DNA of 64,000 nt from an uncultured Spirochaetota bacterium (GTDB lineage: Bacteria; Spirochaetota; Spirochaetia; SZUA-6; Fen-1364): assembly GCA_963820525.1 (NCBI GenBank), contig CAWGAA010000001.1, positions 2,336,001 to 2,400,000 on the forward strand, read 5' to 3'. Positions within the stretch are counted from its first letter, which is position 1. Every line of letters begins with the position of its first letter. Below are positions 1 to 64,000 of this stretch, piece by piece. The translations under genes were made by a program, and so were the position numbers. A model generated the notes under the pieces. The model was not told the origin of the DNA, did no database searches, and was given only the letters and a program-made list of their open reading frames with translations.

Positions 1-1837
1 CCGTGTACTGGCCTTCCGTGGCGAGCGGAAGCGTCGTGACCCACGAGGCGTTTCCGGTGAGGCGGTTCCACGTCGTGAAATCGGCCGGCGGGGTCGCGGA
101 GGAAAGCCCCAGCCACAGGTAGATGTAGCGCACGTCCCCCGTGTTGTCGGAGGCGGTTCCGCTGATCGTCGTGCTGTTGCCGGTGACATACGAACCGGCG
201 AGCGGCGAATCGATGGAAACGGTGGGGGCGCTCTCGTCTATTATATAGTGGAGCGTACGCCGCGCGATGGTGCCGGCGTCGTCGGTGGCCTGCAGGTCGA
301 ACCAGATGTCGGTGTTTCCGGCGGCAAGAGGAACCTGGACATAGTACCAGCCCGGATCGACGCTGTCGGCGGCCGAAACAGTCCCGGCCAGGGCGGCCCC
401 GCCTGAAGTGAGGGACGATGAGGCCGTGAAGGCGTTTATCGCATTGTCGTCGGTTGCATGGGCGCGAATCTCGATTCCCGACTGCCCGCTTCCGCCCAAC
501 GGTCCCGCCGTGAAGGTTTTCCGCGTGATCAGGGAGAGGTCGTCGGGCAGCACGCTGTCGATGCGGGGCGCCCCCGAGTCCACGAGGAAGCCACAGGTGA
601 TCTCGGTCGTGTTGCTGGATCCCGTCGATTTGGCGCTCACCTTCACCTTGTAGCGGCCGCTTGAGATGTAGGAGCCGCCCACCTTGGGCTCGATCTGGAA
701 GCTCACGGAGCTCGAGATCGAGGTCCACGTCACGGCCCCTGCGTCGACGTTCGGCAAGGCGGGCCACGTGGTGACGGTGGAGGGGATGATCCATGCCTTG
801 ATCGAGGTGCCGTCCACCGGCGTTCCGGCGGGACCCGGATTCGCATAGCCGGTTATAGGCACCTTGTTCCCGATGACATTGCTGGTGATCGCCAGGCTGG
901 GGTCGAGGTTGGAGAAGTGAAGGACGGGAAGCGTTGCATCTGCTATCTTGTCGAAATCCCCGAACTTGGGGCTCCCCGTGATGCCGATGCGCAGGGCCTG
1001 CAGCATCGCGAAGGTGATATTGCCGGCCGTGCCGCTCTGGGTCTGATCCACCTTGCCGATCTCGTCGGTGGCCGGAAAGAGCAGACCGGGTGTAAGGGCG
1101 GCCCAGATATCCTGGGAATGGTAGTAGTAGGTGTTTGTGTTTCCCGCCTTGTCGGTCGCCTGAATGGCGTACCTGTAGGTTTGATTGTCGGGACGGGCGC
1201 TCGTGATGAAGCGGGTGGACCACGTGTTGGTGCCGTCCGCCAACTTGGTCTCCAACACGCTGTTGTCTGGCGCCAGAAGCTGGACATCCACATCCACAAT
1301 GGGGGATCGGTCCCACACCTCACCCTTGACGTCGATGTAGTCGCTCACGATGGGCTTGGAGGTGCCATAGCCCTGGGGCACCGTCACCAGCACCGTCGGC
1401 GCGATGTTGTCGATATAGGCAAGGAGGAGGGCCTCGACTTCCTTGCCGGAGCCGTCCGTGGCGGTAACCGTGACTTTCTGCTCCCCGTCGGGCAGGTTGT
1501 CCGCGCTTGCCGTGCCGGTGGGGATGTCGATGGTCCATGCACCGCCGGAGACCGTGATGTTCTTGGTGACGGCGCCGGATGACCCGACGTATCGCACGGT
1601 AACCTTGGCCAGGGAAAGGTCGTCCGCAGCGGTACCCTTGACCGTCAGGGGCCCCTTGACGTACGAGTTCTGCTGGGGCGAGCTGATCGCCAGGGAAGGC
1701 GGATTGATATCGACCTTGTCTCCCAGGCCGGGCTTCAGCAGGTCGCAGGTATTGAGAGACAGGGACGCCAGGATGATGAGGGACACCCGCGCCAATGCTC
1801 GGAGGCGCGCAAATTCACTTTGGCTCCTCTTTTTCAT
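1..1837 (-). CDS. Large Ig-like (Big) repeat lipoprotein; 3' end runs off the window start
   Basis: Read by hand, not in the ORF track. SD GGAGG precedes ATG at 1837. It translates MKKRSQSEFARLRALARVSLIILASLSLNTCDLLKPGLGDKVDINPPSLAISSP..., i.e. a lipobox-like Cys followed by repeated beta-rich 'D..P...I.SP...G...D' modules. No stop was seen in the segments translated. Confidence 0.8.
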   Translation of the reverse strand, partial: MKKRSQSEFARLRALARVSLIILASLSLNTCDLLKPGLGDKVDINPPSLAISSPQQNSYVKGPLTVKGTAADDLSLAKVTVRYVGSSGAVTKNITVSGGAWTIDIPTGTASADNLPDGEQKVTVTATDGSGKEVEALLLAYIDNIAPTVLVTVPQGYGTSKPIVSDYIDVKGEVWDRSPIVDVDVQLLAPDNSVLETKLADGTNTWSTRFITSARPDNQTYRYAIQATDKAGNTNTYYYHSQDIWAALTPGLLFPATDEIGKVDQTQSGTAGNITFAMLQALRIGITGSPKFGDFDKIADATLPVLHFSNLDPSLAITSNVIGNKVPITGYANPGPAGTPVDGTSIKAWIIPSTVTTWPALPNVDAGAVTWTSISSSVSFQIEPKVGGSYISSGRYKVKVSAKSTGSSNTTEITCGFLVDSGAPRIDSVLPDDLSLITRKTFTAGPLGGSGQSGIEIRAHATDDNAINAFTASSSLTSGGAALAGTVSAADSVDPGWYYVQVPLAAGNTDIWFDLQATDDAGTIARRTLHYIIDESAPTVSIDSPLAGSYVTGNSTTISGTASDNTGDVRYIYLWLGLSSATPPADFTTWNRLTGNASWVTTLPLATEGQYT

Positions 1838-2113
1838 ACCGGCCTCCTCCCGATGACGGCGCTCCCGGTTTCCGGCAAGTCGAGGCTGTTTCCCTGTTCT
1901 TAACCTCGCCTGCCGCCCGCCCACATACAGTATCGTCAGCTCGCTCACCGGGCCCACATGGGCAAACCATTAAAGTCTACCCCGTTTTTCTTCGATTTCA
2001 TGAACAAATTCCTTAACATCCGTTAAGCGCTATAATCCCCCGAAACGTCGAGAATTGATCAGGAGCACGCGGCCCAGCGGGGGAATGAAAAGCAAGGATG
2101 CGCGAGGTATGAT

Positions 2114-5100
2114 ATGGAAGACATGAGTGGAGCGAACCGTCGAATCTTGAAGAGATGTCTCCTCTCCCTCTCTTTTTTGCTCGGCTTTCAGGCAGCCTCT
2201 TTCGCCGCAGGGTCGAAGGAGGCCGACTTCAAGAAGACGGACGGCCGCGACAACTGGGAGTACACCTATGACATCTCCACGATGGCGCCCGGAAAGTACA
2301 ACCTGATCGTCGAGGGCAAGGACAAGGCCGGAAACGTCTCCACCGCGGGCCCTTACAACGTGTATATCGATCCGAAATCCGACCTGCCCGTGGCCGGCAT
2401 TTCCAACCCGACGCCGGGCCTGCGCGTGGGAGGAGATCTCCACATCGTCGGCACCTGCGTGGACGACGATGGAGTGGACCGCGTCGAGGTCAAGCTTGAC
2501 GACGGGGAGTTCGTCAAGGCGGACGGCAGGGAGTACTGGTCCTACTCCCTGGAGGCGGCTTCCATGGCCGACGGCCGCCACACGGTGAGCGCCCGCGGCG
2601 TGGACATCAACGGCCTGGTGGGAGAGCCGGTGAGCGTTTCCTTCAACCTCGATACGCACAGGCCGGTTATCGCCATCGTCTCCCATAAGAGCGGGACCAT
2701 CGTATCGGGGACGGTCACTCTTTCAGGAACCGCCACGGATGCCAACGGGATCAAGAGCCTCGCCTGCAGCCAGGACAACAAGAAAACATTCCGGGAGCTT
2801 CCCCTCCGGCGGGGGAAGGACGACACCTCGGCGCAATTCGAGCTCACCGTGGATACCAAAAAGCTCGCCGATGGCCCGTACGCCTACTGGTTCGGCAGCC
2901 TCGACATGACGGGATCCACCGGATACACGGCGTTTCTCCTGTTCGTGGACAACACGGGCCCCTCCATCGAAATCTTGAAGCCGAAGAGCGACGAGAAGGT
3001 GAGCGGCAGGGTCGCCGTCATAGGCAAGATCACGGAGCGCATCGGCATCAAATCGTTCTCCTACGACGGGGGTGAGGCAAACAGGGGCGCCATAGAACTG
3101 GCCCCGGGCAACCCCTACTGGATCCACGAGTTCGATTTTTCCAAGCCGCGCGCATCCTCCGCGCGCATCCTCTTCACCGTGGTCGACCTCGTGGGAAACA
3201 CAACGACGAAGGATCTCACCGTGCAGATCCTCCCCGACGAGGCGGACCTTCCCGTCGTGACGCTCCGCTCGCCGGCGGCGAACGGGGTCTATCCCGCCGA
3301 TGTCCTTTTGTCCGGCTCGGTCCGCGACGACGATGGAGTGAAGGCAGTGCAATACTCCATCGACGGAGGGAAACCCGTCGTGCTCGATTCCCGGGAGGCT
3401 TTCTCGGCGATGCTCACGGAGCTTCCCGCCGGAAAGCACAAGCTGGCCATCCATGGAGTCGACACCAACGACAGACCGGGAAAGGATGTCACCGTCGAGT
3501 TCACCTCCCGGGGAAAACCTCCGGCGGTCACGGTGGAAAGCGTTTCCAGCGGGAAAGAGAGCGTTCCCTTCAGGCCGGGCTTCGAGATAGCCCGCGACAA
3601 GGGAGCGGTCCTCGTCGGCAGGATATCGACCCTTGGCCAGCTGAAGAGCCTGGAGTGCTCCTTGAACGGCGCTCCAGCGCAGAAGCTCTCCACCAAGGGC
3701 GCCGACAAGGCCGGTGAGGCTTCATTCGAGATCCGCATCCCCCCGACGGTCTCCTTCGGCATGGTGACGCTTTCCGTGCGCGCGACGGACCAGTCCGATC
3801 AGGTGGGCGAGTTCAAGAGCATCATCCACGTGACCAACTACTCCAAGCGCAACATCGAGCCCGGCATCTACTTCCTGCAGACGCGCGCTCAAGCGGATGG
3901 TACGATTCTCTTGACTCCTGAAATGCCCCTGGTGGGGATCTTCACCGGGGAAGAAATACGCTCCGTCAGCATCGAGCCTCCCTCCGACGTGCTTTCCATA
4001 GCCTTGGACGGAGAGAAGATCACGGTGAGCCCGCGCGGAACGGGCGCTGCGGGCCCCCTCCACGTCAAGGTGGTATCGGCCAAGGGGCGCGTCTTCACCT
4101 CCCCCGAGCTCGGATTCCAGGCCGACACGAGCGGAGGCGCCGCTTCCGCAGCCATCGATTTCTCCCGCATCGTCCAGGGAAAAGACTCCTTCGAGTATTC
4201 CCCGGGAATGCGTCTCGTGATCGATAGGTCGACTCTCCTCACGGGGACTGCCGCGATTGCCGCGCAGGTGAAATCCGCCGAGTATGCCCTCCAGGGCGGG
4301 CCCGCGCGAGGCTTCGGCTTGAAGAAGCTCGACACGGCAGGCCAGTACGGATTCGAAATACCCCTTCCGCCCGAACTCCCGTACGGAAAGATCGATCTGC
4401 GCATGGCCGTTACGGATGCAAGCGGTCAGAAAACCGTGCTTTCGACCTCTTTCTTCCGGGTTGAAAAGGAAAGCGGGACGGACAATGACGGGGAAGGCAT
4501 TTACCTCGCCGACTCCCGCATCGACTCGACGGGGGCGCTTCTCCTCGCTCCCGGCGAAAGCATCGGCGGATACTTCAACGGCCGTCCGGTCAAGGAAATC
4601 AGGCTCGACCCCGACACTCCGCTTCTTTCCGCCGCGGCCGATGGCAACTTCATCCGGCTCTCCGCGGTCAAGGAAGGGATGCCGGCGAGCGTCCGCCTGC
4701 GGCTGACCACCGTGGACGGCGACTTCTTCCAATCGGATCCCTACACGGTCCGCTCGGACGCCGGGGCGCCCGCCGTCACCGTGGACTCTCCCCGGACGGG
4801 AGACTGGGTGGGGGCACGGCTGAGGCTGAAGGGATCAGCCTCGGATCCCAACGGAATCGTGAAGCTGGAATACGCCCTGAACTCAAGCGACGCCTTCACC
4901 GCAATCCCGCCGGCCGGGGGGAGCGGGTCGTCCGGCTTCGATATTCCCCTCGATCTGGCGGACGTACCGGACGGGGACGTGGGCTTGACGGTCCGCGCCG
5001 CAGACGGCGCAGGGCGGCAGAGCGTGGTCTCGCTTCGGTTCATGAAGGACTCCGAGGGGCCGGCGATCTCGCTGGTAACTCCTCCCGCCGAAGACCCGGT

Positions 5101-7432
5101 GAACGGCCTCATAACGGTCACCGGGACGGCCACCGACGCTGGAGCGGTGGATCAAGTGGAGTTCAGCGACGACGGCAAGACCTACGCCGCCGTGACGGGG
5201 ACCGGGGTGTTCAGCATGCCTCTGGACCTCTCCAAGTACACCAAGCTCCCGGAGGCGTTCTACTTCCGGGCGAGGGACAAGAGCGGCAACATATCCGTAT
5301 TCACCGCGGCGCTGAACGTCCAGCAGGAGACCGACATACCTACGGTTCAGATCCAGATCCCGCAGGACGGGGAGGTGCTCAGGAGCGATTTCACCATCTC
5401 CGGGATGGTGTTCGACGACGACGGAGTGGGGTCGATCTCCTACCGAATCGACCAGGGGCCGATCCAGAAGCTTCCCGGCTCCAACAGCTTCGACATCCCC
5501 CTCCGCCTTGAGGACATGAGCGACAACGAGCACGCGATCGAGGTGATGGCGGAGGATCTCAACGGGGTGCCCAGCAAATCAGCCACGTCGACGTTCAAGA
5601 TCTCAAAGGCGGAGCCGACTTCGCGCCTGACATCTCCGGCTTTGAGCACCACGACGCGGGGCGTCATCACCCTTGCCGGAGAGTCGATGGACAAGAACGG
5701 CATCAAGGAGATATCCATCTCCTTCGACAACGGCCAGACCTTCAACCTCGCCGAGGGCAAGGAGAAATGGGCCTACCGTCTCGATACCCAGATTCTCAAG
5801 GACGGCACCTACTCCATCATCATCAAGGCGGTGGACGCGTACGGGACCGAGGGGCTTTTCTCGACGCTTCTCAACATCGACAACCAGCCGCCGCAAATCA
5901 TCCTGGACACTCCCAAGGACGGCGCGCCTGTTACGGAAAGCCTCGCAGTCGATGGACGCGCCATCGACAATATCGACCTTACCTCCCTGAAGGCCACTCT
6001 TGCGCCGCTGGGCTTGAAAGGATCAAGCCCTGCCTCCTGGGATCTTCCGCGGAAGGGGCATTTCTCCTCGGCGCTGGATCTCAAGGCCGTCGCGGCCGGA
6101 TGGTACAACCTAACCCTGGAGGCAACGGACAAGGCGGAGAACTCGGCCAAGATCTCCAGAAACGTGCTCGTCCAGGAAAAGAAGGCCGTGAACACGGTGC
6201 AGATCCTCTTCCCCGTGAATGGGGAAAGCATTTCGGGATCGTTCACCCTGGCGGGAAGGGTGCAGTCCTCCGAGAAGGTCACGGAGGTCGGCTTCAGCGT
6301 GGACGGTCAGGCCGCCGGAACCATTCCCATGAACGACAACGGCTACTTCACAATGGCCGTCACGCCGGAATCCCTTCAGGACGGGACGCATTCCCTCGAG
6401 GCGCAGGCCAGGCTCGCGGGAGACCTCGTGATCCGCTCGGAGCCTCGAAGCATCGTCTACAGGAAGCTGGGGCCGTGGATCAGGATCACCAGCAACGCAC
6501 CCGGGGATTTCGTCACCTCCCGCCCCTTCATCACGGGAGAAGCGGGCTTCACCTCGGAGCCTGCGGATCCCGCGGACAAGGAAGCCGTGGCTCGCGCGCA
6601 GCGGGAGCGCGATGCTCATCGGATCGAGCGCATCGAGGTGAGCCTCGACAATGGGAAGAGCTTCACGGCCGTTTCGGGGCGCGAGAAGTGGCAGTACAGG
6701 CTGGAGACGCAGAACTATCCCGACGGAGAAGTCAGGTTCATCGCACGGGCCGTTTTTACGGACGGATCGACGGCATTCGACGAAACTCTCCTCACGATCG
6801 ACGACACGCCGCCCCAGGTTGTCCTGCTCTCCCCGCGTGAGGAAGGCCGATTCAACGGGGAGATCTCTCTGCTCGGTACGGCTCATGACGAGAATGGAAT
6901 CTCCCAGGTGCGCGCCGCGGTCCGCCAGGGAGACAAGGCGAACTACGAAGTGCCCGGCTTCATCCAGGGCCTCTACTTCGAAGGCCACGCGCTTGGAGCC
7001 ACCGAATGGGACTTCGGCATCGGGCTCACGTTCTTCGACGACAACGTCAAGCTCCAGGCCCAGGTGGGCACGGCTCCCGAAGGGAGGTTCTCGGGCCTGG
7101 TCATTGGGACGAAGCTTCTGGCCAACATCTTCCGCCTCCCCTTCAGCTATTTCCTGGGGCCCGACTGGGACCTGCTGTCCCTGTCCCTGGCCATCGGCGC
7201 CAACTTCTCCTACGTCACCAACTCGGGCAGCGCGATCGCCTTTACAGACAAAGGCCTGATCATCGGAGGAGTCGTGGGTCAGCTGGAGTTCCCCATCGTG
7301 AAGCTCAAGTCGTGGCCCCTGTTCAGGACATACTCGCTGTACACGGAGTACCAGCTCTGGTTCATCTCATCGGACATCAGCGCGGGCTTCGTGAGCCGGA
7401 TGGCTTTCGGCGCGCGGATCGGACTGTTCTAA
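2114..7432 (+). CDS. Giant secreted Ig-like repeat protein (1772 aa) with putative C-terminal outer-membrane beta-barrel
   Basis: Signal peptide, many 'D..P.V.I.SP...G.A.D..GI..V' Big-domain repeats, and a C-terminal ~150 aa of amphipathic strands ending GARIGLF. Confidence 0.8.
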   Translation: MEDMSGANRRILKRCLLSLSFLLGFQAASFAAGSKEADFKKTDGRDNWEYTYDISTMAPGKYNLIVEGKDKAGNVSTAGPYNVYIDPKSDLPVAGISNPTPGLRVGGDLHIVGTCVDDDGVDRVEVKLDDGEFVKADGREYWSYSLEAASMADGRHTVSARGVDINGLVGEPVSVSFNLDTHRPVIAIVSHKSGTIVSGTVTLSGTATDANGIKSLACSQDNKKTFRELPLRRGKDDTSAQFELTVDTKKLADGPYAYWFGSLDMTGSTGYTAFLLFVDNTGPSIEILKPKSDEKVSGRVAVIGKITERIGIKSFSYDGGEANRGAIELAPGNPYWIHEFDFSKPRASSARILFTVVDLVGNTTTKDLTVQILPDEADLPVVTLRSPAANGVYPADVLLSGSVRDDDGVKAVQYSIDGGKPVVLDSREAFSAMLTELPAGKHKLAIHGVDTNDRPGKDVTVEFTSRGKPPAVTVESVSSGKESVPFRPGFEIARDKGAVLVGRISTLGQLKSLECSLNGAPAQKLSTKGADKAGEASFEIRIPPTVSFGMVTLSVRATDQSDQVGEFKSIIHVTNYSKRNIEPGIYFLQTRAQADGTILLTPEMPLVGIFTGEEIRSVSIEPPSDVLSIALDGEKITVSPRGTGAAGPLHVKVVSAKGRVFTSPELGFQADTSGGAASAAIDFSRIVQGKDSFEYSPGMRLVIDRSTLLTGTAAIAAQVKSAEYALQGGPARGFGLKKLDTAGQYGFEIPLPPELPYGKIDLRMAVTDASGQKTVLSTSFFRVEKESGTDNDGEGIYLADSRIDSTGALLLAPGESIGGYFNGRPVKEIRLDPDTPLLSAAADGNFIRLSAVKEGMPASVRLRLTTVDGDFFQSDPYTVRSDAGAPAVTVDSPRTGDWVGARLRLKGSASDPNGIVKLEYALNSSDAFTAIPPAGGSGSSGFDIPLDLADVPDGDVGLTVRAADGAGRQSVVSLRFMKDSEGPAISLVTPPAEDPVNGLITVTGTATDAGAVDQVEFSDDGKTYAAVTGTGVFSMPLDLSKYTKLPEAFYFRARDKSGNISVFTAALNVQQETDIPTVQIQIPQDGEVLRSDFTISGMVFDDDGVGSISYRIDQGPIQKLPGSNSFDIPLRLEDMSDNEHAIEVMAEDLNGVPSKSATSTFKISKAEPTSRLTSPALSTTTRGVITLAGESMDKNGIKEISISFDNGQTFNLAEGKEKWAYRLDTQILKDGTYSIIIKAVDAYGTEGLFSTLLNIDNQPPQIILDTPKDGAPVTESLAVDGRAIDNIDLTSLKATLAPLGLKGSSPASWDLPRKGHFSSALDLKAVAAGWYNLTLEATDKAENSAKISRNVLVQEKKAVNTVQILFPVNGESISGSFTLAGRVQSSEKVTEVGFSVDGQAAGTIPMNDNGYFTMAVTPESLQDGTHSLEAQARLAGDLVIRSEPRSIVYRKLGPWIRITSNAPGDFVTSRPFITGEAGFTSEPADPADKEAVARAQRERDAHRIERIEVSLDNGKSFTAVSGREKWQYRLETQNYPDGEVRFIARAVFTDGSTAFDETLLTIDDTPPQVVLLSPREEGRFNGEISLLGTAHDENGISQVRAAVRQGDKANYEVPGFIQGLYFEGHALGATEWDFGIGLTFFDDNVKLQAQVGTAPEGRFSGLVIGTKLLANIFRLPFSYFLGPDWDLLSLSLAIGANFSYVTNSGSAIAFTDKGLIIGGVVGQLEFPIVKLKSWPLFRTYSLYTEYQLWFISSDISAGFVSRMAFGARIGLF

Positions 7433-7771
7433 GGGCCGCCACGCGGCGGCGGTCGGCGGAAGGGCGCCGTTCTGCGTGGTGCAGGATTCGGCGCCTGGAT
7501 TTTCAAGGCCGAGCGCCCCCCTCGCGGCGGGGAGATTTCCCAAACAAAAAGCTGGAAACGAACCCGTTTTGACGGTACATTGCGGAGAGAGGGCGCCGAA
7601 TCGGGCCCTCGGAGCAGCCGCTCGGAGGCAGCAGCTTTTCGCGCGGCGAGAGTCGCCCCGTATGGGGGGCTCAATGCAACGGTTTCGATCGTCGGAACCG
7701 GGCCGGATCGCCCGAGAGGGGATCAATGGGGGCCGCCGAAACGGCCCGGAAAGGCCAGAGGAGGAATCCGC

Positions 7772-8293
7772 ATGAACAATAAAGTGTTCTCTTTCGACAT
7801 GGGAAGGATCATGGACGAAGCGTTCAAGTGCGCCGAGGAGTTCGGCAAGGCCTTCGACCATGAGACTGCGGAGCGGATCCGCCGCGCCGCTGAACATCAC
7901 GGGATGGGCCACTTCGGAACGCCGGACTTCTATCCCGGGTATCTCTATCCGCCGGCCAACGTCTACCTCACCAAGGAGAAGAAGCTCATCCTGGAGATCG
8001 CCCTTGCGGGATTCGAGGAGAAGGACATCTCCATCCAGTTCCGGGGAGATTCGCTTCTGTTCTCGGTAAAGGCTCCGGCGGCGGGCGAATCGGAGGAGAG
8101 CGTGCAATACTTCAAGCGCCGGCTGAAGTTCAGGGACATCGAGGAACAGCGCTATTACGTTCCCGCGGACAAGTTCGACCAAGCCGCCACGAGCGCGACC
8201 TTCAAGAACGGGCTCCTGCGCGTCGTCATTCCCCCGAAGGAGCAGGCCGAACAGGGCGCCGAGATCAAGGTGGATATCAAGACCGAGGGCTAG
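7772..8293 (+). CDS. Hsp20/alpha-crystallin small heat-shock protein
   Basis: SD GAGGAGG before ATG 7772; motifs PPANVY, EIALAGF, ATFKNGLLRVVIP. Confidence 0.9.
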   Translation: MNNKVFSFDMGRIMDEAFKCAEEFGKAFDHETAERIRRAAEHHGMGHFGTPDFYPGYLYPPANVYLTKEKKLILEIALAGFEEKDISIQFRGDSLLFSVKAPAAGESEESVQYFKRRLKFRDIEEQRYYVPADKFDQAATSATFKNGLLRVVIPPKEQAEQGAEIKVDIKTEG

Positions 8294-8455
8294 GCCCAGG
8301 GGAGGTCCCTCTCTGGACAGAGACCGGTTTCGGAGTATCATCGAAGCATGAGTTCGGCCTTCGGTCCCGAAGCCGAGCCCCTTTACACGCACGAGCCTCC
8401 CGCGGTATACAGACCGCTGCACACGTCCCGGTTGGAAAGGAGGAAGACACCGCCC

Positions 8456-9724
8456 GTGCGCTTCGTGCATCGCATCACCCGGTTCGTCTTGCTTTTAGCG
8501 GCCGCCGCGGCGCTCGCCCGGCCCCCGTTCTCAGGGGCTCTCCCTGCGGTCTCCACCGCAAACTCGGAGCCGGTCCCCCTCACTCTAGCGGCCCGCTCCG
8601 CCATTCTCATCGACCAGGCCACCGGCCGCGTGCTGTTCGAGAGGAACGCGGATACTCCGCTCCCCCCCGCTTCGCTCACAAAGCTGATGACGCTCCACCT
8701 CGTCTACCGGAAGCTGGAAGACCGCTCCATCGAGCCCGATGACGTGGTGACCATCTCCACCAATGCGTGGGCCCTCCACCAGGCCCCCGGCTCCTCGCTC
8801 ATGAACCTGGAGCCCGGGCAAATCGTCACGGTGGAAGAGCTCATGAAAGGGATGGCGGTCGCTTCGGGCAACGACGCGGCCACCGCTCTCGCCGAATACG
8901 TCGCCGGGACCAAGGAGAAGTTCGTCCAGCTGATGAACGAGGAATGCAGCTGGTTCGGCTACAAGAGCATGCACTTCACGGATCCCGCCGGAGTGGATGA
9001 GTCCAACAGGGTGACGGCGCGGGAGTTCGCCGATTTCTGCCGCCATTACATCGAGCTCCACCCCCAGTCGCTCTCCCAGCTGCTCTCGATACGGGAGTTC
9101 GAGTACCCCCAGCCCAGGAATCTGCCCGAAAGATGGCCCGAGGAGCGCAGGCTGAAAGTGAAGCCGGTAAAGCAGTTCAATGGCAACTTCCTGGTATGGA
9201 ACGGGATCGACGGCCTGAAGACGGGGCACCTCGATGAAGAGAACTTCACCGCGGCCATAACGATGAAAGAGGGGGACACGAGGCTGATAGCGATTGTTCT
9301 GGGGGTCCCGGGACGCACTCTCTCGGAAGGCTACCGCCAGCGCGCGGAGGACTGTCTTGCGCTCTTGTACTATGGACTGCGCACCTTCGCCACGCAGGCC
9401 GTCGATATTCAGCCAATCAAGCCGCTTCGAGTATGGAAAGGAGCCCGAGAAACCGTGGCCGTGGCGCCCTCCGGCCCTCTCCATGTGACGGTAAGGAAGA
9501 GCGAGTTCGATAAGATCTCCTACTCGATCGTGACCTCCTCAGCGGTTGTCGCCCCCCTGCGCAAAGGCCAGAAGGTGGGAGATATCGTCTTCTACAGCGG
9601 AACCGAGGAGATCGCGCGCTACGGCCTGCAAGCCGCGGAGGACCTCGAAGAGGCCGGGATCTTCAAGCGGGCCTGGGACGCCGTATTGATGAGCGTTGAC
9701 ACGCTGTTGGGGGGCGTCGGCTAG
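8456..9724 (+). CDS. dacA: D-alanyl-D-alanine carboxypeptidase (peptidase S11, PBP5-like)
   Basis: SxxK (PASLTK), SxN (SGN) and KTG motifs plus PBP5 C-terminal domain. GTG start at 8456 follows AGGAGG; the track starts at 8348. Confidence 0.9.
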   Translation: MRFVHRITRFVLLLAAAAALARPPFSGALPAVSTANSEPVPLTLAARSAILIDQATGRVLFERNADTPLPPASLTKLMTLHLVYRKLEDRSIEPDDVVTISTNAWALHQAPGSSLMNLEPGQIVTVEELMKGMAVASGNDAATALAEYVAGTKEKFVQLMNEECSWFGYKSMHFTDPAGVDESNRVTAREFADFCRHYIELHPQSLSQLLSIREFEYPQPRNLPERWPEERRLKVKPVKQFNGNFLVWNGIDGLKTGHLDEENFTAAITMKEGDTRLIAIVLGVPGRTLSEGYRQRAEDCLALLYYGLRTFATQAVDIQPIKPLRVWKGARETVAVAPSGPLHVTVRKSEFDKISYSIVTSSAVVAPLRKGQKVGDIVFYSGTEEIARYGLQAAEDLEEAGIFKRAWDAVLMSVDTLLGGVG

Positions 9725-9815
9725 GGCGAGAAGGCCGTTCCAGCGCACGCTCGACGCGGCATCCGCCTGCTTCGACTCACACACGACGCGGCGCCTGCTC
9801 GCTTCGGCGCCCGCC

Positions 9816-10925
9816 CTATGGGTACTGTTTCTTCAATCTTCCCAGCATCCCGAGGTATTCGAGGCCCGTTACGGGCTCATCCGGCTTGAAGCTCACGCCG
9901 TCGGGAAGATCCATGATCTCCCGCTCCACCACCCCCAAAGCAGCATCGAACCAGGGGGCATCACGGGGGATGTCCGAAACGGGGCTGACTGAGTATTTGA
10001 GGCTGTATTTTTCCAGAAGCTTCGGGTCCCTCTCCATGCGGGCCACGATTCCCCAGAGAAAGAAGGCCACCTGTTTCCTCGACACGGTCGAGTCGAGGGG
10101 GGCTTCCGGCTCGAGGAGGATTCCTGCCTGATCGAGGGCGGAAAGAACCGATTCCGCCGCCGGCGTGGGATTGGTCGAGAGAGCGGAGAGGAGGCGGGTT
10201 TCGGCAAAGACCCGCTCAACCATGGCGCGAACGGTAAGCTGCCCTTCGAGGGTCTGTGCCTGCTCGGGGGGCGTGATCGAGCCCGTGTCCCTGGCGGCTT
10301 GCGCCATGGAGAATGCCCGGTCGCGGTCTGCGGCATAGAGATCCCGATAGCGGGGATCCAGGCCCCGAAGCCCTTCATCCAGGTCCTGGGCAGCCTCCGC
10401 ATAGCGTCCCGCCCTGAAAAGCTCCTCGCCCCTCTCGCAGAGAATTCGGGATTTCTTCTCCGCCTTCTTCGCACCCAGCTCGAGGACGGCAAGGCGCTTC
10501 GCAGCATCCGCCTCCAGGCCGGCGCGAACGAGCCAGAGGCCCTCATCCGTGTCGGCGAGCACAGCGGCGGCATCGGCGAACCCCATGGCGGCAGGGCGAT
10601 CTTTGGCGAGCAGCGCCGCCTCGCCGCGCAGCGAGGCGCAGCGCGCCTGCACCCTGCGGTTCAAGCCGGGCTTTCCGGCAAATCTCGCGAGCTCAGCCTG
10701 GAGCGCCGCCAAGCCGGCAGCATCGGGAGCGAGCCGCAGATCGAGGAGGCGAAGCTCAAGGGAATCGAGGGCTGCCTGCTCCTGTTCTCCCGAGCTTTGC
10801 GCGATGAGGTCTGCGGGGCCGCTCTGGCATGAGGCGAGAGCGAGGAGGATGCCCGCGGCAAGCGATGCAAGGAGAGTGATCGCGCCAAGCGGCGCCTTTT
10901 GACAGCCGGAAACGCGGCGGGTCAT
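9816..10925 (-). CDS. Lipoprotein with TPR-like helices and a C-terminal SLH-like motif
   Basis: Lipobox LASC, TPR-like RGEELFRAGRYAEAAQDL, SLH-like SDIPRDAPWFDAALGVVEREIM...FKPDEPVT. Confidence 0.65.
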   Translation of the reverse strand: MTRRVSGCQKAPLGAITLLASLAAGILLALASCQSGPADLIAQSSGEQEQAALDSLELRLLDLRLAPDAAGLAALQAELARFAGKPGLNRRVQARCASLRGEAALLAKDRPAAMGFADAAAVLADTDEGLWLVRAGLEADAAKRLAVLELGAKKAEKKSRILCERGEELFRAGRYAEAAQDLDEGLRGLDPRYRDLYAADRDRAFSMAQAARDTGSITPPEQAQTLEGQLTVRAMVERVFAETRLLSALSTNPTPAAESVLSALDQAGILLEPEAPLDSTVSRKQVAFFLWGIVARMERDPKLLEKYSLKYSVSPVSDIPRDAPWFDAALGVVEREIMDLPDGVSFKPDEPVTGLEYLGMLGRLKKQYP

Positions 10926-13582
10926 TTGCCCCTTCCCATGGAATAACCGTAGATCTTCCCGTCGATCCCCGCCGTCAGGAAGTCAACGGCGCCGTCGCCG
11001 TTCACGTCGATCAGCTGGGGCCGCGACACGCCCTTCACGGGAAATCCGCCGAGGGGGCGCAGGGAAGCGTCGTATCCGCAGATAAAGGCCCCCGACCCGT
11101 AGAGGAGGAGGTCCTGGCGGCCGTTTCCGAAGAGGTCCGCGACCAGGATCCGGGCTTTCTTGCCGTCGAGGTCGGCCACGCTCGTCTGCCTGATGACGGC
11201 GCCGTCCAGCCCAATGATGCTCACGCCGCCGTCTTGTGAAAGCGTCACCAGGGCGGACGCCCCATCATCCAGACGGATCTGCTGCGGAGTGGCGTAATAG
11301 ACTCCCGGCAGCGAAAGGGGGAAAGGGGCGACGGGCTTTCCGGCGATGTCCCAGAGATGGAGCGAGCCCGCCTGGGTCATGAATGCGACGAGGTTCGACT
11401 CGCCCGCGTGGACGAACCGCGGAGAGCAGAATGAGATGCCGGAGGCATCGACGGGCCAGCCGGCGGCCTCGGTACCATCGAGGTCGGCGAGGTGCACCTT
11501 CGAGTCGAAGCTCTTCGGGAAAAATGCAAGCCGTCCCGGCGGGGAGTAGTCGGGCGGGGCAAAGAGGGGAGCCTCCAGCTTCTCCGGGAAAACGCTTCGC
11601 TCGCCATCCTCACCGATCAGAACGAGAGCCGAGTCCGCCTTTGAGTAGAGAGCGAGCTTTCCGCCGACGCACTTCGGGGGCATGGGGCCGGAGATCCCGG
11701 TTGCCATGGGAAAGGGAGGGTGAACCTTCAGGTCCGGGCCGAAGCGCCAGACCGTTCCCCCCGGAGAGACCGCCCAGACCGCGGCCATTGCCCCTCCGTC
11801 CTCTCCATCGGCGACGAGGGTCGAATCGGGCTCCAGCTTCTCCTCTCTGATCGGGGTCCCGTCGGCTTCAGCAAAAACGAGGGCGGATCCTTCCCGCAGC
11901 CAGGCAAGCGTCGTCCTGCTATTGTCACGGAAATGGAATGCAAGAACATCTGCCGACACCCCCCCATCGGGAGAAAGCGGGAACCCGGGCAGGAGCTTGA
12001 GGCCGAGCCGCTCGCCGTGCGCGGCCGAGAGCGCCACCCGCAGCCCCGCCGGGGTGGCGCGGACGGCGGCGACGCCGCGGCCATAGAGCCGCAGGACATC
12101 GGCAAGAAGCCCGGATCCGCGGATGAAGAACGGCTCGGTCCGTTCGATATCGTACCAGAGAAGGAGGGAGGCGTCCGAGGGAATGCCCTGGCTCAGCCTG
12201 GCGAACAGAGAAACATGGGCGAGATTATCCGCCGTGTCTCCTGCCTTGGCGACGGCAGCCAGATTCTGGGCGTCCAGTGAGAGAAAGAAATAGCCGCCGA
12301 GCGTGATGAAATACGGCTCGGGCACGTTCATGCCGATCGTGTCGAGAATGGTCTTCAGGTACCAGGGAATGGAGATCCGGTCGATACGAACCCCGTCGAG
12401 CACGAGTGAGCTGTCCTTGGTGGCCACGAGGGATTTGGTGATCTTGTCCATCGCGCGCTTGTACGCTCCCCTGTCGGCTATCCGCGCGAAGAAGACGGGA
12501 TCCCCCGACTCCTCGGCCATGAACGCGCCGATCTCGGCGCCCACCCAGGAAAAGAGAAGCTCGTCTATCCCCGCCCCTACCACGGTTCGCGCTCCCGAGT
12601 CGGCCCGAGTGTAGATCCCCTCCACGTCGGCGCCCTGGAATGCGGCGGCCAGGCGATACATGTCGGCAAGGGGGGCGACATTGGAAACCGACAGGAAGTA
12701 GGAGGAGGCGGGGACATAGCGGAGCACTCCGATCGGAGCGGGGTTCCTGGCGAGGGTCTGAGACAACTCCGGCATCGTGACCTCAAGGGGGAGATCCGCG
12801 CCGAGGGTCAGGCGGTCCGGCCCAAGCTCGACGTCGAGCATCGACTGGCCCGGGAGCTCCATTGAGTCGAGGAGCTTGGCCCCAATTCCGCTTCCCGAGA
12901 GAAGCTCCGAGGAAAGGCTTCGGGTGTCGGCCAGCACGCGGACCGCGCGGCCGCTTCGAAGCCGCACCCGGTCCAGAAGCTCGCGGCTCGCCCTGGCTGC
13001 GAGCCCGCTATCCGACGCCCGGCGCGCCAGGGCATCCTTGACGACGTCGGGATCCAGAGAGACGATCGCGATGTCGTTCATAAAAGCGGCGTGGATCGTG
13101 GTCTCCCCCGTCTTGTAGCGGTACATCGGAATTCCAGATTCGTTGAGGAAGCTGAAACCCTTGATATTGAGCACGGGGCCGACCAGGCGCGCCAGTGGCG
13201 TGAACATTCCGCGCCATCCCAGCGGCACAACCGCAAGAAGCTTGCGGTTCTGTAGGAGCATGATGTCGGCCTGCACGTCGAGGAGGTTGCGCAGGATCGG
13301 CGAGCGCGTGAGGGCCAGGCCGCGGGCGCTGGTCACGACTCGGCGGTACTGGGCGAGGTCGGGCCGTGCCAGGACCGCATCGGCAACCTCCAGGTTGAGC
13401 CACTCCTCGAAGATGCCGCGGATGGAAGGAACCTGGAGGTAGGCCATGTACTTGTCGGGGAGGAAGGCGGCGGGGTCCTCACGATGAGCCAGCCAGCGGA
13501 AAAAGAGCACCCCGATAGCCAGCACCATCGCGCAGAGGATTCCGAGCAAAACCTTGAGCAGAACGCTGAAGAATCTTTTCAT
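10922..13582 (-). CDS. Membrane-anchored protein with C-terminal FG-GAP/VCBS-like beta-propeller
   Basis: N-terminal TM; repeated 'GFPL/GWPV/GFPV' motifs and DxNGDGxxD (DVNGDGAVD); overlaps the downstream gene by 4 nt. Confidence 0.65.
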   Translation of the reverse strand: MKRFFSVLLKVLLGILCAMVLAIGVLFFRWLAHREDPAAFLPDKYMAYLQVPSIRGIFEEWLNLEVADAVLARPDLAQYRRVVTSARGLALTRSPILRNLLDVQADIMLLQNRKLLAVVPLGWRGMFTPLARLVGPVLNIKGFSFLNESGIPMYRYKTGETTIHAAFMNDIAIVSLDPDVVKDALARRASDSGLAARASRELLDRVRLRSGRAVRVLADTRSLSSELLSGSGIGAKLLDSMELPGQSMLDVELGPDRLTLGADLPLEVTMPELSQTLARNPAPIGVLRYVPASSYFLSVSNVAPLADMYRLAAAFQGADVEGIYTRADSGARTVVGAGIDELLFSWVGAEIGAFMAEESGDPVFFARIADRGAYKRAMDKITKSLVATKDSSLVLDGVRIDRISIPWYLKTILDTIGMNVPEPYFITLGGYFFLSLDAQNLAAVAKAGDTADNLAHVSLFARLSQGIPSDASLLLWYDIERTEPFFIRGSGLLADVLRLYGRGVAAVRATPAGLRVALSAAHGERLGLKLLPGFPLSPDGGVSADVLAFHFRDNSRTTLAWLREGSALVFAEADGTPIREEKLEPDSTLVADGEDGGAMAAVWAVSPGGTVWRFGPDLKVHPPFPMATGISGPMPPKCVGGKLALYSKADSALVLIGEDGERSVFPEKLEAPLFAPPDYSPPGRLAFFPKSFDSKVHLADLDGTEAAGWPVDASGISFCSPRFVHAGESNLVAFMTQAGSLHLWDIAGKPVAPFPLSLPGVYYATPQQIRLDDGASALVTLSQDGGVSIIGLDGAVIRQTSVADLDGKKARILVADLFGNGRQDLLLYGSGAFICGYDASLRPLGGFPVKGVSRPQLIDVNGDGAVDFLTAGIDGKIYGYSMGRGK

Positions 13583-13699
13583 GCTACCCCAACCTTCGCG
13601 GACAAAATAGCTTAAAAACAGCGGGGACGCAATCGGCTGAGGACAAGGACGGGGCGAAGAAGATTCGACTGGCTTCTAAAATGGTGGTTTTAGAAATCG

Positions 13700-13728
13700 T
13701 TGACAAATGCAATCTGATGATCTATAGT
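13700..13728 (+). promoter_or_regulatory. Sigma-70-type promoter
   Basis: TTGACA-N17-TATAGT upstream of 13789. Confidence 0.7.
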
Positions 13729-13788
13729 ATCTTATAATTATATAGGTGGGCGGCAAGAACATCTATTTAGAAAGAAAGGGAGGAATTT

Positions 13789-14124
13789 ATGAACAGAGCT
13801 ATCCTGAAAAAGATCGTTTACTTGGCGATCGCGCTTTCTTTTGTTGGGCTGATGATCGGGTGCAGTCTCAAGTCAGATGAAGAAGCAATCATAGGTAAGT
13901 GGGCATATGCGTATGTCATCGAGGCTTACAATTTCACATCAGATGGAAATGTAATTATAGCGGGTACCATACCAGGCACATGGACAATGGATACAGGATC
14001 GAAACATCTGACTATTACTCCTACAGGCGGCTCCAGCACCACCTACGACTATTCTTTCAGTTCAGATAAAAACACGCTTACACTTGACTCCGGATCCGGC
14101 GCAATGACTTTCACGAGAATGTAA
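13789..14124 (+). CDS. Small lipoprotein, lipocalin-like beta fold, low GC
   Basis: SD GGAGG; lipobox MIGC; 'IIGKW...Y.F..DG...GTW' pattern; visibly AT-richer than the flanks. Confidence 0.75.
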   Translation: MNRAILKKIVYLAIALSFVGLMIGCSLKSDEEAIIGKWAYAYVIEAYNFTSDGNVIIAGTIPGTWTMDTGSKHLTITPTGGSSTTYDYSFSSDKNTLTLDSGSGAMTFTRM

Positions 14125-14155
14125 CTGTTTTATCAACCCGGCTTGAATCTCGACG

Positions 14156-14186
14156 AAGGTGCGGCCGCACAGGCCGCCCTTTTTTT
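14156..14186 (+). terminator. Rho-independent terminator
   Basis: GCGGCC-gcaca-GGCCGC stem followed by a T7 run. Confidence 0.75.
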
Positions 14187-14207
14187 GCTCCTTGGCAGGC
14201 TCACCGC

Positions 14208-14242
14208 CAAAGAGAACGGCCGCCCCTTTCGGGGCGGCCGCC
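14208..14242 (-). terminator. Rho-independent terminator (minus strand)
   Basis: CGGCCGCCCC-GAAA-GGGGCGGCCG followed by TTCTCTTT on the minus strand. Confidence 0.7.
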
Positions 14243-14280
14243 TGGAATCCGCCGAAGCGGATCCCGACAGATTTGACTGT

Positions 14281-14328
14281 CTAGATGCCAAACCCCTCAA
14301 GGTCCGGCGATTGAGATTCGATTCCCAT
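14281..14328 (-). CDS. Putative 15-aa small peptide MGIESQSPDLEGFGI
   Basis: Full SD AAGGAGGT 5 nt before ATG; lies between two terminators. Confidence 0.4.
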   Translation of the reverse strand: MGIESQSPDLEGFGI

Positions 14329-14392
14329 TCTGCACCTCCTTTCCTTGCTGTTCGAAAGCGTGAACTTCCGTCCGCGGCCGGATTTTCGATAT

Positions 14393-14420
14393 GAAAAGAG
14401 CCACCCTGCCAGGGTGGCTC
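14393..14420 (-). terminator. Terminator of the FHA gene
   Basis: GAGCCACCC-tggca-GGGTGGCTC followed by TTTTC on the minus strand. Confidence 0.65.
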
Positions 14421-14444
14421 TCGTACCCCGATATCCGGTCCTTT

Positions 14445-14831
14445 CTACTTCTTCTCTATCTCTTCCTCGATATAGAATCGAAGGATCGTGTTTCCCAGGA
14501 CGATGCGGTCCCCGTAATGGAGTTGGGTCTTTCCCTTCAGCTGTTTCGAGTTGAGGTACGTCGAGTTCGTGGAGCCCAGGTCCTCGAGGAAGAACTCTCC
14601 CTTCTCGTCTATGCTGACGGAGCAGTGCTTCCGGCTTAAAAGCGGATCGGGTATGGCAAGATCGCACTCGTGGTGCCGCCCGACGATGACCCCGGAGCCG
14701 CCAACGACGCACGACTTTCCGAAGAAATCAGGCGAGAGAACCACCAGGAGGGCTTTCTTGCCCAAAAACCCGGCGGCCTTGAGCTTCCTGTGATCTTCGC
14801 TTAAAAGTGTTTTTTCGTTTTCGTCTGCCAT
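14445..14831 (-). CDS. FHA domain protein
   Basis: GR, SRKH and DLGSTNSTYLN...L..GD.I.LG FHA motifs. Confidence 0.9.
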   Translation of the reverse strand: MADENEKTLLSEDHRKLKAAGFLGKKALLVVLSPDFFGKSCVVGGSGVIVGRHHECDLAIPDPLLSRKHCSVSIDEKGEFFLEDLGSTNSTYLNSKQLKGKTQLHYGDRIVLGNTILRFYIEEEIEKK

Positions 14832-14855
14832 CGTGCCCCCGATCCTCCAAACGTG

Positions 14856-14884
14856 AGTATTCGTCCGGCTCTGCCTCCTGTCAA
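14856..14884 (-). promoter_or_regulatory. Sigma-70-type promoter of the FHA gene
   Basis: TTGACA-N17-AATACT on the minus strand. Confidence 0.55.
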
Positions 14885-14940
14885 GGCGCGGGTGGAGGGT
14901 CGCGACGTGGCCGCCGGACATTGGCGGCGCCGGGCCCGCT

Positions 14941-15798
14941 TCAGCCCGCGAAAATCCGCTCGAGAGCCTCTCGCATCACCCCGGCATCTACATCGACGCC
15001 GGTCCAGTACTTGATCCCGATCACCCCCTGCTCCACCAGCATCGCCAGACCGTCGATCACCCGGCATCCCCGCTCCGTGGCCGTGGAGATCAGGTGGGTG
15101 CGCGGAGGATTCGGGATGACGTCGGCCACCAGCATGCGCGAGGAAAGGGTGTCGAAATCGACATCGAGGCGCGCCGAAACGTCGGGAAAAAGGCCGATCG
15201 AGGTGGCATTGATCACGACGTCTGTCGAATCGGGAATGCTGTAGCGAGGCGTCCAGGCTGAAAGCTCGGCGGGAACCCTGAGCGCTGCCCCGAGCAGATC
15301 GACAAGTTCCCTCCCCCTGCTCTTCGTGCGATTGACAATGGTGATCGCCGCTGCCCCGGCCAGAGCGGCCTCCACGGAGATTGCCCGGGCCGCCCCCCCA
15401 GCGCCGAAGATCAGGAAGCGCTTTCCCTTGGGATCGATGCGTTCTCCGAGGGACTTGAGGAATCCCTTTCCGTCCGTGTTTTCGCCGATAAGCTTGTCCC
15501 CCCGCCGAACGACACAGTTGACGGCGCCCATGAGGGCCGCCGATTCGCCCAGACCGTCAAGGTGGCGGACAACCGCCACCTTGTGGGGGATGGTGCAGTT
15601 GAAGCCGGCAAAGCCCATGGCCCGGGCCCCGCGCACGGCGTCTTCGAGCCCTGCCGGGTCGACCTCAATGGTGAGATATCGCCAGTCGAGTGAATGATGC
15701 CGGTATGCGGCCTCGACCATGGCCTGAGTCGGGTTTTCCGCGACGGGCTTGCCGAACACCGCGGTAAGCTCCTGCTTGAAGCTCAATTGCTTTGCCAT
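14941..15798 (-). CDS. aroE: Shikimate dehydrogenase
   Basis: GFNCTIPHK, GAVNCV, GENTDGKGF, GAGGAARA and NATSIG motifs. Confidence 0.9.
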   Translation of the reverse strand: MAKQLSFKQELTAVFGKPVAENPTQAMVEAAYRHHSLDWRYLTIEVDPAGLEDAVRGARAMGFAGFNCTIPHKVAVVRHLDGLGESAALMGAVNCVVRRGDKLIGENTDGKGFLKSLGERIDPKGKRFLIFGAGGAARAISVEAALAGAAAITIVNRTKSRGRELVDLLGAALRVPAELSAWTPRYSIPDSTDVVINATSIGLFPDVSARLDVDFDTLSSRMLVADVIPNPPRTHLISTATERGCRVIDGLAMLVEQGVIGIKYWTGVDVDAGVMREALERIFAG

Positions 15799-15970
15799 GG
15801 CGCCCTCCGATGCCGCCATTCTACCCGGATTCGACGCGCGGTCAAAGAATTGGCATGGGCGAAGAGAACACCGGCCCGCTTCAAAAAGGTTTCAGATCCC
15901 CAGCGTGAGGACAGGCCGGTGTCACGGCTGGTTCGTCAGGGAGAGAGAGAGGATGAGGGGAAGCTCGGAA

Positions 15971-16552
15971 TCAGCCGGCTTTCTGGTATTCCGGCTCGTT
16001 TCCCGGCTTCCACTTGATGCTGCAGCCCATGCTGGGGCGCTGCTCGGCCGGCACGGCTTTTCCCGCGAGCACCGCGTCCAGGGCACGGCGAAGGTCCGTG
16101 CCCGTGATGGGCACGTTGTTTCCCGGCCTGCTGGAATCCATTTGTCCGCGATAGACGAGCTTCCTCTGCTTGTCGAAGAGGAAAAAGTCCGGCGTGCATG
16201 CGGCGCGGTACGCCTTGGCGATCTCCTGGATCTCGTCATAGAGGTAGGGGAAGGTGTATCCTGCGGCCTTCGCCTCCTTCGCCATCCCCTGAGGCCCATC
16301 CTCCGGATGGCTGGCCGGATCGTTGGCGCTGATCCCCACCACCGCCACGCCCTTGGCCTGGTACTCCTTGATGAGGCTCACCAGCGCTTTCTGCACGTGC
16401 TTCACGTACGGGCAGTGGTTGCACATGAAGATAACGAGGAGCGCCGGCGCCGTCTTGAAATCGCCCAGCGATACTGTCTTTCCGTGAACGTCGGGGAGCT
16501 TGAAAAATGGTGCGGGGGTGCCGAGGGAAATCATCGTCGATGTCGCCGCCAT
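15971..16552 (-). CDS. Thioredoxin-fold AhpC/TSA (Prx-like1) protein
   Basis: CNHCPYV, ACTPDFFLFD, YRGQMD, GCSIKW. Confidence 0.9.
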   Translation of the reverse strand: MAATSTMISLGTPAPFFKLPDVHGKTVSLGDFKTAPALLVIFMCNHCPYVKHVQKALVSLIKEYQAKGVAVVGISANDPASHPEDGPQGMAKEAKAAGYTFPYLYDEIQEIAKAYRAACTPDFFLFDKQRKLVYRGQMDSSRPGNNVPITGTDLRRALDAVLAGKAVPAEQRPSMGCSIKWKPGNEPEYQKAG

Positions 16553-16657
16553 GTCTTTCTCCTTCCTTTGAGATGCTCACATTCAGATTACTCACGCGCA
16601 ATGGGAAAGTCAAAAATCCAGGTGCCGTTTGCCCGCCATCGTTTCATTTCGGTACCT

Positions 16658-16942
16658 ATGAAGAGAATGTCGGCGCTCGCGCTGATCGCTTTGCGAGATG
16701 CAGTCCTACGACTACCAGCTCACCCCGGCGGAGAAGGATGCGCTGATCACGCTGATGCGGGACGGAGTGCGCCTGGTAAATGTCGCCTCCACCAACAAGA
16801 CGACGATCGACCCATCCTGAACAGCGGCCAGAACCTCGTGGCAGAGCTCAGTCACACCCAGGCTGAGGAGTTTCTCTCCAACCTGAGCAGGGCGACGACC
16901 GAGGGAGACGACTTCCAGAGGCAGGTCAAGCTGTTTCAGTAG
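16658..16942 (+). pseudogene. Degenerate or frameshifted hypothetical gene fragment
   Basis: Protein-like segments alternate between frames (MKRMSALALIA / QSYDYQLTPAEKDALITLMRDGVRLVN / ILNSGQNLVAELSH). Confidence 0.3.
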
Positions 16943-17057
16943 GGCGCGGGGATTCTCCGCGCATGATGCACCCGGGCCGCCGTTTCCGCGCGTGGCCTGC
17001 ACGGCCCTAAAAAATAGTGTTTGACTCGACCCCGCCTTCCCGGTTTATCGTGCTCGG

Positions 17058-17540
17058 ATGGAACCGAAATGGATGAAGAGCTCGAGATTCGAAAGGATCG
17101 GGAATTTCACCCTCAAGGGGCCCCGAAGCGCCGTGTTTCCACTCCTCTGCCCGGTGCTCGAGTACCAGTGGCTTCCCGGCTGGAAGTGCACGATGGCGTA
17201 CTCCGATTCCGGCATTGCTGAAAAGGATGCAATCTTTCATACTGTGGAAATGCTGGGAAGAAAAACGGTGTGGACCGCGATCACCTACCAGCCGGACACG
17301 TTCATCGAATACCTGATCGTGAGCGGCCGGGCGGCGGTGGTCCGCCTGAGCATCGCCCTGGAAAGCGGAGAGGGCGGGACGACCGCGGTCACCTGGCGGA
17401 TGCTCTTCACCGCGACTTCAATGCTCGGCCGCATAGCGTTGAGCAGAGCCTTTTCGGAAGAGAGTTTCATGAAGATGATGAACAAACGCGAAAACGAGCT
17501 GAACCATTTCCTGGAAAAGGGGAAGATGATCGATGCATGA
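17058..17540 (+). CDS. SRPBCC/START-like hypothetical protein
   Basis: 'VFPLLCPVLEYQWLPGW' motif and START-like length and pattern. Confidence 0.65.
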   Translation: MEPKWMKSSRFERIGNFTLKGPRSAVFPLLCPVLEYQWLPGWKCTMAYSDSGIAEKDAIFHTVEMLGRKTVWTAITYQPDTFIEYLIVSGRAAVVRLSIALESGEGGTTAVTWRMLFTATSMLGRIALSRAFSEESFMKMMNKRENELNHFLEKGKMIDA

Positions 17541-17570
17541 GCGCCAGCTTCTGGCGGAAGGATTGATCAC

Positions 17571-17693
17571 ATGGAAATCAGAAAGGCACGCCAAGCCGAC
17601 GCGGGAAAAATCTCGGACCTTCTTGGCCAGCTCGGGTATCCCCAAACCCAGGGCTTCATCTCGGAGAAGATCGCGCAGCTCTCCGCCCGATAA
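17571..17693 (+). pseudogene. Truncated GNAT acetyltransferase (N-terminal 40 aa only)
   Basis: MEIRKARQADAGKISDLLGQLGYP is a typical GNAT N-terminus, followed by an early TAA. Confidence 0.55.
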
Positions 17694-17788
17694 GCTATCT
17701 TTGCGTCGATGAGTCCGCCAGGGGCAATGGCGTCGGCCGAGAGCTGGAGTCGTTCTGCGCCCCGCGGCTCTGATCAAACACAGACGGG

Positions 17789-17818
17789 AAGAACACCCCG
17801 CTTTCGCGGGGTGTTCTT
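17789..17818 (-). terminator. Perfect 13-bp hairpin terminator after the OM-like gene
   Basis: AAGAACACCCCGC-GAAA-GCGGGGTGTTCTT on the minus strand. Confidence 0.75.
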
Positions 17819-17831
17819 ATGCCGGCACAGT

Positions 17832-18851
17832 TCAGAATGCAAAGGTGTAGGAAACCTTCAGCTGAGGTTCGAAGAATGGTGCGACGTTCTTGTCGTTTGC
17901 ATCCGATGCCGCATTTGAGTCGATCTTGTTGCACTTGAAATCGCCCTCCAGGTAGAGACCGCCGATCTTGTAGCTGACTCCCGGCGCGATCCACGTGTCG
18001 TGCCAGGGGGCGGCGGAGGTGTACTTCGTTGCAGTGGTGTAGGTGGAAACGCGGCTTGAGACGAATGCCCTCAGGCCGGTAACCCCTATGCCGCCGAAGT
18101 CGAAGCTCAGCTTGGGCTCGATGTAGAGGTAGAGGTCATCGGAGCCGTTTGCACCGCCGTTGGCGTAGTTGTCGTTGAAACAGAATGCGGCCTTGGCGTC
18201 CAGCTGCGCGGGTCCATAGACAAAGCTGAGCTGGGGCTTGACGTCGAAGAGGGTGAGAACGGGGGTGAAGCCGGTGTCGGCTTCGGCGCCCACCGTCAGG
18301 GCGGTGATGGTATCGAAGGCGAATTTGTAGCTCAGCTTCGCGTAGTTGGTGACCCAGAAGCTCTGGGTGTAGTCGGGGGTAGGAGAGTTGTTGAAGTAGC
18401 CATAGCTGTAGGGCTTGTAGGCATATTTCAGCTCATTGATGCCGCTTGCGTCTTGCGGAGAGAAAAACACGAGCGGGAAGCTCACCTTCGCATCCAAGCC
18501 GCCCGCCAACAGCTCGACCGAGGGCTCCACCTTGCCCGCCATCTGGAACTCGTAAGGGGCCGTAGCGCCTTGGTAGAGGCCGATCCAATCCTCGGCGTAC
18601 AAGCCATACTTCAGCGAAAATGAATCCATCTTTTGCGTGAGCGTGTAGCTCACGTAGGGCTGGACGTTCGGGGCATACTTGTCGGTCTGGTTGCCGTTCG
18701 CGGTAAAGCCGTTCCGGCCGTCCGCGTAGACGCGGGTCACGTCCGTCAAGTAGCCGCCAGTCCCGACCTCCAGCGAAGACTGGGCTGAGATCGAGGCTGC
18801 AGCGGCGGCTATGAACAAAAGGACAAGGAACATTGGCTTTGAGCTTCTCAT
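17832..18851 (-). CDS. Putative outer-membrane beta-barrel protein, candidate Pho-regulated porin
   Basis: SD AGGAGG, signal peptide, aromatic-rich alternating strands, C-terminal VSYTFAF; directly downstream of phoU. Confidence 0.6.
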   Translation of the reverse strand: MRSSKPMFLVLLFIAAAAASISAQSSLEVGTGGYLTDVTRVYADGRNGFTANGNQTDKYAPNVQPYVSYTLTQKMDSFSLKYGLYAEDWIGLYQGATAPYEFQMAGKVEPSVELLAGGLDAKVSFPLVFFSPQDASGINELKYAYKPYSYGYFNNSPTPDYTQSFWVTNYAKLSYKFAFDTITALTVGAEADTGFTPVLTLFDVKPQLSFVYGPAQLDAKAAFCFNDNYANGGANGSDDLYLYIEPKLSFDFGGIGVTGLRAFVSSRVSTYTTATKYTSAAPWHDTWIAPGVSYKIGGLYLEGDFKCNKIDSNAASDANDKNVAPFFEPQLKVSYTFAF

Positions 18852-18905
18852 CTTGAACTCCTCCTGGCTTACCTGAAGCCGACAGCTTCATTTCTCTCGC
18901 CAGGA

Positions 18906-18960
18906 ACGTTATGTATTCTTTGTTAGAGGTCGATGAAGAGTCCATGAATTCTCGATGAAG
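18906..18960 (-). promoter_or_regulatory. PHO-box-like array (five 11-bp units)
   Basis: Minus strand: cTTCATcgaga|aTTCATggact|cTTCATcgacc|tCTAACaaaga|aTACATaacgt. Confidence 0.6.
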
Positions 18961-19026
18961 TTGCGCCCTCGCGGACCGCTCGTGCTCACTCTCCCCAGCC
19001 ACGGGTTGCGGGCCCGCCGGCCGCGC

Positions 19027-19695
19027 TCATCCCTTGAGTTCCCCCTCTTCCTTGTGGTGCTTGATCACCCTGCCTTCCACCATGTAGATGACGTCCTCGC
19101 AGATGTTGGTGGACAGGTCCGCGATGCGCTCGAGGTTGCCGGCGATCCGAAGGAGCGACAGCCCCTGGAGGATCGTGGAAGGGTCGCTTGCCATGGAAGA
19201 AATGAGCTCCGTGAGGGTCTCCGTGGCCAGATCGTCCACGATGCTGTCGTCCGCGCAGACCTTCTGCGCGAGACCCGCCTGTTCGCCGATGTAGGCCTGG
19301 ATGCTCTGGTCGACCATCCGGATAGTTTCCCCGGCCATACGTGGTATGGTAGCCAGCGGCCGCGGGGTGGGACCTTCCAGCAGGCTGAGCCCCGCCTGTG
19401 CGATGTTCACCGCGTGATCTCCCATGCGCTCCAGGTCATTTGTGATGCCGAGCGCCATGATCACCGTCCGCAGGTCCTTGGCCCTGGGCTGGTACTGGGC
19501 GATGAGGACGGTGCACTCCTCCTCGAGCTCGATCTCGAGCTCGTTCACGCGCTTTTCGCTTTCGTCGATAATCCGGCGGAGCGCATCGGCCTTCCCATCC
19601 TGGAAAGCCCTGACGGCTCCCTCCATCATCTCCTCCACCAGCCGCGCGTACATGACCAGCCGCGACTTCAGGGCATCTATCTGTTGGCGAAGCAT
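19027..19695 (-). CDS. phoU: Phosphate signalling protein PhoU
   Basis: [42 protein letters not shown]; own SD AGGAG. Confidence 0.95.
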
Positions 19696-19703
19696 CACGT
19701 CTC

Positions 19704-20484
19704 CTATCCGAATTTCCCCGCGAGGTATTCTTCGGTGCGCTTGTCCTTCGGCACGGTGAAAAGCCTGCTCGTCGGGCCGAACTCCACGAGCTTCTCCCAG
19801 GTGGATGAACGCCGTGAAGTCCGAAATCCGCGCCGCCTGCGGCATATTGTGCGTGACCTGGACAATCGTCACCGCTTCCTTGAGGGAAACGATCAGCTCT
19901 TCTATGGCGGCGGTCGCCTTGGGATCGAGGGCCGACGTCGGCTCGTCGAGGAGGAGGATCTCGGGATTCATGGCGAGCGCCCGGGCGATGCACAACCGCT
20001 GCTGCTGGCCTCCGGAGAGGAAGGTCCCCCGACGGTAGAGAGCGTCCTTCACCTCGTTCCACAGCGTCACACGGCGCAGCGTTTCCTCCACCACGCGGTC
20101 GCGCTCAGCTTTCGACATGCGGGCGCCGTTCAGGGTAAAGCCCGCGATCACGTTGTCATAGATGCTCATGGTTGGGAAAGGATTGGGCCTCTGGAAGACC
20201 ATTCCGATGCGCCTTCGAAGCTGTATCGGGTTGAGCTGGTACACGTCCTCGTCGTCCAGAAGGACCCTGCCGCTCACGTGGGCGTTGGGAGCGAGCTCGT
20301 GCATGCGGTTGATGCAGCGCATGAAGGTGGTCTTTCCGCACCCCGAGGGGCCCATGATGGCGGTGATGCGCCTCGCCGGGATGGAGAGACTGACCTCTTT
20401 CACGACATCCTTCCCGTCGAAGCCGGCCGTGAGGTTTTCCGTCTTCACAATGGCGTACTCCGCGGTCAGAACTGGATCTTCCAT
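19704..20484 (-). CDS. pstB: Phosphate ABC transporter ATPase, with a +1 frameshift near 19793
   Basis: [37 protein letters not shown]. The canonical C-terminus [28 protein letters not shown] lies in another frame. Confidence 0.9.
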
Positions 20485-21317
20485 CTCGATGTCACCAGCT
20501 TTGTCACGAGGTTCAAGACGAGAATAAGAACGAGCAGGACGAACGAAGCGCCCCAGGCAAGAGACTGCCACTCGGGGTACGGGCTCGTAGCGTAGTAGAA
20601 TATAATCTGCGGCAGGGAGCTCATGGGCCCCAGAACGTTCACGGTCATGAAGGGACTTCCGAAAGCCGTGAAAAGGAGGGGGGCGGTCTCTCCGGCGCCC
20701 CGCGCCACGGCGAGGAGCGTCCCGGTGACAATCCCGCTTGCCCCGGCCGGGAGGATCACCTTGAGCACGGTTCGGGGATACGAGACTCCGAGAGCCAGGG
20801 ACGCTTCCCTGAGGCTCACGGGGATCATGCGGAGGGTTTCCTCGGTGGCCAGCGTGATGACGGGGAGCATGATCATCGAAAGGGCGATCCCGCCTGAAAG
20901 GGCCGAAAAATGACCCATCGGCTTTACCACCCACACATACGCCACGATGCCGAGCACGATGGAGGGGATTCCCATCAGGGTCTCCACGGAGACTCTCGTA
21001 ATCGAGCCAAGACGGGACCTGCCGCTCTCCGACAGGAATATGCCGGCAGTCAGTCCCAGGGGAATCGAGATGACGGAGGCGATGACGATGAGGAGAGCGC
21101 TCCCCACGATCGCATTGGATATTCCACCCCCCGTCTCCCCTATAGGCTTGGGAAGCTCCGTGAGGAACGCCCAGTTGATGGAGGAGGCTCCCCTCGCGAT
21201 GATGAAGGCGAGAATCAGGATGAGCGGCAGCGTCGCTATGAGCGACAGCGCCAGCATGCCCCCCATGAACACCCTGTCTCTCCGGAGGCGTCCCGCTACT
21301 GCCGATTCCCTGATCAC
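20466..21317 (-). CDS. pstA: Phosphate ABC transporter permease
   Basis: [39 protein letters not shown]. Confidence 0.95.
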
Positions 21318-22219
21318 GATGAGAAGGCCCCGCCCATCCGACTGATGACGAGCTTTCCGGCAATGTTGATCACGGTGCTGATGACGAACAACAGCAGCGC
21401 GACTTCAATGAGGCTGGCCAGATACACGTTGCCGGCAGCCTCCGAGAACTCATTTGCGATGAGGCTCGCCATTGTGTTCCCCGGCCCGAGAACGTTGAGC
21501 GTGAGCGAATTGGAGTTTCCTATCACCATTGTCACCGCCATCGTCTCACCCAGCGCCCTGCCCAGGGAGAGAAGGACGCCTCCGAGGATTCCCGAGCGAG
21601 CGTAGGGAAGTGACACCCTCCAGATCGTCTCGGATCGCGTGGCTCCCAACGACAGCGCCGCTTCTTTGAGGTCCTTCGGCACAAGGCTCATCATCTCCCT
21701 TCCGATCGAGGCGGAGTACGGGAGGATCATGAAGGCCAGAAGAATGGAGGCAGTGAGCATCCCGACGCCGAAAGGCGGTGCTCCCACGGCCAACTGCAGC
21801 GCCCGAACCGCCGGAACGAGAAAAAAGAGGCCGATAAAGCCGTACACCACCGAGGGTATGCCGGCTAAAAGCTCAACCGCGGTCCTCATGAGCGATGCGA
21901 ACACCCCCGAGCTGAAATACTCTCCCATCAGAATGGACAGGGCCAGAGAGAGGACGGTGGCAAAGGCAAGCGCAACCGCGGAGGTGAGAATGGTCCCTAC
22001 GACGAAGGGCAGCGCGCCAAATGTTTTTGTAACGGGATCCCACTGCGTCCCCGTGAGAAAGCGAAGCCCATTGGCGACAAGGGCCGGCCGGGAGGAAAGA
22101 AAAAGAGAAAGGAAGATCGCGATAAGCAGAACGCTCACCACGATCCCCCCGAGATACAGGATCGAACGGAATGCGGAATCGGAAAGCCTGACTTTCCCCA
22201 TCGTAAAGGCTTTTTTCAA
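21314..22219 (-). CDS. pstC: Phosphate ABC transporter permease
   Basis: [37 protein letters not shown]; alternative start at 22201. Confidence 0.95.
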
Positions 22220-22229
22220 TTCCGGCTAC

Positions 22230-23267
22230 TTACTTGAGGAGCGGTGTGCCGTTGTACACGATGGAGCGGATCACCGCTTCGGCCTTTCCCACCGCGCTCT
22301 TCGGAAGCGAGGCGTACGCGAGGGGCTCGGCGAGCTTCTGCCCGTCGTGGATCATCCACCAGAGAAGCTTCACGGTTTCCATGGCCTTCGCCTGCGGTCG
22401 ATTACCGTACGCCTGCTCCTTGTAGAGTATGATCCAGGTGAAGGAGGCGATGGGGTATCCGTTGGGGGCCGCCGTATCGGTCACGCTGACGCGCGTGTCG
22501 GCGGGAATGGCAACGTCGCACGCCACGCTGGTGGACTCCAATGACGGCTTGATGTAGTTGCCGCTTTTATTCTTGATGCTCGCGTACGGCATCGTATTCT
22601 GGAGGGCGTAGATGAGCTCCACGTACCCGGCGCTTCCGGGAAGCTGCTTCACCAGCCCTGCGACGCCGGGATTTCCTTTCGCTCCGACTCCCACGGGCCA
22701 CGAGAGCGAGGTCCCCGTTCCGACCTTCTGCTTCCAATCCGGCGATACCTTGCTCAGGTAGTCGCTGAAGACGGCCGTGGTGCCGCTGCCGTCGGAGCGG
22801 TGGACAACCGAAATGGCGAGCTGGGGCAGCTTGACCGAAGGATTCAGCGCGGCGATTCGCGGGTCCGACCACCGGCTGATCTTTCCCAGAAAGATGTCTG
22901 CCAAAACGTCGGAAGTCAGCTTGAGCTCGGGGTTTCCGGGCAGGTTGTACGTAAAGACCACCGCTCCCGCGACGGTGGGAACGTGCACGATGGGCGCAGG
23001 GAAGTCCTTCATCTGGTCATCGGTGACAAATGCGTCGCTTGCGCCGAAGTCCACGGTCTTGTTCTTGAGCTGGCTCTGGCCGCCGCCGGAGCCGATGGCC
23101 TGGTAGTTGATCTTCACGCCCGTGTTCGAGCCGTACTGGTCGAACATCTTCGTGTACACGGGGGCGGGGAATGTGGCGCCGGCACCCACAAGCTCGGTCT
23201 CGGCAAAGCCGAATCCGGCCACGGTAAACAGGGCGGCGGCGACTGCAAGAACTCGAGAAACTCTCAT
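22230..23267 (-). CDS. pstS: Phosphate-binding periplasmic protein
   Basis: GAGATFPAP, YQAIGSGGG, VDFGASD, RSDGSGTT, YPIASFTW. Confidence 0.97.
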   Translation of the reverse strand: MRVSRVLAVAAALFTVAGFGFAETELVGAGATFPAPVYTKMFDQYGSNTGVKINYQAIGSGGGQSQLKNKTVDFGASDAFVTDDQMKDFPAPIVHVPTVAGAVVFTYNLPGNPELKLTSDVLADIFLGKISRWSDPRIAALNPSVKLPQLAISVVHRSDGSGTTAVFSDYLSKVSPDWKQKVGTGTSLSWPVGVGAKGNPGVAGLVKQLPGSAGYVELIYALQNTMPYASIKNKSGNYIKPSLESTSVACDVAIPADTRVSVTDTAAPNGYPIASFTWIILYKEQAYGNRPQAKAMETVKLLWWMIHDGQKLAEPLAYASLPKSAVGKAEAVIRSIVYNGTPLLK

Positions 23268-23301
23268 TGATTGCCTCCTTGGCTTGGGAAGAACTTCGCC
23301 A

Positions 23302-23345
23302 TCCCCTGTTAATGAGCTATGAAAGATTTGTTAGTATTGCGTTAA
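23302..23345 (-). promoter_or_regulatory. PHO-box-like array upstream of pstS
   Basis: Minus strand: TTAACgcaata|CTAACaaatct|TTCATagctca|TTAACagggga (11-bp period). Confidence 0.7.
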
Positions 23346-23348
23346 TTC

Positions 23349-25079
23349 TCACTCTTGCACGGGAAGCCTCACCACGAACCGTGTGCCCGTCCCCACCGTG
23401 CTTTCCACGGCGATCGTCCCCCCGTGAAGCTGCACGATGTGCTTGACGATGGCAAGCCCGAGGCCCGTGCCCCCCATCTTTCGCGAGCGGGACTTGTCCA
23501 CAACGTAGAAGCGCTCGAAGATCCGCGACAGATGCTCCTCGGGAATCCCGATTCCGGTATCGGACACGACGATCCGCAGCCAGCGGCCGTCGAGGCCGCA
23601 GGAGATCTCGATCCCGCCGCTCTCGGTGTATTTCAGCGCGTTGTCGACAAGGTTCACCACGAGCTGCTCCAGGAGGTACGGATCCGCCGTGAGAGGCGGC
23701 AGCCCCTCCGCCGCGGAGAGGCGCAGGGCAAGCCCTTTCGCGTCCGCCCGGCCGGAAAACAGCTCCACGGCATCCGAAAGGATCCGGGACATGTCGACGC
23801 TCTCGATCGAAAGCTCGACCCCTTTTGCCTCCAGGCGGGAGAGCCGCAGAAGATCTTCCACAATAGCCGTCATGCGCTCGGTATTGCGCCTCACCACTCC
23901 CACCCACCGTCTCTGCTCGCCCTCCACCTCGCTTTCCAGGAGCTCGAGGAACCCCTGGATCGCGGTAAGAGGGGTGCGAAGCTCGTGGGAGGCGTTCACC
24001 ACGAAGTCCCGTTTCACCTCCTCCAGCCGCTTCACATCGGTGGTGTCCTGAAGGACAGTTATCAGGTTATCCCCCGCGGCAACCCGTGCTATGCTGCACA
24101 GGACCGTCTTGTCCCCGATGACCATCTCTTCGGCGGGCTGCGGGCCGGTTTGCCGCACCTTTTCAACCAGATCCATCAAAGGCAAGGTATGGACCACTTC
24201 CCAGAGGGCTTTCCCCTCGACGCGAGGCTGTCCGACGATTTCCTCGAAGCCGCGGTTTGCCCGGAGAATCCTGCCGTTGCCGTCCAGGAGGACTATCCCC
24301 TGCGCCACCGAAGAGAATACCCCGTCCAGCTCTTCGGTTCGGCGGGATACCTCGCTGAAAAGCACCTGGACCCGCTCGGCCATCGAATTGAAGCTGTCGG
24401 CGAGATTCCTGATCTCATCCCGACGTTTGAGGTGGAGCCGGGCGCCGAAATCTCCCGCCGTGAAGCGCCGCACAACCTGCGTAAGGTCGCGAAGAGGCGC
24501 AAGCAGCCATCGGGAAAGCAGAAGCGCGGATCCCGCGCAGAGGAGAAACACGATCGCGGCGAACAGGAGCACCGAGTTTCGAAGTGCCCGCTCGGTCTGG
24601 GAAAGCTCCGCACCGGGGAAGGCCGCCCGAACCACTCCGCCGGAGAGCGCTCCCTGCTGGATTGGCACGGCGACATAGACCAGCTGACGCTTGATGGTGC
24701 TGCTGAACCGTTGGGCAACCCCGGTGCGTCCCCCCAGCGCCGATGCCACCTCGGGCCTCTGCGCGTGATTCTCCATCTGCGAAGGATCCTGGTCCGAGTC
24801 GACCAACACGACTCCCCGCGGATCGATCACGGTCAGGCGAACCCCCGTTTGCCGTGCCATACGCGTGATATCACGAGACAAGCTTGCGGAGCCCGCGCCC
24901 TCTCCCGAGAAGTCGATGACGGCTCGAACGAGCTCCGCCGCCCTTTCCAGGCCGCGCGTCAGCTCCGCCAGGGTAGCGCCCTGCACGGCTCTCACCGTGT
25001 AGAAGGTGAAAACAGCGACCGCCATAACGGCGGTGAAAACCGCGGCGGCGAAGATCTTGAGAAAAAGCCTGGTTTTCAT
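23349..25079 (-). CDS. phoR: Phosphate regulon sensor kinase (TM-HAMP-PAS-HisKA-HATPase)
   Basis: DFVVNASHELRTPLT, NLVDNALKY, DTGIGI, RIFERFY, GGTGLGLAIVKH. Confidence 0.92.
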   Translation of the reverse strand: MKTRLFLKIFAAAVFTAVMAVAVFTFYTVRAVQGATLAELTRGLERAAELVRAVIDFSGEGAGSASLSRDITRMARQTGVRLTVIDPRGVVLVDSDQDPSQMENHAQRPEVASALGGRTGVAQRFSSTIKRQLVYVAVPIQQGALSGGVVRAAFPGAELSQTERALRNSVLLFAAIVFLLCAGSALLLSRWLLAPLRDLTQVVRRFTAGDFGARLHLKRRDEIRNLADSFNSMAERVQVLFSEVSRRTEELDGVFSSVAQGIVLLDGNGRILRANRGFEEIVGQPRVEGKALWEVVHTLPLMDLVEKVRQTGPQPAEEMVIGDKTVLCSIARVAAGDNLITVLQDTTDVKRLEEVKRDFVVNASHELRTPLTAIQGFLELLESEVEGEQRRWVGVVRRNTERMTAIVEDLLRLSRLEAKGVELSIESVDMSRILSDAVELFSGRADAKGLALRLSAAEGLPPLTADPYLLEQLVVNLVDNALKYTESGGIEISCGLDGRWLRIVVSDTGIGIPEEHLSRIFERFYVVDKSRSRKMGGTGLGLAIVKHIVQLHGGTIAVESTVGTGTRFVVRLPVQE

Positions 25080-25765
25080 TCCACCAGCTTGTAGCCCATG
25101 CCCCTCACGTTGCGGATATGGCGTCCGGCGGGTCCCAGCTTGTCCCTGAGGTGCTTGATATGCACGTCGACGCTTCTGTCCGTCACGGTCTTCTCGTCTC
25201 CCCACAGGTGATCGAGTATCCGGTCCCGGGGGAAAACCCAGCCAATCCTGGAAGACAGGAGCTGGATGATCTTGAACTCCGTGGCGGTGAGGTCGAGCTT
25301 GCGCCCTTCCACGCTCACCTCGACCGTGCTGAGGTCGATGGCAAGGTCCGCTCCGACCTCCACCCTTTTCTGTTTCTCCGATATTGCCGTGGCCCTTCGA
25401 AGCACGGCCTTCACGCGCGCCACAAGCTCCTTGGGAGAGAAAGGCTTCACGAGGTAGTCGTCGGCGCCCAGCTCCAGCCCCGCCACCCTGTCCGCCTCTT
25501 CCGCCCGCGCCGTGAGCATGATTATGAAAAGCGATGAGAGGCGCTCATCGCGTTTCAGCTGCCGACAAATCTCGAACCCATCGACGTCGGGCAGCATGAG
25601 ATCGAGCACCACCAGGGCGGGCATCTCTTTCGAGAGCGAGCCGAGAAAGCTTTTGCCGTCCGGGAAATCGCGGACACGGAAGCGCTCCTTGCGCAGGCTC
25701 ATCGTCACGAGGTTGAGGATATCCTGTTCGTCTTCCACCACTGCAATGATCTCGTTCATCGGCAT
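25076..25765 (-). CDS. phoB: OmpR-family response regulator PhoB/PhoP
   Basis: LDLMLP, GADDYLVKPF, RSVDVHIKHLRDKL, VRGMGY; precedes phoR-pst. Confidence 0.9.
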   Translation of the reverse strand: MPMNEIIAVVEDEQDILNLVTMSLRKERFRVRDFPDGKSFLGSLSKEMPALVVLDLMLPDVDGFEICRQLKRDERLSSLFIIMLTARAEEADRVAGLELGADDYLVKPFSPKELVARVKAVLRRATAISEKQKRVEVGADLAIDLSTVEVSVEGRKLDLTATEFKIIQLLSSRIGWVFPRDRILDHLWGDEKTVTDRSVDVHIKHLRDKLGPAGRHIRNVRGMGYKLVE

Positions 25766-25841
25766 CCAATATAGCCCGACCGCCAGCGGCAGGCAATCGA
25801 TTGCCGAGGCCGGTGAGCGCCCGCGGGGCGCCTCATCATGG

Positions 25842-25878
25842 ATGAAATGATGTTAGGATTTCGTTAGCGTGGTATGAA
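25842..25878 (-). promoter_or_regulatory. PHO-box-like array upstream of phoB (possible autoregulation)
   Basis: Minus strand: TTCATaccacg|CTAACgaaatc|CTAACatcat|TTCAT. Confidence 0.6.
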
Positions 25879-25899
25879 TATTCGGTTATTTGCTTCACT

Positions 25900-26955
25900 T
25901 TAGTGGATCGTCACATCCACGTTGTAGTTTGGCATGAGAAAGCCGTCCCTCTTCTTCAATGAAATCTCTACGGGGATGACGGTCTCTCCATTCACCTTGA
26001 CGGCAAGGCTTGAGATCCGCACCACGGAGCCGCCGTAGCTCCTCGCGTTATCGGCCGTGGGAACCACCTCAGCCGCGCTTCCCAGGTGAACGTCCTTGAT
26101 GAACTCCTCCGGGACATTGGCCTCCACCACGATGCTGTCCAGATCCATGAGACTGCACATCTTGCGGTCCTTCGAGACGGAGTCTCCCGCAGCGTATCCG
26201 ATGTCGGAGACGATTCCGTCCGTCACATCGCATACCACGGCGTTTCCCGAGATATAGCTTCTGCTCGACTTTTCCTCGAGCTGCCGAAGCTCGCCCTCAA
26301 GGAGCGCGATCCGCGCCCTCTGCATCTCCAGGCTGTTGAGCTCGCCGCCGGAGCATTCGGCAAGGGATCTCCCGACGCGGCTCTCCTCTTGCTGTGCGCT
26401 CTGCAGCTTCTTTCTCTCCTCCTCGATCTGTTCCTGGGATGCGCCGCCCGTGGAGTACAGCTTCTCCTTGGCCGCCACGTCCTTGGCCGCCTTTTCAACG
26501 TCGGACTGGGCGACGCGGAGGTCTTCCTGGAGCTTCTCCATCTCCAGCTCGGTCTTCTTCAGCTCGAACTTCGCGCTGGAAAGCTCGAAGCCCTTGGAGC
26601 GAAGCGTCGCGTCGTAGTCGGCCGAGGAGAAACGGAAAAGGACGTTTCCCGCCTTCACCCTCTGGCCTTCGGAGACGACTTTTTTCTCCACTAGTGCCGG
26701 GAAATCCAGCGTGATGCTCTTGATCTTCTTCGCTTTGACGATCCCGAAAGCTTCAATATTACTGGCTTCCCGAGGCGCGGGATTTCCCCCCTGAGGATCC
26801 GCGGCCTGGGCTTCGGTGGAATCCGAACGCTGCGTCGCGGCCGATGCCTTGGCGTCGGCCGGCCCCTTCTTCTTCGAACAGCCTTCGATAAGAATGGCCG
26901 CGGACAGCGCGGCAACGACAATACAAAGAAACAAACCGGCGCGTTTCACTCCCAA
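25900..26955 (-). CDS. HlyD/MFP periplasmic adaptor (lipoprotein-like)
   Basis: VSEGQRVKAG barrel-sandwich, coiled coil, VEANVPEEFI..V.LG. Confidence 0.85.
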   Translation of the reverse strand: MGVKRAGLFLCIVVAALSAAILIEGCSKKKGPADAKASAATQRSDSTEAQAADPQGGNPAPREASNIEAFGIVKAKKIKSITLDFPALVEKKVVSEGQRVKAGNVLFRFSSADYDATLRSKGFELSSAKFELKKTELEMEKLQEDLRVAQSDVEKAAKDVAAKEKLYSTGGASQEQIEEERKKLQSAQQEESRVGRSLAECSGGELNSLEMQRARIALLEGELRQLEEKSSRSYISGNAVVCDVTDGIVSDIGYAAGDSVSKDRKMCSLMDLDSIVVEANVPEEFIKDVHLGSAAEVVPTADNARSYGGSVVRISSLAVKVNGETVIPVEISLKKRDGFLMPNYNVDVTIH

Positions 26956-27632
26956 ACCCTCCCGTCCCTCACGTGGATGATCCTCTGCCCATAGCTCGCC
27001 GCTTCCTCGGAATGGGTCACCTGGACGATGGTCTTCTTCTTTTCATTGTTGATCCGCTTCAGAAGCTTCATGATCTCGGCTCCCGTCTTGGAGTCCAGGT
27101 TCCCGATCGGCTCGTCCGCGAGGATGATATCGGGCTCGTTCACCAGCGCCCGCGCGATGGCCACCCTCTGCTGCTGCCCTCCGGAGAGCTCCCGGGGGGT
27201 GTGGTGCCTCCGGTCGGAGAGCCCCACGAGCTCCAGGATCTCGTCGAGCCTCTTCCTGTTGTCCTTCAGCTTCTTGCCGTCCAGGAGGAGTGGGAGCATC
27301 ACGTTCTCTTCCAGGTCCAGGTTGGGAATCAGGTTGTAGAACTGAAAGACGAACCCGATATCGCGCCGCCTGAGCAGGCTCTGTTCCGGGTCTTTCATCG
27401 CGGACAGCTCCCTGCCCTTCACCCGCAGGGTCCCCGCCGTCGGGGTGTCCAGCCCGCCGATGAGATAGAGCAGCGTGCTCTTGCCGGAGCCGGACGGCCC
27501 CATGACGGAGAGGAACTCCCCCTCCTTGATATCCAGGTCAATGCCTGTGAGGACTTCCACCTTCACCTCTCCGAGAACGAATGTCTTGGTGAGGCTTCGC
27601 GCCTCGATGATCGCGCCGTTCGCTTCGTTCAC
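26946..27632 (-). CDS. ABC exporter ATPase (LolD/MacB type)
   Basis: [44 protein letters not shown]. Confidence 0.95.
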   Translation of the reverse strand: MNEANGAIIEARSLTKTFVLGEVKVEVLTGIDLDIKEGEFLSVMGPSGSGKSTLLYLIGGLDTPTAGTLRVKGRELSAMKDPEQSLLRRRDIGFVFQFYNLIPNLDLEENVMLPLLLDGKKLKDNRKRLDEILELVGLSDRRHHTPRELSGGQQQRVAIARALVNEPDIILADEPIGNLDSKTGAEIMKLLKRINNEKKKTIVQVTHSEEAASYGQRIIHVRDGRVWE

Positions 27633-27642
27633 TCAGGCGCCC

Positions 27643-30133
27643 CTACTCGTACTTGATCGACTCGATGATGTTCAGCTTGCCCGACTTTAATGCCGGGCTG
27701 ATGGAGGAGATCACGCTTATCGCAATAGCCGCCAGGATGCTCACCAGGAACACCCGGGGCGAGATCTTCACGGGCACGTACACGTTGATCGCCTCCATCA
27801 GGTACTGAACGAGGAACACGAAGCATCCCCCCCCCGGCGCATCCGATCACGGCGCTGATGATCCCCCCCGTCAAGGACTCGATGAGCATCATCCTGATGA
27901 GCTGCATCCTGCTCATCCCCACGGAGCGGAATATCGCCAGGTGCCGCCTCCTCTCCACGAAGCTGATGATGTAGTTGTTGAGCACTCCGAAGATCCCCGC
28001 TACAAGGATCAGGAGGGCGAAACTTTCCAGGAGCGTCAGGAGCTGCTGGCTGGATTTCGTGTCGTTGGCTTTCATCTGGTCCAGGTCCGAGACCCACGGA
28101 TGGCGCCGCGCCAACTTCTTCTTGAGAAGCTTCACCACCTTCTCGGGCGGGTCGCTCGTCTTGAGATAGATATCGCCGTAGAATTGCGTGGAGGCGTCGA
28201 GCTTCAGGTACTTGTCGGAGACGATGGCGAAGTTGCCGCCCCACCGGAAGGAATTGAAGAAGCCTGCCACCTTGTACCGTTTTTTCCCATTTGCCAGCTT
28301 GAGCGCAAAAACGTCGCCCTCCTTCGCGTCGAACTTCTTCTTCAAGACCTCGGAAAGCAGGATGTTCCTTCCCCCGTCCAGGCTGCCGAGGAGCGCGGCG
28401 GGGATCTTCAAGTCCCAGTAGTCCTGGTACCTGCGGGTGTCGATGCCGTGGATCAGGTTTATGACGTTGCGGGTGCCGTCGATCTCGGTGTTCGTGGCCT
28501 GAAGCACTCCATAGGTGCCGGTGACGCCGCGCACGGAGCGCAGGACAAGCTCCAGGTCGCGGTCGGCCTGATACGCCCACATCCAGACCTGGAAGCGCGC
28601 GTCGGTGTAGAAGCTGACGATGTTCTTCACGGCGGAGAAGCTCACGGTGAAGATCATGATCAGGGAGGAAAGCGACAGGGTGAGAAGCGAGATGTTGTTC
28701 AGGATGTTCTTGTTGTCGCGAAGGTTTTTTGCGGCCAGCACACCCTCGTTTCCTATCGTGATCTGGAAGATCCGCTGCACCCCCCGCGCCAGGAAAGCCG
28801 TCAGGGTTGGAACGAGCAGGATGATGGCAGAGGCGATGAGAACGCTGGATGCCCCAATGACATACACGGCGATTGCCTTGGGTACGAGAACCGCTGCAGT
28901 CATGCCCGCGGACAGGAAACACAGCCCCAGGATAATGCGCACCCGCCGGTTCTTCGGCTTTGCTTCGATCCTCCCCAGCACGATGTCCTTCACGGGAAGC
29001 TTGGACACCCTGACGATGGGGATGAGGGAGCTCACGAAGGACAGGAGCACGGCGATGAGGAAGGCAATGCCAAGGTCCATGGCCGTGAAGTGGATCTCGG
29101 GCCTCATCCTGAAGTCGGCCCAGGGGTTATATGCCATGAGGCTGCTCATGAGGTAAAGGACACCGATGCCGAGCAGGCAGCCGAAGAGTCCCCCCGCCAC
29201 GCCGTAGAGAAAAGTCTCCACCATGAGAACGAAATCCGTGGTCTTTCGCGCCACCCCGATGCTCCTGAACGTTCCGATGATCGGAAGCCTTTCAACGGTA
29301 ATGACCTTGAACGAGCTGTAGATGATGAAGACGCTCATTATCAACACCATGATGGTCATGCAGAGAAGCGGGGTGGTGATGCCGCTTGAGAACTGCTGCT
29401 GTTCCTGCCGGCTCACCGGCTCCCGCACCTGGAAACGCGGATACTCCGCGGAGAGGGCCGTGATCAGGGCGGGAATCGAGCGCTCGTCGCTGGCGCGCAG
29501 ATAGAGGGCCGTCGATTTGCCCCTGATGCCGTAAAGGGAGGCGAGGAAGCTGATCGGGACTACGGCCGTAACGCGCCTGTCGTAGCCTCCCCGGAAAAGG
29601 CCAGCCGGGGCCGCAATTCCCACGACCTGGAAACGTTTTTTCGCCCCATCGAGCTCCATCTCGATGATGCTGCCCAGGGTCCAGCGATACTGCCGGGCAG
29701 AGATCTGGCTGACGATGATCTTCTTCCCGGTGAAAGGGTACATCTCTCCCTTTTCGGCGAAGGTGATGGGGCTGAAGGCATCGAGATCCTCCAGGCGGAA
29801 ACCCCGAAGGCCAACATCCACGGTTTCGTTCCGGCTGGGCTTGTAGACGGCGGCGCCATCAATGCCGCCGATCACATATTCAAGCTCATCCCGATGCCGT
29901 TCGGCCCGGGCGGCCCCGAGGAACCACTCGGACCGAGGCCCCGGGAGAATGACGATGTTGGAAGAGCCGTAATAGGTGCGCATCGACTCCACGAACATCT
30001 TCTGCATGGTCAAGGAGAGGGCATTGGAGGCGAAAAAGAGCGCGGAGGAAAGCGCGATAGCAAAGAGGACCAGAAAGGTGCGCAGCTTTCTTTCCCTGAT
30101 ACTTTTGAAGATGAACTTTAAGATGATCCCCAT
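27643..30133 (-). CDS. FtsX/MacB-like ABC permease, frameshifted in a homopolymer near 27827-27836
   Basis: Two FtsX-type halves (ERLPIIGTFRSIG; ERRRHLAIFRSVGM). The typical end ...KLNIIESIKYE* is in another frame after a G-run. Confidence 0.85.
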
Positions 30134-30206
30134 GGTGAGCGTTGTCCGCGGGGGAGAATAGTCAATCCTCTCCCCTCCAGTTGAACACCCCGTCGCCTCA
30201 GTTCCG

Positions 30207-30773
30207 TTACCGGCCGCGCAAATCCCGCCTGCGGAAGCAGCCCAAAAGGTGATCGTTTACTATGCCCGTAGCCTGAAGATGGGCGTAGACGATGGTCGAG
30301 CCGACGAAGGTGAAGCCGCGGGATCGAAGGTCCTTGGATATCGCGTCGGAGAGCTCGCTTCGGGGCGGAATCTGAGAGAGCTCCGTAAAACGATTGTCCA
30401 GCGGCTTGCCGTCCACCCACTTCCAGATATAGGCGTCGAAGCTTCCGAACTCCTTCTGGACTTCGAGGAATCTCTTTGCATTGTTGATAGCGGAAGCGAT
30501 TTTCGCCCTGTTTCGGATGATGCCGGGGTTTGCCAGGAGGCGCCGGCTGTCCTGAGGCGTGAAGCGGGCTACGCGGCGGGGATCGAACCCGTGGAACGCG
30601 GCGCTGTACCCTGCCCTCTTCCTCAATACCGTGAGCCAGCTCAAGCCGGCCTGCGCTCCCTCCAGGATCAGGAACTCGAAGTGGATTCTGTCGTCGTGAA
30701 TGGGGACTCCCCACTCCTCGTCATGATAGCGGATGAGAAGCTCATCCGATGCGGGCCACGGACAGCGCTTCAC
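30207..30773 (-). CDS. tag: DNA-3-methyladenine glycosylase I
   Basis: RCPW, YHDEEWG, LEGAQAGLSW, IIRNRAKI, GFTFVG, NDHLLGC. Confidence 0.95.
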   Translation of the reverse strand: MKRCPWPASDELLIRYHDEEWGVPIHDDRIHFEFLILEGAQAGLSWLTVLRKRAGYSAAFHGFDPRRVARFTPQDSRRLLANPGIIRNRAKIASAINNAKRFLEVQKEFGSFDAYIWKWVDGKPLDNRFTELSQIPPRSELSDAISKDLRSRGFTFVGSTIVYAHLQATGIVNDHLLGCFRRRDLRGR

Positions 30774-31681
30774 TATGCGCCTCTGTCCTGGGCCGCGGGA
30801 CCTGCGCCTGCCGGCCGGCCGTACATCCGCAGGAACCATTCGATGAGCCTGCGGGCCACGCTGGCGCGATCGGGCAGACGGAGCGGAAGGGCCTCGGGGG
30901 GGTACCAATCCGCTTCATCGATCTCCTTTCCGTCGATCGCGATCTCACCGTCGGCGTGCTCTGCGGTGAAGGCGACCATGAGCGAGTTGGGAAAAGGCCA
31001 AGGCTGGCTCGTGAAGTAGCGCAGATTGGCGATCTCGATCCCCGTTTCCTCCCGCACCTCCCGGCGGACGCACTCCTCCAGGCTCTCTCCCGCGTCCACG
31101 AATCCCGCGAGAACGCTGAAGAACCCCTTGGGAAAACGCGCAGCATGGGCCAGGAGCAGCCGCCCATCCCTCACAACGGCAACGATCGCCGCCGGCGAGA
31201 TGCGCGGGTAGGACACCAGGCTGCATGCCGGGCATTCCTTTGCCCGCTCGCCGGCCTTGCGCTCCATTGCCGCCCCGCAGCGGCCGCAGAACATGTGGTC
31301 CCTGTCCCAATCCACGATCTGGGAGGCCCTGCCGGCAATCCGGAAGTACGCCTCGCCCAGGACGCTGAAGAGCGAGCGGAGGCCCGCGAAGCTCCAGCCT
31401 TCGGGAGCGGGCGCCGCGGCAGGGATCTCGGCTGAAAAGCAGGGATGGCCTTCAATCGTCCCGATGAATTGGCTTCGCACCGGCTCCAGGCCAAGGGAAG
31501 AGAGAGCGCTGGTAAAGGGAATCTCCGCTCCCTCCCCGCTCTTAGCAATCAGAAGCGAGCCGTTCTGGAAGGCAAGCCAGAGCGCGGGGCTCGGCGGACC
31601 CGCCGGCTTATCCGCCTCGGGATGGAAAACAACGGATTGCGAAGCGCTCACGGGCCAAGAAGTGATTGTCACGCCCTTCAA
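30773..31681 (-). CDS. nudC: NAD(H) diphosphatase
   Basis: Zn ribbon FCGRCG..CPAC, YPRISPA, Nudix box, SQPWPFPNSLM. Confidence 0.95.
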   Translation of the reverse strand: MKGVTITSWPVSASQSVVFHPEADKPAGPPSPALWLAFQNGSLLIAKSGEGAEIPFTSALSSLGLEPVRSQFIGTIEGHPCFSAEIPAAAPAPEGWSFAGLRSLFSVLGEAYFRIAGRASQIVDWDRDHMFCGRCGAAMERKAGERAKECPACSLVSYPRISPAAIVAVVRDGRLLLAHAARFPKGFFSVLAGFVDAGESLEECVRREVREETGIEIANLRYFTSQPWPFPNSLMVAFTAEHADGEIAIDGKEIDEADWYPPEALPLRLPDRASVARRLIEWFLRMYGRPAGAGPAAQDRGA

Positions 31682-31902
31682 GGTACCTGAGCCGCCCTCG
31701 ACTGTCCACCATGACTCACTTTCTTATTGTTTTCATACACTCTGTATCATTTTATCCTTTTTTTGTATCGAAATAGACTCCGCCTTTCTGGTGTTATAAT
31801 ATGCTAATTCTTTATATATAAACAAATTAAGCCTAAAGAGTATGACTTGGCATAATTCCTGTTATATAGTGTTGCTGTGAAAGTGGAATCAGGAGGTGTG
31901 CT

Positions 31903-32247
31903 TTGAGCCTTTATGAAGCTGAGGCGCTCGAAAGGATCGACATCGGACGCTGGATGGACGAATTCTTCAACACCAGCATATTCGGCTTCTCCACTCTTGC
32001 CGAGGTGGAAATACACGAATCAAAAGACTCGTATGTCATGGAAGTGGACCTGCCCGGGCTCGTGGAAAAAGATGTTGAAGTGAAGCTCGAAAACGGCCTG
32101 CTCGTCATCTCCTCTGGAAAGGAAAACGCGGACTTCCTCCGGCGCTTCGTCGTTCCCGCCGACGTGGACAAACAAAGGATCTCCCGGGAGCTGCGAAACG
32201 GAAAACTGATCCTCAGCTTCCCGAAAAACCGCGCTGAAGCCCTGTAG
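31903..32247 (+). CDS. Hsp20-family small heat-shock protein (short)
   Basis: SD AGGAGG with TTG start; EVDLPG, FLRRFVVP..VD, NGKLILSFPK. Confidence 0.8.
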   Translation: MSLYEAEALERIDIGRWMDEFFNTSIFGFSTLAEVEIHESKDSYVMEVDLPGLVEKDVEVKLENGLLVISSGKENADFLRRFVVPADVDKQRISRELRNGKLILSFPKNRAEAL

Positions 32248-32280
32248 AGCGCTTCGCGCCGGGGTCCTTTCCAGCCGCCG

Positions 32281-33792
32281 CTACACCTTGATGATCGCGC
32301 AAAACCTCTCGTAGGCCCGGGACCATTCATCCGCCTTGCCGGGCTTGAACTCGCGGATGGGGAAGGAGCTCTTCACGAGCGGCATGGCATCGGAGAGCTT
32401 CTCGAACACCCCCAGCCCGAGCGCCTGAACCAGGGAATTGCCGACGGCGGTCGCCTCCTCGGGGCCGGCCACCACCTTCAGGCCGCAGGCATCCGCCGTC
32501 ATCTGGTTGAGCAGCTCATTGCGCGACCCACCCCCCACAATGTGAACCACCCTGTTGGGCTTGCCGCTCACCTCCGCGATTCTCTCCGCGACCATCCTGT
32601 ACTTGAGCGCGAGGCTCTCGTAGACCGCGCGCAGCGTTGCACCCCTGTCCCGCGGAGGCTCTTGGGATGTGCGGCGGCAGAAGGCGACGATGGCCTGCTC
32701 CATGTTGGCGGGGTTGTAGAATCCCCTGTCGTCGGGATCGAGAAAAGCTGAGAAGCCCGCGGCCTGGGACGTGAGCCGCGTGATCTCCTCCCAGCTCATC
32801 TCGCGCCCGTCGCGCTCCCGCCATCCGCGGCGAAGCTCCTGCGCCAGCCACGTGCCCATGCAGTTCTTCAGGAAGCGGACATTGCCGATCCCGCCCTCAT
32901 TGCTCATGTTTGCGGCCATCGCCTCGGGGCTCGTGATGGGTTTCTTGATGAGCTTTCCCACAAGAGACCAGGTGCCGGAGCTGATGATGAGGGCGCTGGA
33001 AGGGTTGGAGACCGGCGCCGCGGCGAACGCGCTCGCCGTGTCGTGCGAGCCAACCGCGACGATCTTCGCCCGATCCAGCCCTACGGACTGCGCCACTTCC
33101 TTTCCCAGCTCCCCGACCACCGTTCCCGGGGCCACGATATCCGGCATGATCCACGCAGGTATGCCGAGGGCGCGAAGGACTTCCCTGCTCCACTTCAGCT
33201 TCTTGGAATCCATGAGCTGGGTGATGCTCGCCCAGGAGGAATCCACCTGCGTTGCGCCTCCCAGCCAGTAGGCGAAGAGGGTGGGAACCGGAAGGAAGCG
33301 AACCCCTTTCTTGAGGAGGGAGCGACGGTTGGTCACCCACCAGAGAAGCTGGTTGGAAACGTTGAAGGGTTGGAAGTGGATGCCGGTGATCTGGTAGAGG
33401 CGCTGGGCGTCGATGCGGGCCTTCACCTCCTCCACCATTGCATCGAGGCGATGATCGCGGTACGCGTACATCTGGCCCAGCGTGACCCCGTCCTCCGTGA
33501 CGAACGCCCCGTCGGCGCCCCAGGCATCGATGCCGATCGAATCGGCGCGGTCTCCCACCTCGCGGCGGAACGCGCGCAGGCCCGCCATCACGTTGGTATA
33601 CAGAAAGACCTCGTCCCAGACAGACCGCTCTTCCATGCGCCCGCTCGCGTCGGCAACCCAGAGCGTCGCCGCCTCATGGCTGAAGCGGTGGACCTCCTTC
33701 AGGGAGAATCCGTTCTCGTCGAAGCTGCCGGCGAAACACTTGCCCCCCGATGCCCCGAGATCCACGGCGATGGTCCGCGCAGACTTTTTCAT
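32281..33792 (-). CDS. rhaB: Rhamnulokinase-like FGGY sugar kinase
   Basis: AVDLGASGG, SIGIDAWGAD, YRDHR, SHDTASA, SSGTWSL, NEGG, GGGSRN, GPEEAT. Confidence 0.8.
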   Translation of the reverse strand: MKKSARTIAVDLGASGGKCFAGSFDENGFSLKEVHRFSHEAATLWVADASGRMEERSVWDEVFLYTNVMAGLRAFRREVGDRADSIGIDAWGADGAFVTEDGVTLGQMYAYRDHRLDAMVEEVKARIDAQRLYQITGIHFQPFNVSNQLLWWVTNRRSLLKKGVRFLPVPTLFAYWLGGATQVDSSWASITQLMDSKKLKWSREVLRALGIPAWIMPDIVAPGTVVGELGKEVAQSVGLDRAKIVAVGSHDTASAFAAAPVSNPSSALIISSGTWSLVGKLIKKPITSPEAMAANMSNEGGIGNVRFLKNCMGTWLAQELRRGWRERDGREMSWEEITRLTSQAAGFSAFLDPDDRGFYNPANMEQAIVAFCRRTSQEPPRDRGATLRAVYESLALKYRMVAERIAEVSGKPNRVVHIVGGGSRNELLNQMTADACGLKVVAGPEEATAVGNSLVQALGLGVFEKLSDAMPLVKSSFPIREFKPGKADEWSRAYERFCAIIKV

Positions 33793-33803
33793 GGCATGCG
33801 CCT

Positions 33804-34301
33804 TCAGCCTAAGGCGAGCTTCTTCTGTCTATCGATGAGCATCCCGATGTGCTTGATCTCCTCATTGATGAGGGGCTCGATCTTATCGTGCCCCAGCTCG
33901 GGGGGCACGACCTTTTTCATCGTGATATAGAAGACGACGGAATCCTTCTCGAAGGTGAGGGCGAGGTTGAGGATGGTGAAGGGATCCTTGCATTCGCCCA
34001 CGAGCCCCACGACATCGATCTCCTTCATGAACACGTGGCTGTCCGCCGTTGCGCGAAGGTACTGCTCCGCCTCTCCCGTGGGGTCATGGATCTCCACGGC
34101 CCCCGCGTCGGGGGGGAGCGCGTCGCGGAGGCTCTGGAACAGCGCCACGTGCCGCCCCTCCCATGCGGCGAGCTCCGTGAAGAGATCCCGCACCGCTCGG
34201 CCGCCGGATTTCTTCGCCGCCTCCTCATAGAAGCTTTTTCCGTTCTGCTCGATCTGCAGTCCCATGTCGAAGATCTCGCGGGCATTGAAGTTCAAGCTCA
34301 T
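33804..34301 (-). CDS. Ferritin-like/rubrerythrin-family protein
   Basis: IEQNGKSFY..EGRH and EKDSVVFY..EEIKH diiron motifs; SD GGAGG. Confidence 0.85.
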   Translation of the reverse strand: MSLNFNAREIFDMGLQIEQNGKSFYEEAAKKSGGRAVRDLFTELAAWEGRHVALFQSLRDALPPDAGAVEIHDPTGEAEQYLRATADSHVFMKEIDVVGLVGECKDPFTILNLALTFEKDSVVFYITMKKVVPPELGHDKIEPLINEEIKHIGMLIDRQKKLALG

Positions 34302-34349
34302 TCGGTCCTCCTGTGTGCTTGAGGGCACACTCCCGGTCCCGGGTTGCCC

Positions 34350-35480
34350 TTACGGGCGGCTCATGGTGCTCCGCTCCCCGGGGAGCGGAGCCGTCTCGAG
34401 CGCCTGCTCCACCTCGAATCTCTCCAGGGCAAGCCTGATCAGCCTGTCGACGAGATCCCCGTAGGAGATACCGCTCGCTTCCCAGAGCTTCGGATACATG
34501 CTGATCCTGGTGAAGCCGGGAATCGTGTTGATCTCGTTCACGAGTATCCGCCCGTCGGCCTGGAGAAACATGTCCACGCGCGCCATGCCCTCGGCGGAAA
34601 GCACGGTGAAGGCGCGTGCGGCGAGCCTCCGCACTTCCGCCGTAGTCTGGGGGTCGAGGCGCGCCGGGATCTCCAGCTCGGCCCCGTTCTCGTCTATGTA
34701 CTTGGCCTCATAATCGTAGAAATCGTGGGTGGCCTTGATCTCTCCGGGGACCGAGACGAGAGGCTCGCAGTTGCCGAGAACCGAGCACTCGATCTCACGG
34801 CCGTTGATGCACTCCTCGATCAGCGCCTTCGTGTCGTAGCGGAAGGCGAGCTCCAGCGCAGCCGCGAACTCCTCCGGAGTGCGCACCTTGCTCACGCCCA
34901 CCGAAGAGCCGAGACAGGCGGGCTTCACGAAAAGGGGAAGGCCCAGCTCCGCGGTGGCCGCGACAAAGGAGAGCGCTTCCCTGCGGGCGCGCGTAAGCAC
35001 GAAGAATCGTGGCGTGGGAATTCCCGCGTCACGCAGGAGCCTCTTCATCACGTCCTTGTCCATGCCCACGGCGGATCCGAGAATCCCCGCCCCGACGCAG
35101 GGGATATTGGCCAGCTTGCACAACCCCTGCACCGAGCCATCCTCGCCATAGGGGCCGTGAAGCACGGGAAATATGACGTCGAGAGAGCCCAGGCCGCGAT
35201 TGGAGGAGAGATCGAGCAGCTGGGAAGAGCGCCCGCTCGGAGCCAGCGCCACTTCCCGCGCGCCCTCCGATGCCAGCTTCGGCAGCCCCTTCCCCTGCTC
35301 GAGCAGGGGAAGGGATCGCTCGTTCAAATACCAGCGTCCCTCCCTGTCGATTCCGAGGAGCACAACGTCGTAGAGATCGGGATTCATCGCCTCGAGGATA
35401 TTCCTTGCGGATTGGATGGAGACCTCGTGCTCAGCAGAGCGGCCGCCGAATACCACCCCGACTTTGATCTTCTTCGCCAT
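34350..35480 (-). CDS. ddl: D-alanine--D-alanine ligase
   Basis: GGRSAEHEVS, FPVLHGPYGEDG, GSSVG, FYDYEAKY, NEINTIPGFT. Confidence 0.96.
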   Translation of the reverse strand: MAKKIKVGVVFGGRSAEHEVSIQSARNILEAMNPDLYDVVLLGIDREGRWYLNERSLPLLEQGKGLPKLASEGAREVALAPSGRSSQLLDLSSNRGLGSLDVIFPVLHGPYGEDGSVQGLCKLANIPCVGAGILGSAVGMDKDVMKRLLRDAGIPTPRFFVLTRARREALSFVAATAELGLPLFVKPACLGSSVGVSKVRTPEEFAAALELAFRYDTKALIEECINGREIECSVLGNCEPLVSVPGEIKATHDFYDYEAKYIDENGAELEIPARLDPQTTAEVRRLAARAFTVLSAEGMARVDMFLQADGRILVNEINTIPGFTRISMYPKLWEASGISYGDLVDRLIRLALERFEVEQALETAPLPGERSTMSRP

Positions 35481-35583
35481 GGCTCTCATCAAGAGTATTG
35501 GAATCGGCCTCCCCTGTCCAGAAACCGCGCGACCGGGAAAAGCGCTGCGCGGCGGCAGGCTCCCTCCGTGGGGCTTTCGGTTT

Positions 35584-37041
35584 TCACTGCGCCGCGGCCG
35601 AAAGGAGCGCGGCAAGATCCCTGTCTCCCGAAGCACGCGCGACGGACAGCGGCGTTCGGCCCTGCTCGTCGGCGGCTTTCGGGTCCGCCCCGCGGGAAAG
35701 AAGGAGCGCCGCCTCCTCGCGCTTTCTTGTTTCCACCGCGCGCAGGAGAGCGGTTTCTCCGCCGGCGTTTCGCTCGTCCACCGGCGCCCCCTGCTCCAGG
35801 AGCAGCTTCACCACATCGAGTCCCGGAAGGCCCGTTCGGGTCTCCACCGCGTAGAAGAGGGGTGTGTTTCCCTTCTCGTCGTGGGAATTGATGTCCGCGC
35901 CGCGCGAAAGCAGGTAGCCGGCCATTTCGAGATTGCGGGCCTGGACCGCCTCGATCAGGGGGGTCGTCCGGCCCTTGGGATTCACCTCGGCGCCGCGCGA
36001 GATCAGGATTTCGGCCACTGCCGCCTTGCCCTGGCGGGCCGCGAGCTCCAGGGGGGTGGATCCCATCTCCGCGGGCTTGTTGGGATCCGCGCCGGCATCC
36101 AGCAGCATCCGGATGATCGTTTCATCTCCCCTGGCGGATGCGATGGAGAGCGGCGTTCTGGAGAATCTGTCGACGGCATCCACGTCCACTCCGCGGGAGA
36201 TCACCTCGGCCGCAAGCTCCTCCAGCCCCTGCTGGGCCGCGATATGAAGGAAGGTTCGGCCCCTGGAGTCTGCAGCCGAGGCATCGGTGATCCGCTGGGT
36301 AAGGATGCGGGCGATGCGGGCATCTCCCCGGTCGTAAGCTTCCGCCACAGCCGAGGCATCCACGCCCTTCTCGGAAAGCAGGAGGGCCATCTCCCCGTCG
36401 TCCTGCCGGACCGCGTACCAAAGAGGGGAGGAGCCTTTCTCGTCGGCCAGGAGAGGGTCCGCCCCGCCGGCAAGGAGGGTTCGGGCAACGTCGAGGTAGG
36501 CGCGCCTCCTGTCGCCGGCCTCGACCCCCGCGTTGGCCGCCGCCAGGGAAAGGGGCGTGCGTCCCGCGTTGTCGCGCGGGTCGACGTCCGCCGCCGCCTG
36601 GCAGAATACGGCGACGCTTTCAGCCGAGCCCGCGGCGGCAGCCGCATGGAGCGGCGTCCGCCCCGAGGAGTCTTTGGAGGAAAGAAAAGCGGTGAGAGAC
36701 ATCACGTCCGCTCCCTGATCCAGCAGGAGCCTCACCGCCGCGCCCTGGAGGCTTGCGGCGGCCCGAAGGAGCGGAGTCATCCCGTAAATATCCCTGGCCC
36801 CCAAAGGAGCCTTGTTCTTGACCAGAAGCTGGATCACATCGAGGCTCCCGCGAGCCGCTGCATAGTGAAGTGCGGTACGGCCGAACTGATCGGTGACCCC
36901 GATGCGGGCTCCTTTTTTCAGCGCGCTCTGTACGGCGGTGGCGCTTCCCTGGGATGCTGCCTTCAGAAGGTCGTCATTGGCGTTGGCGGCGGCCGCGATC
37001 GGGACGAGCAGCAGCGCAAGGAGGACCCGGAGCTTCTTCAT
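35584..37041 (-). CDS. Secreted ankyrin-repeat protein
   Basis: Signal peptide and about a dozen G.T(P/A)L..A ankyrin repeats. Confidence 0.9.
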   Translation of the reverse strand: MKKLRVLLALLLVPIAAAANANDDLLKAASQGSATAVQSALKKGARIGVTDQFGRTALHYAAARGSLDVIQLLVKNKAPLGARDIYGMTPLLRAAASLQGAAVRLLLDQGADVMSLTAFLSSKDSSGRTPLHAAAAAGSAESVAVFCQAAADVDPRDNAGRTPLSLAAANAGVEAGDRRRAYLDVARTLLAGGADPLLADEKGSSPLWYAVRQDDGEMALLLSEKGVDASAVAEAYDRGDARIARILTQRITDASAADSRGRTFLHIAAQQGLEELAAEVISRGVDVDAVDRFSRTPLSIASARGDETIIRMLLDAGADPNKPAEMGSTPLELAARQGKAAVAEILISRGAEVNPKGRTTPLIEAVQARNLEMAGYLLSRGADINSHDEKGNTPLFYAVETRTGLPGLDVVKLLLEQGAPVDERNAGGETALLRAVETRKREEAALLLSRGADPKAADEQGRTPLSVARASGDRDLAALLSAAAQ

Positions 37042-37057
37042 GGCCCGGTCGGCCCGG

Positions 37058-38410
37058 TCATACCGCCTTTTCCCGCGCCGCAACTTTAGGAAGGATCACG
37101 GTCTGGTAGTATTTGCGGGTGATGGGGTAGAACGAGAGCACGACCACCCCGGCGATGAAGAATACGACGGCAACGGGCCCGACGAGGAGGCGGATGCCGA
37201 GCTTTGCGCTGTCGGTCTGGGCTACGTTTGCCAGGTAGCCGAATGCGGCGAGGATCCAGCCGCTCAGGGCGTTGGCGAAGGCCACCGCAACCTTGTTCAT
37301 GAAGTTCCACAAGCCGTAGAAGGTCCCTTCGCGCCGAACGCCGTTTTCAGCGAAGTCGAGCTCCACCACGTCGGGGACGATCGCATAGGGCATCACGTAG
37401 TTCGTGGCGAACCCAATACCCGCAACGGCCATTGCGATGTACATGATGATCGGCCCCTTGGGCCCCACGAAGAAGGCCCCGAGGACGGCGACGACCACGA
37501 TCGCCATGCCGATGTTGTACGCCCACTTCTTGCCGATCCGCTTGGAGAGTATCGTCCAGATCGGAATGAAGATCAGGGCGGGCACCAGCAGGCAGACCCC
37601 GGCGATCAGGAATGAGCCGGCCCCCCCGTAGATATATTTGAAATAGAAGATCAGGGCTCCCTGCACCACCGTGGTTCCGGCGATATGCAGGGCGTAGGTT
37701 GAAAAGGCCATGACGAAGGGCTTGTTCTTCAGGGCCGCCGCGTACGTCTTGAGGAAGTCCTGCTGTTCGGCCGCTTCCTGCGCCGCGCGCTCCGGCTCCT
37801 TTACCGTGAAGACGGTGACCATGGCGGTGACCAGCATGACGGCGCCCATGATCGCTGCCATCGCCGTCCAGCCAGTGTCCACGTTGGTGAAGGCGCCGAC
37901 GACCATCAGCGTCAAGCCGAGCCCGATGAACGTGCCGACAACCGCAAAGCTCATGCGGAAGGCGTTCAGCACGGTCCGCTCGTCGAAGTCGCGGGTCAGC
38001 TCCGGGGTGAGAGAGCCGTACGGGATGCTCACCATCGTGTACGCGGTGGTGAGAAGGCAGTAGGCCACGGCCATCCAGACGAAGAGCCAGAGCTGGCTCT
38101 GGATATGGGGATTGGTGTACTGGAGGATCATCGTGAAGAGAAGCAGGATCGAGCCCAAAAACATCCACGGACGCCTCCGGCCCCAGCGGCTTCTCGTGCG
38201 GTCTGAGAGATAGCCCACGGTGGGGTCCGTGATCGCATCGCAGACCTTTCCGATCAGCATGGCGGTGCCGGCAAGGCCCGCTCCAAGGCGCGCCACGTCC
38301 GTCATGTAGTTGAGGAGGTAGAAGCCCATGATCGTGAAGAAGAGGTTTCCGCCAAGGTCGCAGATGCCGAAGCCCAGCTTCGTTTTCAGGCTCAGACCCG
38401 TGCCCGCCAT
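37058..38410 (-). CDS. MFS glycoside-pentoside-hexuronide:cation symporter
   Basis: DAITDP.VGYLSDRTRSRWGRRRPW, IPYGSL, RREGTFYG. Confidence 0.92.
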   Translation of the reverse strand: MAGTGLSLKTKLGFGICDLGGNLFFTIMGFYLLNYMTDVARLGAGLAGTAMLIGKVCDAITDPTVGYLSDRTRSRWGRRRPWMFLGSILLLFTMILQYTNPHIQSQLWLFVWMAVAYCLLTTAYTMVSIPYGSLTPELTRDFDERTVLNAFRMSFAVVGTFIGLGLTLMVVGAFTNVDTGWTAMAAIMGAVMLVTAMVTVFTVKEPERAAQEAAEQQDFLKTYAAALKNKPFVMAFSTYALHIAGTTVVQGALIFYFKYIYGGAGSFLIAGVCLLVPALIFIPIWTILSKRIGKKWAYNIGMAIVVVAVLGAFFVGPKGPIIMYIAMAVAGIGFATNYVMPYAIVPDVVELDFAENGVRREGTFYGLWNFMNKVAVAFANALSGWILAAFGYLANVAQTDSAKLGIRLLVGPVAVVFFIAGVVVLSFYPITRKYYQTVILPKVAAREKAV

Positions 38411-38440
38411 ACGATCCCCTTCCTCCCGTGGAATGAGGGG

Positions 38441-38469
38441 ATTATGGAAGGGGCGGGTGCCGATGTCAA
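38441..38469 (-). promoter_or_regulatory. Sigma-70-type promoter of the MFS gene
   Basis: TTGACA-N17-CATAAT on the minus strand. Confidence 0.6.
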
Positions 38470-38538
38470 TGCGGAATTTTCTCCAGAGAGTGACTTCTTA
38501 TCGACGTCGGCGGGCGTCTCGGCTCGGGCCCGCGTCGA

Positions 38539-38928
38539 TCATCCGGTGGAGGAGACCGCGGCGCGCGAGTCGATATCCCCGGGATATGCCAGGGCATCGC
38601 TTCCGCGCTCGCCGGTCCTGATGCGCACGATGTCCTGCACGGGGGAGATGAAAATGATCCCGTCCCCTTCCCTGCCCGTGCGCGCCGCTTTCGAGATGGC
38701 CTCCACCGTCCTTTCCACGTTGTGATCGCTCAAGACAATGTTGAGTTGAATCTTGGGCAGCATGTCCTCCTGGTAGTAGGTGTACCGCAGGGAATGCTCT
38801 TCCGCCCCCTGGCGGCCGCACCCATGAATCTCGAAGACGTTCATACCCACGATCCCGATTTCACGCAGCGCGCTTTTCACGGCGCCAAGCGCTTCTTCCC
38901 GGATAATCGCCTCGATTTTGTTGAACAT
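38539..38928 (-). CDS. P-II nitrogen regulatory protein (GlnB/GlnK family)
   Basis: KIEAIIR, GRQ, LPK, RTG..GDG.IF, RIRTGE. Confidence 0.92.
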   Translation of the reverse strand: MFNKIEAIIREEALGAVKSALREIGIVGMNVFEIHGCGRQGAEEHSLRYTYYQEDMLPKIQLNIVLSDHNVERTVEAISKAARTGREGDGIIFISPVQDIVRIRTGERGSDALAYPGDIDSRAAVSSTG

Positions 38929-38971
38929 GGAGCTCGATCCTCCTTTGCTCCTTTAAAGCACATCTACTAAA

Positions 38972-38988
38972 AGCAAATGCCATGCCAA
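38972..38988 (-). promoter_or_regulatory. Sigma-54 (-24/-12) promoter of the P-II gene
   Basis: TTGGCATGGCATTTGCT with exact GG-N10-GC spacing. Confidence 0.75.
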
Positions 38989-39145
38989 GGGAAGAAACCG
39001 CCTGGCTCGAAAGAAAAGACTGAAAAAAAACAGGAGAAATTGCACCGTTTCAGCGCGGTATTCGTTCGGGGAAGAGCCGAAGCTACATTCCTGTAGATTC
39101 GGGTGAGAAAACCTACAATCCTGTCTTGTCAGCCGGCGCTCCCGG

Positions 39146-40117
39146 CTATCGCTTCGGTGCTGGCCTCTTCGACTTGCCGCCTGCGGCCGGCTTTTTTCCG
39201 GAACCCGACTTCACGGGTTTTGATGCCTTCTTCGCGGGCTTTGCCTTCAAAGTCTTTTTTCCGGCGCTTTTCGACTTCGGCTTGGACTTGGATGCCGGGG
39301 CGGCCTTCGGCTTTGCCGGAGCCTTCGCTTTCGGCTTTGCGACCGCCTTTGGCTTTGGCTTTGCGACTGCTTTGGGCTTCGGCCTGGCGGCCGGAGACGG
39401 CTTTGGCTGGGCCTTAGCCGCGGGCCGGGCTTGAACGACGGGAGCCGGCTTGGGTGCGGTGAATGCCGCCGGTTTGGGCGCTGCGGCGGCGGGCGACGGC
39501 TTCGTTTCGGTTGTGGGCCTGGGCGGCACCGTGGGGGCCGGCTCCGGTTTGGAGACGACGGGAGCCGGCTTGGGGGCGGTGAATGCCGCCGGTTTGGGCG
39601 CTGCGGCGGCGGGCGACGGCTTCGTTTCGGTTGTGGGCCTGGGCGGCACCGTGGGGGTCGGCTCCGGTTTGGAAACGAAGGGAGCCGGTTTGGGGGCGGT
39701 GAATGCCGCCGGTTTGGGCGCCGCAGCTGCCGGAGTCTCCACTTTGGGAGCAGCGGCCGCCGGCTTTATCTCCCCTGCCGGCCTCGGCGGGCCTGCGGGC
39801 GGCATCGGGGCGGCCGCAGGAATGGAGACGACCGAGTTGTCGCTTCCGAAGGCGTTCAGGACGTGCGAATCAGCGGCCGGATCGTTGTGCCAGCGGCTGG
39901 ACTGGTCGCGGAAACGATACTGGTACTGGCGCCCGGCCGGAAGCTCGAGGGAAACGCTCCACGAGCCGTCGGCGCGGCGGCCGAGCGGGGTCGCCGTATC
40001 ACTCCAGCCGTTGAAGTCCCCGACAAGATAGAGCGCCTCGATTCCCGATGAGCCGGGAAAGGAGAAAGTGACGAGGAACTTACCTCCCTGGGATGGCCTT
40101 TTCTCGATCATGATCAT
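39146..40117 (-). CDS. CBM48/isoamylase early-set domain fused to Pro/Ala repeats and a Lys-rich histone-like tail
   Basis: LVGDFNGW, G.W...L.L..G..YQYRF, W..DP, N.FG..NSV; then PAAAAPKP repeats and a K/A/P-rich C-terminus. Confidence 0.85.
   Translation of the reverse strand: MIMIEKRPSQGGKFLVTFSFPGSSGIEALYLVGDFNGWSDTATPLGRRADGSWSVSLELPAGRQYQYRFRDQSSRWHNDPAADSHVLNAFGSDNSVVSIPAAAPMPPAGPPRPAGEIKPAAAAPKVETPAAAAPKPAAFTAPKPAPFVSKPEPTPTVPPRPTTETKPSPAAAAPKPAAFTAPKPAPVVSKPEPAPTVPPRPTTETKPSPAAAAPKPAAFTAPKPAPVVQARPAAKAQPKPSPAARPKPKAVAKPKPKAVAKPKAKAPAKPKAAPASKSKPKSKSAGKKTLKAKPAKKASKPVKSGSGKKPAAGGKSKRPAPKR
39435..39724. repeat. In-frame 120-bp tandem repeat (~2.4 copies)
   Basis: Near-identical blocks at a 120-nt period. 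Confidence 0.9.
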
Positions 40118-40133
40118 ACCTCCTGCGGTGGAT

Positions 40134-40937
40134 TCAGACCGGAGCCTTGCTCATCAGACCTTTCGCCATCCTGACGAGAAGCCCTCTCGGCGCCAGGCGC
40201 GCCAAGGCCATCATGAGCTTGTTGTACCAACCCGAAACGATCTTCCGCCTTCCTCTCATCATGGCCCGGTAGCCGATACGGGCAACCGCATCCGCCGACA
40301 TCGCATTGGCCTTCACTAATTTGATATTCTCGGTATTGGCCCTGGAGCTGAAACCGGTGACGGTGTTGCCGGGGCAGAGAATGGTCATGGTCACGCCGGT
40401 GCCGGAAAGCTCTTCCGAGATTGCCAGCGAAAAGCTCAACACGAAAGCCTTAGTCGCACAGTACACGGCCATCAAAGGAGAAGGAACGAAAGAACCGGTA
40501 GAGCCGATGTTCAGGATCCTGCCCCGGTGCCTCCCCATCATGCCGGGCAGCATCAGCTGTGTGAGGTGAACCAGGGACTCGACGTTCACCTGGATCATCT
40601 GCCGCTGGGTTTCCCAGTTGGACCCCGCGAATGGGCCCCAATCGCCGAACCCGGCGTTGTTCACCAGCACATCGACGGTGATTCCCCGGGCGTCGAGCTC
40701 TGAGCCGATTTCGGCAGGCGCGCCGGGGGCGGCGAGGTCTTTCGCGATGGTGAGGGCATCGCTGCCGTGCTCGTCGCGCAGCCGGGCTGCGGCCTGCGCG
40801 AGCCTTTCGGGGCTGCGCGCCACAAGCACGAGGTCATAGCCCTTGGCGGCGAAGAGACGGGCGATCTCGAAGCCGATCCCTCCGGAGGCGCCCGTGATCA
40901 GGGCCGTCTGGCGGCGATTCGGCTGTCCCTCAGGCAT
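40134..40937 (-). CDS. Short-chain dehydrogenase/reductase
   Basis: TGASGGIG, VNNAG, YCATK. Confidence 0.93.
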   Translation of the reverse strand: MPEGQPNRRQTALITGASGGIGFEIARLFAAKGYDLVLVARSPERLAQAAARLRDEHGSDALTIAKDLAAPGAPAEIGSELDARGITVDVLVNNAGFGDWGPFAGSNWETQRQMIQVNVESLVHLTQLMLPGMMGRHRGRILNIGSTGSFVPSPLMAVYCATKAFVLSFSLAISEELSGTGVTMTILCPGNTVTGFSSRANTENIKLVKANAMSADAVARIGYRAMMRGRRKIVSGWYNKLMMALARLAPRGLLVRMAKGLMSKAPV

Positions 40938-41141
40938 GCGAGGTCCCTCCTGGTGAAAGTATACTCCGAGCTATCGCTGCTCTGTCAATGCTCGACCGGC
41001 GACGCGCAGCCTCCTCGTGGTGCGGTCATCCGACGGGGCCGCGCGCGCATCAACCGGCGCGTCCGGCAGCGGGGCAGCCGCGAGAACCTGGCGACGCGGC
41101 GGTGGATGGGGTTTCATGCGCCGGTTGAGCTTACGCCGGCG

Positions 41142-41984
41142 TCACCCCTTCACGGCGCCCGAGGTGAGCCCTTCCACGAGGCGCCTCTGCACGAAGGAGA
41201 ACATGATGATGGTGGGAACGATCGTGAGGACGGTGGCGGCCGCCACCTGCCCCCAGCGGAGGATGAGGGCGCTTCCCAGCCGCTGAAGGGCCAGGGTCAC
41301 GGTCGCGGTGTGCTGGCTCTGGGAGATGACCGACACGACCAGATAGTCGCCCCAGGAGACCACGAAGGAATAGAACGCCGCGACGGCGATCCCCGGGGCG
41401 GACATGGGAAGCACGACCCGGATGAGGATCTGAAAGAGGTTGCATCCGTCGATGCGCCCCGAGTCCTCGATGTCCTTGGGGAGGTTGTCGAAGTAGCCCT
41501 TCAGCATCCACACGGCGAAGGGAAGCACCAGCATGAGCTGCCCCAGGACCACGCCGAGGATCGTGTTGAAAAGTCCGATGGAAAAAATCACGTTGTAGAT
41601 GGGGATCAGGAGGAGCACCACGGGAAACATCTGGGTGGAGAAGACCCCCATGATGTAGGCGTTTTTCGCGCGAAGCTGGTAGCGGGAAAGCCCATAGGCT
41701 CCCAGGATCGACAAAAGCATTGCGAGCGCCGTCACCAGGAGCCCGATACGGATCGAGTTCCAGAAGTAGATGGGAAAGTCGGTGACGGAGAGGATGATGC
41801 GATAGTTTTCCAGGGTAAAGAGCCGCGAGGGAGTCGCGATCTTCCCGCTGAACAGCGCGTCGGGCGCCCGGAAGGAGCTGTAGATGATCCACAGCATCGG
41901 GCTGATGAAGAAGAACAGCGCCGCTATGCAGACGATGTACGTGGCGGCGATACGCGCCACGTTCCTCTGGCTCTTCGTCAACAT
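41142..41984 (-). CDS. Carbohydrate ABC permease (MalG-like)
   Basis: EAA-loop variant IEDSGRIDG, FVQRRLVEGLTSGAVKG. Confidence 0.92.
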   Translation of the reverse strand: MLTKSQRNVARIAATYIVCIAALFFFISPMLWIIYSSFRAPDALFSGKIATPSRLFTLENYRIILSVTDFPIYFWNSIRIGLLVTALAMLLSILGAYGLSRYQLRAKNAYIMGVFSTQMFPVVLLLIPIYNVIFSIGLFNTILGVVLGQLMLVLPFAVWMLKGYFDNLPKDIEDSGRIDGCNLFQILIRVVLPMSAPGIAVAAFYSFVVSWGDYLVVSVISQSQHTATVTLALQRLGSALILRWGQVAAATVLTIVPTIIMFSFVQRRLVEGLTSGAVKG

Positions 41985-41988
41985 ACCG

Positions 41989-42864
41989 TCACCTCTGCTG
42001 CCTTTCATAGATGCGGATGTACACGAGGAAGTAGATCATGAGCAGAACGAACATCACCGTCCCGATGCTCGACGCATAGCCCACGATGTAGGAGGACCAC
42101 GCCATCTGGTACAGGTACACGGGGAGCACCTCCGTGGCGAAAACCGGCCCGCCTCCCGTGGTCAGGTAGACCATGTCGAAGTTGTTGAAGGTCCACAGCA
42201 CGTGGATCGTCACCATGACGATGACCATGTTGCGCGCTCCGGGCACCGTGACCGCCATGAATCGCCGCCACGGCCCCGCCCCGTCGATCTCCGCGGCCTC
42301 ATAGAGACTCTTGGGGATCGCCTGGATGGCGGCCAGGAGCGCGATGCCGTAGAACGGGACATTGCGCCAGAGGTGCAGGAGGATGATGAAGGGAAAGGCG
42401 AAGGTGATGTCGCCGAACCAGTACCTGTTGGCATTGATGCCGAAGAGCTTCAGCACGATGTTGACGTATCCATAGCCGGGCTCGGTCATGAACTGGAACA
42501 TCACCGCCGTGGCCGCCACCGGGATCACCCAGCTCGCCATGACGACGCTTCTGAAAAGGCGGATAAAGGGGATTTCCTGCTTGAGGGCGAGCGCCAGGAT
42601 GAAGCCGAAGACAAGCTGGAGGATCACCGCCGCGGCGGTCAGGACCAGGGAGTGCCACAGAGACTCCCAGAACACGGGGTCCGCCGCGAGCTGCCGGTAG
42701 TTGGCGAGGCCCGTGTAGAGAAAGCCCTTGGCGAGGAGGTTGGAGTTCGTGAAGGACAGTCGGATCCCCTCGAAAAGGGGAAGCACCGAAAAGAGGGCCA
42801 TGATGAGAAGGGTCGGAAGGATGAGAGGGAGCGCGCTGTTCTCTCGCACGAATCGCGGTCTCAC
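41989..42864 (-). CDS. Carbohydrate ABC permease (MalF-like)
   Basis: GLANY, LYEAAEIDGA, TGGGP. Confidence 0.92.
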   Translation of the reverse strand: MRPRFVRENSALPLILPTLLIMALFSVLPLFEGIRLSFTNSNLLAKGFLYTGLANYRQLAADPVFWESLWHSLVLTAAAVILQLVFGFILALALKQEIPFIRLFRSVVMASWVIPVAATAVMFQFMTEPGYGYVNIVLKLFGINANRYWFGDITFAFPFIILLHLWRNVPFYGIALLAAIQAIPKSLYEAAEIDGAGPWRRFMAVTVPGARNMVIVMVTIHVLWTFNNFDMVYLTTGGGPVFATEVLPVYLYQMAWSSYIVGYASSIGTVMFVLLMIYFLVYIRIYERQQR

Positions 42865-43001
42865 GAATACCCTCTGGAGCGAACCTTAAACCTTTTACCC
42901 GGGTGGGGCAAGATCATCATCGGTTGATGAAGAGAAATCGGCCGGCTCCCTTCGGCGCCTCAGCGCGGGAGAGAGCCGGCCAGTACGGGAAACTCGAGGG
43001 C

Positions 43002-44321
43002 TTAGATCTGGCCGCTCTGCATCAGGCCCTGGATCGTGTCGAACAAATATTGGGCCGCGTCATGAGGCGACTTCTGATCGTAGATCACGTAGTCGACGGC
43101 CCGCATCTCGGCGTCCGATACGGGACCCCAGTTGACAGGCTCCTGAGCATGCGCATGCGGCAGCAGGGCGGCGAACATCTTGATCCAGTTGCCCAGAGGG
43201 CCCTGGAAGGCGGGGAGATCCAGCGAGTCCCGCCGGGCGGGGATTCCGCCCGAGCTGGAGTCCCATCCCGCCATCTCCTCCTTGGACGTGATGAACTGGA
43301 TGAGCTTCCACGCCGCGTCCTTGTCCTTGGCAAAGTGGTTCATCATGATCGGCTTCACCTCGAGGTATGTGGAAGCCGCCATGCCGGCGGGGTACGGAAG
43401 CGTGGTGACGATGGAAGTGTCCAGGATGTCGCCCGCCGTCTGGTCGCCTGAACGCCTGCCCCACAGCCACGGTCCCTCGGGGGCCATGGCCCACTTGCCC
43501 GAGGTGTATCCCGGATCCTCGCTGGGCCAGCCGTTTCCGCGCTCATCGGGGCTCACGGCGGGGAAGTCGCCGGAGAAGGCCTTGTCATAGAGGGTGAAGA
43601 TCTTCTCGAACTGATCCACCGTCGCATTGAAGGTCTTCTTTCCGCCGGACACGGTGAACATGGGCTTTCCGCCGCTCACCTGGAAGTACCACGAGATGAA
43701 CTCCTGGGGAGCGCGGGGATCCCCCACCTTGGAGCAGAGGAACAACCCCCACATCTGCTTGTTGCTCGCCTTGGTAATGGCCTGGGCCGTGGTGATGAGA
43801 TCGTCCCAGGTCTTGGGCACCGGGAGATTGTACTGCGCCAGCACGTCCTTCCTGTAGATGAGCCCGCGCGCGTTGGTGTTGTAGGGGATGCCGTAGAGGT
43901 GGCCGTTGATGGTCAGCGGCGCGAGAGTGGCGGGGACGAACTGGTCCTTTTCACTCCAGGCGTTGAAGTAGCTGTCCAGCGGCTCGATGACTCCCTTGTC
44001 CACGTACACGGCCGTGTCCTCCAGCAGCCCCTCCACGACATCGGGGGCGCCGCTTGCGGCCTGGACGAGATAGGTCGTTCGAAGCTTTCCATAGTCTCCA
44101 GGCCCGAAGAAGTCGGCCACCGCGTACTGCGGCAGTGCAGTTTTCACGTTGGCCACCCATGCCTTGACGTAATCGGGGGACACTTCCTGGGTGACGAAGG
44201 GCATGTTCCAGAAGGAAAGCGCCTTTCCCTTTTCCTTCCCGCCGGCTGCAAACAGCGTCGCGACGCTCACAACCATGACCGCCACGACGATCAGAAGCAC
44301 GATTAACCGCTTACTCCACAT
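43002..44321 (-). CDS. Carbohydrate ABC substrate-binding protein
   Basis: Signal ending LFAAGGKE; YGIPY, YRKD, PKTWDDL; first gene of the permease operon. Confidence 0.9.
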   Translation of the reverse strand: MWSKRLIVLLIVVAVMVVSVATLFAAGGKEKGKALSFWNMPFVTQEVSPDYVKAWVANVKTALPQYAVADFFGPGDYGKLRTTYLVQAASGAPDVVEGLLEDTAVYVDKGVIEPLDSYFNAWSEKDQFVPATLAPLTINGHLYGIPYNTNARGLIYRKDVLAQYNLPVPKTWDDLITTAQAITKASNKQMWGLFLCSKVGDPRAPQEFISWYFQVSGGKPMFTVSGGKKTFNATVDQFEKIFTLYDKAFSGDFPAVSPDERGNGWPSEDPGYTSGKWAMAPEGPWLWGRRSGDQTAGDILDTSIVTTLPYPAGMAASTYLEVKPIMMNHFAKDKDAAWKLIQFITSKEEMAGWDSSSGGIPARRDSLDLPAFQGPLGNWIKMFAALLPHAHAQEPVNWGPVSDAEMRAVDYVIYDQKSPHDAAQYLFDTIQGLMQSGQI

Positions 44322-45049
44322 GCTTTTTCACTCCTTTTCCGAAAAAAACTCTCTGGTGAGAGACTTCGGGGCCAGAAGGCTCGCGGCACCCCCGAGCCTT
44401 CCCTCAAGACTGCTCTCCGGCACCTCCTTCCGCCGACAAAATCGGCCTGGTTTGGGCGCGTCTTTTCAGCGGGATTGATGCGCGCGTCATACTTTCGAGT
44501 TTCCTTTTAAAAAAGTACTCAAGCGGCGCCCTCAGGGGCAACATTGTCCTCTGGAATACGGTCCAACTGGAGGAGGTCTCCAGGCGCGCCACCGCCCTAG
44601 CTGCCTGCGCAGAGGATGAAGCCTGATCCCTGGCTGCATGCTCACGTGTACCTCCACCGAACAGCAGGGGAACGGCCAGGAGCGGGGCGGCAATGAAGAG
44701 AGCTTGAAACTTCATTCCCGTTAGTATCCGAATAGCCTTATTATTGCATGAACCGAGCCAACCGGGGGCAGCGGAGAAGAAAGCCCTTCATTTTGATATC
44801 TCATAAGAAATAAAAGAGTTTTTTCTGCTCCGGGCATTGCGCTCCATCCCAGCCGCGGAACGCCGCCTTTACTCGAATTGGGTAAACGTGAGTAGGAGTG
44901 GGAAGCCTTGTAAATAGTCTTTCTGCTCATCCCGAGCTCGCGTGAGGCACGGGAGGCTCTACCCTCGGCCGTCACTTGCCGGCATCCGTTAGCCACCGAG
45001 AAAGCGCTCTGCCTTGACATCTCCGCCCCGTATCTCCCATACATGAGGG

Positions 45050-45814
45050 ATGGCATGCTCGTGGCGGCGGGGCGTCAGACAGCGTCCCCTGGTGATCGGT
45101 CATCGGGGCTATAAGGCACGCTACCCGGAAAACACGCTCCTTTCCTTCCGCGAGGCCTTCGCCGCGGGCGCCGACGGGGTGGAGTGCGATGTTCAGAAAA
45201 CGGGGGACGGCCGGTACGCGATCATCCATGACGCCACGTTGGGCAGGGTCGCGGGCAGCGGGCTCGCCGTGGGCGAGTCGAGTCTCCGCCGGCTCAAGGA
45301 GCTCGACGTCGGCCGAGTGGAGAAGATCCCCGAGCTTGCCGAGCTCCTGGAGGCGATCCCGCCGGCCCGGCTTCTGGATCTGGAGCTGAAGACCGACACG
45401 CTTTCGGTCCGGGATTGCCGGCGCATCCGCGGCATCCTTTCAGCGGCAATCGCGCCGCGTCGGGTCATGATCTCTTCGTTCGAGCCGCGGCTCCTTTTCC
45501 CCTTCCGCCGCTCGGGCTTCACGGTTGGCCTTCTCATTGGAAGCCAAACGGCATCCCACGGCGCGGCGCGGCTTGCGCTCCTTCTGGGGCGGCTTCGTCC
45601 ATCGTTTCTCAACGTGCCCCTTCAGGCCGTCGACATCCTGGGAAAGCGCACGGCCCGCTTGCTCGCCTTTGCGCTGCGCATTGCGGGAATCTCCCTCCTG
45701 CTCTGGACGGTGAATGGAGAACGGGAGATCGAAAAGTCCCGGGGGCTCGCCTGCGCCCTGGTGACGGATGATCTTGCGGGCACCCTCGCGTCTATCGCTC
45801 AGTGGGTGAAGTGA
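45050..45814 (+). CDS. Glycerophosphodiester phosphodiesterase
   Basis: IGHRG, PENTL, GADGVECDV, HD.TL, ELK, ISSF, WTVN. Confidence 0.9.
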   Translation: MACSWRRGVRQRPLVIGHRGYKARYPENTLLSFREAFAAGADGVECDVQKTGDGRYAIIHDATLGRVAGSGLAVGESSLRRLKELDVGRVEKIPELAELLEAIPPARLLDLELKTDTLSVRDCRRIRGILSAAIAPRRVMISSFEPRLLFPFRRSGFTVGLLIGSQTASHGAARLALLLGRLRPSFLNVPLQAVDILGKRTARLLAFALRIAGISLLLWTVNGEREIEKSRGLACALVTDDLAGTLASIAQWVK

Positions 45815-45827
45815 GTATCTTTACTCC

Positions 45828-46235
45828 ATGAAGACTCAATCCATCACGGTATCCGCCACCATCCCCGCTCCACCGAAACGCGTATACGAGGCCTGGATGA
45901 GCGGCAAGGAGCATGGGGCCATGACAGGGGGACAGGCAAAGGTCACGGCCCGGGTTGGCGGCAAGTTCAGCGCCTGGGACGGATATATCGAGGGCAAGAC
46001 CCTTGAGCTCGAGCCGAACAAGAAAATCGTGCAGGCATGGCGCACGAGCGAGTTCCCGCAGGATGCCCCCGACTCCCGCCTGGAGATAACATTGAAGCGG
46101 GAGAAGTCCGGCACCCGCATCACCCTCAGGCATACCGAGATCCCCAGCGGACAGGCCGCCGGCTACAAGAAGGGCTGGATCGATTTCTACTTCAAGCCGA
46201 TGAAGGATTACTTCAAGACCGCGTCCGGCAAATAG
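45828..46235 (+). CDS. SRPBCC/AHSA1-like protein
   Basis: VYEAW, VGGKFSAWDGYIEG, IVQAWR, GW..FY..PMK.YF. Confidence 0.88.
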   Translation: MKTQSITVSATIPAPPKRVYEAWMSGKEHGAMTGGQAKVTARVGGKFSAWDGYIEGKTLELEPNKKIVQAWRTSEFPQDAPDSRLEITLKREKSGTRITLRHTEIPSGQAAGYKKGWIDFYFKPMKDYFKTASGK

Positions 46236-46329
46236 TCGTGCTGGAGCAAAGGCCGGCCAGCCGCGCGAGGAACGCGCGCGCACCGGCCCTTGCTCCGACG
46301 CAGGGAAGAGGCGGCTCCGGCGGCGCCTC

Positions 46330-47067
46330 TCATCCCAGCTTCCTGCTAAAGAAAGTTACCATCTGACGGTAGGCGTCCTCCGCCATGTCGCTCCTCGCGA
46401 GCTGGCCGTTCTGCACCATGAAGCCGTGGGGAAGCCCCTGATAGACCTTGAGCTCGAAGTACTTGCCCGCCTTCTGCAAGGCTTGGGCGTACTGGAATGT
46501 GTTGGCGATCGGGCTCGCCTGGTCGGCGCTTCCATGGATCATGAGCAGGGGACTGTTCAGTGAATCGATCTCGTCGGCAGGCTTCACGGGCTGTGCCGCT
46601 GTGCCGCCATTATAGGGGAAGCCGTACCATGCGACCGCGGCCTTGAAATCCATGATCTGGGGAAGCAGAAGCTCCGTGTACCTCCCGCCCGCACAGAAAC
46701 CGGTGAGACCGAGCCTCTGGGGATCCACGTCGGCTCTTGCCTTCAAGAACGCCATCGCATCCCTGACAAGCTGGCCCACGACAGCATCGGATGGGCTCTT
46801 ATCGAAGGTCTGCCACCCGACTGCCAGGACGACAAACCCGTCGGACGCCATGCGGTCCACCATATCCTTGTATCCCTGCTCAAGGCCGTTGAAGGAATGG
46901 ACGAGGACGATTCCCGGCTTCATGCCCGCCGTCTGCGGAGCCGACAGGTACGATGCATAAGCCTTTCCGCCGCTTACCACATTCACGGCGGATCCCATGT
47001 TCTGGGCCATCGCGGGCACGGCGGCAAGAATCAGGAGATATATGACAGGGAAACTGCGTGTTTTCAC
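46330..47067 (-). CDS. Dienelactone hydrolase family protein (secreted)
   Basis: GFCAGG nucleophile, HG..D, Y...HGF; signal peptide. Confidence 0.9.
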   Translation of the reverse strand: MKTRSFPVIYLLILAAVPAMAQNMGSAVNVVSGGKAYASYLSAPQTAGMKPGIVLVHSFNGLEQGYKDMVDRMASDGFVVLAVGWQTFDKSPSDAVVGQLVRDAMAFLKARADVDPQRLGLTGFCAGGRYTELLLPQIMDFKAAVAWYGFPYNGGTAAQPVKPADEIDSLNSPLLMIHGSADQASPIANTFQYAQALQKAGKYFELKVYQGLPHGFMVQNGQLARSDMAEDAYRQMVTFFSRKLG

Positions 47068-47156
47068 AAAAACCTCCTCCGGAGCGTTCCACGCGGGGGC
47101 GCCGGAACGTTCCGATAGGAGGAATATACTAAGCCGTCACACGAGAGTGAGATCCC

Positions 47157-48752
47157 CTATGCGCGGGGCAGGCGAACCTCGAAGACCGCGCCGCCGGACT
47201 TTCCGTTCGACGCCTCCACGGTTCCCCCGCAGCCATCGACAATCGCCTTCACGATGGCAAGCCCGAGGCCCGAATGAAGCCTTCCCGGGTTTCCCTGCGG
47301 CCTGAAAGTAAAAAACCGCTCGAATATCTTCGAGATGTGCTCGTCGGGAATCCCCAGCCCCTGGTCTGATACGCGGATGCAGACCTCATCGCCGTCATTT
47401 TCAATATCGATGCGCACGCAGCCGCCCTCTGGAGAAAAACCGACGGCGTTGTCCACGAGGTTTTCCAATACCTCGAGGAGCCTCTCCGGCGGGACCGCGA
47501 CCTGCTCGCAGTCCCCACTCACCAGGAGCTTCACGCTGTGCGCCACACGGCGGCGCCGCATCCCCTCGATCATGCCCTCCGCGATCGCCTTTGGATCTAC
47601 CGGCCGGGCCTCCACGCCGTGCGTTTCCGAATCCAGCCGTGAAAGCTCACGCACTGCCGAGAGCATCCGTTCCATCCTGCTCACGTCTTCCAGAACGAAA
47701 GAAACAAGGTCCTCGCGGCGGTGCTCGTCCTGCTCGCGAGAGAGCAGCTCGGAGGCCGAGCGGATTGAGGCAAGAGGATTCTTGAACTCATGAGAGATGT
47801 CGGAAGCGAACGACTCGGCCAGCCGGATCTGCCTCTCTATGCTCAGCGTGAGCTCGCCGAAGCGGCGCGACAGGTCGCCTATCTCGTCCCGGCGGCGCGT
47901 CGGTGGAAGCCGCCCGCGGAGCCTCCCGCTCTTGTCCAGGATGAGTCCGGCCTGGGCACGAAGGCGGCGCAGGGGGACTGTGATCGTTGCCGAAACCAGG
48001 AGGCTCAAGACCGCCGCGGTGCCGACGGAGTAGAGAAAAAGGGTGAAGATATCGAGGCGCAGGGCATAGAGGTCTGAGAGGATGCGGTAGGTGGACTGGG
48101 AGACCAGAACGGCTCCCACCACTCCTCTCTTGCCCGTTACCGGGATGGCGCTGTACAGGGTCACGGATCGCTGCCCTGCGGCGGATACGCGCGTGGCGGC
48201 CCCATAGCGGCCGTCAAGGGCTGCCTGGATCTCGGGCCCCGAAAGAACGCGGGCGCCTGAATAGAAATCCGCGGATTCCAGCGGGGGCTGGGGCGGGCGA
48301 AAGAGCTTCCGGTATGCCTTGATGGGAAACAAAGCAAGACGATAGAGGAGTGTCTCGCGCGTGTCCCGGCCGCGTTCGATGCCGGCGGACCCGGCTTCGC
48401 CCACAGCCTCGTCCTGCCCCATCGGTTGCGCTGCCCTAGGCGAAGAGGCGCGGCTGGAATCAGCCAGAAGCGCCCCCCGAATGTCCACGACCCTGATGCG
48501 CGCCTCCTGCCGCTGCCGCATGGCGTCCAGGATGCGCCGTGAGTTCGGTCCCAGCTCTCCGGGAGCCGAGCCGTCCAATGCGGCCGCGAGAACCCTTCCC
48601 TGTTGAACCAGGGCATGCTCCAGATCTTGGAGAAGCTGCCGCTCGTAGGTGCCCAAGGAGAGAATTCCGGCAATGGGAAGGAACGCTATGAGAAAGTTGA
48701 AGGCGAAGATGCGCACAGAAATGCGTGAGGCGAATGCCAGGAGCTTCTTCAC
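47157..48752 (-). CDS. Sensor histidine kinase, ChvG/CreC-like
   Basis: FASDISHEFKNPLASIRSA, NLVDNAVGFSP, IFERFFT.RP, HSGLGLAI. Confidence 0.9.
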   Translation of the reverse strand: MKKLLAFASRISVRIFAFNFLIAFLPIAGILSLGTYERQLLQDLEHALVQQGRVLAAALDGSAPGELGPNSRRILDAMRQRQEARIRVVDIRGALLADSSRASSPRAAQPMGQDEAVGEAGSAGIERGRDTRETLLYRLALFPIKAYRKLFRPPQPPLESADFYSGARVLSGPEIQAALDGRYGAATRVSAAGQRSVTLYSAIPVTGKRGVVGAVLVSQSTYRILSDLYALRLDIFTLFLYSVGTAAVLSLLVSATITVPLRRLRAQAGLILDKSGRLRGRLPPTRRRDEIGDLSRRFGELTLSIERQIRLAESFASDISHEFKNPLASIRSASELLSREQDEHRREDLVSFVLEDVSRMERMLSAVRELSRLDSETHGVEARPVDPKAIAEGMIEGMRRRRVAHSVKLLVSGDCEQVAVPPERLLEVLENLVDNAVGFSPEGGCVRIDIENDGDEVCIRVSDQGLGIPDEHISKIFERFFTFRPQGNPGRLHSGLGLAIVKAIVDGCGGTVEASNGKSGGAVFEVRLPRA

Positions 48753-48755
48753 GGC

Positions 48756-49466
48756 TCACTCGCGCCAGCGGTAGCCCAGCCCGTAGATCGTCTCGATCCC
48801 ATCAAAGGCCGGGTCCACGTCGCACAGCTTCCGCCGTATCCGCTTGATGTGGCAGTCCACCGTCCTGTCGCTCATGTACGCGTCTTGGGGGAACGCCGCG
48901 GAGAGCAGATCTTCACGCGAACGTACGAAGCCGGGCTGTCGGGCGAGAGCGGAAAGGATTCGAAACTCGGTCACCGTAAGCCTCACAGGCTTGTCGTTCC
49001 ACGCGGCGGAGAACCGGTCCGCGTCCATAACGAGATGCCCGGAAGAAATCCCTTCGCCCAAGCCCGGCTCCCGCCCCTCCACGGCGATGCCGGCCCTACG
49101 GAAGAGGACCCGCACGCGCGCAACCAGCTCCCGCAGGGAAAAGGGCTTGCAGAGGTAGTCGTCGGCGCCCAGCTCCAGCCCCAGCACCCGGTCGAACTCC
49201 TCGTCGCGGGACGTGAGAAAGATGACGGGGACCTTCTCGGATACGGAGCGTATCCTGCGGCACAGCTCCAGGCCGTCCATGCGCGGCATGACGATATCGA
49301 GGATCACGAGGTCGGGAAGGTCCTTCTCGAGCTCTTGCCATGCCGAAAGGCCGTCGGGGTAGCAGCGCGCCGCGAAGCCCTCTTCGCCGAGGGCTTGGGA
49401 CAGAGTGGCCCGGAGATGATCCTCGTCGTCGACGATCGCGATGAGCGGTTGGCGGAGGCTGGGCAT
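48756..49466 (-). CDS. Response regulator, ChvI/CreB-like
   Basis: LDIVMPRMDG, LTVTEF, DRTVDCHIKRIRRK, FDGIETIYGLGYRW. Confidence 0.9.
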   Translation of the reverse strand: MPSLRQPLIAIVDDEDHLRATLSQALGEEGFAARCYPDGLSAWQELEKDLPDLVILDIVMPRMDGLELCRRIRSVSEKVPVIFLTSRDEEFDRVLGLELGADDYLCKPFSLRELVARVRVLFRRAGIAVEGREPGLGEGISSGHLVMDADRFSAAWNDKPVRLTVTEFRILSALARQPGFVRSREDLLSAAFPQDAYMSDRTVDCHIKRIRRKLCDVDPAFDGIETIYGLGYRWRE

Positions 49467-49507
49467 CGATTCTCATTCTACCACGCCGGGCAGCTGGATG
49501 CTAATCC

Positions 49508-49568
49508 TTGCCATGCCTGTCGCCCAATGACTGCAACATTCCCGCCACAATCTTGCCCAAGAGAAACC
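49508..49568. promoter_or_regulatory. GCC direct-repeat array at ~11-bp period, candidate response-regulator site
   Basis: GCC/GCA/ACC at 49510, 49522, 49533, 49544, 49555 and 49566, between the divergent regulator and creD. Confidence 0.45.
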
Positions 49569-49641
49569 ACGAGGATGGCGGGATTCAGCCACGGTGGCCC
49601 GATACCCTTCACTTCAGAATCCGATCGAAAAGGAGAGAAGA

Positions 49642-51042
49642 ATGGATGCAACGACAAAGCTGTCGACCCACGTCAAAAGGAACCCCGCCATCGTGAAGAT
49701 CGTGATCATCGCCGCCCTTGTTCTGCTCCTCCTCATCCCGCTGGCCATGATCCGTTCTCTTGTGGACGAGAGGCAGGGCGTGCACAGGGAAGCGGAAGCG
49801 GAAATACTCAAGAGCTGGGGAGGGGGCGAGACCATCGGGGGCCCGGTCCTCACGGTCCCGTACCTGGAATACTCCCTGGACGCCAAGGGCAAGCGCCTGG
49901 AGACCGTGAGGTACGCCCGCTTCCTGCCCGACAGGCTGTCATTCGACGGTGAGGCTCTGCCGGAGGTCCGCTCGCGCGGGATCTACGACGTCGCGGTCTA
50001 CACGGCGCGGATTCACGCAAGCGGGACCTTCCGCCGTCCGTCCTTCGGGGGATGGCGGATTGCACAGGAGGCGATTCTCTGGAACGCCGCGTTTCTCTCG
50101 GTTGAGCTTCCTGACATGCGAGCAGTGCAGGAGCGAGTCACCCTGACGTGGGGCGCCCGGAAGAACCCCTTCGAGACATCGACGGCGAGCCTGGGGCTGT
50201 TCGTCGGTGAGCTTCGCGCGGCCGCGACCGATCTCGCCCTCACCCAGCCGGGGGAGCGCATCACGTTCTCCTTCGATCTCGTTCTCAGGGGCGGCGATAC
50301 CCTGGAGTTCCTGCCGCTGGGAGAGGAAACCACTGTGAGCTTGCGGTCCTCCTGGAAGAGCCCCAGCTTCAACGGCGCGTTCCTCCCCGTAAGCCGCTCG
50401 CTCTCGGACTCCGGCTTCGAGGCGACGTGGAAGGTCCTCTCCATGGCGCGGATCTATCCCCAGCGATGGCTCCCCGAACAGATCGAGCCCCAGAGCATCC
50501 ACTCCTCGGCTTTCGGGGTAAGCCTCATGACGCCCGTCGACTCTTATATGAAGGTGACCCGGGCGACGAAATACGGCATACTTTTTCTGCTCCTCCCGTT
50601 TCTTACCCTCTTCTTTTTCGAGATTTTCGCCGTCCGGAGAATCCACCCCCTGCAGTACCTGTTCGTGGGGTTCGCAGAATGCATCTTCTACCTCCTGCTC
50701 CTGTCCCTCTGCGAGCACATCCCCTTCCTGGCCGCCTACATCGCCGCCGCCGCGGCCTCCATCGGCCTCATTGCCTCCTACACCTTCGCCATTTCATCGC
50801 GGTGGAAGGGGAGCTTCCTGATCCTTCCCGTTCTTATCACCGCGTACGCATTCCTCTATCTGGTTCTCCGCTCCGAGGACTACGCTCTCCTCGTCGGATC
50901 TCTGGGGCTGTTCATCATCCTTTCGGCCGTCATGGCGCTGACCCGCAAGATCGACTGGTATTCGATCGGGCTTCCCAGAACCGCGCCGGAAGCGAAGGGG
51001 CGGGGTGATGGGGTGGAGGGAGGCGGAGGTGAAAAAAGTTGA
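49642..51042 (+). CDS. creD: Inner membrane protein CreD
   Basis: LLIPL..I..LV.ER, RGIY, W.SPSF.G.FLP, RATKYG.LF, IHPLQY, EDYALLVGS, TRKIDWY. Confidence 0.93.
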   Translation: MDATTKLSTHVKRNPAIVKIVIIAALVLLLLIPLAMIRSLVDERQGVHREAEAEILKSWGGGETIGGPVLTVPYLEYSLDAKGKRLETVRYARFLPDRLSFDGEALPEVRSRGIYDVAVYTARIHASGTFRRPSFGGWRIAQEAILWNAAFLSVELPDMRAVQERVTLTWGARKNPFETSTASLGLFVGELRAAATDLALTQPGERITFSFDLVLRGGDTLEFLPLGEETTVSLRSSWKSPSFNGAFLPVSRSLSDSGFEATWKVLSMARIYPQRWLPEQIEPQSIHSSAFGVSLMTPVDSYMKVTRATKYGILFLLLPFLTLFFFEIFAVRRIHPLQYLFVGFAECIFYLLLLSLCEHIPFLAAYIAAAAASIGLIASYTFAISSRWKGSFLILPVLITAYAFLYLVLRSEDYALLVGSLGLFIILSAVMALTRKIDWYSIGLPRTAPEAKGRGDGVEGGGGEKS

Positions 51043-51049
51043 TTCCAGA

Positions 51050-51078
51050 TTGACAAAAAAATCCCTTGGGGAAACAGT
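51050..51078 (+). promoter_or_regulatory. Possible sigma-70 promoter for the radical SAM operon (leaderless)
   Basis: TTGACA-N17-AACAGT, with 6 nt before ATG 51085 and no SD. Confidence 0.4.
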
Positions 51079-51084
51079 GATGCG

Positions 51085-51717
51085 ATGCCAGTCAAGCACC
51101 CGTTTCTTCTGTATCTCCGCTCCCGGCTGAACCTCTGGGTCTCTGCGGCCGCCGCGGGCCTCATCATCGCCGCGGCGGTCTTCCTGGGCTCCTGGCTCCT
51201 TGCGGCGGCCATCCTCGTCCTTTTCGCGTACCTCGTCGCCACCTTCCTCCTGTTCTTCTCGCACAGGGGCGCCCGGGAAGTCGTCGAGGAAAGCGAGCAG
51301 GACAGAATGAAGAAGGTTCGGGAGAAAATCGACTATTACGCTCGAATGCGGGAACAAATCGCAGTTCTGCGCGTTGGAGACGAGGCCATGAGAAAGAGCC
51401 TGGAGTACTTTCTCCTCGAATCCGGCGCGTACATAGAGAAATGCCGCCAGGCCGGACTCTATTCCCCCCGGGCGAACAAGAGGATCGAGGACGCGCTGGA
51501 GATCTGCCAGGCTTTTCTCGGGGAGCTGGACGAGAGCTCCACGGAAAAACGCTACGGCGTGCGGGATGGGGAGAGCTTCGAGGAGTTCGCAAAGAGGTCA
51601 GTGGATGCGGTGATGGCGGCCGGCTCGGACATCAAGGAGTGGACCACCGAGGACCTCATCGGCCTGAGCGCCCAGGACAGGCTGTCCATCATCGAGGAGC
51701 TGGAAGGGAAAAAATGA
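51085..51717 (+). CDS. Hypothetical 2-TM membrane protein with helical cytoplasmic domain
   Basis: Two hydrophobic segments then charged helices; ATGA overlap with the next gene. Confidence 0.7.
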   Translation: MPVKHPFLLYLRSRLNLWVSAAAAGLIIAAAVFLGSWLLAAAILVLFAYLVATFLLFFSHRGAREVVEESEQDRMKKVREKIDYYARMREQIAVLRVGDEAMRKSLEYFLLESGAYIEKCRQAGLYSPRANKRIEDALEICQAFLGELDESSTEKRYGVRDGESFEEFAKRSVDAVMAAGSDIKEWTTEDLIGLSAQDRLSIIEELEGKK

Positions 51718-53339
51718 GCAGAAGGTTTGCCCCGGTTGTTCTCGCGTTCTGTCTGGCGGCGAGCGCCGCATTCGGCCTGGACGTCCGGCTCAACTCCGCG
51801 GAGATGGACGTCGTGGTGCGTCCGGACGGCAAAGCCGCCGTATTCGAGAGCCTCGACTGGATGGCTTCCGGCGGTCAGATGCACGGGTTCTACTTCCAGG
51901 GGGCGGCCGCCCCGCCCGTCTTCAACCTGGACCAGTGCCACGCCGACCTGGCGGGGGGGACGCGCGTCGGCCTCCAGATCTCGGACCTGGGCTCCGGCAA
52001 ATACGACGTCGTGCTGGCGGGCGGCCGCGGATTCAGCGGCTCCGCCATGTACTTCCTCAACTACGGCCAGGACCTGGCGAGGACAAAGCTCATCGGCACC
52101 ACCGAGTCGAGCCAGCTGGGAAAGCTCTTCTACTTCGACTGGGCGCCGGAGGAGTGGGAGTATCCAATGGACCACAGGACGGTCCGGGTTGTCCTCCCCA
52201 TCAAGACGGGAAGCGATGTCGGCCAGGCTCTCATCGACAAGATCGACCTTCGCACCGAGCCGTACGTCAACCAGGAGAACAAGATCGACTACTTCGGCAG
52301 CAAGGGAAGCGACGGCTCGTACTATCTCACCATCCGATTCCACCAGCAGAGCGTCGCCCCGAGGCAGAGCCAGCGGATCCAGTTCTACATCAAGGCGGAT
52401 CAGGTGCCCATGACGGTCTCCCTGACGGAGAGCACGCAGGTCCCGCAGGCGGGTGCTCCTTCCGGAAGCCAGGGCGAGACACAGCCGTCAGAGATGTACC
52501 CCGAGCGGACGCGGCTCCTCCCGAACCCCCTCATCTCCGCCCCCTTCCTGGGAGCCCTCATTGTCCTCGAGATCGTTCTCTACCTCCTGAAGGTGAGAGG
52601 ATTCGCAAAGACCGTGGAAAAGGTGGAGAGCATCCGCTGGGCGGGCGACAACTGGATTCCGCCCAAGCTCTACGTCGGCACGTATCAAGTGAAGGGCAAG
52701 ATCGTCAAGGACCTCCACCCCATCGAGGCCGCGCTGCTGTTGGAGCTGCCCCTCGCCCGGGTGGTGGCGATTATGCTTGAAGGCCTCAAGCGTCAGGGCA
52801 TCATCGAGGTGGTCACGGAGGACCCCCTCCAGATCAGGATCCTCACGGCCCGCAAGGCCGAGCACGAGTACGAGGAGCTTTTCCTCCAGGCCTTCGACAC
52901 CAAGGGCAATGTTCTCTCGGGGCTCCTCTCCGACTTCTTCGAGAAGGTGCTGGCCAGGCTCCAGGAAAAGATCTGGGACTGCGACATCGAGGCGACGAAG
53001 GACTTCTATAGAAAGAAGCTCGAGCAGAGGGAGGAAACTGAAGCGGACCGCCTGGAGCCGCACTACTGGTACTGGACCTCCTACCGCTACATCTACTGGA
53101 ACGCGGCCGTCTACCCCCACATCCACCTGCCGGCCGAGTTCTCCTCCGGCTACCAGCAGTTCATGGCATCGGCCTCCTGCTTCAAGGGATGCTTCGCTCC
53201 GGCGCAGGCAATGACGGGCGGAGTCGGCGCCTGCTATTCAGCGTGCCATAACGCCTGCCACTCCGCCTGCCATTCAGCCTGCCATTCGGCCTGCCACTCC
53301 GCCTGTCATTCAGCCTGCGTCTCCGGGGGGGCGCACTGA
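51714..53339 (+). CDS. Membrane protein (signal peptide, DUF2207-like periplasmic domain, TM) with a C-terminal (A-C-x-x)8 Cys repeat; putative radical SAM target
   Basis: Start MSRRFAPVVLAFCLAASAAFG; TM PFLGALIVLEIVLYLL; ends ACYSACHNACHSACHSACHSACHSACHSACVSGGAH. Confidence 0.8.
   Translation: MSRRFAPVVLAFCLAASAAFGLDVRLNSAEMDVVVRPDGKAAVFESLDWMASGGQMHGFYFQGAAAPPVFNLDQCHADLAGGTRVGLQISDLGSGKYDVVLAGGRGFSGSAMYFLNYGQDLARTKLIGTTESSQLGKLFYFDWAPEEWEYPMDHRTVRVVLPIKTGSDVGQALIDKIDLRTEPYVNQENKIDYFGSKGSDGSYYLTIRFHQQSVAPRQSQRIQFYIKADQVPMTVSLTESTQVPQAGAPSGSQGETQPSEMYPERTRLLPNPLISAPFLGALIVLEIVLYLLKVRGFAKTVEKVESIRWAGDNWIPPKLYVGTYQVKGKIVKDLHPIEAALLLELPLARVVAIMLEGLKRQGIIEVVTEDPLQIRILTARKAEHEYEELFLQAFDTKGNVLSGLLSDFFEKVLARLQEKIWDCDIEATKDFYRKKLEQREETEADRLEPHYWYWTSYRYIYWNAAVYPHIHLPAEFSSGYQQFMASASCFKGCFAPAQAMTGGVGACYSACHNACHSACHSACHSACHSACHSACVSGGAH
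53229..53324 (+). repeat. 12-bp coding tandem repeat x8 (A-C-[H/Y/V]-[S/N])
   Basis: gcc tgc cay tcn units with synonymous variation. Confidence 0.95.
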
Positions 53340-53341
53340 GA

Positions 53342-54721
53342 ATGACAACGAAGAAAGGCGCCTCCGCGCCGGTAACCGTGGCGGACCTGGCCTGGATAGA
53401 CGAGTTCTACCGTGAAATGCGGCCCTACCTCTTTGTGCGTGAAGAAGACGAAGTGGTGATCCTTCCGCCCAATCAGGTCTACAAGGCCAATTCTTCGGGG
53501 ATAGCCCTGCTCAAGCACCTGGAGCGCGGCCGGAGGATCTCCCGGTTTGCCGGGCTCCAGGATGGAGAGCGGGCGCACCAGGTGAACGACTTCTTCGCCG
53601 ACCTGCGCGACTTCTGCGCCGGCGACACGAGGGGCATGGACTCACGGCCTTCGGTGGAAAGGATCCCCTACACCTTTCACTACACGGCCCTTCCCATTCT
53701 CGGCGAGATCGCCGTCACCTACCGCTGCAACAACTCATGCCTGTTCTGCTACGCCTCGTGCGGCAGCGGCGCTCGCGGCTGCGGCGGCGGCCCCCAGGCG
53801 CTCGGCGGCGCAGGCGGAGAACGCAGCGAGATGACCCTGGCCGAGATCAAGCGGATAATCGACATCTTCAAGACCGAAGCCCATATCCCCTTCTTCTCTT
53901 TTACGGGAGGCGAGCCGCTCCTGAGGAGGGATCTGGAGGAGATGATCCGCTATGCCCGCGCAATAGGATTGCGGGTCAACCTCATCACCAATGCGACGAT
54001 GGCGGATCCCTCACGGTCGCGCCGGCTCCGCAAGAGCGGCCTCACCACTGCCCAGGTAAGCGTTGAAAGCCCCGACGAAGAGATCCACGACCGTCTCACG
54101 GCCAGTCCCGGCTCCTTCCGCCGGACCCTCCAGGGAATCAGAAGCCTTCAGGAGGCGGGTATCGCGGTGCAGACCAACACCACCATCACGGCGGCAAACG
54201 CCGGTTCGGCGCCGCAGATGCCCGCGTTCCTCGCCGGCCGGGGAGTGAGCCGCTTCGCAATGAACCTCTACATCCCCGTCTCCGCCGGCGGGGCGCACAA
54301 CGGCTTGTTCTTTCCCTACTCTTCAATCGGCCCCGTGATCGAGTCGGTGCGGGCGGCCGCGCTTGGCCGGGGCCTCACCTTCTATTGGTATTCACCCGTT
54401 CCGCACTGCATCTACAATCCGATCGCAAAGGGGCTGGGAAACAAGTCGTGCGCAGCGATGGACGGGCTTCTGTCGGTATCGCCTTCGGGGGAGGTCCTTC
54501 CCTGCTCTTCCTACCCCCGGTCGATGGGCAGCCTTCTGACGAAGAGCTTCCGCGATGTGTGGTTCTCCGCGGAGGCGGCCCATTTCAAGAACAAGGAATA
54601 CGCTCCCGCCTGCTGCGCGGGCTGCGAGAGCTTTCGCGCCTGCCAGGCCGCCTGCCCCCTGTACTGGGAGCAGGCGGGAACGGCGGAGATCGCGGGCGCG
54701 CGTTCGCTGAAGGAGGCATGA
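53342..54721 (+). CDS. Radical SAM/SPASM protein with N-terminal PqqD/RRE-like domain
   Basis: CNNSCLFC, FTGGEPLLR, LITNA; SPASM C..(SPSGEVLPC)..CAGCESFRACQAAC; extra ~90-aa N-terminal domain. Confidence 0.92.
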   Translation: MTTKKGASAPVTVADLAWIDEFYREMRPYLFVREEDEVVILPPNQVYKANSSGIALLKHLERGRRISRFAGLQDGERAHQVNDFFADLRDFCAGDTRGMDSRPSVERIPYTFHYTALPILGEIAVTYRCNNSCLFCYASCGSGARGCGGGPQALGGAGGERSEMTLAEIKRIIDIFKTEAHIPFFSFTGGEPLLRRDLEEMIRYARAIGLRVNLITNATMADPSRSRRLRKSGLTTAQVSVESPDEEIHDRLTASPGSFRRTLQGIRSLQEAGIAVQTNTTITAANAGSAPQMPAFLAGRGVSRFAMNLYIPVSAGGAHNGLFFPYSSIGPVIESVRAAALGRGLTFYWYSPVPHCIYNPIAKGLGNKSCAAMDGLLSVSPSGEVLPCSSYPRSMGSLLTKSFRDVWFSAEAAHFKNKEYAPACCAGCESFRACQAACPLYWEQAGTAEIAGARSLKEA

Positions 54722-55638
54722 AGAAAATGCTGCTCGCCTACACGATCCCCAAGGTCCCGCTTACCGTCCGCCTCCTTCTCTTCGCCGCATTCGCGGCGGC
54801 GGGAGCAGCGGTCCAGCTCCTCCTGGGCGACTTCGGCGTCTTTCTGGGCGCCATCCTGATGGTACCGGGGCTCATCTTCGTCTGGGCAAAGGGCTATCGG
54901 AACAAGCCGGTTGACCTCGGCTTCCAGGACTGGCAGCCCGTTTCAGCCGCCGAGTTCGGAAGGATCAAGAGCAATCTTGCATTCACGCGAAAGGGGCGCT
55001 ACTCAGTGATCTACAAGCCGGGATTCGGGGTCTTCATCATCATCGCCCTGGGAATCCTCGCGCTCGTGTTCCTCTTTTCGGAGGCCGCCCTGGCCGCCCT
55101 GTTCTCCTTCGACGCGGCCGTGCTCCTCCTCCCCTTCCTCTTCTCCGGCAACGTGAGGCTGTGGACGCCGCAGGAGCTCGCCTTCAAGATGCACGGCTTC
55201 GATACAATCGTCGGATCCGAGCCGACTGAAGGCGGCGACATCATCATCACCCCGTACCTCCGCCTGGACAAGGACAAGGAGGGGAGGAGGATACCTGAGG
55301 ACATCCGCCTCATGGTGGAGCCGCGCAGGAAGCCCGCAGACTTCCTGGGAGTGCAGTTCCAGGTTGCCATCAACAAGGGCCCCAACGGGCCAGTGCCGTA
55401 CATGTACGCCGTATTCCTCTGCAAGGGTAAGGGAGAATCATTCAGTTGGGTCGATTCCCAGCGCTTCTCCGGCATGGAGCAGGAGCCGGGAGGGGACAAG
55501 GAGTACGGCTATGTCGTGGTCCGCCAGAAAACCTCGGGAACGGGCTATCACACGACCGACTCCGACATCAAGAGGCTCTACGGCATCGTCAAGGAAAAGC
55601 TCCTCGCGATGAAAGGCGGCGACAAGGCGGCCAATTAG
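54718..55638 (+). CDS. Hypothetical multi-TM membrane protein
   Basis: SD AGGAGG; ATGA overlap with the radical SAM stop; about 4 TM segments plus a soluble C-domain. Confidence 0.75.
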   Translation: MKKMLLAYTIPKVPLTVRLLLFAAFAAAGAAVQLLLGDFGVFLGAILMVPGLIFVWAKGYRNKPVDLGFQDWQPVSAAEFGRIKSNLAFTRKGRYSVIYKPGFGVFIIIALGILALVFLFSEAALAALFSFDAAVLLLPFLFSGNVRLWTPQELAFKMHGFDTIVGSEPTEGGDIIITPYLRLDKDKEGRRIPEDIRLMVEPRRKPADFLGVQFQVAINKGPNGPVPYMYAVFLCKGKGESFSWVDSQRFSGMEQEPGGDKEYGYVVVRQKTSGTGYHTTDSDIKRLYGIVKEKLLAMKGGDKAAN

Positions 55639-55722
55639 GTCCGCAGCCCTGCTGCGCGCGGCTCCAACCGCAGGCAAGTCCGCACGCTGCCGCAAGGGCG
55701 CCGCGCCTGCGCGCAGCTGCGG

Positions 55723-58261
55723 CTACCTCGCTTTTATCTTGCAGGCGAGATCCTTGCTGAAGGCAGGAACGTCCAGGGTCAGCGCACCGTCCCGGGCGGT
55801 CAGGGTCTGCTCGGAAACAAGCCTTCCGGTCTGGGGGTCCCAAAGCTGGACGCTCCACTTTGAAGAGGCGGAATCCTCAGCGCGGCCTCCATCTCCGCCC
55901 GAGCCGCCCGCCGATGCTCCGGCTTTCAGGCCGACGGGGATGTCGATGGTGAATCCCTCCAGGGTCGGAAAGACCACGTTGCCCAGGCCCTCGCTGATCG
56001 CCAGATCCTCGAAGCCCTGATACGAATAATGGGAATCCTTGATCCAGACGAAGCTCTCCTCCGGCCCGGAAAGCCGATAGATACGGACTCCGGTGCGCTT
56101 TTCCATCGGGGCGGGCGCCAGATTCATCCCCGCAAGGTCCATCGCCGGCGAGGAACCGGGAGAGGGCCCGAATTGTCCGTAGAGATCGTTCGGCTCGATG
56201 TACTGGTCCCACCACCACAGCATCCCCCCGGCGGCAGCCCCGGCCATGAAGCTTCCCCACATCCCGTCATGGAGGATGATTCCCTCCTTGTCCGGGATAT
56301 CGCCGCTGATGCCGTACTCCCCGAAGAAAAAGGGCTTGTCGGCGTCGGATCTGGCCTTGTCCGTTTCACGCTTCATGTATGCGGCCCAATCGCCCAGGCT
56401 GTACTTGTGCTCCTGCACGAAATCCATCATCTGCCAGGACGGATCGTCGGCCGAAACGGGAATGGAGTAGCTGTTGCTCACCATGTGCCTGCCCAGATCC
56501 AGGCTCCTGATGCCGTCTGCCGTCTCTTTCAGCCAAGGGACCCAGTCGGGGGAGCCAATGACGCCATCCGCGAAGTTCACCTCGTTCCACAGCTCCCAGG
56601 CGAAGATGTGCGTGCTGTAGCCCCAACGCGAGACGATATAGCGCATCCGCTGCATGAAGAGCTTTTTCGCCCTCGGGTCCGAGAGGAATTGCGCAGGCGT
56701 ATCCAGGAATCCCCCCGCGGCCCTGTTGTAGGGATTGGACTGCCACTCCGGATTCGTCCCCGTGCTGAACGCGCCGTGATTGAGCAGGCAGAGCATGAGG
56801 TAGATGCCCTTCTTCCCGGCGAGGTCCACTACAGAGTCGAGCTCCCATGCCTGGCGCTGCCGCGCCGAATAATCGCCTAGCCCCGTGTCCGACCACTCCT
56901 GGGCAAAGCCCCAGCTTGCAAACCAGATCCGCGCGTAATTGGCGCCCGCGCCGCCCATTTTTCCGAACCAGAGGTCGTAGGCGGAGATGCCGCGCGGGTC
57001 GTACCAGGCGACGTTGCTGCCGATGGGAAAGAATGTTCCCCCCCGCTGGAACTCGAAGTAGTGGCGGTCCCGCGTCGAGACATGGATGTAGCCTCGATCC
57101 GAGCCGGCAATCGTGTCGAAGCTGCGCAGATCCGATTCAACCGCTTGTTCCGGGGCCGGGGAGGCGCTCCCCGATTGTAGCTGCCTCCATTTCCGCGCCA
57201 CGAGCTTGTACGACCACTTCCCTTCTTCGCTCGGCGCGAATCTGACCTTCCACCAACCGTCCCCCTCGGGCCTGATTGACTCCTGCGAGACGGACGTGTC
57301 CCGCGCAAAAGGGACATACCAGAACGCCGGAACGCGCGAGGTCTTGCCGGACGGCGAGGTGAACAGGGCATCGAGAGTGAGCTCCGCCGGATCGTAGGGA
57401 TTGGCCGCGCGAAGGGAGAAGCTCGGCGTCGATCTCGAACTTCTCGAACACGGGAACTCTTGCCGCAGCCATGATCGAGCTGAACGCGAAGGCCTGCCCC
57501 GCGGCGGGAGACCCCGTGGCGGGAGATTCCGGAGCCCGCCGGGCCGATGGGGCCCCTCGCGCGGAAATGAGACGCAGGTTGTCGAAGAGCACGCTCCCGG
57601 CCGGGTTTTCAAGGCCGGTAATGGAAAAGCCGATCAGCGAAACGTTCTGGGCATTGCGAATGTCGGCCACTCTCCTGCCCGAGGTCTCGGGAGAGCTGAA
57701 TGTCCGGCCGTGGAAGTCGAAGGAGAGCGTGGACGTTGAGTGAGGCACGATGCTGAATACCTGTGACCTCTGGGCCGATCCATCCTGGCCGGCCTCCAGG
57801 AAAAGGGAGATCATGAGCCTTTCGGTGCAGCGGCTGACCACGTCTATCTCCAGGCCATCCACCCTGCTCCAATCCTGCGGGGGCGTCAGCCTGCGAAAGA
57901 AGTCCACGGATGCGAGGCCGGTGATGGCAAAGCTCACCTCCAGGGCGCCCGAACCCTCGGTCTGGCCCTCGCGCACGATCCGCAGCGATGCCTGCGCCTT
58001 GCCCTCGGATCTCACCTTGAGGGATGCACCCGCTTCGAAGGGTCCCTGCGCCGATTTCCATCCCGACTCCACATCGAAGCTGTCCCACGGTATTCGATCC
58101 AGCGGTGTCCCCCTCCCTGGCGCCTCTGCTCCCGGCGCCGCCAGACCAGGCGCCTCCGGAGAGGTTCCACAGCCCGCCATCGCCGCGAAAACGAGAAGGC
58201 CCGCAAGGGCGGGAAGCGATGTCCCGCCGCGCGTCGCGCGGGTGTGTTTGGATGGGCTCAT
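55723..58261 (-). CDS. GH5-like (clan GH-A) glycoside hydrolase lipoprotein with N-terminal CBM-like and DUF5060-like domains; frameshifted near 57425
   Basis: Lipobox MAGC; NPYDP..F.SPSG..FW..WKVRFAP; RYIVSRWGYS, AWELWNE, QEHKY, KPFFFGEYG, WWWD. The two track ORFs join at ~57420-57430. Confidence 0.75.
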
Positions 58262-58308
58262 GCTGTCATTCTTTCCAAGGTTGTCGGCGCCGCTTGAGCA
58301 AGTCTTTC

Positions 58309-60285
58309 CTACTTCACGCGCTCGCCGATAATCTCGATCTCCCACAGGGAGAATCCCCATTGGGTGCCGCGGACCTTCGCGTCAAGCTTCACGGAGCGCA
58401 CCTTCGCGGGCGCGAGCGCCACCTCGTCGATTCCGCCGTCCGAATCCGCCACGCTTGCGAGGAGGGTCCAACTCTCCCCATCGGCGCTTCCCAGGATATC
58501 GTAGAGCTTGCCGTAAGCGGCCTCCCAAGCGAGGACCGCCTTCGTCACCGTGAATGTGCCCTGGAGGTCGATGACCAGCCACTGGCCGTCCTTGTACTCG
58601 CTGGACCAGCGGGTCTTGGGATTCCCGTCGTTTGCGTATGCGGCCAGGCTTTCCGTGTTCTCCACGCTGCTCGCGACGACCGGCTTCAGAAGCGCCACAT
58701 TGCCGCGATCCGGATCGATGACATGAATCATGAAGCTTGCCGGCGTCTCATTGTCAGCCTTGTCCCGCGCGATCAGGGAGACGGGGATGCTTCCGAGCTT
58801 CCCCGCTCCGGCGAGGGTGACGGAGAGCTTCCCCGCCGGGCTCAGCGAAAGGGAGGCAACCTGCGAGTCCCCCGGTACGACAAGGGCGAAGGTGATGTCT
58901 GAGCCGTCCTCCGGATCCTGGACAAAGGCTTTCAGGTCAAGGACGTCGGGCCAGGAGCGCTGCGCCACGTTCAGGATAAGATCCGTGAGCGGCTTTACAA
59001 CCCGGGGACCGCGGTCCAGTCCCGAACGATCCAGGGCGATGAAGCTTGCGTAGTCCTCGCTGATTCCGCTCATGGCATCGGCGCAGTGGAAGAACCCGCC
59101 ATATCCGTCGTGGTTGGTCATTGTCCAGGAAAGGGCGCCCGCGTACCCGTTTTCGATGGCGTAGCGGTACGCTTCCTCGCTCGACAACCGGCTCTTCGGG
59201 GCGAATCCGCTGTGACCCGTGATCGGAACGATCCCCTTGGCGGGGAACTCCGCGATCACCAGCGGCTTATCAAGGCCCCAGTGGCTCTTGGGGTTGTGAA
59301 AGGGCGAGAGCCCCTCGTCGAAGTATTCGGGATAGTAATGCACGGAGTAAAAATCCAGAACGCCATCCTTGTCGCCCCCGGCCTCGATCAAGCGGTCGTC
59401 GCGGTAGTAGTTGATCAGGCCGCCGATGTCGGTGGCCACCTGGATATTCCAGCTTCCGTTCGTGACGAGGCTGCCGGGAGCCTCGCGATGGATGGCTCCC
59501 GCCACCCTGTTGATGAAGCCCTGCACCGCCTCCATCGAAGTGCGCTTGGATGTCCATCCGAAAGAGGGGAGCATCCCCTCCGGCTCGTTGAAGACTTCCC
59601 ACGCAATCAGGCCGGGATGGCTTTTCACCCTTCGCACCAGGGGCAAGAGGGCCCTGTCGATGAAGGCCTTCGTCGCGGCCGGATCCTCGATCAGCCTGAC
59701 GTTTCTGGCAAGATCGGCGCCGGCCTGCTTTTGCAGAAGGTCGAAGGACCAGAGACAGAGGATGAGGCCGACGCCCCGCTCGAAGGCGATATCCAGGGCA
59801 CGTTTCACAACCAGGATCTGCTCGGGAGCAAGCTCCTTCACGAGCCCGTCCTCCCCGAACGCGGGGGAGCGCGAGCCGTTCACGAAGATCCACCAGCGGA
59901 TGCAATTGCCGCCTGCGGCCGCGATGTTCTCCGCCTGCTCCGTGAACTTCCCTTCATTGAAGCGGTCGAGGTCTTTGGCGTAGTCCATCCACGCCAGATT
60001 CATCCCGTTCAGGAAAATCCTTTTCCCGCTGTGAGGGATGAGGTTGGCAGGGTCGATGGCCGCCCCGCTTGACGCCGGGGCAGGAGCGGGAACCTTGACG
60101 CCGTCCTCGGCGGGCGCGGAGGGAGCCGGGGCTTGGGCGCTCGGCTGCGAAGCGGGCGTGGCCTTCTCTGCGGAGCTTTCGGGCTTGCTCGCGGCCGGCG
60201 CCGAGGCGCACGCGGCAAGAACGGCGATTGCCGCTACGATCGCCGCAGCGCGAAGGCACGTCATCCACGGAAGCCTCATGTCCAT
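58309..60285 (-). CDS. GH5 endo-beta-mannanase-like lipoprotein with C-terminal F5/8 type C (CBM32) domain
   Basis: Lipobox LAAC; GMNLAW, WEVFNEPEG, DFYSVHYY, KPLVIAEF; NVALLKPVVASS..DGNPKTRWSS..WGFSLWE. Confidence 0.85.
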   Translation of the reverse strand: MDMRLPWMTCLRAAAIVAAIAVLAACASAPAASKPESSAEKATPASQPSAQAPAPSAPAEDGVKVPAPAPASSGAAIDPANLIPHSGKRIFLNGMNLAWMDYAKDLDRFNEGKFTEQAENIAAAGGNCIRWWIFVNGSRSPAFGEDGLVKELAPEQILVVKRALDIAFERGVGLILCLWSFDLLQKQAGADLARNVRLIEDPAATKAFIDRALLPLVRRVKSHPGLIAWEVFNEPEGMLPSFGWTSKRTSMEAVQGFINRVAGAIHREAPGSLVTNGSWNIQVATDIGGLINYYRDDRLIEAGGDKDGVLDFYSVHYYPEYFDEGLSPFHNPKSHWGLDKPLVIAEFPAKGIVPITGHSGFAPKSRLSSEEAYRYAIENGYAGALSWTMTNHDGYGGFFHCADAMSGISEDYASFIALDRSGLDRGPRVVKPLTDLILNVAQRSWPDVLDLKAFVQDPEDGSDITFALVVPGDSQVASLSLSPAGKLSVTLAGAGKLGSIPVSLIARDKADNETPASFMIHVIDPDRGNVALLKPVVASSVENTESLAAYANDGNPKTRWSSEYKDGQWLVIDLQGTFTVTKAVLAWEAAYGKLYDILGSADGESWTLLASVADSDGGIDEVALAPAKVRSVKLDAKVRGTQWGFSLWEIEIIGERVK

Positions 60286-60453
60286 GTTCAGGATCCTCCC
60301 GAATAAAGGCGCGGCCGCCCCGGCGGCGTCGGCGCGAAGCGCGACACCGCCAGCAGGGCGGCCGCGGTCCTTCCTGCCCAGCTGTTTCTCCGGTCACTCG
60401 CCATCGATGAGCAGCCGCTCATGACGCTCTCGGCCCCCACGCCGACTCGAGCC

Positions 60454-61311
60454 CTATTTCAGGTCCGTGACGCTTATACCCCGCTCGAAATATCTCTGCC
60501 CGAAGATATAGATCACGACCGTCGGGATGAGGGCCAGCGCAATGGCGGCGAGCTGCACCGTCCATTCCTTTTCCGTGGGGGACTCGAAAAACATCAGGCC
60601 GAGGGGGAGCGTGTACAGCGCCTTGTTGCTGAGGTAGATGAGGGGATCGATGAAGTTCTTCCAGCTCCAGAGGAACGTGAAGAGGCATGTCACGACGATG
60701 GCGGGCTTCACCTGGGGAAGAACGATGTTCCAGTAGGTCTTCCAGGTGCCGGCGCCGTCGATCCACGCCGCCTCGTCGATCTCCTTGGGAACGCTCAGCA
60801 TCAGCTGGCGGATGAAAAAGATGTTCCACGCGCTGCCGAAAAAGCCGGGCACCACCAGGGGCAAGAAGGTGTTGGTCCAGCCCAGGTCCCTGAACAGGGT
60901 GTACAGGGGGATGAAGGTGATTTCGTTGGGAAGCATCAGCGTGCTCAGGAGAACCATGAAGAGGGTGTTCTTGAGCGGGAACTTGAAGCGGGCGAAACCG
61001 TACGCCACGATGGCGGAGGTGAACACGGAGGAGCTGGTCTGGATCACGGCCAGTACGATGCTGTTTCGAACGTAGGAGAGAAGCTCGTACTGCATGATGG
61101 CCCGCGTGTAGTTGGTGGGGTGAAGCGGCCAGGGAAGCCACATCGTCTTGAGGTCCGTGCTGGCGAACTGCCCCAGGTCCTTGAAGGAGGACACCAGCAG
61201 GTAGAAGAAGGGGATGACGATGAGGATCGCCAGGAAGGTGAGGAAGACGAAGCCCAGGGTGACGTGCAAGCTCGGGAACATGCGCCCGATGAGCATCCGC
61301 CGCCTTCTCAT
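60454..61311 (-). CDS. Carbohydrate ABC permease
   Basis: AYGFARFKFP, IDEAAWIDGA, QRYFERGI. Confidence 0.92.
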   Translation of the reverse strand: MRRRRMLIGRMFPSLHVTLGFVFLTFLAILIVIPFFYLLVSSFKDLGQFASTDLKTMWLPWPLHPTNYTRAIMQYELLSYVRNSIVLAVIQTSSSVFTSAIVAYGFARFKFPLKNTLFMVLLSTLMLPNEITFIPLYTLFRDLGWTNTFLPLVVPGFFGSAWNIFFIRQLMLSVPKEIDEAAWIDGAGTWKTYWNIVLPQVKPAIVVTCLFTFLWSWKNFIDPLIYLSNKALYTLPLGLMFFESPTEKEWTVQLAAIALALIPTVVIYIFGQRYFERGISVTDLK

Positions 61312-62285
61312 ACCTTCTCCGCCTCGCCGGCTTCAGCCCTGCCGCGCCTGCGCAGGTAGGTGACGATGAAGAGCGTCAGGATGAACCCGATGATGAAGAC
61401 GATCCAGCCGAGTGCCGCGGACTCTCCCATCTTCCAATCTCCCCACCCTTTCCTGTAGAGATAGAAGACAAGGGTGGCGAGGCTGTTGTTCGTTCCCATG
61501 AGGTTGCTCGTTGTGTCGGCCATTCGGGCAAGGGACGCTGCCAGATCGAAGATGCGAAGCCCATAGATCAGGCCCTGGATGGCCTGGAAGGTGATGATGG
61601 GGGTGAGAAGCGGGACCGTCACCCGCAGGAAACGGGTCCACCAGCCGGCCCCGTCGAGCTCGGCCGCTTCGTAGTACGACTTGGGAACGCCCGCGATGCC
61701 CGCCATGAAGATTATCATCGTCGCCCCCACGTACCAGAAGTTGGTGATGATGAGAATCCAGATGGCGTTCCGGGGGTTGCCCAGCCAGTTCACGGGTTTT
61801 CCCCCGAGCATCGTGATGAGAACGTTGAGAAGCCCGGTCTGGGATCCTCCCTCGGTCCCGCCCATGAATATCGGCACCATGAGCAGGCCGAAGGACACGG
61901 GGATCACCAGGGAGGGAAGGAAGAAGATGACCCGGAAGGGCCTGTGGCCCGGGACCTTGTCGTTCATGACGGCGGCCATGAGGAGGGCAAGAACGTTGCC
62001 TCCTACCACGGCAAAGAGCATGAAAAGGGCATTATTGCGGACCGCCCTCATGAAAAGCACGTGCCTGATGGTCGTCAAATCCGCGGGCCAGATGTAGGCG
62101 ATGTAATTCCTCAACCCGACGAACACGCGCTCGCCTATCCCATCCCACTTCAGAAGGCTTATGTAGAACGAGGTGATGATGGGATACAACTGGAAGACGA
62201 GGAAGCCGATAAGCCAGGGAAGCACGTAGAGATACCCCTGGCGGTTCCTCCCCCACTCAAGCCCGCTCTGTGCTCTCAGGCGCAT
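61308..62285 (-). CDS. Carbohydrate ABC permease
   Basis: PWLIGF, FVGLRNY, YYEAAELDGA. Confidence 0.92.
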   Translation of the reverse strand: MRLRAQSGLEWGRNRQGYLYVLPWLIGFLVFQLYPIITSFYISLLKWDGIGERVFVGLRNYIAYIWPADLTTIRHVLFMRAVRNNALFMLFAVVGGNVLALLMAAVMNDKVPGHRPFRVIFFLPSLVIPVSFGLLMVPIFMGGTEGGSQTGLLNVLITMLGGKPVNWLGNPRNAIWILIITNFWYVGATMIIFMAGIAGVPKSYYEAAELDGAGWWTRFLRVTVPLLTPIITFQAIQGLIYGLRIFDLAASLARMADTTSNLMGTNNSLATLVFYLYRKGWGDWKMGESAALGWIVFIIGFILTLFIVTYLRRRGRAEAGEAEKV

Positions 62286-62302
62286 GGATGCTCTCCTCGA
62301 AC

Positions 62303-62329
62303 ACCGGCGCCGCGTGGCGCGGCGCCGGT
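62303..62329 (-). other. Perfect 12-bp intergenic hairpin after the binding-protein gene (stabiliser or attenuator)
   Basis: ACCGGCGCCGCG-tgg-CGCGGCGCCGGT. Confidence 0.55.
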
Positions 62330-62341
62330 TTGAAGTTCATC

Positions 62342-63607
62342 TCATTCGAACAGCGACGAAATGATGTCCTTGCCGTCCTTCTCGATCTTTGCGGCGGTCT
62401 GCTGCGGAGTTGAGCGTAGCTGGAACAGGTCCGTCAGGGCGGACTCCAGCACCCCGGTGAACTCGGTTGTCGGGAGCATGGGCCCTGTGATGACGAAGGG
62501 AATCTCGCTGAAGAAGGGCTTCATCATGTCCTTCGAATAGGGATACGGGTTCTCATTCTGCGCCTGGATGAAGGCCTTGCTGTTGGCGGGAAGGTCCCCG
62601 GTCTTCGTGAACTCAAGCTGCCCTTCGGCGCTCGTCATCCACTTGATGAACTCCCACGCCGCGGCGGTGTTCTTGGAGTTGCGCGAGATTGCCAGGGAGT
62701 TGAAGTAGCCGCGGGTCGAGCGCACCTTGCCCATCGGAAGCGGAGCGGTGCCGACGTTGATCCCCTTGTCCAAGAGTGGGGGGAATCCCCAGGGTCCGGT
62801 CTGCTCGAATACAACCTTGCCGGTGGCAACGGCGTCGTCGGGGGTGCCGAACTCCGTCTGCCATTCCCCGGTGTACGGGGGAAGCACGTTCTGCTTGAAG
62901 AGGTTCTGCAGAACGGTGAGGCCCGCGATGCCTTCCTTGGAGTTGACAAGGATCTTCGTGGGGTGGGTGTAGCTGTCCATGAGCTTTCCGCCGGCCCCGA
63001 CGATGAAGGACTCGTACATCTCCATGACATGGAAGCGCGCGGTGTACTGGACGAACTTGTCCCCGTCCTTCACGGTGAGCTTCTTCGCGATCTGGACGAA
63101 CTGGTCCCACGTCATCGGCTTCACGGGATCGGGGTAGGCGACCCCTGCTGTGTCCAGCAGGTCCTTATTGTAGATCATGGCCCGGACTCCGGCGCCGACC
63201 GGTATCGCCCTGATCTTTCCGGTGACGATGTCGGCGGCCTGCGCGCCCGGAGCCATCTGGGCATACAGCGCCTTTGCGCCGGGAAGGTCATCCAGCACCT
63301 TGAACACTCCCCGGGTGATGTATGCGCCCTGCTCGACGTTGGAAAGAGAGATGACGTCGGCGGCGTTTCCCGCCAGCACCGTTGTGCGAACCTTCTCCCA
63401 GTAGGCAGACCAGGGCAGGAACTCGGTCTTGACCTGGATGTCGGGGTGCGACGCCACGAAGGTATCGACCAGCTTCTGGAAATCAGTCGCCTCCTGTGTG
63501 CCCGCCCACCGCGTATAGGTGATGGTGGTCTGGGCGAAGACGTTCGGCGCCGCGAATGCCGCGATAAGCGCCAGCGTCAAGAGGACCAAGAAAATCCGAC
63601 TCCTCAT
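62342..63607 (-). CDS. Carbohydrate ABC substrate-binding protein
   Basis: Signal peptide; YNKDLL..AGV..P...TWD; AAWEFIKW. Confidence 0.92.
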   Translation of the reverse strand: MRSRIFLVLLTLALIAAFAAPNVFAQTTITYTRWAGTQEATDFQKLVDTFVASHPDIQVKTEFLPWSAYWEKVRTTVLAGNAADVISLSNVEQGAYITRGVFKVLDDLPGAKALYAQMAPGAQAADIVTGKIRAIPVGAGVRAMIYNKDLLDTAGVAYPDPVKPMTWDQFVQIAKKLTVKDGDKFVQYTARFHVMEMYESFIVGAGGKLMDSYTHPTKILVNSKEGIAGLTVLQNLFKQNVLPPYTGEWQTEFGTPDDAVATGKVVFEQTGPWGFPPLLDKGINVGTAPLPMGKVRSTRGYFNSLAISRNSKNTAAAWEFIKWMTSAEGQLEFTKTGDLPANSKAFIQAQNENPYPYSKDMMKPFFSEIPFVITGPMLPTTEFTGVLESALTDLFQLRSTPQQTAAKIEKDGKDIISSLFE

Positions 63608-63671
63608 AATAACTCCTCCTTCGCTATAGTGTCCGGCCCACAGGGGGCCGGAAGATCCCGATTAAAAGCCT

Positions 63672-64000
63672 TCAGACGACGGGGTCCTCCTTGATGAAAT
63701 CGAGGATCTCCCCGATGTACCCGAAGGCGAGGTTCACGCAGGTATCTGCCCCGCCGTAGTAGATCGCGATCCTGCCCGAGGCCGGATCCTGCACGCTGGA
63801 GCAGGGGAAAACGACATTGGGAACGTCTCCCACGCATTCGTAGGAAGCCTGCGGCGAGAGAAGGTAGCGCCTGCCGCGGGCGCGGACCTTCCAGGGTTTC
63901 TCCAGGTCCAGGAGGGCGGCGCCCATGCTGTAGACGAAACCGTTGCAGCTGGTGAGCACGCCGTGATAGATGAGAAGCCATCCTTCGGGGGTCTCGATGG
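63672..64000 (-). CDS. GH130 mannoside phosphorylase, C-terminal part (5' end beyond the window)
   Basis: [54 protein letters not shown]. Confidence 0.9.

What the first reader, a model, noticed from the sequence alone, without database searches (positions are those of the whole stretch)
51085..55638. Candidate novel system: a radical SAM/SPASM maturase coupled to a large membrane protein with a poly-ACHS Cys tail
Seen: four tightly coupled genes (ATGA overlaps at 51714-51717 and 54718-54721; 2-nt gap at 53340-53341). They encode a 2-TM protein, a 541-aa signal peptide + periplasmic domain + TM protein ending SCFKGCF...(ACxx)8-GGAH, a radical SAM enzyme, and a multi-TM protein. Established: RRE/PqqD-containing radical SAM-SPASM enzymes install thioether crosslinks from Cys in RiPPs (sactipeptides, ranthipeptides such as SCIFF), and Cxxx-repeat targets beside radical SAM genes have been described bioinformatically. 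Inference: the substrate here is not a short precursor but the cytoplasmic tail of an envelope protein. No short precursor, protease or exporter is visible in the operon, so this may be RiPP-style modification of a membrane protein, giving a crosslinked or metal-binding tail.
Basis: partly seen in the sequence, partly recalled or inferred. Interest (0 to 1): 0.9.

Follow-up and report, generated by a model that had tools for sequence, protein, structure and literature searches.

The report
Membrane protein tail with radical-SAM modifier
A conserved four-gene set in uncultured sediment and wetland bacteria pairs a membrane protein that ends in a strictly conserved cysteine-histidine repeat with an enzyme of the kind that chemically staples small peptides, so here a whole membrane protein is probably the thing being stapled.

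Summary
Four co-oriented genes at 51085-55638 overlap or nearly abut. They encode a 2-TM protein (A), a 541-aa membrane protein (B) ending in eight Ala-Cys-x-x units plus GGAH, an enzyme (C) with an RRE-like domain, a radical SAM core and a SPASM domain, and a 4-TM protein (D).

In every related locus with upstream sequence (47/47 genome, 8/8 phylum-search and 75/75 metagenome loci), the enzyme gene directly follows a gene ending in this tail. This holds down to 38% enzyme identity and with a different N-terminal half of B. The tail is under strong protein-level selection: pairwise amino-acid identity is 0.93 against third-base identity of 0.48. Its conserved unit is better read as [His/Tyr]-x-Ala-Cys.

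The enzyme is not a member of the AhbD/NirJ, CXXX-repeat, ACGX or CrpC families, and A, B and D match no curated family.

Best reading: the enzyme crosslinks the cytoplasmic tail of B, most likely through Cys thioethers. A His-to-Ala cyclophane is the main rival chemistry. The product stays tethered to the membrane. The chemistry is untested.

Protein-level precedents exist (CrpC/CrpA 2026, and QHNDH as cited in that paper), so this is a new variant of a known kind.

This scan had already flagged the same kind of cassette on other DNA (e1-2787156).

The parts
51085..51717 (+). Gene A: 210-aa protein with two N-terminal TM helices and a helical cytoplasmic domain; no known family
   Evidence: ORF. 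No family above threshold in Pfam, NCBIfam or the PDB profile search. Homologue upstream of B in 40/50 genome loci and in 30/33 metagenome loci with at least 2400 nt upstream. Not found by tblastn in the distant branch L055-L057.
51714..53339 (+). Gene B: 541-aa bitopic membrane protein (signal peptide, periplasmic beta-sandwich, one TM, cytoplasmic domain, Cys-His repeat tail)
   Evidence: Translation. AF2 model, pLDDT 77.5: strands 23-227, disordered 240-271, helix 272-305, folded domain about 330-480, tail 489-541 with pLDDT <50. N-domain resembles Ost1/ribophorin I (Z 14.4, rmsd 2.7, 175 aligned) and the M1 aminopeptidase N-domain (Z 10-12). PF09972 DUF2207 21.1 bits, cut-off 24.4.
52701..53153 (+). 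B residues ~330-480: conserved cytoplasmic winged-helix-like plus helical domain that always precedes the tail
   Evidence: Model secondary structure H336-342, H347-360, E364-369, E372-376, then helices. This region plus the tail is the part shared with the 911-929-aa B' proteins of a distant branch. 99 homologues of residues 311-541. Weak fold match to GOLPH3/Vps74 only (Z 5.8 and 5.1).
53175..53195 (+). Pre-repeat motif S-C-F-K-G-C-F (residues 488-494), inside the conserved stretch LPxxFSxGYxxFMxSxSCFxGCFxP; candidate recognition (leader-like) segment
   Evidence: Invariant Y480 F483 S486 C489 F490 G492 C493 in 40 sequences. Replaced by ...[S/G]YD-ACHS in other branches, so it is clade-specific.
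53229..53324 (+). Repeat tail: 8 units of A-C-x-x (ACYS, ACHN, ACHS x5, ACVS), residues 506-537; in another register [Y/H]-x-A-C
   Evidence: 9 units are modal in relatives (45/47 genome loci, 69/75 metagenome loci). Position statistics over 79 unique tails. Codon-level selection test.
53325..53339 (+). C-terminal G-G-A-H and TGA stop
   Evidence: Terminal residue is His in 97/102 distinct 9-unit versions.
53342..54721 (+). Gene C: 459-aa enzyme with RRE-like domain, radical SAM core and SPASM domain
   Evidence: Pfam. AF2 model, pLDDT 84.9. Foldseek top hits SkfB 1.5e-15 and SuiB 3.4e-14. VIA: SkfB Z 26.1, SuiB Z 25.1-25.6, anSME about 25, CteB 22.5-22.7, PqqE 22.2.
53378..53617 (+). C residues ~13-92: RRE/PqqD-like domain (helix, three strands, helices)
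   Evidence: H13-29, E31-33, E38-41, E45-48, H51-61, H76-92. PqqD 14.6 bits in the window protein, which is also the best PqqD-like match in the whole genome. 25.4 bits (cut-off 23.4) in orthologue L056. 4 of 33 family members at E<=0.1.
53726..53749 (+). CX3CX2C radical SAM cluster motif (C129, C133, C136)
   Evidence: Invariant in 33 and in 16 aligned sequences.
54407..54655 (+). SPASM region with seven invariant Cys (C356, C370, C388, C425, C428, C434, C438)
54718..55638 (+). Gene D: 306-aa protein with four predicted TM helices and a conserved cytoplasmic C-terminal domain; no known family
   Evidence: AAGGAGG at 54710-54716 before its ATG. No family. Atlas returns only 'hypothetical protein' clusters. 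Homologue downstream of C in 46/50 genome loci and in 53/55 metagenome loci with at least 1000 nt downstream.

Best explanation
This is a self-contained cassette whose core is the pair B + C. B is inserted into the inner membrane. Its beta-sandwich domain lies in the periplasm, and its winged-helix-like domain and Cys-His repeat tail lie in the cytoplasm. C is a cytoplasmic radical SAM enzyme with an N-terminal RRE-like domain and a seven-Cys SPASM domain. C is translated from the same message, directly after B. I infer that C docks on the conserved segment ahead of the repeats, or on the cytoplasmic domain, and then works iteratively along the disordered tail. It would make one intramolecular crosslink per [His/Tyr]-x-Ala-Cys unit. 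The most likely chemistry is a thioether from each Cys sulfur to a carbon of a neighbouring residue, of the sactionine or ranthionine type. The product is not cut off or exported. It remains as a rigid, His-displaying appendage of the membrane protein. It probably binds metal or relays redox equivalents, and it acts together with the cytoplasmic domains of the membrane proteins A and D. Shown here: the gene order, the domain content, the strict co-occurrence and the selection on the tail. Inferred: that the tail is the substrate, the chemistry, and the physiological role.
For: Strict linkage from the enzyme side. Every locus with upstream sequence has the tail-bearing gene ending at or overlapping the enzyme start: 47/47 genome loci, 75/75 metagenome loci and 8/8 loci from the phylum search, with enzyme identity down to 38%. 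Linkage survives replacement of the rest of the system. In branch L055-L057, B' is 911-929 aa and A/D are replaced by other genes, yet the tail plus enzyme remain. From the substrate side, 99 homologues of B residues 311-541 were found. All 80 with a complete C-terminus (79 unique) carry the repeat, with 3-11 Cys units. Selection acts on the protein, not the DNA. There are 102 distinct DNA versions of the 9-unit tail. 29 of 40 codon columns are amino-acid invariant, and all 29 use at least 2 synonymous codons. Pairwise third-base identity is 0.48 against amino-acid identity of 0.93. The tail is the only such sequence in the genome. It is predicted disordered (pLDDT <50), as RiPP cores usually are. 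Enzyme architecture matches RiPP maturases. SkfB and SuiB are the top fold matches, with the SuiB alignment running from model residue 17-22 to 454. PqqD reaches threshold in an orthologue. There are seven conserved SPASM Cys, the same count described for the thioether-forming CrpC (PMC13692751 section 14). Precedent for a protein-sized substrate: CrpC installs ranthionine crosslinks on the 28.8-kDa CrpA (PMC13692751). Variable unit number (3-11) fits independent per-unit modification better than one fixed metal site.
Against: There is no experimental evidence of any modification. The window enzyme's own PqqD match is sub-threshold (14.6 bits, cut-off 23.4), and only 4 of 33 family members reach E<=0.1. 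Fold matches to non-peptide enzymes (viperin, anSME, MoaA, BlsE) tie in Z with the RiPP maturases over the catalytic core, so the fold does not fix the substrate class. A Cys-His repeat could bind metals or Fe-S clusters without any modification. The near-invariance of His is not explained by a simple Cys-thioether model. When a unit has five residues, the insertion falls between Cys and His (ACVH[S/D]AC). This keeps H-x-A-C intact and fits a His-centred motif at least as well. Loci were collected by similarity to the enzyme, so the linkage is shown only for enzymes at least 38% identical. The context of the 27-34% identical full-length relatives could not be examined.
Confidence: 0.45

Rival explanations
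1. The tail is the substrate, but the chemistry is carbon-carbon. C would be a three-residue cyclophane-forming (triceptide-type) enzyme. It would link the imidazole or phenol ring of His/Tyr (position 1) to the beta-carbon of Ala (position 3) in each H/Y-x-A unit. The Cys thiols would stay free for metal binding.
For: The best-conserved register of the repeat is [H/Y]-x-A-C. Position -3 from Cys is His in 495 and Tyr in 24 of 583 cases. Position -1 is Ala in 549 of 583. Five-residue units keep H-x-A-C and break the C-H adjacency. The first unit in the spirochaete clade is Y-S-A, and other clades start with Y-D-A. The last Cys is followed by Val, so no further aromatic-x-Ala unit follows it. 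[quoted passage not shown] SuiB, a C-C crosslinking enzyme, is among the top fold matches over the full length.
Against: The invariant Cys in every unit has no role in cyclophane formation itself. No sequence model of triceptide synthases was available to test membership. WgkB, the only C-C crosslink maturase among the 25 NCBIfam rows shown for C, scores 59.4 bits against a cut-off of 650. The seven-Cys SPASM count resembles that of thioether formers (PMC13692751 section 14).
Confidence: 0.25
2. The tail is not modified. It is a Cys/His metal- or iron-sulfur-binding tail of a membrane complex (A-B-D). The radical SAM enzyme acts on something else, such as a cofactor or lipid, that the complex uses. 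Alternatively, the tail serves the enzyme as a cluster or sulfur donor or as an electron conduit.
For: Cys-His-rich termini are classical metal-binding elements (general knowledge). The catalytic core of C scores highest in NCBIfam against cofactor enzymes (AhbD 122.7 bits). In fold space it ties with viperin, MoaA and BlsE. The CrpA/C paper itself notes that many Cys-rich proteins next to radical SAM genes are predicted metal binders (PMC13692751 section 8).
Against: All cofactor-family scores are far below cut-off (122.7/500, 97.8/500, 76.9/515), and the AhbD match covers only the radical SAM core (residues 125-314). C carries an N-terminal RRE-like domain typical of peptide-recognising enzymes. 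The enzyme is linked to the tail even when every other part of the system changes. Simple metal binding would not obviously require invariant Ala and a fixed four-residue register through 102 DNA versions.
Confidence: 0.15
3. B is an oversized RiPP precursor. After modification the tail is cleaved off and released or exported as a small crosslinked peptide. The rest of B serves as a leader and membrane-targeting scaffold. A and/or D provide the protease or export function.
For: The core is C-terminal with a conserved segment ahead of it, the usual leader/core arrangement of RiPPs. A and D are membrane proteins of unknown function and so cannot be excluded as export or processing factors.
Against: No peptidase or transporter family was detected in A or D, or in the substitute genes of the distant branch. 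B's periplasmic and cytoplasmic domains are themselves conserved (mean column identity 55% over 40 sequences), which suggests B has a function of its own. There is no conserved cleavage-type motif common to all branches ahead of the repeats. A and D are dispensable for the pairing.
Confidence: 0.08

Closest known systems
CrpC/CrpA of Methanococcus voltae (TIGR04463 family; PMC13692751, 2026)
   Same: An enzyme with RRE, radical SAM and seven-Cys SPASM parts is encoded beside a protein-sized substrate. That substrate's C-terminal region holds tandem Cys-containing repeats. The product is a modified protein, not an excised peptide (abstract and sections 8 and 14 read).
   Different: The window enzyme scores 27.9 bits against TIGR04463 (cut-off 525). 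CrpA is described as a 28.8-kDa protein with ten 17-residue repeats carrying C-x-x-Q/D. Here the substrate is an integral membrane protein with 4-residue [H/Y]-x-A-C units. A and D have no counterpart. Neither DUF2207, spirochaetes nor the repeat string occurs in the three supplementary files held as text.
CXXX-repeat radical SAM systems of NCBIfam (TIGR04115 maturase, TIGR04117 and TIGR04118 targets) and the ACGX system (TIGR04340)
   Same: A radical SAM/SPASM enzyme lies next to a target with Cys at every fourth residue. These are bioinformatically defined families (names as given by NCBIfam).
   Different: The tail scores 8.5 bits against TIGR04117 (cut-off 50). The enzyme has no TIGR04115 match at E<=0.01 and 87.5 bits against TIGR04340 (cut-off 400). 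By their model lengths (98 and 46 positions) those targets are short peptides, not tails of membrane proteins. That nothing has been published on their chemistry is my recollection only; no paper on them was found.
Sactipeptide and ranthipeptide maturases (SkfB, CteB) and the Lys-Trp crosslinker SuiB
   Same: These are the best structural matches: SkfB Z 26.1, SuiB Z 25.1-25.6 over model residues 17/22-454, CteB Z 22.5-22.7. They share the overall architecture of N-terminal domain, radical SAM core and SPASM domain.
   Different: Sequence identity is 14-21%. Their substrates are short leader-core peptides that are processed and exported (recalled). StsB-type sactipeptide maturase scores 82.9 bits against a cut-off of 625.
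Triceptide (three-residue cyclophane) synthases such as HaaB
   Same: Radical SAM enzymes act on repeated aromatic-x-x motifs. HaaB links His1-C2 to Ala3-C-beta on HAA (PMC11499958, passages). The tail here is a run of H-x-A units.
   Different: Triceptide precursors are short peptides (recalled). The invariant Cys after each H-x-A is not a triceptide feature.
DUF2207 membrane proteins (PF09972 / PF20990)
   Same: The signal peptide, periplasmic beta-sandwich and TM layout is shared. PF09972 gives a sub-threshold hit in the window protein and is precomputed on some homologues. The Atlas places residues 311-490 near DUF2207-labelled clusters (scores 0.89-0.93).
   Different: The hit is below the gathering score (21.1 bits, cut-off 24.4). 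The Cys-His repeat tail and the linkage to a radical SAM enzyme are not features I know for DUF2207 proteins. No paper holds both 'DUF2207' and 'radical SAM'.

Membership tests
Radical SAM superfamily (PF04055) | CX3CX2C cluster motif and TIM-barrel-like core | tested here: met
   98.3 bits, cut-off 29.5. C129/C133/C136 invariant. Core superposes on many radical SAM structures at Z 22-26.
SPASM subgroup (PF13186) | C-terminal Cys-rich domain for two auxiliary 4Fe-4S clusters | tested here: met
   35.6 bits, cut-off 21.5. Seven invariant Cys at 356, 370, 388, 425, 428, 434 and 438. Cluster content itself is not testable here.
RRE / PqqD-like recognition domain | Pfam PqqD (PF05402) match above the gathering score | tested here: inconclusive
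   Window protein 14.6 bits, cut-off 23.4. Orthologue L056 (39% identical) 25.4 bits. 4 of 33 members at E<=0.1.
RRE / PqqD-like recognition domain | Three-stranded sheet followed by helices at the N-terminus, placed as in RRE-bearing maturases | tested here: met
   E31-33, E38-41, E45-48, H51-61, H76-92 with block pLDDT 76-96. SuiB alignment spans model 17/22-454 against chain 0/2-439. That SuiB's N-terminal domain is an RRE is recalled, not tested here.
Heme/cofactor radical SAM enzymes AhbD, AhbC, NirJ | Score above the NCBIfam equivalog cut-off | tested here: not met
   AhbD 122.7/500, NirJ2 97.8/500, AhbC 89.9/650, NirJ 76.9/515. The AhbD match covers only residues 125-314.
CXXX-repeat radical SAM system (TIGR04115 / TIGR04117) | Maturase and target above their cut-offs | tested here: not met
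   No TIGR04115 match to the window enzyme at E<=0.01. Tail 8.5 bits against a cut-off of 50. Other family members reach at most 16.2 bits.
ACGX system (TIGR04340) | Maturase above cut-off | tested here: not met
   87.5 bits, cut-off 400. No ACGX-peptide model hit the tail at E<=10.
CrpC family (TIGR04463) | Score above cut-off | tested here: not met
   27.9 bits, cut-off 525.
Classical RiPP (sactipeptide / ranthipeptide) gene cluster | Short leader-core precursor gene | tested here: not met
   No short ORF with the repeat in the cassette. The repeat-coding pattern occurs in the genome only inside B.
Classical RiPP (sactipeptide / ranthipeptide) gene cluster | Leader peptidase and exporter in the cluster | tested here: inconclusive
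   No peptidase or transporter family was found in A or D, or in the substitute genes of L056. A and D are of unknown function, so a novel one is not excluded.
DUF2207 (PF09972) | N-terminal domain above the gathering score | tested here: inconclusive
   21.1 bits, cut-off 24.4. PF09972 is precomputed on a few homologues, and NCBI names some of them DUF2207.
Triceptide synthases (3-residue cyclophane-forming enzymes) | Substrate with aromatic-x-x motifs | tested here: met
   [H/Y]-x-A units throughout the tail. This is a sequence pattern only.
Triceptide synthases (3-residue cyclophane-forming enzymes) | Enzyme sequence membership | not testable with these tools
   No profile or reference sequence of HaaB-type enzymes was available in the libraries used.

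The most novel reading that the evidence does not exclude
A widespread but undescribed class of 'tethered RiPP'. An RRE-radical SAM-SPASM enzyme would convert the cytoplasmic [His/Tyr]-x-Ala-Cys repeat tail of an integral membrane protein into a ladder of 3-11 small crosslinked rings. This ladder would form a covalently built, membrane-anchored metal-binding or electron-relay module. Its length would be tuned by repeat number, and it would work with two further novel membrane proteins. It occurs in anaerobic sediment and wetland bacteria carrying several phylum labels.
Probability: 0.45. Interest if true: 0.85.

Novelty: new variant of a known kind. Interest (0 to 1): 0.72.

Why it matters
Radical SAM/SPASM crosslinking enzymes are known almost entirely from small secreted peptides. 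Protein-sized substrates are rare. [quoted passage not shown] The case here would be an integral membrane protein modified in place.

The target sequence is extremely regular and is a strongly selected module of four residues. That makes the chemistry directly testable with a small co-expression construct. Two chemistries are plausible (thioether or His-Ala cyclophane), and a simple alkylation and desulfurization experiment tells them apart.

The system would also give a first functional handle on a DUF2207-like membrane protein family and on two membrane protein families with no known relatives. The repeat-number variation (3-11 units) offers a natural series for studying how such enzymes process tandem sites.

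Tried and rejected
- **Co-folding.** I co-folded the enzyme (alignment A1) with B residues 460-541 (alignment A2), three 4Fe-4S clusters and SAM. The result was no verdict (score 0.01, mark 0.32, controls not run). This is neither support nor evidence against.
- **Expression.** No RNA run is listed as a holder of the stretch. This says nothing on expression.
- **Families for A and D.** Pfam, NCBIfam, PDB profile searches, a per-member Pfam scan of 31 D homologues and the Atlas gave nothing above noise.
- **B's cytoplasmic domain.** There were only weak fold matches (GOLPH3/Vps74, Z 5.8 and 5.1).
- **Nearest sequence neighbours of the enzyme.** I chose 22 full-length-sized hits out of the 150 listed from the 1.84-billion-protein search. 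None has an NCBIfam family at E<=1e-45.
- **Literature.** No paper holds 'DUF2207' with 'radical SAM'. The three repeat strings searched give only 3 unrelated hits. 'PF27846' gives none. Searches for ACGX, TIGR04115, TIGR04117 and TIGR04340 returned unrelated papers among the 12 listed. A broad ranthipeptide / membrane protein search returned unrelated papers.
- **PF27846.1.** This Pfam accession is precomputed on many homologues. It is not in the local Pfam copy, so its name and extent are unknown to me. It may mean Pfam curators have already modelled part of these proteins.
- **Rejected readings.** AhbD/NirJ-type cofactor enzyme, because scores are far below cut-off and an RRE-like domain is present. 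Repeat maintained by DNA slippage or a recent expansion, because synonymous codons vary freely. CreD and the two-component genes upstream as part of the system, because CreD is adjacent in only 3/50 loci.

Full report
**Observation**

The four genes are as described. A (51085-51717, 210 aa), B (51714-53339, 541 aa), C (53342-54721, 459 aa) and D (54718-55638, 306 aa) all lie on the + strand.
- The A/B and C/D junctions are ATGA overlaps.
- B's TGA is followed by two bases and then C's ATG.
- D's start is preceded by AAGGAGG.
- B ends ...SASCFKGCFAPAQAMTGGVG-ACYS-ACHN-(ACHS)x5-ACVS-GGAH. That is eight A-C-x-x units, seen by Tandem Repeats Finder as a 12-bp period.
- C has Radical_SAM and SPASM domains above threshold.

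**Anatomy of B**

An AlphaFold2 model from 40 homologues (pLDDT 77.5) shows these parts:
- a signal-peptide-like helix;
- a confident beta-sandwich (residues 23-227);
- a disordered linker (240-271);
- one long helix (272-305), followed by Lys/Arg-rich sequence;
- a confident winged-helix-like plus helical domain (~330-480);
- a tail (489-541) with pLDDT below 50.

The beta-sandwich resembles the lumenal domain of Ost1/ribophorin I (Z 14.4, rmsd 2.7, 175 aligned) and the N-domain of M1 aminopeptidases (Z 10-12). It also scores just below threshold for DUF2207. With a cleaved signal peptide and one TM helix, the C-terminal domain and tail are cytoplasmic. That is where a radical SAM enzyme with no signal peptide would be. 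This topology is inferred from the sequence and the model.

**Anatomy of C**

The model (pLDDT 84.9, pTM 0.86) shows these parts:
- an N-terminal helix, three strands and helices (13-92);
- the radical SAM core, with invariant C129/C133/C136;
- a SPASM region with seven invariant Cys.

Foldseek ranks SkfB and SuiB first. On re-alignment, SkfB gives Z 26.1 and SuiB Z 25.1-25.6, and the SuiB alignment runs from model residue 17-22 to 454, so it includes the N-terminal domain. anSME, viperin, CteB, PqqE and MoaA tie or come close over the core only.

Pfam PqqD evidence is mixed. It is sub-threshold in the window protein (14.6 bits), although that is the best PqqD-like match in the whole genome. 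It is above threshold in a 39%-identical orthologue (25.4 bits against 23.4). It is seen at E<=0.1 in 4 of 33 aligned members. I read this as a divergent RRE-like domain.

**Is the neighbourhood conserved?**

Starting from the enzyme:
- *Genome contigs.* 50 loci were found, with enzyme identity 50-67%. Most are Spirochaetota MAGs, and four are labelled Myxococcota or Myxococcales (L003, L038, L039, L047). A, B, C and D homologues occur in 40, 47, 49 and 46 of the 50, against at most 12 for any flanking ORF. The three loci without B begin inside the enzyme gene. All 47 others have the repeat tail.
- *Metagenome contigs.* The best 80 of 520 confirmed matches were kept, all at least 50% identical. 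All 75 with upstream sequence have the tail. My first regular expression missed two (L101, L113), which I checked by eye. D is present in 53 of 55 loci with at least 1000 nt downstream. A is present in 30 of 33 with at least 2400 nt upstream.
- *Phylum sample.* In an even sample of 401 genomes of the window's phylum, B-like matches occur in 19 (16 of 153 genera).

I fetched eight of those phylum-sample loci, and in all eight the tail-bearing gene is followed by a homologous enzyme of 38-52% identity. Two of the branches are informative:
- Branch L053/L054 has a 609-aa B at 27-28% identity, plus a D-like gene.
- Branch L055-L057 has a 911-929-aa B'. It shares only the TM, cytoplasmic domain and tail, plus a weak N-domain match. 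It is followed by the enzyme, a 421-426-aa coiled-coil/zinc-ribbon protein and a 177-179-aa 2-TM zinc-ribbon protein. No A or D was detectable.

So the conserved core is the tail-bearing protein plus the enzyme.

**From the substrate side**

A search with B residues 311-541 found 99 homologues. Their source labels include Spirochaetia, Candidatus Ozemobacteraceae, Anaerolineales, 'Proteobacteria bacterium' and one Helarchaeota MAG. Of the 113 proteins then held, 80 (79 unique) have a complete C-terminus with the repeat. The rest listed are truncated at contig ends or are visibly frameshifted. I saw no full-length homologue without the tail.

Statistics over the 79 unique tails:
- The terminal Cys run is 3-11 long.
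- Spacing between Cys is 4 residues in 477 of 504 intervals and 5 in 27.
- The residue before Cys is Ala in 549 of 583 cases.
- The residue after Cys is His in 459 and Val in 101. Val is the residue after the last Cys in most tails.
- The next position is mostly Ser (390) or Asp (114).
- In five-residue units the extra residue sits between Cys and His (ACVH[S/D]AC). The best-kept register is therefore [His/Tyr]-x-Ala-Cys.

**Selection**

Among 115 loci with a nine-unit tail there are 102 distinct DNA versions but only 38 protein versions. 29 of 40 codon columns are invariant in amino acid, and all 29 use two or more synonymous codons. Pairwise third-base identity is 0.48 against 0.93 amino-acid identity. 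The array is therefore kept by selection on the protein, not by DNA homogenisation.

Unit number is nevertheless variable. It is 8 in the window, and 9 is modal (45/47 and 69/75). Counts of 3, 4, 5, 7 and 10 occur in the genome-contig and metagenome loci, and the wider family spans 3-11.

**What it is not**

- The enzyme is far below the cut-offs of AhbD, AhbC, NirJ, PqqE, the mycofactocin maturase, the ACGX maturase and the sactipeptide maturase StsB.
- It is far below the cut-off of the CrpC family TIGR04463 (27.9 against 525).
- It does not match the CXXX-repeat maturase TIGR04115 at all.
- The tail scores 8.5 bits against the CXXX target family TIGR04117 (cut-off 50).
- In a search of 1.84 billion representatives, only 134 proteins reach E<=1e-30. 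Of the 150 listed hits I chose 22 full-length-sized ones to annotate. None belongs to an NCBIfam family at E<=1e-45.
- A, B and D have no NCBIfam family.

**Mechanism**

The most economical reading is that C recognises B and modifies the tail iteratively, one crosslink per unit. Recognition would be through the conserved pre-repeat segment or the cytoplasmic domain. The modified tail would stay attached to B. Two chemistries fit the motif:
- *Cys thioethers.* Support comes from the invariant Cys, the seven-Cys SPASM domain (as in CrpC) and the thioether-forming top fold matches SkfB and CteB.
- *His(Tyr)-to-Ala cyclophanes.* Support comes from the H-x-A register and from the precedent that HaaB links His1-C2 to Ala3-C-beta on an HAA motif (PMC11499958, passages read).

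I favour thioether (0.45 against 0.25), but the sequence data do not decide.

Two weaker rivals remain. An unmodified metal-binding tail with the enzyme acting elsewhere is at 0.15. Cleavage and release of the tail is at 0.08.

The physiological role is open. All soluble parts of A and D are predicted to be cytoplasmic (a positive-inside reading of the sequences, which is inference). They could therefore contact the tail. The stretch is held by wetland and freshwater-sediment metagenome runs from several studies (7 runs hold at least half of the sampled words). That fits an anaerobic lifestyle.

**Comparison with what is known**

The closest published case is CrpC/CrpA. There a radical SAM-SPASM enzyme with a predicted RRE installs ranthionine crosslinks on a 28.8-kDa Cys-repeat protein. 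The authors explicitly propose that Cys-rich proteins beside such enzymes are substrates (PMC13692751; abstract and sections 8 and 14 read). Their three supplementary files held as text do not mention DUF2207, spirochaetes or this repeat.

NCBIfam's CXXX-repeat and ACGX systems are the closest bioinformatic families, and membership was tested and not met. The present system differs from all of these in four ways:
- the substrate is the cytoplasmic tail of an integral membrane protein;
- the repeat is a distinct four-residue Cys-His unit;
- there is a dedicated conserved cytoplasmic domain ahead of the tail;
- two accessory membrane proteins have no known relatives.

I found no paper describing it. 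A Pfam accession absent from my copy (PF27846) is precomputed on many homologues. It may already model part of them.

I tested its lead on TIGR04117 and found it sub-threshold.

**Verdict**

This is a real, strongly conserved and strongly selected system. It is a new variant of a known kind: a radical SAM/SPASM maturase with a Cys-repeat target, now acting on a membrane protein. Interest is 0.72.

Noticed in passing
proteins P0267, P0271, P0272, P0275, P0276, P0277 (134-143 aa) and P0273 (229 aa): This is a second, separate family of short proteins. Each has an N-terminal hydrophobic signal or anchor, about 80 residues, and then [N/A]-C-[Y/H]-x repeats ending ...ACHGSRGWR. They are sub-threshold to TIGR04117 and TIGR04118. 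They may be a small-protein counterpart of the membrane-protein tail. No gene context was available.
   Followed up: partly
loci L055:4308-8553, L056:5497-11458, L057:4391-10355: This is a variant cassette in a distant low-GC branch. It holds a 911-929-aa tail-bearing protein with tail SFSYD(ACHS)3ACVHS(ACHS)2ACVHS(ACHS)2ACVSSF. It also holds the radical SAM enzyme (PqqD above threshold in L056), a 421-426-aa coiled-coil/zinc-ribbon protein and a 177-179-aa 2-TM zinc-ribbon protein in place of A and D.
   Followed up: partly
homologues listed: The Pfam accession PF27846.1 is precomputed on many homologues. These include fragments that hold only the C-terminal part (P0264, P0274) and the unrelated short protein P0273, so it probably models the Cys-His repeat. 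It is absent from the local Pfam copy and from the searched papers.
   Followed up: partly
window 49594-51042 (+) and 47157-49466 (-): A CreD homologue (NCBIfam 471.5 bits, Pfam 474.9 bits) lies directly upstream of gene A. A divergently oriented response-regulator / histidine-kinase-like pair lies before it. CreD is next to the cassette in only 3 of 50 related loci (L011, L035, L036), so it is not part of the system.
   Followed up: partly
L005 (protein P0010, 937 aa, deposited as 'radical SAM protein'): This is an apparent fusion of B and the enzyme. A tail ACHSACHSACVSGRSH followed by a stop is present in another frame of the locus. The fusion is therefore probably a frameshift in the assembly, not a natural fused form.
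   Followed up: partly
L012:4361-5962: The B homologue has an in-frame TAA at codon 258, inside the disordered periplasmic linker. This is either an assembly error or a broken gene.
   Followed up: no
window 55723-57612 (-) and 58309-60285 (-): Two large ORFs (629 and 658 aa) converge on the cassette from downstream. The second has a signal-peptide-like start. Their homologues do not recur next to the cassette elsewhere (no row with 2 or more loci). They were not analysed further.
   Followed up: no
L101:~3290-3400 and many other loci: The enzyme's reading frame is open across the last codons of the tail in another frame. For example...ALKLGWID... is read through the repeat DNA in L101. In many loci the likely enzyme start therefore lies inside the tail-coding repeat, which suggests translational coupling.
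   Followed up: no
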